From Eledone cirrhosa (taxonomy: Eukaryota): a stretch of 64,000 nt of DNA. Where the stretch lies: positions 404,302,001 through 404,366,000 of the forward strand of contig OZ024741.1 in the NCBI GenBank assembly GCA_964016885.1, read 5' to 3'. Each line of letters opens with the position of its first letter. Position 1 is the first letter of the stretch. Made by a program: the position numbers and the translations under genes. Shown in pieces: positions 1-64,000 of this stretch. A model generated the notes under the pieces. That model was not told the DNA's origin, made no database searches, and saw nothing but the letters and a program-made list of their open reading frames with translations.

Positions 1-545
1 CAACTCGTTTTCGAGTACGGCCACTACTTTATATCCATGTAGGAGAACCCCTACCGATGCGCTGAACAAGTGTGACTTTTTAGTCCAGCCAGCGACTTGA
101 AAACTCTGGTACAAACACTACACTTGTGACAATTATTGACACATAGTGCTGGGCCCATGGTACTATGTGATGACAAGTGCAGAGAGATATCCAGATATAA
201 AGCAATGCCTATGCCGTGAAGCTTTTATAGTGAGCAAAGGCACTGCACAAAGCCAGTCCCACTCTCTTAACCAAGATGATATTTACCAAAAAGAAGAACA
301 AGTCAACATCATTGGATGCCATCAGGGTTGCAGGTGTTATATAAGAGATTTTCTTCTCCTAGAATTCTGCCTTGACAAAAGCTAAGGGGTCATCTCTCCC
401 GGTGATTTTGGATGGTCATTAACTCTTAAGAGCTCCTTTGCCCTTTAACAGGTTTTGTTTTTAGTCCTGCAGGATGTCCAAAGTCACCCTCCTCACCAAG
501 AAACCTTGGTGGGGTTGCCAGTTTAGTCGCCAACGACCCGACCAT
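1..545 (-). mobile_element. RTE/BovB-like LINE remnant (putative 5'UTR-like part joined to a C-terminal zinc-finger part)
   Basis: Minus strand ~60-150 reads CHKCSVCTRVFKSLAGLKSH, resembling the C2H2-like end of RTE ORFs. 330-545 is GC-richer and resembles RTE 5'UTRs (recalled resemblance only). Confidence 0.4.
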
Positions 546-548
546 GAG

Positions 549-790
<242 letters not shown>

Positions 791-1182
791 ATAAAATAAC
801 AGTAGGTTGGACTGGTGTAATTCCTTAAAAGGTTTATTATACTATGATCATTTTTATGATTGGGTTCCGTATGAATCCGGTGACATCATCAGGTATTCGA
901 AATATAACAAAGGAATATAATAGACAAAATCCATGGGGCTGAAAATCAGAGACATGAGGGCGGCCGAACATTTACCAGCTTCTAGCCCGGTCTGATTTTC
1001 AGAAGGAATTACACCAGTCCAGCTTCCTGTTATGTTATAATAATTAACTCCCTACTGACACCACCAACTACACAAACGAAGACGGGTGAGTTGCATTACG
1101 TCGAGTACTCTCCATAATATTACATTGAGGTTGACCATACGGAATGACCAGTTCTATCCGGTGGTGAACCAACAAACCTAAA
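791..1182. mobile_element. Penelope-type pseudo-LTR element, family A (fold-back copy)
   Basis: Homologous to 7062-7425, 20633-21000 and 22578-23030. Internal inversion: 791-826 is inverted against 1004-1040. Degenerate HHR at 839-896(-). Flanked by (TA)n. Confidence 0.7.
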
Positions 1183-1316
1183 TAAATAAATATATATATA
1201 TATAATAAATATTTGCTCTAGGGTTCTTATATATTTGATATATATTTATCCTTATCGGGCCCTCTTTGGATTTTAGTCTTCACTATTATTATTATTTATA
1301 TATATATATATATTAC

Positions 1317-1475
1317 TGAAAGGGTGAAGAATAACATGGTCAGCTGTATAAAAAGGATTTTATTTACAGTATTAATAATTGTTTCATTGATCAGGTGAGT
1401 CTAAAGGCCGCTTATCTCTCGAAGTTGCGTCATTCGACCTTAAATACAGTGTGTGTCTCTGATGAAACCATTGGA
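1317..1475 (-). mobile_element. pLTR-like family D fragment
   Basis: gaaagggtgaagaataacatggtca...ttttatttacagt...aataattgtttca is shared with 42381-42700 and, reverse-complemented, with 44090-44240. Bounded by (TA)n. Confidence 0.6.
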
Positions 1476-1868
1476 ATATATATATATTAGCCCGGTTTAA
1501 ATGATTAGTTATCTAGTTAATTTCTGCGAACTAAGGGGGAGAAAGATTGGATATATTATGTCTGAGTGTTCTTCAAACTTATAATTTTATATAGCTCTGA
1601 TTAATAATTATTTGCTTAATTAATTTTCATAGACACACACCGTTGAAGTTGACCACACCCATATATGTATCTGTGACTATGTCTAAGTATATACACATAT
1701 ATCCTTATGAATATATATATATCGGTTGTGTATGTGTGTGAGTGTGCAGGGCCGGCTAAATTGTATCTGAGTCATAGCCGAGATATGCCAGAGATCTTGA
1801 CAACATGACTTATTAATATATCACGTACAATGCACTTACACACGTATAAATAGGTCAAAGTAGGGTTC

Positions 1869-2408
1869 GTGAATATATATAGACATATATATATATGCAG
1901 AGGTTATATTTAATTTGTTGTGATTCAACAAGCTTAAAACTTTTTTTTATAACTGATATAAAGCACTCAAAAGATTAGTGGAGTAAATATACAATATATT
2001 AACAAATGGAAGCTATATTTATAAAACCACATTTATTTTATTATACATATTTCACGGGCCACCAAGGCAAATTATAGTGCGCTTTCATCAAATAAAATAC
2101 AATACAGATTTGTTCCTATCCAGGAAGCTCAAGCCGTTAAGGTATGTCAATATTTATTTATAAAGCAAATCTGTATTGTATTTTATCTGATGAAAGCGCA
2201 CTATAATTTGCCTTGGTGGCCCTGAAAATATGTATAATAAAATAAATATGATTTTATAAATATAGTTTCCATTTGTTAATATATTGTATATTCACTCCAC
2301 TAATCTTTTGAGTGCTTTATATCAGTTATAAAAAAAGTTTTAAGCTTGTTGAATCACAACAAATTAAATATAACCTCTGCATATATATATATGTATATAT
2401 ATATTCAC
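1869..2408. mobile_element. Fold-back element family B (~244-bp inverted arms, ~53-bp spacer) with HHR-like cores
   Basis: 1869-2112 is a near-perfect reverse complement of 2166-2408. CTGATGA at 2187-2193. Related copy at ~54785-54990. Confidence 0.8.
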
Positions 2409-2499
2409 AAACGAGTTGATATATATATTCAACAAACGAGTTGATATATATAAAAACAAATAGTAGAAAGGAAAAAGTTTTTTTCAGTGAAATATCAAA

Positions 2500-2991
2500 A
2501 CATTAATTTATTTACACTACCGGTTTCGGCATTAAATGCATTGTCAATTGCGGATATGCAGAATATTGTTAAATTGCATATTTGTACAAATAGTAATAAT
2601 AATAATAATAAATAATATAAATATATATATATATATACGTATATACTATTTGAACAGATTTTACGTTTCAGCAAAGAATCTCTGTAATCGCCCTTCCAAG
2701 GATCTTCGGAAACATATATTAAAATATATGTAATATTAGAGGCAGATGCCATATTCAAAATTCTAAAAGTCATAGCTGATGTCTTCTCTTTTAGAGTATC
2801 GATATCTTTAGTAGAAATATTTAAATGTAGACCCAGATGAAGAGGGTTGGACAATATCCATGACGTCTGCTGAATCCACACGGAGGGGGGGGGAGAGTTC
2901 CAGTCGAATCAATTGGGGACGGTTGCATCTAACAGGACCTACTGGAAGGACTGCTTCAGGACGCCGCCCCTAGAAGAAGAAGAAGAAGAAG

Positions 2992-3022
<31 letters not shown>

Positions 3023-3715
3023 GTCAAGTGCCTTGAAGACGGACAAGGTCACTTTTACCGTCTTTCAAGGTCTTAACCCTATTTTTGTAGTCTATTTCAT
3101 GGTATCTCAGCGTATGGGCACATCATTCTATAAATTAACTTTGTTTCCTTCAGCGCTTCGTAAAAGTCCGAGATATAGGCTTCGTATAGACGATATAGAT
3201 TAAACATGTGTTGCTAATCTAATGAAACACCTGGTTATGATGCAATTTACAAATTTAATTTAGTTGTGCTGGGAAATTTGATAATGTCATGCGTAGTTTA
3301 TCTTGAAGAGTTAAAAGGTTGTGTCAAGTCTTGAGTGTAATCTTCGGTAATCAGAGAGAGAATTTACATAAATAAGTATGAGAAAAGTACAGCGAAGCTT
3401 TTAAAGTCTTTTCTGAAATCTATAAATATTCATTTTATATCGATATCCAGAATGTGACAATCGATTTTTCTATATATTTTAGCTTCCATGAGACGTTGTA
3501 CGATATGTCTGTCCTTTTATAATAGGGTGATTAGTCCTTTCATGAGTATCCACAAAGACACAAAGAGACAATCATAGTAAATTGCTTTCAGAAATCGAAA
3601 TTAAATAGCATGCAAGCGAAACTTAACGTCTCTTGTTGAAATATATCCGACCTGAGTACGTATTTAATTATATCGGCCAATTTAGAGTAACGTTACTTGA
3701 TAAAGTGCATAGCAC
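2500..3715 (-). mobile_element. Highly degraded Penelope-like element interrupted by an RTE fragment
   Basis: Minus-strand peptide traces ILDIDIK (RT-like, ~3440) and LIYRMMCP (GIY-YIG-like, ~3120). Decayed HHR ttgacaa-tGCATTtAATGCc-GAA-ACCGGT-A at ~2517-2547. Confidence 0.35.
2830..3020 (+). mobile_element. RTE-like LINE 3' end with (GAA)n tail
   Basis: Reads TVASNRTYWKDCFRTPP followed directly by (GAA)n; homologous to 57452-57700(-). Confidence 0.65.
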
Positions 3716-3925
3716 GAAGATCAGAGAGTCCCTCCAGGTAGATCCGCTCCTTCTCCGAATTGAGAGATCACAGCTCTGATATTACAGACATGTGGTTAGA
3801 ATGTCTCACGAAAGAGTCACTGGACAAAGAAGAAGAAGAAGAAGAAGAAGAAGAAGAAGAAGAAGAAGAAGAAGAAGAAGAAGAAGAAGAAGAAGAAGAA
3901 GAAGAAGAAGAAGAAGAAGAAGAAG

Positions 3926-3955
<30 letters not shown>
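3715..3955 (+). mobile_element. RTE-like C-terminal fragment followed by (GAA)~43
   Basis: IRESLQVDPLLLRIERSQL*YYRHVVRMS; same sequence as the 97-bp unit at 57850-58200(-). Confidence 0.6.
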
Positions 3956-3956
<1 letters not shown>

Positions 3957-4139
3957 GTAAAAATTTCCTTGGTGGAATTTTATCTGGAAATCCAGACACC
4001 TACAAACAAACATATTGACCTCGCCACATCCGACTGACAATTAGTTGACTTATATGACTACGTCAGTACTGAATATATTTAGATGTTTCTACGTTTGGCC
4101 CAAGGACGGCAATTTGAAGAAAAAGAGGGGAAGTCAACT

Positions 4140-4320
4140 TAGTCGACCTCAGACTGTTACTGGTACTTTATTTTATCGATCCGGTCAGATGAAACGCATC
4201 AGATGAAACGCAAATCTAACCTCAGCGAGATTTGAACTTAAAACGTAAAGGGCCGTCACTACATGCTGCAAAGCATATTGTTCGATGCTCTAACGCCTCT
4301 ACCAATCCACTAACCTACTG
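4140..4320 (-). mobile_element. tRNA-derived SINE family 1 (diverged copy; another at ~4900-5020)
   Basis: ctggtactttattttatcga...cctcagcgagatttgaact matches the family-1 consensus seen many times in the window. Confidence 0.75.
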
Positions 4321-5281
4321 AATACATTTATATAAGAAAAACATACATCACTACATGTCCGATGCGCTAACGATTCTGCCAATCCACCAAACTACTGAAT
4401 ACATTTATATGAGAAAAACCATACATCATTTATTGATTAACAATTATCCATGACCTCTCAGATAGAAAACCAATATACAGCAGTTGTATTCTCAGTTGAT
4501 GCTCGACAAGGTGAAACGAAGACATAGAGTTAAGTGGATGTCATATTATATAACAAATCAACTCCGCTAATTCTCCATCTAGTTACTTCCATCACCTCTT
4601 TACTTTCTTTTCATAGCCTGGCTAATGATTTCTTCTTCTTCTTCTTCTTCTTCTTCTTCTTCTTCTTCTTCTCCTTCTTCTTCTTCTTCTTCTTCTTCTT
4701 CTTCTTCTTCTTCTTCTTCTCATCCCGTAACACCTGACAGAGTCACAAAGCCACCGTAGTAACGTACAGCGTTTCTCGGCCATTTTTATGCCAGACGGAG
4801 CCCATCCATCTTGAGGCCTGAGTACAGCAGGTTTCTTCCAGAGAAGGATAGAGAGTGACAGGTAGGAAATGACGACGTGATATAGAGGACGACCCAATTA
4901 CTAAACTGGTACTTTTTATTTGTCGACTTCGACAGAATGAAAGATAAAGTTGACCTCGGCGGGATTTGAACTCAGAGAGCAGAGGGCTGAAACGAATACC
5001 TCAAAGCATTCTACTCCACGACCCGAGGCCAATGTTGCGGTCATCAAAAATGGTATACCTAATATTCCCTTAAACGATATATAATGTACTAAGAATTAAT
5101 AGTTTAATATTGACACTAGTAATTAATTTTCTGAACGAAAACAATAAGGAATACAACGATGTGGTGGACACAAATAAAATACGTACGTTTCAATTAGATG
5201 GATAATATTTAAAGAAGTGCTTTGAAATGTTCAATTCTTACAGATACAATACAATAACCGCTATACAATTATAATTGTTAG

Positions 5282-5388
<107 letters not shown>

Positions 5389-5403
5389 CGAGAGAGAGAG
5401 ATG

Positions 5404-5454
5404 ATATTCTACAGGACTAGAACTGTTTCATTCTTTAGAAATCATCAGGAATCT
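5404..5454 (-). ncRNA. Type I hammerhead ribozyme motif (family C, left arm)
   Basis: Reverse complement of 6163-6213, with a slightly shorter stem I. Confidence 0.65.
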
Positions 5455-6162
5455 GGCTTTCCAAAATTAAATGTTGTGGTATTTATATCTTTTCAGGTGG
5501 TAGGAGAGGGTGGGGAGTGGGATGGGTGGAGGTCATTGGTTGAAAGAAAAGGGAATTCATTAAAAGCTAATTCTTTAAGGCTATAATTTATATTTAGAGT
5601 GACAAAGGCAGAAAGAATTCTATAAACAAGTTCAGAATGGGGTGGCACTCCTTATTTTTAAGTTTCTCTTAAGCTAACAATGCCTATATTTCAGGTGTCT
5701 ATAAGATGGTTGGGGGTCGGTCATGGTTGTTTGATTTAAAGATATAGCTTAAGAGAAATATGACAATAATTATATGATAGGCACCCAATATTTTGAACTG
5801 GTTTATAGAATTCTCTTGGCCTTTGTCACTCTAAGTAGAGCTTTAAAGAATTAGCTTTTAAAGAATTTCCTTTTTCTTTAAATCCATCAACCATGACCGA
5901 CCCCCAACCATCTTATATACACCTGAAATATAGGCACTGTTAGCTTAAGAGAAACTTAAATATAAGGAGTGCCACCCCATTCTGAACTTGTTTATAGAAT
6001 TCTTTCTGCCTTTGTCACTCAAAATATAAATTATAGCCTTAAAGAATTAGCTTTTAATGAATTCCCTTTTCTTTCAACCAATGACTTCCACCCTTCCCAC
6101 TCCCCACCCTCTCCTACCACCTGAAAAGATATAAATACCACAACATTTAATTTTGGAAAGCC

Positions 6163-6213
6163 AGATTCCTGATGATTTCTAAAGAATGAAACAGTTCTAG
6201 TCCTGTAGAATCT
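6163..6213 (+). ncRNA. Type I hammerhead ribozyme motif (family C)
   Basis: AGATTC|CTGATGA|T-TTC-TAAA-GAA-T|GAA|ACAG-ttctagtc-CTGT|A^|GAATCT: 6-bp stem I, 4-bp stem III, GUA cleavage triplet. Confidence 0.75.
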
Positions 6214-6298
6214 CATCTATATTAACACTTTTATACTCTGCTATGTATTGAGTACCTTACTTACTGTGGTTACCTCCGATTCAACCCGGAATAACTTA

Positions 6299-6373
<75 letters not shown>

Positions 6374-7009
6374 GCTCCGAAATCATTAGACGTGTCCGTC
6401 GAACCTGCGGGTCCAGAATCAGACAGATCCACACAATGATCCCGTCTCGAGCTGTCCGCCGGGGAAACAATTGTAACACACAATAAATTAAATTCAGATG
6501 CATTACTGATTTTTCGTTTTATATTCTATATATATATACTCGTGTATATATATATATATAGAATGCATTCGTTGGCTTAGCTGCGGCTTGGGCTTCCAAT
6601 ATGCTGTACTTCCATTTGTATTACTATCTCCTAGACCTAATGATTAATTGATTAATTTAATTATACAATTCTATTGATTGGTTAATTATTTATGTTTGTT
6701 TAATAACGATCTGGTTGAGTGCTTAATTCACTTTGTGTACGGAACTTATTCCTTTGCTCATAATTTGAATTTGCCCGTTAATTTATCGGTATATATATAT
6801 ATGTATTTTTACTCGCGAGTCAGTTCTTTCGTTGTTACGGTCCCCGCGGCTGAATTACCGGTCGCTATCTTCAATTTACAAAGCTCTTTAAACGGTATGT
6901 TATTACTCTAAGGTGTTATACCTCATCGAGTGCTTGGCTGCACTTCTGATTGCATTCGTTGGCTTAGCTGTGGCTCGGGCTTCAAATATGCTGTACTTCC
7001 ATTTGTATA

Positions 7010-7061
<52 letters not shown>

Positions 7062-7064
<3 letters not shown>

Positions 7065-7425
7065 TCAGGTTTGATGTTCACCACTTGATAGAGCTGGTCT
7101 ATTCCGTATGGTCAATCGTAATGCAATAATATAGAGAGTACTCAACGTAAAGCAGTTCAACCGTCTTTGTTTTTGTAGTTGGTGGTGCTATTACGGAGTT
7201 AAATATTATAATGAAATGACAGGAGGCTGGATTTGTGTAAATCCTTGAAAGGTTTATTATACTATGATCATTTCAATGACCGGGTTCCGTATGAATCCGG
7301 TGATATCATCAGGTATTCGAAATATAATACGTGAATGTAATAGATAAAATCCATGGGGCTGAAAATCGAGGGCCCGAGGGCGACCGCTATCCTGCTCCTT
7401 CAACCTCAGCCGGTCGCCCTCGACT
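7062..7425 (-). mobile_element. pLTR family A copy
   Basis: Reverse-complement match to ~22670-23030; starts at the edge of (TA)n. Confidence 0.75.
7259..7316 (-). ncRNA. Minimal type I hammerhead motif (family A)
   Basis: Reverse complement: ATAC|CTGATGA|tatcACCGG..CCGGTcatt|GAA|ATGATCAT|A^|GTAT. Palindromic stem III, 4-bp stem I. Confidence 0.7.
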
Positions 7426-7522
7426 AGCAGCACAAGAGGACATGCATACGTCCAATGGACATTTTTATACACGAACATTCCGATATAGACTCTGTTATTG
7501 TGAGTCCTATGATATATGAGCA

Positions 7523-7578
<56 letters not shown>

Positions 7579-7732
7579 TATATGTATATATATGTATATA
7601 TATCTTTCTATATATATATAAACAATTGTTCTCGGTACGGTGAACTAACTGTTGTGTTACTACTTCTACCAAATTCATCCCATGGACTGAGTGCTCTACC
7701 ACTACGGATATTACCTCCAGTGTTCCACCTTC

Positions 7733-7769
<37 letters not shown>

Positions 7770-7780
7770 CAGAGAGAGAA

Positions 7781-7862
<82 letters not shown>

Positions 7863-8162
7863 AAATATATTAAATTTAAATACAGGAATATAACAACGGT
7901 TTCTGACATTGCACACATGCAATGATAGATTATAATTTACAATGTAAGCAGAGGTTGGCGGACACAGACCAATGGAGTTGGCCACGTCAATAACATTGCG
8001 GCGAAGTGTTCTGCACAAGATGTACTGCACAAGATGTGCTGCATACTGACAGTAAACTACTTTTGGTGAGATGATACAATTACATTGTCGATGTACCAGT
8101 CAATATACTTATTCGTGTGCATATGTTTGTGACTGTTTTTATCCTTCTCTATATGTTCAATG

Positions 8163-8400
8163 GTGAAGGCCCATGGCCTAGTGATAAGGTTATTGGACTT
8201 ACGATCGAAATGTCGCATTTTGATTCCTGAGCTGAATTGTGTGTTGTGTTCTTATACAAAACACTACATTTGACGTCGCTCCTGTATACTCAGCTGAAAA
8301 TGAGCACAAACGAGAGCAGTGGATTTAATCCTGCGATAGACTGGCGTCCTGTCCAGGGTTGGGTCTTGTACTCTCGGGATAAGTGCCGGCTCAACGTGCT
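8163..8400 (+). mobile_element. tRNA-derived SINE family 2 (CORE-like), diverged; another at ~8769-8897
   Basis: gaaggc..tggcctagtg A-box-like start, then a degenerate CTTGAGCAAGACACTT..TTTCACGTTG core (clearer in the 8769 copy). Confidence 0.6.
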
Positions 8401-8905
8401 GCTAACAGCACAGGAGGACATGGATACGTCCAATGGACATGTTTCTACACGAACATTCCGATATAGACACTGTTATTGTGAGTCCTATGATATATGAGCA
8501 TATGATGTCAAAGTTGTACTTCTGAAGGTCATGGTCACCACTCCATATATCTCCTTCGATATAATAATTCAACAAAGTAACATTCCCAGGTAAATACTGA
8601 CAAATGAAATGAAAAATGTACAATGGAGTTAACTGAAACTGTTGAGAGGGGATTGAAGCATTAAGCTAAAGTTTCTATCTTGCTAACTATCGGATGTTTC
8701 GAGGACAACTTTGTTTCACAGAACACTCTCCTCACTAAATTGTACTCACATACGTAGTGAATATGAGTGAAGTCGCATGGCCTGGTGGTTAGGGTGTTTG
8801 TCTTACGATCATAACATCGACGGTTCCATTCCTGGATAGGGAGCTGCTTTGTATTCTTGAGCAATACGGTATATTTCACGTTATTCCAGTACATTGACTT
8901 TAGAG

Positions 8906-9046
8906 CAGTCATCAGCAAACTGCAGCCTGCGAAGCTTTCTGAATGGCTCGCCTACGTCAACTAAGTGAAATCTTTCTTATTTTTTTACCTTGATGATGAA
9001 CCATATCTCATGCGGCCCGCTTCTCGAAAAAGGTTGCCCGTGTCTG
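8906..9046. mobile_element. hAT-type MITE (141 bp) with 8-bp TSD
   Basis: CAG...CTG termini (cagtcatcagcaaac / ggttgcccgtgtctg) flanked by the identical 8-mer CTTTAGAG at 8898-8905 and 9047-9054. Confidence 0.8.
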
Positions 9047-9396
9047 CTTTAGAGTGAGTATCAGCAGTAGAACAGCGTCAGATCCAGGGAAAGTATCGTA
9101 CTCTCAGTCGGTTAGTATCAGCAGTAGAACAGCGTCAGATCCAGGGAAAATATCGTACTCTCAGTCGGCAAGGAGAACTGAGGAAAGGCACCGCTCTGAT
9201 GAACATTAGGCTTAGAACAAACTTTAACTATTGAATGTAAAATCATAATTCTGAGAGACACTCGTAACATGTATATTACTGCGACTCCTTATAAGGCAGT
9301 GATGCTCTTAATTATTTTTATTGATGATTTTCTACGTTAACTAAATGTAAAGAAAACATGTTTTTGTTTTGCACATTGTATTATCCTAAACGTTTG

Positions 9397-9431
<35 letters not shown>

Positions 9432-10176
9432 GAAAATATGGGTGAGAAGAATACTGCTGGTTGCACATGGATAACATGTTATAAAATGAGTCCCTCATCA
9501 GTGATTTACCAAACGATCATGGGTATTTCATCGCATTAAAAATCATATACATCACGTTGGAGCGATAATAACTAAAATAAGTTATTAGGACAATAGAAAC
9601 GCGTAAAGCGAGTGAGACAAGTAAACAACACAGGGGGAAGCTAACCGAAGATGGAAATAAACACAAGCAACATAGTTATTCTTTCAGCTTAAGCTGTGTG
9701 AATATATGAACGAGGTAGAAAACAGACCTTTCGCTAGTGAATCCGGTGTTAGAAAGAATGAAAACCGTTTTCCCAGCGAACGGGAGGAAGAAAGAAGGGG
9801 AGAAACAGGGACTGAGTGAGTGAGAGTGCGAGGAAGAGGTCAGTAGTTAACTGACATGGCAGAGGGGACGAAAGAAAGTAAAAGAAACAGAGAGAACGAG
9901 GGAGCAATAAGAGAGAAAGAGAGAAACACAGAATTGCAGTATATATGTATATATTTCGTTTCTGAATTTGTTTAGCAAGATTCTTTATCTGAAATCGTGT
10001 GTTGAAACCGATATTGTTATACTTTGGGAGGGTCATGTTGCCAATAAGAAACACACGCACCAGTTGCTTTCACTTCAATTTATTATATATTTATAAATTT
10101 ATAAATTTACAAATCTACAAACTTATAAATTTCTGGTTGGTTGGTTGGTTCCACAACCAGATAGTTGTTTATATAT

Positions 10177-10221
10177 AGTCATAGTCCTTTCGTCACACAC
10201 TCTGTGACCTCTTCAGTGACT
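10177..10221 (-). ncRNA. Minimal hammerhead ribozyme in the PLE pseudo-LTR
   Basis: Reverse complement: AGTCA|CTGAAGA|g-GTCACA-gagtg-TGTGAC|GAA|AG-GA-CT|A^|TGACT. Perfect 5-bp stem I and 6-bp stem II. Confidence 0.8.
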
Positions 10222-10425
10222 GGGGATTCCTCTCTTTGTTTCTGTGCCTTTCCTTTCTTCTGTCCTACGCCATTTTGTTTCTGTGTGTGTGTTGTGTGCT
10301 CAGTTTGCGCATGCACCACATCCGGGTGTCTGTGTGTGTTTGTGTTCATTTATCTATTTGTTTATTTATTTACATGTTGTTGGTTGGTTGTTTGTTCTAT
10401 GTGTGTGTGTGTTTTCATTTTGTCC

Positions 10426-11820
10426 TTAATTGTAAGTTGTGATGTTGCTGTTCCACTCACATTTTCTATTTAATTTTGGTTGTAATTCTTTTATGCTTAC
10501 TGCCTCTGTAATTTGCCTAAACAATGCATCTTTTCTGTGTGTGGATTCTATTTTTATTTCTATGTTCTCTAATTTACCCTTGTGTTCAATCTTAGCATGT
10601 TGGTAGAGTACAGATGATTCTTTATTATCTTGAAGGTCTCGCCAGTGTTCATTTATCCGTTCCCCTATACTACGAGCTGTCTCAACTATGTACACTATAT
10701 TTTTGTTTCTACATTGTCCTTCAGTACATCTTATGCTATACACTACATTTCTAGTTTTACAGTTAATATGGGGGCTTATTTTACAGGTTATACATTTCTT
10801 ATCTATACATGAGGGTCTTTGGAACGGGTATGTCTTGCTAATAAGTGTTTTTACGGAGGTACCTGGTCTTTCTACTATCTTAATATTGAGTTTATGTTTA
10901 TTTAGGGCCCTTCTAAATTTGTAGGCTAGTTCGCTTCTAGGGGTTGTATTGATGAACATTACACTCTGGTATTTATTGCTATCATACCATGAGTTTATTC
11001 TATTGGCCTTGTTCCTAGTTCTTTCTATTCTATTCCAAAATTTGCTCCTATACAAGAGGCAGGTCCCATTTATGTCATTATTTACCATTTTTTCCCATTT
11101 GGTTCTGGCTCCTCTATACACTCTGATTCTATCTCTCTGATTGTAGCCAGAGAACTGCATACGGTGGATGAAGTGTTGTATGTGTCTCTCTAGTTCTTCG
11201 GGGTTGCACATGCGGGACACATTTCTCATCACCCGTACCAAATCCGCAATCAGTATGTTGATTTTGGTATGGCCCTAAATGGCCGAGTTTCGGTGGATCA
11301 GATGTTTGGAAGTCATGGGTTTGGCATAATGGGAATGGAGGATTTGTTTTTGATTGTTAATGGTATCTAACCAGAGCTCTGTGTCTAGTACAGGTAATCG
11401 ATGGTTGGGGTGTCTACTTGGGTAGTCTATAGTAACGCTAATGCTCTGGTGGATGGAGTTTGCTATTTGCTGGATGCTTTCCATTGTGTTTTTCTCTAGT
11501 TCCTGACTGTTCTCTAGTGGGGGTGTCTTAACTACGATGTTTATATCATCTACGTAGCGGGAGTACATTATCAGGGTTAAGCTGTCTTCTAATTGTTCTT
11601 TAAGTTTAAGTTTAAGTCTACTGTCCCACCATACCATGAATAAGTTAGCTATGTCGCCTGCAATGCTAACACCAATGGCTGCTCCTTCCTCTTGGGCATA
11701 TGTTTTTCCATTAAATTTGAACATATGTTCCTTAAGGGTTAATTTTATGCTGGCCCCTACCGCATGTGCAATCATTTTCTTCAGTTCATCGTGGTTTTCG
11801 GGTGTCCGTAATTGTCTTAA
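10426..11820 (-). pseudogene. Penelope-like RT-thumb-GIY-YIG endonuclease ORF (one in-frame TAG at 11275-11277)
   Basis: RT motifs QEEGAAIG, RYVDD, LPVLD; Cys cluster CIDKKCITC; GIY-YIG motifs NVVYSIRC..VYIVETARSIGERINEH and RQITEA. The two listed ORFs are in the same frame. Confidence 0.9.
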
Positions 11821-12000
11821 CTTTAGGCACAAGGCCAGCAAATACCCAGTGCATTACTGGTACTTTATTTTATCGACCCCGTAAGGATGAAAGGCAGAGT
11901 CAACCTCGGCGGGATTTGAACTCAGATCGTAAAGGGACGTAACTATGCTGGAAAGCATGGCGTCCGACCCTCTACCGATACTGCCAATCCACCGCCCTTG
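11821..12000 (-). mobile_element. tRNA-derived SINE family 1
   Basis: Reverse complement has A box TGGCAGTATCGG, B box GAGTTCAAATCC, then GCCTTTCATCCTTACGGGGTCGATAAAATAAAGTACCAG. Confidence 0.9.
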
Positions 12001-12821
12001 AAATAATATACAATGAAATAATAATATACAATAATGAAATAAAATAGGATAAAATACAATAAAATAAAATGATGGAAAAAGAGAATGCATACATGACAAG
12101 GATGCAGAGGGGGGGGGGGGCATTATTGAGGTGTGCTTAAAGTTTCATACGATAGTTGGGGGCTGTGGTGCAAATGTTTATATGATATACATGGGGACTG
12201 GTGGGCTAAGGCACTGGGTGGGAGCCTGCGCATGATGCAGGTCTCGTTGCTTGTGGATAGATGTGGGCCGTGCGTGCGTGCACAAACAAGTTATATATAT
12301 TGTGGTTATGTGTAACATCCATTTCATAAAAGTATATATGAGATGTGCATGGGTTTGGTGTATACATGGAATATAAAGGGTATGTGTTTCATAACAATAT
12401 ATATGGAATGCACGTGGAGTGTATGTATGATTGTAATGTGCCAGCGGCATGCATTGTGTGCGTATATCAGCGTCATAGAACGACAAAATTAAAACTTGAA
12501 ATCAAAATTAAAATTAAAATTAAAATTAACATCAACAATACAATTAGCCGCGACATTAACCTTAAGACCAGCATCATGTCCATCATCGAAGTAGCCGATT
12601 AAACGCTGCGAATCGAATATCGGAAATCAACAATTTAAAAATGTAAAAGTTTGAAAATTTAAAACCTTACATATGTTTGTAGACCCAATCCGACTTGTAA
12701 TGAGTCGGTGTCCCCCAATTGGTGTGGTGGTGCTATTAAGGTGTTCTACGGGGTAGGCAACATTGGATCTGTCATTGCTATCAACTTGTGTTGTCATGCA
12801 TTCATAGTTATGCAGTGTTCT

Positions 12822-13431
12822 ATGGTGGTCTGCTGCATGCGCTCCACCTGGTGTTGCGGTGCCGGTGGTGCGCTGCACGGGCTCCACCTGGTGTTGCGGT
12901 GCCGGTGGCGCGCTGCATGCACTCCACCTGGTGTTGCGGTGCTGGTGGTGCGCTGCATGCACTCCACCTGGTGTTGCGGTGCTGGTGGTGCGCTGCATGC
13001 ACTCCACCTGGTGTTGCGGTGCCGGTGGTGCGCTGCATGCACTCCACCTGGTGTTGCGGTGCTGGTGGTGCGCTGCATGCACTCCACCTGGTGTTGCGGT
13101 GCTGGTGGTGCGCTGCATGCACTCCACCTGGTGTTGCGGTGCCGGTGGTGCGCTGCATGCACTCCACCTGGTGTTGCGGTGCTGGTGGTGCGCTGCATGC
13201 ACTCCACCTGGTGTTGCGGTGCTGGTGGTGCGCTGCATGCACTCCACCTGGTGTTGCGGTGCCGGTGGTGCGCTGCATGCACTCCACCTGGTGTTGCGGT
13301 GCCGGTGGTGCGCTGCATGCACTCCACCTGGTGTTGCGGTGCTGGTGGTGCGCTGCATGCACTCCACCTGGTGTTGCGGTGCTGGTGGTGCGCTGCATGC
13401 ACTCCACCTGGTGTTGCGGTGCCGGTGGTGC
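12822..13431. repeat. 40-bp GC-rich minisatellite, ~15 units
   Basis: Unit cgctgcatgcactccacctggtgttgcggtgcYggtggtg, no spacers. Confidence 0.97.
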
Positions 13432-14087
13432 ACTAGGTAGATACATCCGGTATCACTAGGGCGGAGAGTGTGCATTTACGTTGGTGTCTGCCTGCCATGA
13501 TTATTTCAGACTTGGGGTTGACTGCGTAGCCCTTAGTTTTACTATCTCGAGGTAGTAAAACTTCGGACTCACACCGCCACGTGATCGGGTTGGGTCAAGG
13601 CCTCAAATGCGTTGTCTCATACAATACTGTGTCTACCATCTGCGCAGCGGCGGGACGGGTGGGGGTGGGGTCACTCATCAAGTATATGCATCCAGTGTGG
13701 GAGCACGCGGGTGCATGTATGTATGTGTGCCCACACAGACATGCATGAGCACGGGTGTGCGCATGCCTGGGTCGATGTATTTGTCTGAGCATGTCTGCGT
13801 GGGGGTACGGATAACTTTCCATGGGTTTTCCTTTTCTCATCTGTCTATATACGGCGTCTTGGCTATGCGCGGTCCCCTGAGTCTAGTGTGTGAGTGTAGA
13901 CTTGGGTGTATTTGTTGAAAACACCTTTGATACAGCCCTCCGTTTGAAAGGCTGTTGAAAGCTTTCTTTTAAAAACGTTCGTAATACAGGTTTTTTTTCT
14001 TTTTCTTTTTCTTTTTCTTTTTCTTTTTCTTTTTCTTTTTCTTTTTCTTTGAAATATGGTGGAGGGTATTCTAAGGCTGTGTCCTAC

Positions 14088-14640
14088 TGGAAAAGAGTAT
14101 ACAACAAATTTAATATAGAAATGGGTTCTACAAGACTAGAATGAAACAGTTCTATTTATGTAGAAGCAATTTTTATATTAAATTTATTGTTTACACTCTT
14201 CTAGTAATGTATTGAGTATAGGAAAATAGTCAGGACTCCGACAGCTAAGCTCCGTCCGCTTCGATAGCCAGGTCTGAACAGTTCAGAACTAGCTGCCGGA
14301 GCCCAGCCGTCGGGGTCCTGACTCTTTTCCTATACTCAATACATTAGTAGAAGAGTGTATACATTAAATTTAATATAAAAATTGCTTCTACAAGACTAGA
14401 ACTGTTTCATTCTAGTCTTGTAGAACACATTTCTATATTCAATTTGTTGTGTATACTCTTTTCCAGTTTATCCCAGTTTCAAGTGGGAGGTAACCACAGT
14501 AAGTAAGGTATTTAATACGAAGCAGAGTATAAATATTTAATATAGAAAGGCTTCTACAGGACTAGAACTGTTTCATTCCTGATGATTTCTCTAGAATGAA
14601 ACAGTTTTAGTCCTGTAGAAGCCTTTCTACATTAAATATA
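14088..14640. mobile_element. Nested fold-back family C-related elements
   Basis: ~14088-14255 is inverted against ~14295-14467, and 14533-14578 against 14595-14640. HHR core at 14576-14620(+). Confidence 0.7.
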
Positions 14641-14871
14641 TATATACACGAATGTTCATGTTTAATTATATACACAAGTTGTTGCACGAGTGCATTTCAA
14701 TGTGTATATAGATATATACACCGAATAAGTTTATATTGCAACGTCTGTGAGCATGCGTTTGGTTCGCGCGTGTTTACTGGCGTCAATTTGATCGTATGAA
14801 GCTATGTATTCCTGTCTGCATATATGTATGTGTGTTTCAGTATCTATGCATCGATATATTACTATATGTAT

Positions 14872-14948
<77 letters not shown>

Positions 14949-14958
<10 letters not shown>

Positions 14959-17900
14959 AAAATGAATGTATGTTTGTTTGTTTGTCCAAAGATATAAACG
15001 GAGAAAGAGAAATCAACGTATAGACAAACAGAGAGTGAAAGAGTGAGTAGTCTGGCTGCTTTGAACCACTCCCTATATTAGACTGTCTCTAAAGTTATAA
15101 ACGGAGAAAGAGAAATCAACGTATAGACAAAGAGAGAGTGAAAGAGCAACGTATAGACAAAGAGAGAGTGCTATAAACGGAGAAAGAGAAATCAACGTAT
15201 AGACAAAGAGTGAGTGAAAGAGCGAGTGTGAAATTTTTTAAATTAAAGATAATTTCAATAGAATTAGTATTCTCTCTTTAATTTAATATAATTTCAATAG
15301 AATTAGTAAATTCTCTCTTTAATTTAATATAATTTCAATAGAATTAGTATAGTGTCTGTTTCACATTACTTCCCTTCCACTCCCATTACAGGGAATTCTT
15401 TTTCAGCTAGCCCTTAACTAAGTGCTGTAATTTGATATCTTCATTTCGTCTGTCCTTATTTTCCTGACCTGGACATAAACCAACAGCTTATCTTCCCTAC
15501 CTTTATCTCTATAGAAGTTACTACTTATTTCTTCATCCTTTTCTTTTAGTCTATGTATCTATATAGAGTTTTTTCCTGTTTTTCATCATTTCTCCATATA
15601 CCGTTTCTGGGTTTCCTTTTTAATACCTTGGTGTTTTGATATTCTTAAAATATTATAATACCTTGGTGTTTTAATATTCTTAAAATATTATATCTCTCTT
15701 CCACTATTATCACTAGAATTTCTACTCTAGCTATCTTATAGCCAATCACTAGAATTTCTACTCTAGCTATCTTATAGCCACTAACTGCTGTAATTTGATA
15801 TCTTCATTTCGTCTGTCCTTATTTTCCTTTATTTTCACTCTGTTTTTACAATTGTTTATATCATCAATCAACACATACATATTGGTTATGACTCCTTCTA
15901 CATTTCGATTACATTGAGTTCTTCATACGTATTTCACACTACTTCTCATTTCGGTAGAGTGATTGTGATAAAATATTTTCTATTCAATTATGCCTCCCAA
16001 ACGACGAGCGATTGGTCAATCTACCCCTCAAGCAACGAAAAAATATGCATTACGAGCTTCAGAAACATACGAGCAACGGGAATCACGATTGGAAACCGTT
16101 CGAGTAAGAACTGCTCAAGCCCGTTCATCTGAAACATACGAGCAACGGGAAGCAAGATTGCAAACCGTTCGAGTAACAACTGTCAAGCCCGTTCATCTGA
16201 AACATACGAGCAACGGAAAGCAAGATTGGAAACGAATCGACTACGCAATGCTCTCACAAGAAGAATACTGTACGATGATTTCAATCTTGGTGCATTTCAT
16301 TACGATTCAAATTGTGATTACAGTCCTCATCCAAGTGTGATTATTGGAAAAATGGATAAATTATGCGGGTATTGTGGTGCCCTCAAATTTAAAAATGAAA
16401 CACCAGGAATGTGCTGCTCGGGTGGAAAAGTGAAATTGCCAGAATTATATCCACCACCTGAACCTTTATCAACGTTAGTATCAGGTGACACAAGCGAATC
16501 TAAACATTTCTTGGCAAACATACGCAAGTACAATTCATGTTTCCAAATGACATCGTTCGGTGCAACAAATATCGTGCGCGAGAATTACATGCCAACATTC
16601 AAAGTGCAAGGGCAAATTTATCATCGTGCTGGATCACTACTACCACTGCCGGACGCAGATCACAAATTTCTTCAAATTTATTTCATGGGAAACACTGATG
16701 ACCAAATAGATCAACGTTGCAAATTCAATAGGGGAACTAAACGAGAAATTGTTACTGCATTACAAACTTTATTCAATCAATACAACAAATTAATTAGATT
16801 GTTCAGAGCTGCCCTGGAACAAATGCCAAATGATGACTACACAATTGTAGTTAGAGCAGACAAAACACCTGTTGGCTAACATCAAAGACAGTACAATGCA
16901 CCAACAATTGATGAAGTGGCGATCGTTATTGTAGGTGAAGAATTTAACTCGCGTGATATAATTCTTCACCGCAGAAATGGTGATGTTCAGCGAGTCTCAG
17001 AAACGCATCGGTCATACGATGGATTATAATATCCAATTTTATTTTGCCAAGGAGAAGATGGATATCATTTCAACATCAAACTGAGAAATCCAGAAACAGA
17101 TGAGGAAACGAATAAGAAAGTCAGTGCCATGAATTATTATTCATATAGATTAATGATTCGTGAAAACGGTGAAAATCATATTTTGAAATGTCGACAATTG
17201 TTCCATCAATACATTGTCGATATGTATGCAAAAATCGAAACCGAACGACTTCTCTACATTCGATTGAATCAAACCAAGCTACGTTCAGAAGAGTACATTC
17301 ATTTACGTGATGCCATTGTTGATGATGGCAATATGAATCCTAATGAATTGGGGAAAATGGTCATACTGCCGGCTACATTTACAGGGAGTCCACGGCACAT
17401 GCATGAATACGCACAAGATGCAATGACATATGTTCGCGCATATGGCCGTCCAGATTTGTTCATTACATTCACATGCAATCCTACGTGGGATGAAATTAAA
17501 GGACTTTTGTTACCTGGTCAATCATCTTCGGATCGTCATGATATTACAGCGCGTGTGTTCAAACAAAAATTGAAATCTTTAATCGATTTCATTGTCAAGC
17601 ATCATGTTTTTGGAGAGACACGCTGTTGGATGTATTCCATTGAATGGCAAAAAAGAGGATTGCCACATGCACACATTTTGATTTGGTTGATTGAAAAAGT
17701 CACACCAGATCAAATTGATCAAATCATCTCAGCAGAAATACCAGATGTCAACGTTGATCCAGACTTATTTGAAGTCATCACTAAAAACATGATTCATGGT
17801 CCATGTGGCTTACTCAACAACAATTCACCATGCATGTCTGATGGGAAATGCATGAAACAATACCCCAAAGACTTACTTGCCGACACTATCACTGGCAATG

Positions 17901-20630
17901 ACGGATATCCACTCTATCGTCGACGAGCAACTGAAGATGGCGGCAAATCCATCACTTTAAAAGTACGAAACAATTATGTTGAAGTCAATAATCGTTGGAT
18001 TGTACCATATTCACCGTTACTCTCGAAGACGTTCAAAGCACACATCAATGTCGAGTATTGCAATTCGGTGAAAGCGATCAAGTACATTTGCAAATATATC
18101 AACAAAGGAAGCGATATGGCAGTCTTTGGAGTGTGCAATGCAACTACACCTATCGATGAAATCGACCAATACCAACTGGGACGCTACATTAGTAGTAATG
18201 AAGCAGTATGGCGCATTTTATCATTTCCAATCCATCATCGACATCCAACAGTTGTTCATTTGGCGGTGCACCTTGAAAATGGACAGCGCGTATACTTCAC
18301 AACTGAAAATGTACGTGCAAGGGCACTGACACCACCGCCAACAACGTTAACTGCGTTTTTCTCATTGTGCAGCGAAGATGTGTTTGCAAAGACACTACTT
18401 TATTCTGAAGTGCCAACATATTACACATGGAATACACCAACGAAAAAGTTTAAACGTCGCAAACAGGGTAAAGTAGTTGAAGGACATCCCAATTTATATT
18501 CGACCGACGCGTTAGGCCGTTTGTACACTGTTCACCCAAATAATGCAGAATGCTTTTATTTGCGATTGTTGTTAATTAACATACGTGGATCGACATCATT
18601 CCAAGAATTTAGAACAGTAAACGGTCAAGTATGTGCCACTTATCGTGAAGCTTGCCAAGAATTAAATCTTCTTGAAAATGATGGACATTGGGACACTTCA
18701 CTCGCTGATGCATCGAATACTGCTCGACCAAAGCAAATACGCACATTATTCTCAATAATATTGACAACGTGCTTCCCATCAAATCCAAAAGATCTTTGGG
18801 AAAAATACAAAGACTACATGAGTGAAGACATCCTACATCGTTTGCGTGCAACAAATCAAAATATGAATATTCAATTCACACCAAATGTGTATAATGAAGC
18901 ATTGGTTTCCATTGAGGTCATATGTTTAGCAATCGCTAACAAAACATTGGTACAATTGGGAATGCCTGCGCCGAATCGATCTGTAAACGACATTTTCGAT
19001 CGTGATTTGCAACGAGAAACAAACTTTGATGTCGCCGAATTGGGTACATTTGTTCAAACGAATCTTCCCAAATTGCTACCAGAACAACGCATAGTATATG
19101 ACCAAATTATGCAGGCAATTATAAGTCAAAGCGGCGGATTGTATTTTATAGATGCGCCCGGTGGTACAGGCAAAACCTTTCTCATTTCACTTATTTTGGC
19201 AACTATACGATCAGAAAATAATATTGCACTGGCAATCGCATCATCTGGAATTGCGGCAACTCTTTTAGATGGTGGCCGAACAGCACATTCAGCCCTGAAA
19301 TTGCCATTGAATATGCAAATCGCTGAGACATCAACATGCAATATTACCAAAAATTCTGGTATAGGTAAAGTACTCCAATCATGTAAAATCATTATATGGG
19401 ACGAATGTACTATGGCGCACAAAAAATCATTGGAAGCGTTTAATAATAAGCTAAAAGATTTGAAAGGAAATGAACAGCTCTTCGGTGGCACACTCATTTT
19501 ATTGTCTGGTGATTTTCGACAAACTCTACCAGTTATACCGCGATCAACACCCGCTGATGAGCTTAATGCATGTCTCAAATCATCAGTTTTATGGCGACAC
19601 GTACAGAAATTAACTTTAAAAAACAATATGCGTGTACAACTACAAAATGACGCATCCGCTGAACGTTTCACAAAACAATTGCTGGATATTGGGAATGGGA
19701 AAATGGTAATCGATGATTCCACAACATGTATCACATTGCCAACAAACTTCTGTAGAATCACGGCAACCAGAGACGAACTGATTCACAAAGTGTTCCCAAA
19801 TATTGCGCAGCATTACAAAAATCATCAGTGGCTCAGTGTACGTGCTATATTAGCAGCCAAAAACACCGATATCAATGCCATTAATTTCAGCATTCAAAAC
19901 GAAATACCAGGCGAAGCGACAACGTATAAGTCCATCGATACTGTAATGAATCAAGACGAAATTATCAATTATCCAATTGAATTCTTGAATTCACTTGATT
20001 TGCCAGGCATGCCACCGCACATTTTAACATTGAAAATTGGCGTGCCTATCATCCTTCTCCGAAACATCAATCCACCACAACTTTGCAACGGTACCAGACT
20101 TTCAGTGAAAAAGACGATGAACAATATCATCGAGGCTACAATTTTAAATGGAAAATTTAAAGGAGAAGATGTACTCTTGCCACGCATCCCAATCATTCCA
20201 ACAGATACGCCATTCGATTTCAAACGTTTGCAGTTTCCGGTGCGACTCGCCTTTGCAATGACTATCAACAAAGCACAAAGATAATCGCTACAAGTGTGTG
20301 GACTAAATTTAGAAAATCCATGCTTCTCACATGGACAGCTGTATGTGGCTTGCTCACGCGTCGGTAAACCTTCTGATTTATTCGTGTACGCACCAGAAAG
20401 AAAAACAAAAAAACATTGTGTATCCAAAAGCACTTCAGTAAAACAAATTAAATGTTCTTATAACGAATTTTCTTTAAATTCGTCAGTCATTCAGTCATTT
20501 AAAGATAAATGTTAAAATCTAAAAAATAGAAACTAAATTACAGAAATTTTTAAATAACGATTAAAATGTTAATATTATTCTTTTCTAAATAAGCTTTTTA
20601 ACACTGAGCGAAGCCGGGTAGCTCCGCTAG
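14949..20630 (+). mobile_element. Autonomous-type Helitron (inactivated)
   Basis: Rep-PIF1 ORF. 3' end ctgagcgaagccgggtagctccgCTAG|T at 20603-20631. 5' tatatataaaaatgaatgtatgtttg motif, but the terminal TC is not resolvable in the (CA)/(TA) tract. Tandem repeats in the 5' region. Confidence 0.92.
15990..20441 (+). pseudogene. Helitron Rep-helicase (HUH-Y2 endonuclease + PIF1 helicase)
   Basis: Zn-finger-like CGYCGA..CCSGG; HUH motifs PDLFITFTCNP, EWQKRGLPHAHIL, KYICKY; Walker A DAPGGTGKT, Walker B IIWDE, GDFRQTLPV, GQLYVACSRV. Lesions: frameshift ~16180, TAA at 16877, 17027 and 20282, poly-A frameshift ~20410. Confidence 0.95.
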
Positions 20631-20632
20631 TA

Positions 20633-21000
20633 TATTATAAAATAACAGGAGGCTGGACTTGTGTAAATCCTTGAAAGGTTTATTATACTATGATAATTTC
20701 ATTGACCGGGTTCCGTATGAATCCGGTGATATCATCAGGTATTCGAAATATAATAAATATAATAAATGAATGTAATAGATAAAATCCATGGGGCTGAAAA
20801 TCATAGACCCGAGGACGACCAACCATCTAGCATCCTCCACTTTAGCCGGTCGCCTTCAAGTGCTGACTAGTCGGTCTACTTGAGGCTATCTGGTGAGAGG
20901 ACTAAAGCTTATAGTGTGCTACTAACCTCCCGGTCAAATAGAAGATTGACCATACGGAATTGACCAGCTCTATCCAGTGGTGAACCTTCAAACCTGAATA
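20633..21000. mobile_element. pLTR family A fold-back copy (HHR 20685-20742 on - strand)
   Basis: 20633-20945 is the reverse complement of ~22578-22880, then switches to the + strand terminus 20946-21000, identical to 22977-23030. Confidence 0.8.
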
Positions 21001-22577
21001 TATAATGCTCCTGAAATGTTGAGCACTTCCAAATGTAATAATGAACAGCGGCATGGGACTGAATAGATCTAACCACCATTCGGATTTTGGCTACTCTGCG
21101 CTTTGTCTACCGCCCACCTGGCCCAATGCTACTTCCGTCTCGGAATATTCAGACTTCGACAAAATTCTACGGATTATACCATAACTTGTATTGTACTGTA
21201 CTGTATTGACTAAATTCGCTACCCTATACTTATGGGCCTGTGTAACTCACATTGAATTCTCAGACTCGAACACACACTGATTCCATTTCCATATCTATAT
21301 GCATTATCTGACTGCAACTTGAACTATATTGTATTTCTCCTGTGTTTTAATTTTTCCATTTTACTCCACCACCACTCTTGTTTATTTATATTTTTCTACC
21401 TTTACTTTATTAATGTGCTTTATCTACGTATTCTACTGTTATCTATCCTTGTATTTTTTATTCCTTTTATTCGGATTTTTACTCGCTTGTACCCATTAGC
21501 ACACGACACTAGAATGTCTCCCCCTGAGAACAACAATACCTATTACCCGGACTACCCGGGGATCTAGATATAGTCTATTTGCACTTCATCGAGTTTTACA
21601 ATTGATTACACGCGATGATCCGACTGTTGTGTTGGTTTTTCTGGCTGCGAGACCGGCCTCCTGGCGCATAGGCCTACCTTGAATGCTTGGAAAAATAAAT
21701 TTCCCCTTCTTTCGGTAAATGAAATTACTCGGAGCGGGTTGATTCGCCCCAGGGGCCAGACGCGCAGCCGTTTTTTGACCGCCATATAGTACCTTTAATT
21801 TCTAGACCTAATCATAAAAATTAGATGTATCATGCTTCCCTCTACTTAAACAAATTCCCCTCCTGGGTAAATTAATAGTACTGGTTTGGTACAAGGATGG
21901 CCTAACGACGAGGGCTGACTTCCCACCAGCACACCTGAAGCCTGATATACATTCCTAGAGTGCTTGGAAAAATTGATTTCCATATCTTTCGCTAGGCGAT
22001 ATCACTCGGAGTGGTGACACGCGGTTAGGATGGGCTGGATGTGGTCTGCAGTCGCCGCATGCTGTTTGACTGCTAAACAAGGACATAATCTTTACTCTAT
22101 AATACAATTAAAGTTTCTTCATAAAATACTCTTTCTTTAACTAAACCTCGCAACCCAAAACCTTAAAAAATTTAAACTGTTTAATTTTCAATTTTCTAAT
22201 TTTTTTAATTTTATAATGTTAATCTTAAATTTTTAAATTTTTGTAACTTCATCCTATAAATCTAAACAAACATTTAACGTTCCAATCTTCTTCTCACACA
22301 TTATAACATGCAGACTCCCACTATATTTACTTCTGTTATAATATATACCTCGGTTAAGATACGAGTCCTTTAGAATACATTTTTTCGCGGCATTGCTGGC
22401 CTGACTAGCTTGACATTAGTACGGACTTTTCTTCTTCTTTCTTTCTGTCTTTCTTCTTGTAGCTCGACATTAACGATGACTTTTCTTCTTCTTCCTTTTC
22501 TTCCTCTTTCTTTGTCTTTTTTCTTGTAGCATGATATTAACGCTGACTTATCTTTCTCTTCCTTTCTGTCTTTCTTC

Positions 22578-23025
22578 TATTTGACCGGGAGGTTAGTAGC
22601 ACACTATAAGCTTTAGCCCCCTCACCAGATTGCCTCAAGTAGACCGAATAGCCAGCACATGAGGGCGACCGGCTAAAGTGGAATATGCTAGATGGCTGGT
22701 CGTCCTCGGGTCTATGATTTTCAGCCCCATGGATTTTATCTATTACATTCATTTATTATATTTATTATATTTCGAATACCTGATGATATCACCGGATTCA
22801 TACGGAACCCGGTCATCGAAATGGTCATAGTATAATAAACCTTTCAAGGATTTACACAAGTCCAGCCTCCTGTTATTTTATTGTAATATTTAACTCCGTA
22901 CTCGCACCCCCAACTACACAAACGAAGAAGGTTGAGCTGCTTTACGTTGAGTACTCTCCATATTATTACATTAAGATTGACCATACGGAATTGACCAGCT
23001 CTATCCAGTGGTGAACCTTCAAACC

Positions 23026-23030
<5 letters not shown>
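22578..23030 (+). mobile_element. pLTR family A copy
   Basis: Ends aaacctgaa|(TA)n and contains an HHR. Confidence 0.8.
22776..22833 (+). ncRNA. Minimal hammerhead motif (family A)
   Basis: ATAC|CTGATGA|tatcACCGGattcatacggaacCCGGTcatc|GAA|ATGGTCAT|A^|GTAT. Confidence 0.65.
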
Positions 23031-23089
<59 letters not shown>

Positions 23090-23122
23090 TTTTTCCGTTT
23101 ATATATATATATACATATATAT

Positions 23123-23884
23123 ATAAACGGAAAAAATGAAACGAAATTTCATTTCCCGCTCTTAGTACGGCTGTTACTTAAATATAAGTATGTACACGTA
23201 CATACAAATTTGTATACAGACGTACAGTAGTATGTATATATATATATACATACATGCACACATATATATATGTACGTATGGATTCACCGAACATTTATTA
23301 TAATGCTCGGTGTGTTTGTAAACAAACATCCCGTATTAAGCCGTAGTGTCCAGCAACCATCGTTGCTCGTTTGTTCAACACTGACAAAGGAACGCTGTAC
23401 TAGTTTCAAGCTTATTAGCTATCGTCAGCAACGTATACCTTCCTGCCAGATTGTTGAACGTATATACTTACCTTATGCATATTAATGGCTGAGTAGCCCA
23501 ATTTGCATATCGAGTGGGTTAATCGGCCGGGTGCACCGAAAACGATAAACGGAAAAAATGAAACGAAATTTCATTTCCCACTCTTAGTACGGCTGTTACT
23601 TAAATATAAGTATGTACACGTACATACATATATGTATACAGACGTACAGTAGTATGTATATATATATATATACATGCACACATATATATATGTACGTATG
23701 GATTCACCGATGGTTGCTGGACACTACGGCTTAATACGGGATGTTCGTTTACAAACACACCCAGCATTATAGTAAATGTTCGGTGAATCCATACGTACAT
23801 ATATATGTGTGCATGTATGTATATATATATATACATACTACTGTACGTCTGTATACATATATGTATGTACGTGTACATACTTAT
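23123..23884 (-). mobile_element. pLTR family E: partial tandem plus fold-back
   Basis: 23123-23290 is repeated at 23545-23710; ~23607-23708 is inverted against ~23780-23884. Homologue at 41985-42322. Confidence 0.75.
23392..23434 (-). ncRNA. Minimal hammerhead motif (family E)
   Basis: Reverse complement: ACGTTG|CTGACGA|T-AGCT-AATA-AGCT-T|GAA|ACTAGT|A^|CAGCGT. Palindromic stem III. Confidence 0.75.
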
Positions 23885-24169
23885 ATATATATACATATAT
23901 ATATACATAAATACCCCCCCCCACACACATATATATATATACATATATATATACTTACATTATATAACTGTGCCTTTCATCCTTACGGGGTCGATACACT
24001 GGGATAATTGCTGGCCTTGTGCCAATAGTAGAAACAATTATATATATACATATATATATGCATTCATTGATACCCAAACATATAAATATATATATATATA
24101 TATGTTCGGGTATCAATGTATGCATATATATATGTATATATAATGCATATATATATATATATAATTGTT

Positions 24170-24647
24170 TCTACTACCCCTCTGACCCCTCCCCATCCAC
24201 ACACACCGACCTACACCCCACCCCACACAACACACCTTTTCCTGAACATGGAACCTCGTTCTTCCCCCAACTCTCCCATTCCGATACACACACACACGTA
24301 CACCTACACACATACACCACCTTAAGCCCTCCCCGCTCGTACACCCCGCCTCCCTCTCCCCACTCCACCCTACACGCCCCACACCCTGCCACCACTTGTT
24401 TATCTTCATGTTTAATTTTATTATTTTTATATTTATTTTTATTTGTACCCCTTCCACCATTTGTACCCCCTTTTTTTTCTAAATGTCTCTCCTCCACTCC
24501 CCTACACACCCTCGGAACTCTCTTCCCACCCACCTTTCGCCTGAAGAAGGGCTTATGCCCGAAACTACCCCCCCCCCCACTCTCAAGAGCGTGAAACTAA
24601 TAAACCTTTGTTCGTACTGCTTCTCTGTTTTGTTCCCGTTCCATTTT

Positions 24648-24652
<5 letters not shown>
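24170..24652 (+). mobile_element. C-rich pLTR-like remnant with hammerhead core
   Basis: CTGAAGA-a-GGGC-ttat-GCCC-GAAAC at 24541-24565; stems I/III not recoverable; (TA)n on both sides. Confidence 0.45.
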
Positions 24653-24708
<56 letters not shown>

Positions 24709-25481
24709 TGCTATGAATTGAGTACCTTACTTACTGGGGTTACCCTCGATTGAACCCGAGATAAACATATATATATATACACATATGATAATGAGGGTAT
24801 GTGTGCCCTTGTAGGTGTGTAGATCTGCCTCTACGTGTATAACTCTACCTGTTCCTAGGTAAATTTGTTTCTACATGTCTATCTGTATGTGAGTTTATGT
24901 GTATATATGTCTCTGTATATGAGTGTAATGTTTATATATGTGTCTGTATATGAGTGTATGTGTATATATGTGTGTATGTGTATATATTAGTGTATGTGTA
25001 TACATGAGTATGTGTATATATGAGTGTATGTGTATATACGTCTGCATATGTGTGTACGTATGTGTATGTATATCTGTATATGTGTGTGAACGTGTATATA
25101 TGTGCGTATATCCGTCTGTATATGTGTATGTACGTGTATATATGTGTGTATGTGTATATACGTATGTATGTGTGTGTGTATGTGTATACAGGCGTGTATG
25201 TGTATATATACGTCTGCATATGTGTGTACGTGTGTATAGATAGCAACATTTGTTGCAGTCGTTTTCTACGTCAATAGCAGAGAAAGTCTCTGGTTGGATG
25301 TTGACACTCGCACGTATATCCCTCCACCTAACCTCGTTACCTTCCCCAGACACCTGCTACTCAATGTGAGAAATGCCTGGTTACGTCTCCCAACACCACC
25401 GGGGCACAACATCAATGTCTAATGTTCGATTCCCAGTTAGACTCAGTACATTAATACCTTTACTCTCGACTCTCAAATAAT

Positions 25482-25950
25482 AGGAGTGTGGAATAAGAAG
25501 GGCTGTTGGAATTATCTAGGGGCTTGGGAGAAGCAGGGGACTTGGAATAAATAGGGGTGTTGGAATAGACAGGGGCTTGAGAGGAGCAGGGGTCTTGGAA
25601 TAAACAGAGCTGTTGAATAGACAGGGGTCAGGGAGAAGCTAGGTATTTGGAGGCGTTTGGAATAAACAGGGGTCTGGGAGAAGCAGGGAGTGTGGAATAA
25701 GAAGGGGTGTTGGAATAGACAGGGGTCTGGGAGAAGCAGGGAGTGTGGAATAAGAAGGGGTGTTGGAATAGACAGGGGTCTGGGAGAAGCAGGGAGTGTG
25801 GAATAAGAAGGGGTGTTGGAATAGACAGGGGTCTGGGAGAAGCAGGGAGTGTGGAATAAGAAAGGGTGTTGGAATAGACAGGGGTCTGGGAGAAGCTAGG
25901 GGGCTTTAAATAAGCAGGGGAGTTGGAATACTCGGAGGGGTTGGGAATAA
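25482..25950. repeat. G-rich 53-bp minisatellite built from three ~18-bp subunits
   Basis: gggagtgtggaataagaaggggtgttggaatagacaggggtctgggagaagca repeated at 25686, 25739, 25792 and 25845, with diverged flanking units. Confidence 0.9.
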
Positions 25951-26390
25951 GAGGTGGTGTGTGTGTGTGGGGGGGGGGATAAGCAAGCAGTGGTGAAATC
26001 GGTAAATTTTCTAGGTTGTCTCCGTTGATTCTTTTGAAAACCAGAATTAGACGTTTAGTTTATATATATTGAGACGCCAACCCATCCTATTTATTTTATA
26101 ACGTATTGGATTTCTAGTAATGTAGATTTTTGTCGTTTATAATAAGCCGCGGGCGAGGGGTGATCATTCGAGAACCGAGAATAACAGATAATTATAAGAA
26201 TATCCTTGATGCTGCTAATGATTTCTATCATAGATCAAAGGCGTTCTATCACAGACCATCCCTCTTTATTTTAAACGGCATAAATATGGTAAGGATTGAT
26301 GGAATGGTCTAAGATGTTACACGTGTTTATACAGGTTCGAAGGAATGTTTGTTTATATCTATATATCTACCTATCTATCTATCTATCTAT

Positions 26391-27454
26391 CACCGACCAA
26401 CCGGTGTGGACACCGTTTGTGAGACAGGCCTTCCCACAACTTGTCTCGCTGACGGAGCTGCAGTCCTGGGTCAAGCGAAGACCGAAGAATATGGGCCCCT
26501 GGCACATTGAATGCGCCCAGGCACTCACAGTCCTCTGTCAAATGGGCACAGAAATCAGTGGAGACTCCACTTCGACATTCTACAGAGGGTTAGTACTTTA
26601 CAAGTGCGACGACGTGCTCGGGGAGATTCTAGGCGTCGAAGACGACGAGCTCAACAGTCTCTTGGGTTGGACTTTCCACCCGGGAGCTATGGACAACTTC
26701 CAGAGGTCCCTGGCATGGCAGTGTTACCGAGGAGCTCTACCTGTTCGAGATAAGATCTACAGGCACGGACGCCCCGGCAGGGATCCTTCCAAGAGGACGT
26801 GTCCAAGATGCGAGCAGGACATCGAAACCGTCTTGCACGCAATTGTACACTGCCCGGGCGTAAGCGACCTGTGGAACTATGCGGAACAACTGCTGTCACG
26901 CATGGGACAAATCCAGTTGACTGCCGAGTCCATAGTAAGGATCAAACCGCCAGCCTCTTTCAAAAGCGAAAGAGAGGAGGTTTTCCTCTGTACAGTGGCT
27001 ATGGTGAAAGAGGTTATACGGTGGACGAGATTGAGAGGACTGAGAACAGATGCCTTTCTCGTTCGGACAGCAATTTATTCCCTTCTTTAAGTATCACTTT
27101 AGAAGGAGAATCAGAGTGGAGAGAGAGGCACTGCAGCCCAGTAAATTTACTGAAAGGTGGGTGAATGAAGCGAAAATGGCCCGAGCGATTGGGCCTTCTC
27201 TGTTTATAAGCTTATAGGTTAAAGAAGAGAGCAAAAGGAAGAAGGGAGCACTTGCACAACACGCTCCTGAAGTTGAGGGTTGTTCTATCGACGGGGTATT
27301 AAACAAACCATTTGTGGCGCCTCCCCTCTATTGGGGATTCCGATTGTTATAATTGTTTGTTTCAATATTTTTACACGACTGTATGTAAAATCCCCGGCAT
27401 GTGTCTTTGTATTGTCCCTTTTTTTTGTGCGCCCTTGTGGCAAATAAAGAAATA
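26391..27454 (+). mobile_element. Tx1-clade LINE copy 1 (5'-truncated, subfamily alpha)
   Basis: C-terminal CPRC..ETVLHAIVHC zinc finger, 3'UTR ending AATAAAGAAA, (TATC)n on both sides. Confidence 0.9.
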
Positions 27455-27489
27455 TATCTATCTATCTATCTATCCCTCTATCTATCTAC

Positions 27490-30047
27490 CTCGGAAGTGA
27501 AAATTGACAACAAATCCACGATTCGGTCTTTGAAAGACCAAAACGGACGCGTGCTACTTGACCCCTGGCAGATGTGCGCGGCCTTTCAGTGACACTTTGC
27601 GCGACTGTTTGAGCAGAACGATGGTGCACCGAACGGGGTAATGGACTTTAGTTCATACCTCGACGGCCTGCCGCGTCTCTCGAGCATGGACGCCGACTTC
27701 TGTGAAAGACCGATCACAGCCACTGAGATAAGGGACGCTCTGGGCCGCTGCGGGAAACGCAAATCACCCGGTCTAGATGGTCTACCCTATGATTTTTACA
27801 TAGGAATGCCGGGCTTGTTCTCTGGCATCCTCGAAGCCGTCTACTGCAATTGGCATCAGAACGGGACAATTCCCAGTTCTGCTGGCAAGGGCGTAGTAAT
27901 GCTGATGAGAAAGACGAGAACAAGGGAGACGAAATAAACAATTTCAGGCCCATATCTCTGCTCAACACAGAGTTACAGATTTTGGCCAAGGTACTAGCAA
28001 CGTGGCTGGCGCTTGTCGTCGAAAACCTGGTAGGGAAAGCACAAACGTGTGCAATCCCAACTAGGTCCATACACGACAACCTTCACCTCATGCGATACAT
28101 CATAGAGAGGGTAGGGTGTAAACCCGGCTTCGGTGGGGCTCTAATCAATTTAGATCAGTCTAAGGCATTCGATAGGGTCGACCATCGATACTTGGAAGCG
28201 GTTCTCAAGGCAGCCGGTTTCGGTCCCGTTTTCAGAGGCTGGATAAAGGCGATGCACACCAGCATCTGCTTAAAGGTCAAGGTGAACGGCTACCTATCGG
28301 ATCCGTTCGCAATCACGCATTCCATTCGACAAGGATGCCGTCTCTCCTCCATTCTGTACGTATTGACTCTAGAGCCACTACTGCGGAAGTTGGAGCTTTT
28401 GTAGGGCATCCCTTTAGAACCGGGACTGCGAAAAGCAGCTCCGGCCTATGCCGACGACGTGACGGTAATGGTGTCGAAAACCTCGGAAATACAGGTAATC
28501 GGCAACCTACTACAGTAATACGAAAGGTTCACAAGAGCAAAACTGAACCTTGACAAGTCTGTCGGTTTGCAACTCAGAACGTGGAGAGGCAAACCGATGC
28601 CCTCCGACAGCGTTGTCGGACGCTGGACGGTAGGACGAGTGAAATTGTTGGGTCTGGTTCGGTCTAGACTTCCAGGTGGAGAAAAACTGGACGAGGTCAT
28701 GGCCAAGTTATTTGCGCTCACCCAGAAGTGGGTAAAGTGCAAACTGTCTTTGAAAGGTCGGGCGGAGGTGTCGAACAATTTCATAGCGTCCGTCATCTAC
28801 TAACGCTTGACTGTCATGCTTTGTCCCCGTAAATACCTCACCAAGATGGAACGCATGCTCTTCCAGTTCCTGTGGAAGAAGCAGGCTCCCCTGTGATGAG
28901 ATCCGTCTGCTGTCAACACCCTTCCCATGGAGGGCTGGGCATGCCGTGGCTAATGATGCGCAAACATGCGCTGAGACTACGGCATCTCCAGGTATTCCTC
29001 ACCGACCAACCGGTGTGGGCACCGTTTGTGAAACAGGCCTTCCCACAACTTCTCTCGCTGACGGAGCTGCGGTCCTGGGTCAAGCGAAGACTGAAGAAGA
29101 TGAGCGCCTGCCACATTGAATGCGCCCTGGCGCTCACAGTCCTCTGTGATCAATGGAGACTCCACTTCGACATTCTATAGAGGGTTAATACTTTACAAGT
29201 GCGACGAAGTGCTCGGGGAGACTCTAAGCGTCGAAGACGACGAGCTCACCAGTCTGTTCTGTAGGACTTTCCGCCCGGGACCTATGGATAACTTCCAGAG
29301 GTCCCTGGCCTGGCAGTGATACCGAAGAGCTCTACCCGTTCGAGACAAGATCTACAGGCATGAACAACCCGGCAGGGATCCTTCCAAGAGGACGTGTCCA
29401 AGATGCGAGCAGGTCATTGAAACCGTCTTGCACGCAATTGTACACTGCCCGGGCGTAAGCGACCTGTGGAACTACGCTGAACAACTGCTGTCACGTATGG
29501 GACAAATCCAGTTGACTGCCGAGTCCATAGTAGGGTTCAAACCGCCAGCCTCTTTCAAAAACGAAAGAGAGGCGGTTTTCCTCTGTACAGTGGCTATGGT
29601 GAAAGAGGTTATATGGTGGACGAGATTGAGAGGACTGAGGACAGATGCCTTTCTCTCCGGACAACAATTGATTCCCTTCATTAAGTATCACTTTAGAAGG
29701 AGAATCAGAGTGGAGAGAGAGGCACTGCACCCCAGTAAATTTACTGAAAGGTGGGTGAATGAATTGAAAATGGCCCGAGTGATTGGGCCTTCTCTGTTTA
29801 TAAGCCTGTAGGTTGGTTAAGGAAGAGAGCAAAAGAAAGAAAGGAGCACTTGCACAACATGCTCCTGAAGTTGAGGGTTGTTCTATCGACGGAGTATTAT
29901 ACAAACCATTTGTGGCGCTTCCCCCCTATTGGGAATTTCGATTGTTATAATTGTTTGTTTTATATTTTTTACATGACTGTATGTAAAATCCCCGGCATGT
30001 CTTTGTATTGTCCCCTTTTCTTGTGCGCTCTTGTGGCTAATAACGAA
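27490..30047 (+). mobile_element. Tx1-clade LINE copy 2 (5'-truncated, subfamily alpha, RT pseudogene)
   Basis: KSPGLDGLP, NFRPISLLN, LDQSKAFDRVDH, IRQGC, YADD; several stops and frameshifts. Confidence 0.92.
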
Positions 30048-30101
30048 ATCTATCTATCTATCTATCTACCTATCTATCTATCTATATATATATCTATCTA
30101 T

Positions 30102-30664
30102 GGTTGACCACCGAGTCTATTGTAACGATCAAACCGCCTCCCCTCTTCAAAAACGAAGGAGAGGCGGTGTTTCTGTGCTTAATAGCCATGGCGAAAGAGG
30201 TTGTATAGTGAACGCGTCTGAAAGGACTGAGGTCAGACACCTTTCTCTCAGGCCAACAACTGGGCCGTTTCTTCCGATATCATTTCGGAAGAAGGATCAG
30301 GATGGAGAGAGATGTGCTGCACCCCAGCCGTTTTTATGAAAGATGGGTGAAAGTGGCGAGAATGGCCCGTGTGAATGGGCCTTCACTCTACATCAGACTA
30401 TAGGTGAGGATGATGAAAGACCAAGGGAGCACCCCTTCTCTGTGCTCCTGAGGAAAAGGGTTGCACACTTTTTTCGGGGGTGTGTGCGACCCCCCAAGGC
30501 GCCTCCTCTCTATTGAGGATTTTGTTATATATTTTATTTTGTTATATTTTATTTTATTTTATATTTTGTTATTGCCTCCTCCTTATTGAGGACGCCTTGT
30601 TTTGTAAACTCCCCCCATTGTACTTGTCCCACTTTTGATGCTCTGGTGGCAAATAAAAGAAACA
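30102..30664 (+). mobile_element. Tx1-clade LINE copy 3 (3' fragment, subfamily beta)
   Basis: Near-identical to 32555-33175 and 38588-38988. Confidence 0.9.
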
Positions 30665-30749
<85 letters not shown>

Positions 30750-33175
30750 GAGATAGAGGACGTGCTGAGCCAATGCGGCAAACGCAAATCCCCGGGTCTC
30801 GATGGTCTTCCTTACGAATTATATCTAGCTATGCCGGACTTGTTCCCCGATCTCCTCGAGGCGGTCTACTGCACATGGCAACAGAACGGGAGAATTCCCT
30901 GTACTGTGACCAAGGGCGTAGTCACGCTAGTGAGGAAGGACGAGAACAAGGGGACGAAATAAGTAACTTCAGGCCCATAACTCTGCTAAATACAGAGTTA
31001 CAGATTTTGGCCAAGGTGCTAGCAAAGAGGTTGGCGCTTGTCGTGGGCAACCTGGTGGGAGATGCGCAGACATGCGCTATCCCGTCCAGGTCCATCCATG
31101 ACAACCTCCACCTCATGCGATACATCATAGAGAGGGTTGGGAACGAACCCGGCTTTGGTGGGGCTCTGATCAACTTGGATCAATCTAAGGCGTTCGATAG
31201 GGTCGACCATGGTTACCTGGATGCGGTGCTAGCGGCGGCAGGCTTCGGACCCGTTTTCAAGGGCTGGATCACTGCTATGCACAGCAGCCGCATCTGCTCT
31301 AGGATCAAGGTGAACGGCTACCTCTCGGAGCCGTTCAAAATCGCGCGGTCCATCCGACAAGGGTGCCCTCTCTCCTCCCTTCTGACGTGTTGACTCTCGA
31401 GCCACTACTGCGGAAGTTGGAGTTGTTGCAGGGCATCCCTTTGGAACCGGGATTGCGGAAAGCGGTGTCGGCCTACGCCGATGACGTGACATTAATGGTG
31501 TCAACGGCCTCCGAAATCAAGGCGGTCGGCACCTTACTGGAGGAGTACGAAAAGTTCACAGGGGCTAAGCTGAACCGGGACAAGTCGATCGGTTTGCAAC
31601 TCGGCACGTGGAGGGGAAGACCGATGCCCTCCGATGGCGTCGTCGGACGCTTGACGGAGGGCCCGGTGAAGTTGCTCGGGGTCTGGTTCGGACCGGACCT
31701 CCAGGTGGAGAAAAACTGGGCGGAGGTTACGAACAGGGTGTTTGCACTGACCCAGAAGTGGGCCAGTTGCAAACTATCCCTGAAAGGTCGGGCGGAGGTG
31801 GGGAACACCTACATAGCGTCCGTCATCTACTACCGCCTGACCGTAGTGCCCTGCCCAAGGGAAACCCTCACCAAGATGGAGCGCGCGCTCTTCCAATTCC
31901 TTTGGAAGAGGCGGGCTCCTATGGTGAGGAGATCCATCTGCTGTCAACACCCTTCGAAAGGAGGGCTGGGGATGCCGTGGCTAATGATGCGTAAACACGC
32001 ATTAAGGCTACGGCACCTCTACGTATTCTTCACCGGACAACCGGTGTGGGCCTCGTTTGTGAGACGAACCTTTCCCAGACTCGTCTCACTCACCGAGCTG
32101 CAATCCTGGGTCAAGCAATGACCGAGAAAACTGGGCGCCTGGCACACTGAGTGTGCCCAGGCGCTCACCGCCCTCTGGCAGGAGGATCCGGTTATCAGTG
32201 GAGACTCCACCGCAACATTCTATAGAGGGCTGGTACGCAGCAGGTGCGACGACGCCCTCGGAGAAGCCCTAGACATGGAGGAGGACGAACTGGCCGGCCT
32301 GTTCGGTAGGACATTCAGCCCGGGACCTATGGACAACTTCCAGAAGTCCCTGGCCTGGCAGTGCTACCGAGGAGCTTTACCCGTTCGAGAAAGGCTCTAC
32401 AGACACGGGCGCCGGGGTAGGGACCCCGCCAAAAAGATCTGTCCCAGATGCGTGTGCGACGAGGAAACCGTTGCACACGCATTGGTACACTGCTCGGGCG
32501 TAGCCGATCTGTGGGGCTATGTCGAACAACTGCTGTCAAGGGTGGGACCGATCCGGTTGACCACCGAGTCTATTGTAATGATCAAGCCGCCTCTCCCCTT
32601 CAAAGATGAAGCAGAGGCGGTGTTTCTGTGCGTAATAGCCATGGCGAATGAGGTTGTATGGTGGACGCGTCTGAAAGGACTGAGGTCAGGCACCTTTCTC
32701 TCTGGCCAACAACTGGTCCGTTTCTTCCGATATCATTTCGGAAGAAGGATCAGGATGGAGAGAGAGGTGCTGCACCCCAGTCGTTTTTATGAAAGGTGGG
32801 TGAAAGTGGCGAGAATGGCCCGTGTGAATGGACCTTCTCTTTACATGAGCCTGTAGGTGGAAAAGAGGAAGGAACGAGGGAGCACCCCCTCCCTGTGCTC
32901 CTGAGGAAAAGGGTTGCACACTTTTTTCGGGGGTGTGTGCGACCCCCCAAGGCGCCTCCTCTCTATTGAGGATTTTGTTATAAATTTTATATTTTGTTAT
33001 AATTTATAACAAAATCCTCTATTGAGGATTTTGTTATAATTCTATTTTTTGTTATATTTTATTTTATTTTTATATATTGTTATTGCCTCCTCCCTATAGA
33101 GGACGCCTTGTTTTGTAAACTCCCCCCATTGTACTTGTCCCACTTTTGATGCCCTTGTGGCAAATAAAAGAAACA
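30750..33175 (+). mobile_element. Tx1-clade LINE copy 4 (5'-truncated, subfamily beta, RT pseudogene)
   Basis: RT motifs (DQSKAFDRVDH, RQGCPLS, YADD) and CPRC..ETVAHALVHC. Confidence 0.92.
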
Positions 33176-33183
33176 TATCTATC

Positions 33184-33214
<31 letters not shown>

Positions 33215-33547
33215 CTATAATAATCTAGCTGTCGTCTGTTCTACAGCGTAGATGTAATTCACTTCGCGCAGAAGTTTTGTTCCAATTTATTGCGGAAATT
33301 TTGTAAGTTCGATTTTAATTTTGATACTATTGTGTAGCTTGAACCCCGTCTGAACTGTGAGACGGTGGGTCAGCTCATCTTCGCCCCTCTCAGGGCTGAA
33401 AAACCTGTTTTTAAAAATTTTGTCGCATAAAAAATTCAATCGTCTGACAGAAAAGTTAAACGAAGCTAACGAAAATAGTGGTGGGGGGACAGCGGTAAGA
33501 GTTGTAAGCTCGCACGCTTTAGACACCCTTCTTTCCCAACTAACGTC

Positions 33548-35356
33548 ATAGGGAAGGAAAGAAAAAATAAAATAAAAACAGACGAATGTGCGGAGAAAAA
33601 TGACGAAAACACAAATCTGGACATTGATTCCAACAACAAAAAAAAATTTGAAAAATTGCCGGACAATATTAATACCACAAACAAAGACACAACAAACACA
33701 AAAATAACATTTGAAAACAACATCATAACAGAGAGCAAAGCAGACGACAAAGTCAACACCAATAATATTTCATTTGCACAAACAACAAAGAAATCTTTGA
33801 CATATATACCTGAAAATATTTCAGATGTGGCACAAAGAATTATAAACGCCAAACAATACATAACTCAATGGGAAAATGGTATTTTATCGGTAAAAATGCC
33901 TCAAGAACTCACCAAAGACATTGAAAGTCGGACGGTCGTTTTCCGCACCATCAACAACATTTCTAAAAAACCTCAACAGCCAACACAAACAGAAATCAAA
34001 GCAGTACTTACAGAAGTACTTAATGAAACCACTTTCATAAGAAGAGACAGACTGTATGGTAGCCTAGCGATTATTATGAATTACGAATCGGCGGCAAAAA
34101 AATGTGCTTTGTCGCCGATTCGTTCGACAAATTTTACTTTTTATCCATCTTATATGGGTAAAAGAACTCAGCGCATATGGCTGGATGCAATGATGCCAGA
34201 TGTGGATTACTGCTGGCTCATAGCTGGTTTCATCGATCCAGCGAATGACAACGTGATTTCCATTGGGAAAACCACAGGCAATGCGTTCAGTGGAACAGGT
34301 ATAGAACTTGTAGTGCAAATGAAGCCTGAACGCATCGCCCAAATACCCGACAGAATCCTATTAGAGGGCCATCGGTATATAAACATTAGCGTGGAGGGCA
34401 GAAGGCCGTCCTGTCATATCTGTGCAGGCACAGGGCACCTGAAGGCGGCTTGTCCCCAACTCAACAAAAAGAAAACCCTGATACCAACACCAGCTCCACC
34501 ACCACCACAACAGATAAACAAACAACAAAACTCAGTCCCACCCAACCCGTCCCTCAGTAAAACTACACCACCACCACACCACAAACAGTCACAACACATT
34601 ACCCCAAAACAAAACACAGTCCCACCCAACCCCTCACTCACTAAAACAACACAACCACCGCAGCCACAACACACAACACAGTCTAACATAGTGACATCCA
34701 TCTCCCCCACAAAGAAAACCAACACGGAAACATTACCAGCAAACATACCTCTTCCCTCCAACACTGAAGATAACCCAACGAATTCGGAGGAAGGAACGGA
34801 GTCCTTCAGACAGATTAAAAGGAAAAAAAGAAAACATGTGCAAATCACACAAGGCCAAACAACCCCTACCCAAATGTCAACACAATCCAATAAAACACAA
34901 AACACCCCTCCAGCAACAAACAAAACAAAACCTGCCCCTCCCCTCTTCGAAACACTCACACCATCCGAAAAAAAGACATTTCACTATACTTACATCAACA
35001 GAAACAATAATAAATTAAATGAACTCATAAACAATAATCCTTCGGTACAAACCGAAGGTGTAAACTTTGTTTCTTCAGAAAACTACCCACATTTAAAATT
35101 AATAAAGATCCCAATGAACCTCTACCAAAAACTAAAAAAGGATATTAAGGAGGACGTAGGACCACCCTCTGTCAAACCCATAAACCGCGTCCTACTAAAA
35201 AGCTTTTCCCCTCCCCTTCCCCTCCCCAACACAACTCCAAACACCCCAACCCCACCACACACTGACGACCCCATACCACCACAAGATACCCCTTCACCCA
35301 ACACCCCCGACCCCATGGAAGTGGTGCGACCCGAACCCCGGGAAGCAGAAAGGTAG
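33548..35356 (+). CDS. Tx1 ORF1 gag-like protein with CCHC zinc knuckle and P/T/Q-rich tail
   Basis: EGRRPSCHICAGTGHLKAACP. Frame is open from 33479; the start is inferred at gtcATAg (33548), possibly a mutated ATG. Confidence 0.8.
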   Translation: MGKERKNKIKTDECAEKNDENTNLDIDSNNKKKFEKLPDNINTTNKDTTNTKITFENNIITESKADDKVNTNNISFAQTTKKSLTYIPENISDVAQRIINAKQYITQWENGILSVKMPQELTKDIESRTVVFRTINNISKKPQQPTQTEIKAVLTEVLNETTFIRRDRLYGSLAIIMNYESAAKKCALSPIRSTNFTFYPSYMGKRTQRIWLDAMMPDVDYCWLIAGFIDPANDNVISIGKTTGNAFSGTGIELVVQMKPERIAQIPDRILLEGHRYINISVEGRRPSCHICAGTGHLKAACPQLNKKKTLIPTPAPPPPQQINKQQNSVPPNPSLSKTTPPPHHKQSQHITPKQNTVPPNPSLTKTTQPPQPQHTTQSNIVTSISPTKKTNTETLPANIPLPSNTEDNPTNSEEGTESFRQIKRKKRKHVQITQGQTTPTQMSTQSNKTQNTPPATNKTKPAPPLFETLTPSEKKTFHYTYINRNNNKLNELINNNPSVQTEGVNFVSSENYPHLKLIKIPMNLYQKLKKDIKEDVGPPSVKPINRVLLKSFSPPLPLPNTTPNTPTPPHTDDPIPPQDTPSPNTPDPMEVVRPEPREAER

Positions 35357-35389
35357 GTCTCTACACTCTCCTTTGGCTTTGCCGCCCAC

Positions 35390-38345
35390 ATGGATGTGTT
35401 AAGAGTAGGATGTTTGAATGCACGTGGCCTGGGCTCAACTTGGAAGCAAGCAAAGCTTCTAAATGACCTCAGGTCACGTGGTATAAATGTAATGGTTATC
35501 TGTGAGACTCGGATCAGCGTCGTGCGGCAGCTGGCCCCTACCTTCGATGACTTTGAGGTGCATGCATCTCTCTGTCAACCTAGAGGTGGAGGTGGGGTTG
35601 TCGTACTGCTGGAAAAACACCTGGGTCTCGCCGTACAGGTTGTTCACTCGGACCCGGAGGGTCCTTTGTTGGTGCTAGACGTTGGCAGTAGTGAAGGTGC
35701 GGCCTTGAGACTGGTCGCCGTCAACTCCCCTTTCGGAGCTGAACGGCCCGACTTCTTCTCTCAAAAGAGAGATTAGAACAGAATCAATAAGTTATAGCAA
35801 GATGTTAGCTGCCGATAGGAATAGAAACGAGAAAGAATTAACAGGTAAATTAGAAGAGGCAATCAAGAGCGAAGATGTGGCCAGAGTGCTGGCATCGAGG
35901 ACGGCCTTGAACCAGTTTTTCGATGCAAAGCACGAAGGCTGCGTCATTCGAACTAAAATACGTGCTCTAGGTAATGAGGGGGCCAAAGCCGTTGGCTGGG
36001 CCAGCGTGACAGAAGCTAAGAGTGGAAATCGATCCACCATCCAGTCTTTGCAAGACGAGGATGGACGGGTGGTCCGGGAGCCTAAGCAGATGTGCGAGGC
36101 CTTTCAAAGGCACTTTGCCCGATTAATCGGGGGAGGCGAGGGTCCGGGCGGGGACGTGGATTTCGGTTAATACCTCGTCGGCCTGCCGCGTCTCTCGAGC
36201 GAAGAGGCAGAGTCCTGCGAGGGACCAATCTCGGCTGATGAGATCGGGGATGCGCTGAGCCAATGCAGCAGACGCAAATCTCCAGGTCTCGATGGTATAC
36301 CTTAAGAACTTTATTTAGCAATGCCGGTCTTCTTCTCCGAACTCCCCGAAGCGGTCTACTGCAATTGGCAGCAGAACGCGAGAATTCCTTGTTCTGTAGC
36401 CAAGGGCGTAGTCTCGCTGGTGAGGAAGGACGAGAACAAGGGGTATAGTATAAATAATTTTCGGCCCATAACCCTGCTAAACACAGAGTTAAAGATTTTG
36501 GCCAAGGTGTTAGCAAAGAGGTTGGCGCTTGTCGTGGGTGGCCTGGTGGGAGATGCGCAGACATGTGCTATCCCATCCAGGTCCATTCACGATAACCTCC
36601 ACCTCATGCGATACATCATAGAGAGGGTTGGCAACAAACCCGGCTTCGGTGGGGCCCTGATCAACTTGGATTAGTCTAAGGCTTTCGATAGGGTCGACCA
36701 TGGTTACCTGGATGCGGTGCTAGCGGCGGCTGGGTTCGGTCCTGTTTTCAGATGCTGGATAGCCTTACATAGCAACCACATCTGCTCTAGGATCAAGGTG
36801 AACGGCTACCTTTCGAAGCCGTTCGAAATCACACGATCCATTCGACAGGGGTGCCTTCTCTCCTCCCTTCTGTACGTATTGACTCTCGAGCCTTTACTGA
36901 GGAAGTTGGAGTTGTTGCAGGGTATCCCCCTGGAACCAGGATTGAGCAAAGCGGTGTCGGCCTACGCCGATGACGTAACAGTAATGGTATCGATCGATTC
37001 GGAGATCGAGGCGATCGGTACCTTACTGGAGGATTACGAAAGGTTGTCAGGAGCGAAACTGAACCGGGAAAAATCCATCGGGTTGCAACTCGGAACGTGG
37101 AGAGGCAGACCGATGCCTCCCGACGGTGTCGTCGGATACTGGACGGAGGGCCCGGTGAAGTTGCTTGGGGTCTGGTTTGGACCGGACCTCCAGGTGGAAA
37201 AGAACTGGGACGAGGTTACGAACAAGGTGTTTGCACTAACCCAGAAATGGGCCAAGTGTAACCTGTCCCTAAAAGGTCGGGCGGAGGTGGCGAACATTTA
37301 CATAGCGTCCGTCACTTACTACCGCCTGACTGTCGTGCCTTGCCCTAAGGAAACACTCACCACCATGGAACGCATGCTCTTCCAATTTCTTTGGAAGAAG
37401 CACCCTCCTATGGTGAGAAGATCCCTCTGCTGCCAACAACCTTCGAAAAGAGGGCTGGGGATGCCGTGGTTGATGATGCGTAGGCACGCATTAAGGCTAC
37501 GGCACCTACAGGTATTCCTCACTGGTCAACCGGTGTGGGCTCCGTTCGTGAAACGAGCCTTTCCGAGACTCGTCTCGCTCACCCAGCTGCAGTCCTGGGT
37601 CAAGCAAAGATCCGGAAAACTGGGAGACTGGCACACTGAGTGTGCCCAGGCGCTCAGGGCTCTCTGGCAAGCGGGCCAGGCCATCGGTGGAGAATCCACC
37701 TCATCATTCTATAGAGGGCTGGTGGCTAGCAGGGGCGATGACACCCTTGGAGAGTCGCTGGACATGGAAGAGGACGAACTGGCCAGCCTGTTCGGTAGGA
37801 CTTTCGGCCCGGGACCAATGGACAACTTCCAGAAGTCACTAGCCTGGCAGTGCTACCGCGGGGCTCTACCCGTTCGAGAGAGGCTCTACAGACACGGGCG
37901 CCCGGGCAGGGATCCCTCGAAAAAGATTTGCCCTAGATGCGTGCGTCACGAAGAAACCGTTGCGCACGCATTGGTGCAATGTCCGGGCGTGGCTGATCTG
38001 TGGGGCGACGCCGAACGACTGCTGTCGCGGGTGGCGCCGATTCGATTGACCGCCGAGTCCGTGATGACAATCAAGCCGCCTCCCCCTTTCACAAAGGAAG
38101 CAAAGGCGGTTTTTCTGTGCGTAATAGCCATGTTGAAAGAGGTTGTTTGGTGAACACGATTGAAAGGTCTGAGGTCAGGCAACTTCCTCTCTGGCCATAG
38201 TCTGGTCTACTTCTTCCGATATCACTTCGGAAGAAGGATAAGAATGGAGAGAGAGGTGCTTGGCCACAGGCAGTTTTATGAAAGGTGGGTGAAAGAGGCG
38301 AGAATGGCTCGTGTAAATGGGCCTTCTCTGTATACCATCCTGTAG
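35390..38345 (+). pseudogene. Tx1 ORF2 APE endonuclease-RT-CCHC, disrupted
   Basis: MDVLRVGCLNARGL..VMVICETR (APE N-terminus), deletion near 35758, YADD at 36963-36974, CPRC..H..C; stops at 36168, 36304, 36672 and 38151. Confidence 0.92.
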
Positions 38346-38587
38346 GTAAAGAAGTGAAGGAGAGGGGAGCACCTTCTCCATGTGCTCCCCGGGCAAAGGA
38401 TTGCACACTTTTTCGGGGAGGGGGGGTTGCAATCCCCATCACGTCCCCTCCCTTTTGAGGTTGTTTTCGATTATTTTCATTTTATACCCTTTTTACTCGA
38501 TTTTATGTAAACTCCCCCTTTGTATTTGTCCCTTCTTTTTATGCCTTTATGGTAAAAAAAGAAATCTATCTATCTATCTATCTATCT

Positions 38588-38988
38588 CGTTTCTTCCGAT
38601 ATCATTTCGGAAGAAGGATCAGGATGGAGAGAGAGGTGCTGCACCCCAGCCGTTTTTATGAAAGATGGGTGAAAGTGGCGAGAATGGCCCGTGTGAATGG
38701 GCCTTCACTCTACATCAGACTATAGGTGAGGAAGATGAAAGACCAAGGGAGCACCCCTTCTCTGTGCTCCTGAGGAAAAGGGTTGCACACTTTTTTTCGG
38801 GGGTGTGTGCGACCCCCCAAGGCGCCTCCTCTCTATTGAGGATTTTGTTATAAATTTTATTCTGTTATATTTTATTTTATTTTTATATTTTGTTATTGCC
38901 TCCTCCTTATTGAGGACGCCTTGTTTTGTAAACTCCCCCCATTGTACTTGTCCCACTTTTGATGCCCTGGTGGCAAATAAAAGAAACA
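38588..38988 (+). mobile_element. Tx1-clade LINE copy 6 (3' fragment, subfamily beta)
   Basis: Matches 30266-30664. Confidence 0.9.
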
Positions 38989-39432
38989 TATCTATCTATC
39001 TATCTATCTATCTATGTAGCTAGCTAGATAGATAGATAGATAGGTAGATAGATAGGTAGATATGTATCTATCTAACTGCCCCCCTCTCTCTGTCTCTCCG
39101 TCTCTCTCCATATCTATTTCCTTATTACACCTATGGATATTGCTGCATACACACACACACACACACACATGTATATATATATATATATATACAACACACA
39201 CGCACACACATATATATATATATATACAACACACACACACACACGCACACACATATATATATATATATAGATATACAACACACACACACACACACACACA
39301 TATATATGTATATATGTATGTGAGAGGTGAGAGGTGTGTGTATATATATACATACATATATATATATAGCATAGCTGCAGCCAGAGCTTCGATGATGCTG
39401 AACTTCCATTTGTATATATATATATATATAAA

Positions 39433-40222
39433 TCATCATCACTACCACCACCACCATCACCATCACCACCACCACCACCACCACCACCACCACCACCACC
39501 ACCATCATCACCACCACCATCACCATCACCACCACCATCACCATCACCACCACCACCATCACCACCACCACCACCACCATCACCACCACCATCACCACCA
39601 CCACCACCACCATCACCACCACCGCTACCATCATCACCACCACCACCACCATCACCACCACCATCACCATCACCACCACCACCATCACCACCACCACCAC
39701 CATCACCACCACCATCACCACTATCACCACCACCACCACCATCACCACCACCACCACCACCACCACCACCACTATCACCACCACCACCATCACCACCATC
39801 ACCACCACCATCACTACCACCATCATCACCACCATCACCATCACCACCACCACCACCACCATCACCACCACCATCATCACCACCACCACCACCATCACCA
39901 CCACCATCACCATCACCACCACCACCACCGCCATCACCACCACCACCACCATCACCACTATCACCACCACCACCACCACCACCACCACCATCACCACCAC
40001 CATCACCACCACCACCATCACCACCATCACCATCACCACTATCACCATCACCACCATCACCATCACCACCACCACCACCACCATCACCACCACCATCATC
40101 ACCACCACCACCACCATCACCACCACCATCACCATCACCACCACCACCACCGCCATCACCACCACCACCACCATCACCACCACCATCACCACTATCATCA
40201 TCATCACCACCATCACCATCAT
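39433..40222. repeat. (CAC/CAT)n trinucleotide array
   Basis: Direct reading; similar arrays at 55955-56495, 58625-59120 and 63220-63360. Confidence 0.97.
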
Positions 40223-40526
40223 CGTTTCTTTCATCACCGTTGTCTATACCAAACCTCTTTATTATCGCCTTCCTCGTTGCTTTCATCGTCTACCATATAT
40301 TATATATTTTACATCTTCGATATATAATCGATTTCATGTCGTCACTGTTGCTATCAATCAACACGTGTTTGTGTGTGTGCCTCATCGTGTAATCACTGTC
40401 TGCTTGCTGTGTATTCTTCATGTGTATAATACATCATTTATGTGCTGCATATATATGTTATATGCTGTGTATATGTATTATTATATGCTGCATATATATA
40501 TATATATACATATATATGTATGTATA

Positions 40527-40623
<97 letters not shown>

Positions 40624-40770
40624 TTATATATATGTATGTATATATATATATATATATATATATCAAGTAAGTAATGTATATATATATATATATATATATA
40701 TATCAAGTAAGTAATGTATATATATATGTATATATATGGTACGAGTTGTGTATGACTGATATATATGATG

Positions 40771-40805
<35 letters not shown>

Positions 40806-41014
40806 ATATGCTATGTATATATATATGGTATGTATGTATATATATATATACATATAAATATATATATATATATATATATACACCATATATATGTGTTTGT
40901 GTGTGGTGTATATGTATTTTTTCTATGTTGTGTGTGTTTGTATGACATATTCGTTGTGTATGTGTGCGAACGTGTATGTTTTACGTGATTTGATTATGTG
41001 TGTGTGTATGTATG

Positions 41015-41064
<50 letters not shown>

Positions 41065-41657
41065 CTGTGCGTATGCGTGTGTGTGAATGCGTGTGTGTGT
41101 GTGTATGAATGTATGTTTTATTTTTGTTTTTATAGAGAGGAAGGGAATGAGAGAGAACCGCACGTTGGAGTAACGAGGAACTGTTGTCGCTAGTGATGTG
41201 ATATAACGGCCTGGCCCTACCGTTGCAGATCTCGTGTGTTAACTAACGTGACTTTCTCCGTCATTTCCGCTCTGCTCGGCGCCCATTACTAGAAAATATC
41301 ATTTCATTTATTTTGCCTTCTGTTTTTTTTTGTTAAATATTTTATTATATTTTACTTCAGTAATATTTTACAGTTAGATCCTTCAATATATATTCTCTCA
41401 TTTTCTCATTTTCTCACATGTTGCCTGCCATGGATATAAGTTTCCATAGAATGTTACCACTCATTCCATATCGAATACATGATTCGGAAGAAGAGTCAGT
41501 TATTAATATGTTGTTGGCTTAACTGTGGATCTTAAATATTGAATGGAAGCAGCTATTTCATATGATGAAAATGTTCGATATAAATAAAATATATGTATAT
41601 ATATGTGTGTAGGAAAAAGTTTAACCCCGACGGCTGAGCTCAAGCCGTTTCGACGGC

Positions 41658-41714
<57 letters not shown>

Positions 41715-41952
41715 GTATTTCCATAGGAAGGGTAAAGGAAAGGTAAGTGGTCTATGTATGCTACAGAGCTATTTAATTATATAATAAACAACATAAGACA
41801 ATTATTCCATTTGCCAAAGATTTCACGGAGACAGACGAGATCCACACAGACGTCTGAAATCGCTCATCAGAATGATGTAAGCTATGAATTTAAAAACAAG
41901 ACTAAAACAATTGAAAGCGAGGCTGATATGTAATAAAATAAAATAAAATATG

Positions 41953-41984
<32 letters not shown>

Positions 41985-41986
<2 letters not shown>

Positions 41987-42316
41987 AATGAAAAAATGAA
42001 ACGAAATTTCATTTCTCACTCTTAGTATGGCTGTTACTTAAATATAAGTATGTATACGTACATACATATATGTATACAGACGTACAGTAGTATGTCTATA
42101 TATACATACATGCACGCATATATATATATGTACGTATGGGTTTACCGAACATTTATTATAATGCTCGGTTTGTTTGTAAACAAACAGCCCGAATTAAGCC
42201 GTAAGGTGTTTAGCAACCATCGTTGCCCTTTTGTTCAAAACTGACAAAGGAACGATGTACTAGTTTCAAGCTTATTAGCTATCGTCAGCATCGTATAACT
42301 TTCTGCCAGATGATTG

Positions 42317-42322
<6 letters not shown>
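41985..42322 (-). mobile_element. pLTR family E copy
   Basis: Homologous to 23123-23465; (TA)n on both sides. Confidence 0.75.
42252..42294 (-). ncRNA. Minimal hammerhead motif (family E)
   Basis: Reverse complement: ACGATG|CTGACGA|T-AGCT-AATA-AGCT-T|GAA|ACTAGT|A^|CATCGT. Perfect 6-bp stem I. Confidence 0.8.
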
Positions 42323-42379
<57 letters not shown>

Positions 42380-42380
42380 T

Positions 42381-42700
42381 GAAAGAGTGAAGAATAACAT
42401 GGTCAACAGTACAAACAAATGTTTTATTTACAGTCTAATAATTGTTTCACTGATTAAGTTGTTTAAAAATTACTGAACACTTGAAGCTGTGCCACTCAAT
42501 TTTAAATACGTTGTTAGCTTAACCAGATCATCAGGGGAACAGTTTCTCTGATGATCTGATTTAGCTAACAACGTATTTAAAATTGAGTGGCACAGCTCCA
42601 AGTGTTTACCAATGTTTAAACAACTTAATCAGTGAAACAATTATTAGACTGTAAATAAAATACTTTTTTGTACTGTTGACCATGTTATTCTTCACTCTAA
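42381..42700. mobile_element. Fold-back family D element
   Basis: ~42384-42534 is inverted against 42548-42698; both arms start at CTGATGA. Confidence 0.75.
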
Positions 42701-42853
42701 AACTATCCATAATACGAAGTATTCACAACCTCTAACTGGATTACCTATAACGATATTTTGTTATCCCTTATATTTATATATATATGTATGAATGTGTAAA
42801 TGTATATATATATGTTGTATATGTGTGTGCGTGTGTGCGTGTGTGTGAGTGCT

Positions 42854-43110
42854 TGAAGGTGCGTCGTTTAGTGGTTAGAGCGATGGATTCACAATCGTGA
42901 GTTTGAGAGGTTGATTCCTGGACAGGGCGATGCGTTTTGTCCTTGAGAAGACACATTAGTTCAACTTGCTTCAGTTTACTCAGCTGTCTAAATGAATTGC
43001 CGGCTATTGCCTTTCCTTTGGACAGCATCGGTGGCGTGGGAAGAGGAGACTGCGTGGAAGACAGTCTTCCACAAAATCATCTGAGGCCCGAAGGATATGA
43101 TATTAAAGTT
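42854..43110 (+). mobile_element. SINE family 2 (CORE-like)
   Basis: gaaggtgcgtcgtttagtggttagag...gtccttgagaagacacatt. Further copies at 47720-47805(-), 55630-55772(-), 56860-57070(-) and 59135-59340(+). Confidence 0.7.
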
Positions 43111-43272
43111 ATATATATATATAACAAAGAAAGTTTGGTAAGAAAGCAGGTGGACCATAACGCACCAGAGTACTCGATACTTACGGTAGTTGAGTCGGTA
43201 ATAGGAAAAGAGTCAAGACCCCGAGAGCTAGCTGTCGAAATGGCCGGAGCTCAGCTCTCGGGGTCTTGACTC

Positions 43273-43310
<38 letters not shown>

Positions 43311-43339
43311 GATATACACACACAGATACAGAGGTATAT

Positions 43340-44090
43340 GCGTTTGCAGTGCTCGCCTTGACCAGTTTATTCTCGATTACCGAAGGAATTAAAATAATTC
43401 ATTAATCACAGATATTTGTCAAATACGTTTTAACCCGCAATTTTGTCTATTCAGTTTAGGTGCAGGACATCGATAATTATACTTCGATCACTTCATCTGT
43501 TTGGTTAGATATATTTCAAATTATTTTACCCAAGTCATGTACCGTGTTTGGAAATTGTTTGCACAACTTCTGGTCTGCTTTCCTATCGGAATCTTGCCAT
43601 ATTGCCAGGTGGACATATTTGCCAACCTCATCATGTCCGTATAGATCTTCAGACATGGTAACGACTGGGCATTTAGAGTGTATGTATTCAACCGTCTCGT
43701 TCTGCTGGTTTCATAATCACTATTTGATTTTATCATATTCTTTGACTATTATAATAATGTTGCGAACGTTCCTAGTTACAACCTGAGTTGTCTTTCTTTA
43801 CACCACTCTCCATTCTTGCTAGGTCTCTGAATGTAATAATACTCGGATTTAGCATTGGAAGAACAAAAGATAGCCAGGGTTGGAATTCCATTCATCCAGT
43901 GTCTGGTCGATCTGACTTAAGTTAAACCACAGAGACTTGAGAAATGAGCTGTATTGATTATGGAATCGAACATTTCTCTTGATCAAGATTATTAACTCTC
44001 CTTGGTATAATGAATTACGTTGGACAATATGAATAAATAATGCAATGGAATACTGTTGTTGTTTGACTCAACAAGATGCTTCCATAGTTA
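43340..44090 (-). mobile_element. Degraded R4/Dong-like (RLE) non-LTR retrotransposon C-terminus
   Basis: Minus strand NQQNETVEYIHSKCPVVTMSEDLYGHDEVGKYVH...II*NISNQTDEVIE resembles the CCHC / RHD / WD..IQTD region of R4-clade proteins. Confidence 0.55.
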
Positions 44091-44235
44091 GGCAGAGGTA
44101 AATAATGTATTGGAGATCGAGTGACGCAACTTTGAGCGATTAGCGGCTTCTAGACTCACCTGATCAACGAAACAATTGTTAATACCTGAAATAAAGCCCC
44201 TTGGTGTCAAGCCAACCATGTTACTCTTCAATCTT

Positions 44236-44304
<69 letters not shown>

Positions 44305-44307
<3 letters not shown>

Positions 44308-45200
44308 AAGCCGTTCTGATTGTCCCTGAGATTTTTCTCCATCTCAGGCTGGATCCTGTTAAGAATCATCCTGTTAAGAATCATCATGTTAAGAATCATC
44401 CTGTTGAGGGTATTTGCCACAAGTGACGTCAGTGAGATCCCCCTGTAGTTTTGGTGACAAATACAGTGAAGGAGGCACAGGATTTGATGCAGGAGGTTGA
44501 GACTGTGCCGCTGAGTGTGGGGCTGAGAATGAATGAGACTAAAACAAAATATCTGGTAGAGAATGTTGAGAAGCCAGAGGGGATCACTAATATAGGCGGG
44601 AAGCCGCTAGAATTGGTTGAGGACTTCCTGTATTTGGGAGCAAAGATTGGGAATACGGAAGATGATGTGGTTGAGAGGAAGAGCAAGGCCTGGGCGGCGT
44701 GCCACAGCTTGAAGTCGGTGTGGAAGTCGGACCTTCGTAAAGCCCTGAAAATCCGCCTCTTCATTGCTGTAGTGGAGTCTGTGCTGCTGTGCGGGTCTGA
44801 GACTTGAACACTGACCAAGAAACTCACTCAGATGGTGGATGGGTGCTACACGAGAATGCTGAGGATGGCTCTGAACATTCATCAGTATACACTGAGGATG
44901 AAAAACTCAGATCTGTATGGGAGCCTCCCAAAAGTCAGCTAAAAAATGACACAGAGGAGACTGAGGTTAGCTGGACATGCTCACCGACATCCAGAATTGA
45001 CATTACACTCAGTGCTCATGTGGGAGCCCCTACATGGACACACTGGAAGAGGAAGACCAAGGTTAAGGCATGTTGATGCCCTAAGGACAGACACTGGTCT
45101 GTTGGAGACGCAGGACATGGCAGCGATAATGAGGGACAGAGACCGCTGGAGAGAACTCGTCCATGGATCTCGGGAATTTTACCCGCCCTAGAATAGAATA

Positions 45201-45203
<3 letters not shown>
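44305..45203 (+). mobile_element. RTE-like LINE with 5' inversion and (TAGAA)n tail, inserted in (TA)n
   Basis: Plus strand: GLRMNETKT, VEDFLYLG, VESVLLCGSET, RRLRLAGHAHR, DRDRWR. Inverted piece 44305-44450 encodes NYRGISLTSLVANTLNRMILNRIQP..DNQNGF. Confidence 0.85.
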
Positions 45204-45273
<70 letters not shown>

Positions 45274-45928
45274 TATATGTATATATAACGTCGGATAGAT
45301 TGCTTTATAGCGATCGTTCAGGCTCTCTGCTCTTGGATTTCTAACCCCCCTGAGGTCAACTTTGCCTTCCACCCTTTCAAGATCGATAAAAGAGTAGCTG
45401 TCTAGTTATGGTGTCGAATTACTTCCTCTAGAATTAAAAAGAAGGCTGTGTGGTTACCAATAAATATTATTTTAAAAACGCGGGTGAAAATACGGACGAC
45501 ACAAACACAAGGACAATTCCCGCTTATCGGTTGTCTTTTGTGGAATGCTAAAGTTTAGAATGCATTAAAGACAGGACTATTCACCATAGGGCATTAATAG
45601 CTAAAATGGGGAGCTATCTGAGAAGAAACACAAAGGAAGATGGGCAAAGAAACAAGAAAGAAAACATAAAAAAAGAAAAAATGACACACCGATACAAAAC
45701 GGGAAATGATACGAAAATGTAGTCAAAATATTAAATAATAAAATCCTAGCTATCCCTAAAAATATTTGGTGTTTATCCCAAGGTAAAATTGACCTGACAT
45801 TTGAGCATGTATCCCAGACCTCAATCGTTTACCGAGGGGAGTTAAACTCATGAAATGGGACCAAGAAAACTATGTTTCCATTTGACTTTCCATTGCTTAT
45901 ACTATCTAACGGTCACAACAGGGCATTG

Positions 45929-46118
45929 ATGGTGGATTGGCAGTATCGGTAGAGGGCCGGACGCCATGCTTTGCAGCATAGAGTTATGGCCCTTGCCATT
46001 CTGAGTTCAAATCCCGCCGTTGTTAACTTTGCTTTTCATCCTTACGGGATCGATAAAATAAAGTACCAGTTATGCACTGGGTTATTGCTGACCTTGTGCC
46101 AAAAGTAGAAACAATTAT
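45929..46118 (+). mobile_element. SINE family 1 (other copies 46700-46870, 52338-52505, 63913-64000 on +; 63665-63880 on -)
   Basis: A/B boxes and the conserved GCCTTTCATCC..GTCGATAAAATAAAGTACCAG body. Confidence 0.9.
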
Positions 46119-46877
46119 ATGACAATATTATAACTAATTGTACTTGGTTGAACTGATGTAAGATTTAGATGTACTTAAAGCTGTCACAGTGCATCAGTAA
46201 AATGACGATAGTCTTATAAGCTATCGAGCGGACAGTGTCACCACAAGAAGAAGAAGAAGAAATTGTATCTCTGAATAAATATATTATTTGAAACATTCAT
46301 ATTCAGAGTGGGGGAGGGTGCACGGGTTTTCTTGTTTTTATCCCACAAGTTAGAACGTTGTCACCCACATGAAGATAAAATCTAAAGTCACAATGACACC
46401 ACTTGAATATTTTGACTTATTTTAGTGCACCAGAGTCAGAATGACTTCATAAGGTTCGTATCTCTGTATCACTCCAATCAATAATGAATGGCAACTGTTA
46501 TCAAAGAAAACATTTCTTTTAATTATACAATGCCGACCTCGACCTCCACTCTTATCAAAATTGATTCAATAATGATATAATATCAAGGAAATCAAGAAGA
46601 AGTTTGATTCAATCAATTATATGTTCCACCATTAGAAAATAAAATTAAAATACTATATGCGTAGTAAAAGAATGAATATTTGGCATATTAAGAATAATTA
46701 TCGGTAGAGGGTCGGATGCCATGCTTTCCAGCATAGTTACGTCCCTTTACGATCTGAGTTCAAATCCCGCCGAGGTTGACTTTGCCTTTCATCCTTACGG
46801 GGTCGATAAAATAAAGTACCAGTAATACACTGAGTAATTGCTGGCCTTGTGCCTGAAGTAGAAACAATTATATATCA

Positions 46878-47132
46878 GAGCGCATGTGGTTTGAATGTCT
46901 CAGGAAAGAATCGGTGGATAGATTTTTACGGGCAAAACCAGCGGACAGGAGACCCGGGGTTAGACACCGAGCAAGATGGTTGTATAACATTCACGAGCTT
47001 GGCTCCTTTTGCAGCCGGAACAGTTGGAGACTGTTGCTTCTGTCATGACCCGCAAGATGGAGTAATTGAGGGCACTGCCCCCACGACCCTCCTAGGAATA
47101 ACTGGGTGTAGAAGAAGAAGAAGAAGAAGAAG

Positions 47133-47163
<31 letters not shown>

Positions 47164-47235
47164 CTACCGCTGGAGCTCCTGCCGGTTGGTTTTCCCTGTA
47201 AAATCTGTCCAGCGATTCTTTCCTGGGACATTCTA
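46878..47235 (+). mobile_element. RTE-like 3' end with (GAA)n tail plus short inverted fragment
   Basis: Degenerate HVV.MSQER..GRPGVR..RWL motif region, (GAA)n at 47110-47162; 47163-47235 is a related segment on the - strand. Confidence 0.55.
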
Positions 47236-50200
47236 ACCTTGTTAGTAAAATAGAACCGGAGTACGCAGTCGTGACTGTAAGTATACTTCAAAGAATTGGC
47301 CTTACCACATACTGTGTCACATTGAATGACACCTTGTGCAACTGGATTTACCAGACCCTAGAATTAACCCTAACCTTGTTAGTGAAATAGAAGCACACTG
47401 TTTGGAAGTCCTTTGACTGGAGTGTATCTATAATTGAAAGCACCACCCTTATCATATACTGTGTCACACTGAATCTAACTGAGATTTGTATCATGGGTAC
47501 ACGTGTTTGTAGAATAATCAGCCACGTACCTGTTAATTTCGAAGCAGGCCATATTTTTAACTGAGCAGCTTGAGCACTTAGTTGACACTTATCTGGTTTT
47601 AGCCAAAACAACTAAGGTCATACTGGAGCAGTGCCTTCATAATGATCCGAATCAACAAAATCCCAGACATTATTTGCTTACTGGTCGCAACTTTTGGCAG
47701 AAAGTGTCTCGCTCAATGACATAACGCATCAACCTGCCCAGGTATCGAACTCACAACCACATGATTATGAATCTAATTATTCTACCACTAAGCCGCACAC
47801 CTTCACAATATATTTCATATTATGAATATTAAAACATATGTAATGATACATAACTAAATACTGCATCTCCCTGTAAGATTTAAATGCAAATCATTTCACC
47901 GAACACCCCAAATATATTTAATCCGACACTCACCCCTTTGATAACACCACCAACTTCAGACTTAAATTGCCATTAACCTTACATCAACAAGTTGTTTATG
48001 ACTTAATATATTCCCACAAGACAACTTAATATTTTTTATATATTTATTTATGTAACTAATGTTTATGTTATTCATAATTGTCTTTTAACAATATAATTAT
48101 TAGTTTTTATGAGTTGGAGGAAGCTTTTCATTCATTTAATAGTTCTATAATGTTTTATTATTTTACTGGTTTCATGTATAGGACTACGGGTTATGCGGTA
48201 ATATCATATTTAATGAGGTTTTATAGTTGATGATATCAACTTCTGTGCCTAGTTTATTGAGCTCTAGTTATAGAATGAATGTTATGTTTTTGACACGAGA
48301 TGAGAAGCTACTTGAGACACACCTTTTACGAAGTTAAACAGGTACCACAGACAAATACAAACAGCCACCCACATAGACACACACAGAAACCAAACGCATT
48401 CAACTCGATGCTATTTCGTCTTTTTTCTCGGCATAATGTAGTATTCCTTTATGACATGTGTTCTTTACTCTTTTAAGGCAGTAGAATTTTCTTTACGGGA
48501 GATGTTCCTACTATTCCCAACAGGCTCAGTCAGGAGATAACACAATGACTACTACTCTCATTTGACATAAACGTACAGCCGAGCTCCTCCGTAAAATCGA
48601 AATAGCAGCAGCCCGTCTGTGAAAAGAGGTGGGATAACTGTTGCACCTGGTGTCGCTGGCCATTGTCCGTTGAAATACCTTTGCCATTTTGTCCACGGGG
48701 CACAGCTGAAACACCGCTCTGACTTAGGTATAGAGTCTGTTACCCTTTCCCCCCTTTCTTTCGTCTCTTAACAATCCTTGTTCTTTTCCCTCCTTTTCCT
48801 CTCTTTTATTGATTTGTTCTTTATTAACTACTCTTATCAACATTAAATCAATTAATACCTTGTGTGGCAGAAAATGGCAACAACAGTAAGAAAAACTCAG
48901 GAAATTGGTGTAAACTCATTTGTATGTTGAAATTATAGAAGTGAGAGATTTCATGATTATAAAGAACTACATTCATTCTTTTCAGATATTCTGTTTCAAT
49001 TTAAGCTGTAAAATTTACAAAATAGATATTTAACAGGATTAAAGTTTGAAGATGAATAATCTTAGCATGAATATTACATACGACGTGGATTTTCCATCTT
49101 AATATTGTTCTAAGCTGACTTCAAATCCCCCCCCCCATCTTATCTTTGTCACTCTTTCGACGTCGATAAAAAAATGTATCAGTTCAGTACAGGGTTCGAT
49201 TTTCTCTCTCTCTCTCTCTCTTTCTATGACTCTCTCACTCTCTCTATTTCTCGTGAAGAAATCGTCTGTGTTCAGATTTGGAGAGAAATGGGTTCCACCA
49301 TGGTCAAAACGTCCAAGAATGAGCAGTGTATGTCACTACAGTGCTCCTCCGTCTCCACCAGGAGTAACGAGTCCATATATATATTTTATACGGTTAACCA
49401 CATTCTTCATGTAAATGTCATATACAGATAGCACATGGTTGAATTCGCTAGAGAAATTAATATATCCCATCTACGTTTTGATTTCAAAACACGTCAGAGG
49501 AGAATTTATGTTTTTATAATTTCAAATTCAATCCATGTACCAACAATAGTATAATTAATAAAACAATCAAGGGGAACTAACTCAAATGATACAATGGCAT
49601 AAAATGTGGATACTTAAGATAATAGGTGATGTATTGAATGCTGCACACATAGACTTGTGAATTCCTTGAAATTTTCTTCTAAAAGGGAGAAGAGAAAATG
49701 TAGATGTGTTAGCGACGTGCGAAGACAAGATGAGATAATTTTAAGGAATAAAAAATTATTCATTCTAGATAATTTACTCACCTGAAAAGAGAACAGAATT
49801 TCTATACGTAAATATCTGCCCATTACTGGGAAGGTTGTGTTATATTTTACTCTGCTAACGAGGTTTAATAGACAAAAACATAGATCTCTTGTTATCGTCT
49901 GTTTGCAAACAAAAATTACATGTTCTTTCCTTAGTTAAATTACAGAATGAAATTTTTTTCCAGATTTGATAACACTTGCCGCTAGGTTTCTGTTTTCCGC
50001 CTCCAACTTAGATGTCAATTGCAATTAAGTATTTTTGCGAATGATTCGGTATACCTTACTTTAATTTAAATACCAGTAATAATCTTTGGATGATGAAATA
50101 GTTACTACTCTGCATAGTCAAGAAGTAATATATGGTACATAGAATGTGATAAATCTTCTGCTGTTGTTTACTTCATCATAATTGTGGTTAAAGGTCTTCC

Positions 50201-52784
50201 AGCTTTGACAACCCCGACTTTTGATTTGTTATTGTTTGTTTTATATCAGGGACTATATTGTTCCCTGTATATGTTATATACCGAACTGTAGGGTGTTATA
50301 TGAGTAATATACCGACTGCACTGACTATACTTGGTTGAACATCTACGTTGTGAGCATCTATTTGAATAGAAGGGGGAAAATTATCTTAAATGTGGAAATT
50401 GAGATCAACGTCCTTATTTCACTATTTCAGGTTTCTGAACAATGAAAAGCCTTTGTACATATAACAGGGCTTATAGTAGGAGGGTTCAAGACTCAGGGAG
50501 GAAAGAAGGGACCCGGGCATATCAGCTCCCTCTTTCTAAGACACCTTTCAGCCCCCATTTTATGGTGATCTGTTTACGAACTGCAAGGAGAAAGTGACAG
50601 GATGACAGGAGTGCTGTTCGCCTTACAATATTTCTTTTCAAGGCCCCGCCTAAAGGGGAGATAATAAATGTTATGCTTCAGTACACTTGTTCCGTTTTGA
50701 AAATAATTATAAAATAATAAATTATAAAATAATTTATAATTTCTAAGTTCAGGGAAGAGGGGAACGCAACACAATTTCCTCCCGGTGCTTGTATAGTAAT
50801 ATCCATAGATAAATCCTACACTGTTTAGATAAAGAATAATATATTGATCGTAGAAATCTCGGAATGTTAGACAAATAATATCAGATAAAAACATTAATGG
50901 CAAAAACAAAATAGGCCCCTTTCACCATAGATCTATCTCAACTGACCTGACCTAGGACTAAGCAACGGTAATGAAAAGTAAGTTTAAGCCGGGTTTTAAC
51001 TGGCTTGGATTTTGAAAGTAAACAATATTGAGGACTTGAGTCGGTAGTTAGTGAGAATAAACAGTTGAAAAGAGAGGAGTAACATGATTTGATCTAAGGA
51101 AGGAGAAATGTTTTATATTTTGGAAAATGTCTTTTATCGGGGTGTGGTGTTGGTAATGGCACTGATGGTTTAGAAGTAGTATGAGCAAGGAGAAGGGAGA
51201 TACAGAGAGATACAGATAGATATAGAAAAAATATGTAGTGATATGCAAGAGAGCAGGAAATATCAATTTCTAGTTGAAGACAATATATTTCTTTACAAAA
51301 ACGGTGTTTGCTTTACAACCTAAATCAACCGTCGTCGTCAATTTAGAGCGTCACCCAAACTAAGAAACTCATATGAACAAAAACAACTAGAAAATTACAA
51401 TAGAGATGAGATTTGTACTGGCATATATAGATTTTTGAGATAGCATGATCCATATTGCCATTGCTTTCAATGTTTAACAAAGATAACTGTGTATTATATA
51501 ATATATTATCTGGAACTAGTTATAGAAATAGAACTGAACATGTTCGTGTATAGAGGTGTGAAATATCTATATGTTAGAATATGAGATACATCTCCAGATA
51601 CGATGGTGTATAAATATATTGTTGTAACTGATTTTATTAAAAAGCACATGCATTTCATATAACTATTTTACCCGCATCAAACTCTTCCCTTTCGTTTATA
51701 CATCCTGAGCAATTGTACAATAGATATGTTCGTCAAAGAATGTTTTTGTTTTTTTTTGTATATTATATTGTTATGCAATTCTGATTTTTCCCTGTTTCAA
51801 TTTTTACTATTTCTTTTCATATATCCTCACTTATAATTCTGTTACATCGCATTGCATTCGTTCAAACTTTAGCTTTATAGAAAACATCTCATATATTCTA
51901 TTTCCTGGTATGTTTGTTTGATATTCAATTGGTCTCCTTAATAGGAATTATTAGGAATTTTTGACTTCGACAAATTGAATGATAAACTTATTGGAATCAA
52001 TGTTGCATCGTTAACAGGATAGAAAATAAGAATGTGCTGATCAATCTGATGTTAACTGGAATGTTCAAAGAATCCATCAAGAGATTTTTATTCTGAAGTC
52101 GATGAGCAAATCCTATCACTTCTTCCGGATTAATTCATACGTACATGATCAGACATTACATTGTAAACTTTCTACACTTCACAACATTATTGATTTTCTT
52201 TCCTCTACAATTTCCATTTGATCGCTTGAATCTCATCAAGATATGACTGAGTATCTATTTAAACAAGATGGCGTTAAACTCAGTTATCCGATCTGTTTTA
52301 AAAGCATCTTAAAAACTCTGTTGTTTCTAAAACATTTAGAGAGTCGGACGCCATGCTTTCCAGCATAGTGTTACGTCCCTTTACGGTCTGAGTTCAAATC
52401 CCGCCAAGGTTAACTTTGCCTTTCATCCTTACGAGGTTGATAAAATAAAGTACCAGTAATGTACTGGGTAATTGCTGGCCTTGTGCCAAAAGTAGAAACA
52501 ATTATATTTGATTAAAGTTATCACCATGGTTTCAAACTCAATATATTCCTATAGCTTCAATAAATATTTTTGCAAGTAAACAATGTCTTTGAAATATAGT
52601 GATAAAAAGGTAAACCTTAAAGTAGGCACAACCCATACAGAGGACAGGACCCTGCACCACACACGCCGACATACATGCCAATATTCACAGTTAATGTTTT
52701 GTTTTAAAATGAAATAATTGTTTCTGTTTTTGGTACAAGACCCCCAAAAATTGTTCGTGTGTGTGTGTGGGGCGGGGGGGGGGT

Positions 52785-53345
52785 ACATCGACCCCAGTGC
52801 GTTACTGGTATCGAATCCGTAAGATGAAAGACAAAGCTAACCTCGGCTGGATATGAACTCAGGACGTAAAGCATGGTGTCCGATGCTCTACCGATACTGC
52901 CAATTCCCCGCCCTTGTTTTAAAAATAAATAATTGTTTCTACTTTTGGCACAAGGCCAGAAATTACGCAGTACATTACTGGTACTTTATTTTATCGACCC
53001 CGTAAGGATGAAAGGCAAAGTTAACCTCGACGGAATTTGAACTCAGACCGTAAAGGGACGTAACTATGCTTGAAAGCATGGTGTCCGACCCTCTACCGAT
53101 ACTGCCAATTCACTGCCCTAATTTTATTTTAAAAATAAATAATGGTTTCTAATATAGGCACAAGGCCAGCAATTTAGGGGGAGGAGAAAGTCGATTAAAT
53201 CGACTCCAGTGCGTGACTGGTACTTTATTTTATCGAACCCGTAAGGATGAAAGGCGAAGTTAACCTTGGCGGGATTTGAACTCAGGTCATAAAAGCAAAG
53301 CATGTTGTCCGACGCTCTACCGATACTGCCAATTCCCCGACCTTG
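52785..53345 (-). mobile_element. Three head-to-tail SINE family 1 copies
   Basis: Three successive gatactgccaatt..cc ends at ~52915, 53118 and 53345. Confidence 0.85.
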
Positions 53346-54784
53346 TTTTAACAATAAATTATGATATTTGATCAAATACAAGCAGATACGAATTTACTGT
53401 TTTCATCTATTACTTCTTTAATAATTTAGACAGGGTTCAAATTGATACCTTACGCAGACGTTTGTTGTTGTTGTTTTGTTTTTAATTCTTTATTTTTTTT
53501 AAGTGTTTATGTGGCCTTGAAACACACTTAATATTCCTTTTTCAGAATATATCTAAATTATAATAAAGTAAGGAGTGCGTGACTGCGCTCAGAATATATT
53601 TTTTATCCCGTTTGTAAAATAAGTTGGATTACTTTGAATAAATAATTAATGAATAATATTCCTATACACCTTCAAAATGATCCTATTTTCTTTAAAATAT
53701 TTAAATGTAAATTTTTATTTTTTTATAATTTTTTTTTTATATTTCTAATATTTTAAAAAATATTTCTAATATTTTTACCTTATATATTTTTTAATATATA
53801 TATTTTTTTAATATATATCTTTAATTCTGACATTACTTTCCTAATGATACCCTTCTAAATATATTTGTTTAAGATATTTTTTTAGATGTAGATTGATAAT
53901 CTTTAATTGACATTCTGAAAATGTATCCTCTTCGAAAAGCACATTACGTGTTTTCCTCTCCTTTTGATATTCAAACTTTCACACATCTTTCGACTAAAAT
54001 AATTAACCTCACACAAATTAATATATAATTTTCTTTATATATTTTCTGAGTAAATCATTCATCAAATTAAACGGTTAACAAACAAGATTGGAGTTATCTT
54101 TCCCTTTTCAATCGTGCAAACATAAACATAATATATGTTAGATAAATTATATAACTTCGCTAAATTAACAATATTCTGAAAACATTTTCAATGTTGGAAC
54201 AAAATATTCGAATCTACAAATTGTTCTCCTCTCACAACTTGAACCACCTATTTTTTATGTAAAATACAAAATTAAAATCCTTCGTAAATCAAATTAGAAA
54301 TATAAACAACTAGTAATTGTAAATTATTTCTATTTCTATAATAATTATATATGCGCAATTATTAATCTATATAGATATTTATATACATATAACCTATTGT
54401 AATGTAATAAGATAAAAATACTTACAACCATAATTCTTCATATAATCTAATTGATTATATATACAATATTATAACTCATAATATAGCTAAATAAATTTAA
54501 ATTCTGGAATCATATTCCACCATACCCCTAAATTAACGTAAATACAAGCTCTTCTTCCTTTTTCTTCTTTCCTACGCATACATACACATATCCCAATTAT
54601 TTAAATTCTCCATAGCGTCTAAAATAACGTTTTTTTTTCAGCCCTATACCTCAACCTCATTTGCATACTCATCTTAATAATTTGAAATATCTGACTTTTC
54701 TTCTCTTATCCCTTAACTATCTAAGGAAAACTTGAACCGTTAAGCTATTTTTCCTGGTTATGTCAAAATTTATAAAACAAACTT

Positions 54785-54990
54785 TGTATTTTATCTAATG
54801 AAAGCGTACCAAAGTTTTGGTACCCTTGAAATATATATAATAGAATAAATATGGTTTTATAAATATAGTTTCCATTTATTTAATATCATTGAATATTATA
54901 CTTCAGAAAACTTGTCGAGTGCTCTGAATCAGTTATATACATTTATGTTTGTTGAATTACCAACAAATTGAATATCCCTTCTGCTTATAT
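54785..54990 (+). mobile_element. pLTR family B copy with decayed HHR
   Basis: Homologous to 2175-2390. TATTTTAT|CTaATGA|AAG-c-GTACCAA-agtt-TTGGTAC-c-CTT|GAA|ATATATAT|A^|ATAGAATA. Confidence 0.65.
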
Positions 54991-55271
54991 ATATATATAA
55001 ATATGAAAACATGGCGTGCTGCGTGGTTGCAAATGGGTTACATATGAATAAATTTAGTCCTTCATCAGTGATCTTCCAGCCTTCATTGGTATTTCATCGC
55101 TTTAAAGACCATATACCTCTGGCTGGTGCGAGCAACGGCTAAAGAAAGTCGTTCGGACACGTAAATAGAGGAACGAGCGAGACAGTAAACAAACAAAGAT
55201 GGTAATGCTACGAAAAGTGAGGAAGAAGGAGTCAAGCCCCTGAAATCGATGAACATAAGTATATATACACA

Positions 55272-55303
<32 letters not shown>

Positions 55304-57199
55304 TACATACACACATATATATATATATATGCATGCGAGAGTATATGTGTATATGTTTATGTTCTTACAGATATACCTGGATAATTTTACACCATCAGCT
55401 TCATACTTATTCATCTATCGTATATACACCTGTGTTACATATTTACCTACTGTGTACACACCTCTATAGTTGTGTTACTTATTTACCGACTGTGTACACA
55501 CTTTTATAGCTGTGTTGAGTGTGTGTGTGACAGCTCACACCTATGCAGGTTTAGCTGGCCTCCTCCAAGGTATATCTCGTTGGAGGTGCCTTGGGTAATT
55601 TAATGATAGGGACGCCAGTCCTATCATTTCATTTCTACAGCTGAGTAAACTGGAGCAACGTGAAATAAAGTGTCTTGCTCAAGGAAACAACACATCACCC
55701 GCTCCGATAATTGAACTCACAACCTGTTAATTGCAAGCCCAATGCTCTAACCACCAAGCCATGCGCCTTCACATTGTGTTACCCATATATCTCTGTATAT
55801 TCTCGGCATCAGAGAGATCCTTGTATTGTGTTGGACATAGAAAGAAATACCAGACGAGACTCCATTGAAATCTGTGACAAACAACTTCTTTATGGCAACA
55901 ATTTATTGCCATTATATTTATCGTTATGGTGTAGCGAGGTTGACTGACGTCATCAGCACCACCACTAACATTACCACCACTAACACTACCACCACCACTA
56001 CCATCACCACCACCACTGCCACCACTACCACCAACACTACCACCACTAACACCATCAACAAACCACCACTAACACCACCACCAACACTACCACTACCACC
56101 ACCACTACTACTACCACCAACACCACCACCACCACCAACACTACCACCACCAATACCACTACCTCCACCACCACCACTACCACCACCACTACCACTACCA
56201 CTACCACCAACACCACCACTACCACAAACACTACCACTACCACCACTACTACCACCAACACTACCACTATCACCACCACTACCACTACCACTACCACTAC
56301 CATCACCACTACCAATACCAATACCACTACCACCACCACCATCATCATCATCATGATGATCATCGTCGTCATCATCATCATTATCATCACCACCATCATC
56401 ACCATCATTATCACCATCATCATCATCATCATCATCGTCATCATCATCACCACCATCATCATCATTATCATCATCATTATTATTATCGTCATCATTATAT
56501 TCAATAACCAGCCATAATTAACTGCACTCTATGACCCCCTATTACTGTCCTTCTCGCCATTGTGATGAGACAGATTGGTAGAATCGTTAGAGCACTCATT
56601 ACCCTGGCACTGAATTATTTGTTTTGCAAGGTTTTAGGTATGTAATCATGTTTACAAATACAGAATGTAAACACATAAACACACTCACTGACTGGAACAC
56701 ACGAACACACACCAAATAAAATACCAGCGCATACAAAGATGTCACAGAAATGTGTGACGAAAGAACTTTGATAAATTATATTTATATTTTTAACTGTTGG
56801 TCAATTATTGATAAACCTTGATTGCCAGCTAAATTATTTATAAATATATATATATCGATCGACTTTCGTCAAATCGGACCGAGGAAACGATGTTTCCATT
56901 GGTCTTTTCAATTGCTAGTAATATCTATCGGTCGCAACTCCAGGTAGAAGGAACAACGTGAAATAAAGTGTCTTGCTCAAGGACATAACGCATCACCCGG
57001 TCCGGGAATTGAAATCACAACCTCACGATTGCGAATCCAATTCTCTAACCACTCAGTCACACGCCTTCATATAAATATACTCAAGTGAAAACCAAACCAA
57101 ACCAAACAGTGAATGGCTTTTACTATTTTTTTACAATGTTAGGACAACCTGACCCTCCCCAAATATAACAACTTAATAGAATGTTCTGCCATATTTAGT

Positions 57200-57445
57200 T
57201 TCGCCATTTTACGTTGTGTTCAACCATAGGAGCAGCTCTGATGAACGTTGTCTTTTGGTCCCAAATCCCTTCATATCATCTCAACTCGAAACTCACACCA
57301 TCCTCACCCCGATGCTATTGTGGTTTCACGAACAAGGGAGTCTTACTACTGTCCTAGCGTTTCTCCCTCAAACTACCAAACTTTGGAACTCTCTTCCATC
57401 TCATGATTTTGCTCTTTTTCAAATGACCTGAACTCTTTCAAGTCT
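57200..57445 (+). mobile_element. CR1/Jockey-like LINE 3' remnant
   Basis: FLPQTTKLWNSLPSH, then DLNSFKS in another frame. Confidence 0.45.
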
Positions 57446-57451
57446 ACACTT

Positions 57452-58200
57452 GTTCTTCTTCTTCTTCTTCTTCTTCTTCTTCTTCTTCTTCTTCTTCTTC
57501 TTGTCCTTCTTCTTCTTCTTCTTCTTCTTCTTCTATTTGAGATGGTTGTGGCGGCGGAGTCCTCAAACAGTCGTTCCAGAATATCTTATTAGAAGCAACC
57601 GTCTCTAATTGATCCGGCTGGATCCCCAAGCCAGTCTAACCGAGCTCATGGATGTTATCCAACCATCTTGATTGGGATTTACCTCTGTTTCTCCTGCTTG
57701 TTTTGCCTGTAAAAAATCTGTCTATCTGGCAATTCTTTCCTGAGTCATTTTAACCACATCTCCGTACTATCGGAGCTGTGATCTCTCAATTCGGTGAAAT
57801 AGCAGCTCTCCCTGGAGCGACTCTCTGATCTCCAAGTTACAAATCTGTCCAATAATTCTTTCCTGAGACATTCTGACCACATATCCGTAATATAGGAGCT
57901 GTGATCTCTCAATTTGGAGAAGTAGTAGGTCTACCTGGAGTGACTCCAGTGATTCTTTCCTGAGACATTCTGACCACATGTCTGTAATATAGGAGCTGTG
58001 ATCTCTCAATTTGGAGAAGTAGTAGGTCTACCAGGAGTGACTCCAGTGATTCTTTCCTGAGACATTCTGACCACATGTCCGTAATATAGGAGCTGTGATC
58101 TCTCAATTTGGAGAAGTAGTGGCTCTACTTGGAATGACTCCAGTGATTCCTTCCTGAGACATTCTGACCACATGTACGTCACATTGGTGCTGTGATCTCC
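57452..58200 (-). mobile_element. RTE-like 3' end with (GAA)n tail and internal 97-bp tandem amplification
   Basis: Units recur at 57893, 57990 and 58087; peptide ESLQVDLLLLQIERSQLLYYGHVVRMSQERI. Confidence 0.7.
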
Positions 58201-59581
58201 CAATCCCTTTCGTCATAATTTCACCTTCTTCATAGTCCCTTACATTAAGTGGATTCACACATTGTTTGGAACTTTCCAATAAAACTGAAACTGTCTGCTT
58301 CCGAACTCCACTTTCTTTTTCATCCTTCCGTACTTGACAACCCCCCCCCCAAAAAAAAACTACCAATCAAATACTGGGATCGATATCGTCTCTACCTCTT
58401 CCTCGACTTACCAGGTAGAAATGTCTGATCTTGTGCCAGACACTGGCACACGTTAGAAATCAATATTATTGTGGTTACAAGACCTTTTATGGCATTCAAA
58501 CCACATGGCCATCATTGTCGTTATAATTATCGTCATCATTGTTATTGTAGGTAATGTTCTAATATTCTCGTTTAACCTCAACATCACTGCAGCCACCACA
58601 TTATACCTCCTCCTGATCCTCGTCGTAGTCATCATCATCATCATCATCATCGTCATCAGTAATCATGATCGTCATCATCATTATCATCGTCATCATCATC
58701 ACCATCATCATAATCACCATCACCATCATAACCACCACCATCATCATCATCACCATCACCATCATCGCCATCATCATAATCAGTATCATCACCATCACAA
58801 CGATCATCATCATCATTATCATCATCACCATCACCACCATCATTATAATCACCACCATCACCATCATCATCATCACCATCATCATCATAACTACCATCAC
58901 CATCACCACCATCATCGTCATTACCACCACCATCATCATGACAATCATCATCATCATCACCATCATCCTCATAACGACGACGACGACGACCACCACCACC
59001 ACCATCATCATCCTCATCATCGCCATCATTGTTTTCATCGCTGTCGCCATCATCATCATTATCATGTACACCTCCATTACCATCATCACCATTACCATCA
59101 TCGCCATCATAATTATCACCGGCATATTCTATTGTGAAGGCGGGTGGCTGAGTGGTTGGAGAATTGGATTCACAAGCTTGAGGTTGTGAGTTCGATTCCT
59201 GGACCGGGTGATGCGTTATGTCCTTGAGCAAGACACTTTATTTCACGTTGTTCCTTTTACCTGGAGTTGCGACCGATAGATATTACTAGCAATTGGAGAC
59301 ATTGTTTCCTCGGTCCGATTTGACGAAAGTCAATCGATTCTCTATATTCTATTGTAATAAGTACTATAGTGGTGTCAGAACATCTAGATACCACCCAGTA
59401 TTTAGTCCTACCACACCTTTACACACAGATATAAGACCAGGTATGGTTATTATTTTACTTCCATCAAGGTGAACGTAGTTCACATCTCCTGGGATACCAT
59501 CCCTTATCCGTTGATTAGTTCAGTTGACGAAATCCCTCCCAAAACCTTTGAATCCTTTTCTTAGTATATGAAATCATTATT

Positions 59582-60200
59582 ATTGGCAGTATCAGTAGAG
59601 GGTCGGACGCCATGCTTTCCAGCATAGTTACGTCCCTTTACGATCTGAGTTCAAATCCCGCCGAGGTTGTCTTTGTCTTTCATCCTTACGAGGTCGATAA
59701 AATAAAGTACCAGTAATATACTGGGATAATTGCTGGCCTTGTGCTAAAAGTAGAAACATTTATTTTTTTATAAGAGTTGTAGATTGACAGTATCGGTAGA
59801 GGGTCGGACGCCATGCTTTGGCGTATAGAGTTATGGCCCTTGCCATTCTGAGTTCAAATCCCACTGAGGTTAACTTTACCTTTCATCTTTACGGGGTCGA
59901 TAAAATAAAGTACCAGTAATGCACTGGGATAATGGCTGACCTTGTGCCAGAGGTAGAGACAATTATTATTGTGTTTTATACTGTTTGCCAGATTTTTATG
60001 TAAATCCCCGACTGTAACCGTTTATTGTATTTCCCGTACATGTCGGCCCTTGTGGCCAATAAACTAAACAATTGTTAAAATCATTATAACCAGTTAACAG
60101 GAAAGCGGTGGATTGGCTGTATCGGTTGAGCGCCGAGGTTAGCTTTGCCTTTTATAAAATAAAATACCAGTAACGCACTGGAGTTGACTTAATGGATTCG
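59582..60200 (+). mobile_element. Cluster of co-oriented SINE family 1 copies (also 62220-62830)
   Basis: Repeated ttggcagtatcggtagag starts and gtaccagtaatgcactggg bodies. Confidence 0.85.
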
Positions 60201-60210
60201 CCTCACCCCA

Positions 60211-61057
60211 TCTATATATTAATTTTAACAATGTCAGTATTCCGTATGTCATATTTCTCGATTGTCATTGGTTCATAGGTTTCAACCGAGCCCGCCCACC
60301 TCAACGACGCCAAACTTAAATTAATATGCATAATGCCAATGAGGGAGTGAGAGGGGAGAGTAAGAAACAGAGAGGCAAGTGAACGCTTTAACTATTACCA
60401 TGTGTGCGTGTGTATGTACGTGCGCGTATGTTTATGTGTGTGCGTGCAGCGTTCCAGAGAAAGTAAAAGCAATTCGACTTTATCAAACAGTGAACTACAG
60501 CGGCGACGGCGTGCAACCAGGAATGAAGAAAAACGGGCCGAACAGCGCCATCGGAACGCCGAAATTCAGAGGCGAAGACGTACCGCCATGAATGAAGGGG
60601 AGCTGGCTGAATAATGCCAACGAAACACGGGAGCCAAGCAGCGATGGCGTGCTGCGATGTTTGAAGACGAACTGGCTGAGCATCATCTTTTATATTAATT
60701 ATCTATATCTACATGTAATATAAAAGATTGGAACTTCCATCATCCTTTTGAGAAACGTGGAACAACCACGTCTATGCAATGATACACGTTTTACAGTCAG
60801 GCAGAAGATGAACTATCTCCTAGAGGTCACTATTCTAGGTGGGAGCACCTAGAATTGTTCATATACTATGCACAAACGGTACAACGAAGAATCTGGTATA
60901 TCTGGAAGATTTTTTACTGTTTTTTTTTTTGTATCACACGGACACCACGGACTCGCCTCATACTGTAACCAGGCAAACATCCAATACAGTCATTTTCTCT
61001 TGTACCTGTCTTCTCTTATCATATGTTTACCCGGGCGAAGCTGGATACGTCAGCTAG
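60211..61057 (+). mobile_element. Non-autonomous Helitron copy 1
   Basis: A|TCTATA start at 60211; ccgggcgaagctggatacgtcagCTAG end. Confidence 0.85.
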
Positions 61058-62198
61058 TCTATAATTTCAACATTGTCAGTATTCCGTGTGTCATAATTCT
61101 CGATTATCATTGGTTCATAGATTTAAAACGACTCCGCCCACCTCAACGACACCAAACTTAAATTAATATGCATAATGCCAATGAGGGAGTGAGAGGGGAG
61201 AGTAAGAAACGGAGAGGCAAAGTGAACGCTGTGTTGGATACAATGTGTATATGTGTCAGTGTAGAGACATGTATGTGTGTGATGTGTGTGGAAGTAAGAG
61301 GGGAAGGAAAGCAAGAACTATTAACATGTGTGCGTGTGTATGTACGTGCGCGTATGTTTATGTGTGTGTGTGCGTGCGTGCAGCGTTCCACAGAAAGTAA
61401 AAACTATCAACATGTGTAAGTGCACGAGTGCGTGTGTAAATTTGCGTGCGTCGCTTCTGATTGCGGTGGTAATAAAACCTCATCATAGGCTGAGTCTGGC
61501 AAAAAGGTTGGATTCTATGGCCGGCCAGGGTTAGAGTAATATTATAAAACAATTCTATTTTTGAAGTAGAAGGTTCCGCCATTTGGAGTTCAAACCAGGC
61601 CACCTCCCCGAGTTGAACTCTGGGCAACATTGACTGTCTATTACTCAGTGGCTAAGAGCCTGGAAATTACTCAATAAATTTTTGTGTCATATAATTTGTT
61701 GTTTTATTATTATAGCTGACCACTTATAGATAAGCATGTTATCCATATCCATATTAATTTGGCGTTTGTATAAACCATTTCAAGTAAATAGGGACCTTTT
61801 TTACATTGACGGACATCTTTTATATTAATTATCTATATCTATATCTATATCTACATATAATATAAAAGATTGGAACTTCCATCATCCTTTTGAGAAACGT
61901 GGAACAACCACGTCTATGCAATAACACACGTTTTACAGTCAGGCAGAAGTTGAACCCTCTCCTAGAGGTCATTATTCTAGGTGGGAGCACCTAGAATTGT
62001 TCATATATACTATGCACAAACGGTACAACGAAGAATCTGGTATATCTGGAAGATTTTTTTTACTGTTTTTTGTATCACACAGACACCACGGACTCGCCTC
62101 ATACTGTAACCAGATAAACATCCAATACAGTCATTTTCTCTTTTACCTGTCTTCTCTTATCATCTGTTTACCCGGGCGAAGCTGGGTACGTCAGCTAG
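61058..62198 (+). mobile_element. Non-autonomous Helitron copy 2
   Basis: TCTATA start at 61058; cccgggcgaagctgggtacgtcagCTAG|T end; terminal regions homologous to copy 1. Confidence 0.85.
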
Positions 62199-64000
62199 TT
62201 ATTATTAATTACCAAGAGGACGGTGGATTGGCGGTATCGGTAGAGCGCTGGACGACATGTTTTGTGGCATACAGTTACGTCTCTTTACGATGTGAGTTCA
62301 AATACCGCCGAAGCTAACTCTGCCTTTCATCCGGACTTGATTGATAAAATAACGCACAGAGGTCAATTTAATCGATATTTCCATTCCTCCAAAGTTGATA
62401 TTGTGCCTAAATCAGAAGATATTATTATTTACTATCAGGGCGGTGAATTGGCAGTATCGGTAGAGGGCTGGACGCCATGCTTTCTAGCATAGTTACGTCC
62501 CTTTACGGTCTGAGTTCAAATCCCGCCAAGGTTAACTTTGCCTTTCATCCGTACGGGGTCGATAAAATAAAGTACCAGTAATACACTGGGTAATTGCTGG
62601 CCTTGTGCCTAAAGTAGAAACAATTATTTACTATGAGGGGTGTGATTTGGCAGTATCGGTAGAGCGTCAGACAAAGTTTTATTGCAGAGTTACGTCTTTC
62701 AGCTCGAATCCCGCCGAGGTTAGCTTTGCCTTTTATTCTTACAGGGCCGATAAAATAAAATAACAGTAATGCACTGGGGTTCATTTAATCATCTTGCTCA
62801 TTCCCCCCAATTGTTGGTCTTGTGCTTAACTCTTATTATAATTCCTGGATTTTGTACCGTGTAGTTTAATCACTCGGTAGGTTTAGTTTAGAATTATCGA
62901 ATATTTGACAGTTACATCGTATAAGTGTTACTTATTTCACGATGAAACTGACATTGGGTGACGGGGAGGGTCAGTTTATCTTTTTAACAAACTAAGAATG
63001 AAACATTGTCTTGCCTAAAAACAAAATTTAAAAATGTACCCCCCCCCCCGAAAGAAAATTGAATCAATACCACTGCTTATCATGATAGAAGATGAGAGTG
63101 GGTCGATAAGTGAGGCTAGGAGTCTGAGAATCGGCTCAAATAGCATCGCTACCACTATCATCATCAACGCTAGCACCTGCACTATCAGTAGAGCTAACAC
63201 CGACATCACTATCCCTATCTCATCACCATCAATACTTCACCAACACCAACATCTCCACCAGCACCAGCACCACCAGCACCACCGCCAGCACCAGCACCAC
63301 CACCACCACCACCACCAACACCACTACCATCACTATCACTATCATCACTACCACCACCATCAGACGAACGACAACAACCCAAGACAAGTCTTATGCACAA
63401 GAAGAAGAAGAAGAAGAAGAAGAAGAAGAAGAAGAAGAAGAAGAAGACACTTATGATTCGTTGCCTTTGTGGCCATTGCTGTTTTTAAGGACGCAACTTC
63501 TGAAATATGGTAACTACGGTTACTAACTTGCTTTACTTTTATGTCCTAATTTTGTACCCTTTAATAACACACCAACGTCACCATAACCCATGTAGGATCT
63601 ATCATTCCTAAAGACTGGATCATTACCTTGATTAATGTAACATGTAGGATCTATTATTGGTTTCTTATATAGGGACAATGCCAGCAATTTTTTTTTTTGG
63701 GGGGGGGGATTCGATTAAATCGACCCCAGTGCGTGACTGGTATTTTATTTTATCGACCACGTAAGGATGAAAGGCAAAGTTAACTTTGGTCGGATTTGAA
63801 ATCAGATCACAAAGGGCCGTAACTCTTTGCTGCAAAGCATGGCGTCCGATCCTCTTCCGATATTGCCAATCCACCACCCTTGTCGGATCTATTATTACTA
63901 CCATAGTACGGTAGATTGGCAGTATCGGTAGAGGGTTGGACGCCATGCTTTGCAGCAAAGAGTTACGGCCCTTTATGATCTGAGTTCTAATCCCGCCGAG

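What the first reader, a model, noticed from the sequence alone, without database searches (positions are those of the whole stretch)
26356..39015. Stack of six co-oriented Tx1-clade LINEs, all inserted in one (TATC)n microsatellite: candidate (GATA/TATC)n-targeting retrotransposon family
Seen: six copies (26391, 27490, 30102, 30750, 33219, 38588) on the same strand. Each is preceded and followed by a (TATC)n tract, each has a different 5' end, and each ends AATAA(A/C)..GAAA or a variant with no poly(A). They fall into three 3'UTR subfamilies (1+2; 3+4+6; 5), which argues for independent insertions rather than tandem duplication. Even the first copy has TATC on its 5' side, so the repeat is not only a tail. 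Established: Tx1-clade APE elements include sequence-specific families (Kibi on (TC)n, Koshi on (TTC)n, Keno on U2, Mutsu on 5S, Dewa on tRNA arrays). Inference: this family cuts (TATC)n strand-specifically and regenerates its own target, producing self-growing arrays. I do not recall a described (TATC)n-specific Tx1 in this lineage, but cannot check.
Basis: partly seen in the sequence, partly recalled or inferred. Interest (0 to 1): 0.8.

Follow-up and report, generated by a model that had tools for sequence, protein, structure and literature searches.

The report
Jumping gene homing on TATC repeats
Six copies of a very abundant retrotransposon lie head to tail in one TATC repeat, and copies across this genome sit in TATC repeats on both sides and always face the same way, so the element likely seeks out and cuts this repeat, a target we found no report of for this kind of element.

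Summary
Confirmed. Window 26356-39015 holds six co-oriented LINE copies (five 5'-truncated, one near full length), each between (TATC)n tracts, each with its own 5' end, from three subfamilies. It is a genome-wide habit, not a local oddity. Of 15,878 exact 3'-end motifs, 12,946 are followed by TATC. In 96 dispersed copies, 76 have TATC repeats on the 5' side too (background 0.17%) and none has the opposite strand. Target-site duplications of about 10-22 bp start at TATC even at near-unique sites. No copy of 86 has poly(A). One segmental duplicate shows an empty tract beside a filled one. Intact copies encode an ORF1 with a CCHC knuckle and an L1-group APE-RT ORF2 of about 1150 aa. It scores closer to Xenopus Tx1L than to human L1 but forms a separate branch with cephalopod proteins. 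Most likely it is a microsatellite-targeting L1/Tx1-group family that works like Kibi/Koshi but reads TATC. Ten literature searches found no such target; Repbase/Dfam could not be checked. Tract growth at each insertion is mostly the duplication itself, and some stacks elsewhere are tandem duplicates. Whether the endonuclease or RNA priming gives the specificity is untested.

The parts
26356..26391 (+). TATC tract 1 (imperfect, 36 bp), 5' of the first copy; last 2 nt shared with c1
26390..27454 (+). c1: 5'-truncated copy, subfamily A (C-terminal ORF2 with zf-RVT region and 3'UTR)
   Evidence: 90.8% to a full-length A copy in L215
27455..27489 (+). TATC tract 2
27490..30047 (+). c2: 5'-truncated copy, subfamily A (RT onward, frameshifts and stops)
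   Evidence: 89% to the A copy in L215; tblastn
30048..30101 (+). TATC tract 3
30102..30664 (+). c3: 5'-truncated copy, subfamily B, short 3'UTR variant
30665..30749 (+). TATC tract 4, 21 perfect units
30748..33175 (+). c4: 5'-truncated copy of young subfamily B (RT onward)
   Evidence: 98.5% to the intact copy L117
33176..33221 (+). TATC tract 5
33222..38563 (+). c5: near full-length copy, subfamily C, with an internal deletion of about 478 nt at about 35758
   Evidence: 96% to L092 on both sides of the gap
33479..35356 (+). ORF1 of c5 (625 aa stop to stop) with one CX2CX4HX4C knuckle
   Evidence: zf-CCHC weak, E 0.07; sister ORF1 resembles CCHC and RNA-binding-domain clusters (lead only)
35357..38345 (+). 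ORF2 of c5, broken: N-terminal half of the APE endonuclease, RT, zf-RVT
   Evidence: intact sister P0003
38564..38587 (+). TATC tract 6
38588..38988 (+). c6: shortest copy, subfamily B short variant
   Evidence: 98.3% to c3 but 99.3% to a copy on another chromosome, L074
38989..39015 (+). TATC tract 7, 3' of the last copy
39017..39062 (+). (GATA)n-type tract (TATC on the minus strand) right after the stack; no copy in it

Best explanation
The stack consists of six copies of an abundant, young L1/Tx1-group LINE family that sits in TATC repeats genome-wide in one fixed orientation, likely built by six separate insertions, each likely begun by the element's endonuclease nicking the GATA strand just before a TATC unit. 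Shown: co-orientation with TATC on both sides; target-site duplications of about 10-22 bp that begin at TATC (sometimes TATA); no poly(A); intact copies with all the usual APE catalytic motifs, RT and zf-RVT. Inferred: the nick falls on the bottom strand at 5'-..AGATA/G (or /A), that is top strand Y^TATCT. The freed 3' end, which reads ..GATA, primes reverse transcription, likely by pairing with UAUC units that the RNA carries from read-through into the donor's own tract, so any poly(A) is skipped. A second nick 10-22 nt downstream gives the duplication. Each insertion thus leaves a tract on both sides and adds 2-5 units; occasional priming further down the RNA tail and ordinary microsatellite slippage lengthen tracts more. 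Later copies of any subfamily then land in these tracts in the same orientation and the stack grows.
For: Genome-wide exact counts: 12,946 of 15,878 3'-end motifs are followed by NN-TATC; 226 of 262 subfamily-B ends are followed directly by TATC; 309 of 375 minus-strand subfamily-C 5' ends have TATCTATC within 20 nt upstream. Inspected copies: 5' TATC 8-mer within 24 nt in 76 of 96, and in 43 of 62 with no family copy upstream, against 279 of 159,680 background windows; opposite strand 0 of 96; 3' flank starts with TATC in 80 of 86. Truncated copies 41 of 54. Duplications at near-unique sites start at TATC or TATA: L073 10 nt, L094 20, L100 18, L107 18 with one mismatch, L108 18-19, L229 19-22, L125 15. 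With TATC runs removed, 5' and 3' flanks of the same copy still resemble each other (0.31 against 0.12 +/- 0.02; 0 of 2000 permutations; n=50). Segmental duplicate on C28: one paralog has a bare (TATC)8, the other has (TATC)20 - 562-bp copy - (TATC)14 at the same place; a second site has 16 units against 17+2+27 around two extra copies, while five tracts without new copies kept 3,3,4,3 and 6 or 7 units. Poly(A) in 0 of 86. Intact ORF2 P0001/P0003 with Exo_endo_phos, RVT_1 and zf-RVT, catalytic motifs aligned to L1, and a model that matches L1 ORF2p best. Young: B copies are 98-99% alike. Contigs of two other coded organisms (B, G) show TATC repeats after the same 3' end.
Against: Specificity is loose: 20 of 96 copies lack a 5' TATC 8-mer, and some sit in (TA)n, (TC)n, TACC or TGTC variants or at unique sites; L009 has no visible duplication. 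Extra 3' repeats beyond the duplication were seen in only 1 of 17 marker-bearing cases (L106), and 3' tracts are not longer than 5' tracts (Wilcoxon p 0.49), so tail addition is not the rule. In the paralog pair the 5' tract (20 units) is longer than the whole empty tract (8), which tail addition cannot explain, and the empty state could be a loss by recombination between flanking tracts; the insert's 99.6% identity to another copy fits insertion after the duplication but does not prove it. The inspected copies are the best-scoring hits of three searches (99 of 117 non-window hits examined in the tallies, 3 dropped), so they lean young. No cleavage or RNA data exist here. Several of the 17 marker duplications are short or low in complexity.
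Confidence: 0.75

Rival explanations
1. Targeting is real but comes from the RNA, not the endonuclease. A loosely specific endonuclease nicks many AT-rich sites, and only nicks that expose a ..GATA 3' end can pair with the UAUC units at the RNA's 3' end and prime reverse transcription.
For: The 3' junction is exact to the base (226 of 262) and lacks poly(A). Near-unique sites share little more than TATCT. The hairpin loop that probes the target is the same length as in loosely specific human L1 (alignment) and 2 residues shorter than in Tx1L. Primer-tail pairing is proposed for RTE elements (PMC6007223, abstract) and for SART1 and R1Bm (PMC7265360, passages).
Against: Most copies sit in multi-unit tracts (76 of 96), not at lone TATC 4-mers, which are far commoner. 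Pairing at the first unit alone would be satisfied by any lone TATC. Kojima 2015 states that target choice is mainly set by the endonuclease (PMC4494074, passage).
Confidence: 0.2
2. TATC is only a 3' tail made by the element, and 5' TATC is merely the tail of an upstream copy.
For: 34 of 96 inspected copies have a family 3' end within 170 nt upstream. L106 has eight extra 3' units at a site with one.
Against: 43 of 62 copies with no upstream copy still have 5' TATC. Duplications show that the 3' TATC is the copied target. An empty paralogous site is a bare TATC tract.
Confidence: 0.03
3. This stack arose by tandem or segmental duplication, or by misassembly.
For: This does happen at other loci: L288-L289 has four units with the same 5' break, 97-99.9% alike, and 3 of 4 regularly spaced subfamily-C stacks have neighbours at least 99.4% alike. 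c6 is 98.3% identical to the 3' part of c3.
Against: Six different 5' ends and three subfamilies 57-64% alike in the 3'UTR. c6 is closer to a copy on another chromosome (99.3%) than to c3. The two best other matches to the c5-c6 junction have other downstream copies with other break points. The 210 nt left of the stack matched nothing else among 40 scored hits.
Confidence: 0.02

Closest known systems
Kibi and Koshi (Tx1 clade, teleost fish; Kojima and Fujiwara 2004, as cited in PMC4494074 and PMC3812793)
   Same: APE-type LINE inserted specifically into a microsatellite.
   Different: Targets are (TC)n and (TTC)n, here (TATC)n. The host here is an invertebrate. This lineage falls outside the cluster of vertebrate Tx1L-like proteins; Kibi and Koshi sequences themselves were not available.
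Crocodilian Tx1 families on (TTCC)n/(TTTC)n (Tx1-1_Crp and others; PMC4494074 section 15)
   Same: Tetranucleotide microsatellite target and Tx1-type element.
   Different: Their targets are all pyrimidine on one strand; TATC is mixed purine/pyrimidine. They group with Kibi and Koshi.
Xenopus Tx1L (P14381, P0088)
   Same: Closest element of known identity: 30% over 833 aa, 309 bits against 168 for human L1. Two ORFs, APE-RT with C-terminal zinc motif.
   Different: Tx1L targets the Tx1D transposon, has a 1308-aa ORF2 and a longer hairpin loop. ORF2 here is about 1150 aa.
Waldo/Mino on (ACAY)n/(AC)n and SART1/TRAS on telomere repeats (R1 clade)
   Same: APE LINEs that insert into simple repeats; pairing of RNA with the nicked strand is proposed for SART1 and R1Bm.
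   Different: R1 clade, insects, other repeats; SART1 keeps a poly(A) tail, while none was seen here.
L1-Tx1 families of Octopus vulgaris (PMC13282606: 80 consensus families, 56 Mb, 13 recently active)
   Same: Probably include relatives of this family, since the closest named protein is from Argonauta hians (62%).
   Different: No target preference appeared in the passages or the one supplement searched; their sequences were not compared.

Membership tests
L1 group of non-LTR retrotransposons | ORF2 with N-terminal APE endonuclease, RT and C-terminal CCHC (zf-RVT), preceded by an ORF1 | tested here: met
   Pfam on P0001/P0003; best PDB matches by sequence and by fold are human L1 ORF2p; intact ORF1+ORF2 in L117
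L1 group of non-LTR retrotransposons | Variable 5' truncation and target-site duplications (TPRT signature) | tested here: met
   54 of 96 copies truncated; duplications of about 10-22 bp
L1 clade proper (vertebrate L1) | Poly(A) tail and TTTT/AA target (definition recalled; L1-EN poly(T)-A junction in PMC1950540) | tested here: not met
   Poly(A) in 0 of 86; target starts at TATC
Tx1 clade | RT phylogeny grouping with reference Tx1 families | tested here: inconclusive
   Scores higher against Tx1L than human L1. In a FastTree of 126 RT rows the family with two relatives and 12 ENA proteins is one branch (support 100), unresolved beside the vertebrate Tx1L-like cluster; no labelled L1 or Repbase references were in the tree
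Tx1 clade | Gag-like ORF1 with CCHC zinc knuckle (feature recalled) | tested here: met
   CX2CX4HX4C in P0002 and in c5 ORF1; Pfam zf-CCHC weak, E 0.03-0.07; atlas look-alikes carry zf-CCHC
Target-specific non-LTR family (Kojima 2015 criterion) | One type of sequence in more than 20% of flanks | tested here: met
   79% of 5' flanks and 82-93% of 3' flanks; criterion
Kibi/Koshi group | Insertion into (TC)n, (TTC)n, (TTCC)n or (TTTC)n | tested here: not met
   Target is (TATC)n; only isolated copies border (TC)n (L211, L106)
Kibi/Koshi group | RT sister to Kibi/Koshi | not testable with these tools
   No labelled Kibi or Koshi sequence was obtainable
Sequence-specific APE retrotransposon | Endonuclease nicks its target specifically in vitro | not testable with these tools
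   Needs biochemistry

The most novel reading that the evidence does not exclude
An undescribed lineage of L1-group LINEs in cephalopods evolved sequence specificity independently of Kibi/Koshi. It reads (GATA/TATC)n, primes on read-through repeat RNA instead of poly(A), and with more than 16,000 copies is a main builder and lengthener of the genome's long GATA repeats.
Probability: 0.35. Interest if true: 0.7.

Novelty: new variant of a known kind. Interest (0 to 1): 0.5.

Why it matters
Microsatellite-targeting APE LINEs are known, but the lists seen here name only TC, TTC, TTCC, TTTC, AC, ACAY, TAA and TG targets. A TATC reader on a separate branch would be a further independent origin of target specificity in the L1 group. 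With intact, young copies and a hairpin loop of L1 length, it gives a clean test of how an APE domain gains specificity and whether protein or RNA sets the target. At 16,000 or more copies, it also offers a concrete link between a transposon and the birth, growth and breakup of GATA repeats in a large genome. It warns that TATC/GATA markers in these animals may often border this element. It is not a new kind of system.

Tried and rejected
A metagenome scan with P0001 found nothing; with alignment A1 it gave only 24-43% relatives, used as tree filler. Sequencing runs: no RNA holder listed, which says nothing on expression. Laying contigs over the c4-c5 junction failed because the repeat was skipped. 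In one search, organism D showed one TATC-like unit after the 3' end, and organism F showed mixed loose ends without clear TATC. A single-sequence fold of the endonuclease was unusable (pLDDT 31); the alignment-based model is moderate (pLDDT 63) and weak in the hairpin loop. The maximum-likelihood tree did not finish; FastTree was used. The idea that L093/L097 were a co-mobilised pair was rejected: they lie in a segmental duplication of more than 30 kb. The L008/L124 duplicate shares its insertion and gave no empty site. A TATG just 5' of c3 was considered as a marker for insertion order and dropped because the G can come from the element. No earlier scan findings came up. Dropped before counting: L097 and L124 (duplicate twins) and L219 (5' end unresolved). 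L277 and L278 were fetched later and are not in the tallies; both have TATC on both sides.
Full report
Observation. The window lies in a 3.0-Gb genome of 1796 contigs (G000, C2:404302001-404366000). Between 26356 and 39015 it holds six LINE copies on the + strand, each between TATC tracts of 24-85 bp. Five are 5'-truncated at different points (402-2558 bp). c5 is near full length but lacks about 478 nt of its endonuclease region and has stops in ORF2. Over the last 230 nt the copies fall into three groups, A (c1, c2), B (c3, c4, c6) and C (c5), 57-64% alike between groups. Outside 26300-39100 the window has no (TATC)3 or (GATA)3 tract.

The element. Intact copies exist elsewhere in G000. L117 has a 595-aa ORF1 and a 1153-aa ORF2; L092, L093, L118, L119 and L253 have long ORF2s. 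ORF2 carries Exo_endo_phos, RVT_1 and zf-RVT. The APE motifs LNARG, GDWN, S.LD and SDH are present and align with human L1. An 18-sequence AlphaFold model (pLDDT 63) matches L1 ORF2p best. ORF1 has one CX2CX4HX4C knuckle and a long low-complexity tail. The closest proteins are an unnamed NCBI protein (69%) and one from Argonauta hians (62%), then a block of unnamed ENA/JGI proteins at about 40%; a cephalopod host is inferred from this alone. Xenopus Tx1L scores 309 bits and human L1 168 bits. In a FastTree of 126 RT rows, the G000 copies, these two relatives and the 40% block form one branch (support 100) that stands unresolved beside the vertebrate Tx1L-like cluster. No labelled L1, Kibi or Koshi was in the tree, so Tx1 membership is likely, not shown.

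Abundance and age. One 17-nt 3'-end motif occurs 15,878 times; it misses subfamily C and the c3/c4/c6 type of end, so 16,000 is a floor. Subfamily C has 754 exact 5'-end motifs. Subfamily B copies are 98-99% alike. In 400 kb of evenly spaced stretches, 10,951 bases matched the family or distant relatives, mostly from one stack, so this share is rough.

Targeting. Genome-wide, 12,946 of 15,878 3' motifs are followed by two bases and TATC, and 226 of 262 B ends directly by TATC. Of 375 minus-strand C 5' ends, 309 have TATCTATC within 20 nt upstream; the plus-strand count is inflated by overlapping matches and was not used. I inspected 99 of the 117 non-window hits of three searches and dropped three. 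In the remaining 96, a TATC 8-mer lies within 24 nt of the 5' junction in 76 (A 24/32, B 30/36, C 22/28), and in 43 of 62 with no family 3' end upstream, against 279 of 159,680 background windows. The opposite strand was seen in 0 of 96; the 3' flank starts with TATC in 80 of 86. Truncated copies alone give 41 of 54, and 28 of 40 without an upstream copy, so 5' TATC is not carried in by the RNA's 5' end. Twenty copies lack the 5' 8-mer; several sit in TA, TC, TACC or TGTC variants or at near-unique sites.

Junction anatomy. Where flanks carry unique letters, the duplication is visible and begins at TATC or TATA right after the element's last bases: L073 10 nt, L125 15, L100 18, L107 18 (one mismatch), L108 18-19, L094 20, L229 19-22. 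The base before it is C or T. The three bases after GAA (ATA, ATC or ACA) do not match the pre-insertion site in L100 and L229, so they belong to the element. With TATC runs removed, the two flanks of a copy still resemble each other more than shuffled pairs do (0.31 against 0.12; 0 of 2000; n=50). No copy of 86 has a run of eight A at its 3' end, although most end with AATAAA about 7-10 nt before the junction.

Growth of tracts. An automatic marker search found 17 duplications, some weak: 16 had no extra 3' repeats and one (L106) had 36 extra nt. 5' and 3' tract lengths do not differ. A segmental duplication on C28 gives two empty/filled pairs: (TATC)8 against 20 + copy + 14, and 16 units against 17 + copy + 2 + copy + 27; five tracts without new copies stayed at 3, 3, 4, 3 and 6 or 7 units. 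This is more growth than duplications of 2-5 units give, on the 5' side too, so slippage must contribute; loss of the copies by recombination in the other paralog is not excluded. In the 400-kb sample, 3 of 12 tracts adjoin a family copy, among them the two longest (8 and 17 units).

Origin of this stack. Six different 5' ends, three subfamilies, a closer relative of c6 on another chromosome than c3, no second copy of the c5-c6 junction among 40 scored hits and a unique left flank point to six insertions. Stacks are common: 34 of 96 copies have a family end upstream and 23 of 86 a same-strand neighbour downstream, with none on the other strand. Some stacks elsewhere look like tandem duplicates. 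Read support for the assembly could not be tested.

Other organisms. Related DNA is held by runs of several coded organisms (laid). Single contigs of organisms B and G continue into TATC repeats after the 3' end, and one in G continues into a sequence like the subfamily-B 5' end; D shows one unit and F is unclear. This is a hint from few contigs.

Mechanism. By the established TPRT scheme, a duplication that starts at TATC means a first nick on the GATA strand, 5'-..AGATA/G, and a primer ending in GATA. With no poly(A) in the inserts, the simplest reading is that the RNA runs into the donor's tract and its UAUC units pair with that primer. This step is inferred, by analogy with R1Bm, SART1 and RTE elements. 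The preference for multi-unit tracts over lone TATC favours a role for the endonuclease. Its hairpin loop is as long as that of L1 and two residues shorter than that of Tx1L (the loop's role), so RNA-driven selection remains a live rival.

Literature. Ten full-text searches listed no TATC- or GATA-targeting LINE. Seen: PMC4494074 passages and section 15, with supplements not readable, though its Tx1 tree with targets may bear on novelty; PMC3812793, PMC10294476, PMC9115989, PMC7265360, PMC1950540, PMC4640811 and PMC9004415 passages; PMC13282606 passages and one supplement; PMC6007223 abstract. Kojima and Fujiwara 2004 is not held. Repbase, Dfam and subscription reviews were not searchable, so the target may already be on record there; I put that at about 40%.

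Verdict. A real, well-supported microsatellite-targeting LINE family: a new variant of a known kind. Interest 0.5.

Noticed in passing
window 16062-20284 (+): Helitron: a 1084-aa open frame (17030-20284) with Helitron_like_N and PIF1 domains, preceded by a 248-aa frame and a 68-bp tandem repeat.
   Followed up: partly
window 10426-11274 (-): 282-aa frame that looks by eye like the C-terminal GIY-YIG part of a Penelope-like element; no Pfam hit.
   Followed up: partly
window 32961-33039: c4 carries an inverted repeat inside a 3'UTR insert of about 55 nt that c3 and c6 lack; the young B copies share it.
   Followed up: partly
L288-L289 (G000:C2:372389500-372409499): Family stack with four units sharing one 5' break, partly at a 1443-bp period and up to 99.96% alike: tandem duplication or an assembly artefact.
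   Followed up: partly
L298-L305 (G000:C1 at 168.1, 271.1, 239.9 and 192.1 Mb): Head-to-tail full-length subfamily-C copies; three of the four stacks have neighbours 99.4-99.98% alike, one 95%.
   Followed up: partly
L275 and L276 (C28 duplicate): A related subfamily copy is followed by (TGTC)n instead of (TATC)n; L086 also has TGTC on both sides. Could be a relaxed or shifted target.
   Followed up: no
L091, L105, L122 (5' flanks): Three insertions share the same upstream motif before the TATC tract, so another dispersed repeat carrying a TATC tract may be a recurrent target.
   Followed up: no
L211-L230 (subfamily A 5' ends): Full-length A copies with similar ORF2 have at least three different 5' ends, suggesting 5'UTR replacement.
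   Followed up: no
window 25995-26143: A 150-bp dispersed repeat (1344 candidates, 86-90% alike) just left of the stack.
   Followed up: no
window 12823-13431, 25483-25930, 39437-40223: Minisatellites: a 40-bp unit x15, a 53-bp unit x8.6 and a long (CAC/CAT)n array.
   Followed up: no
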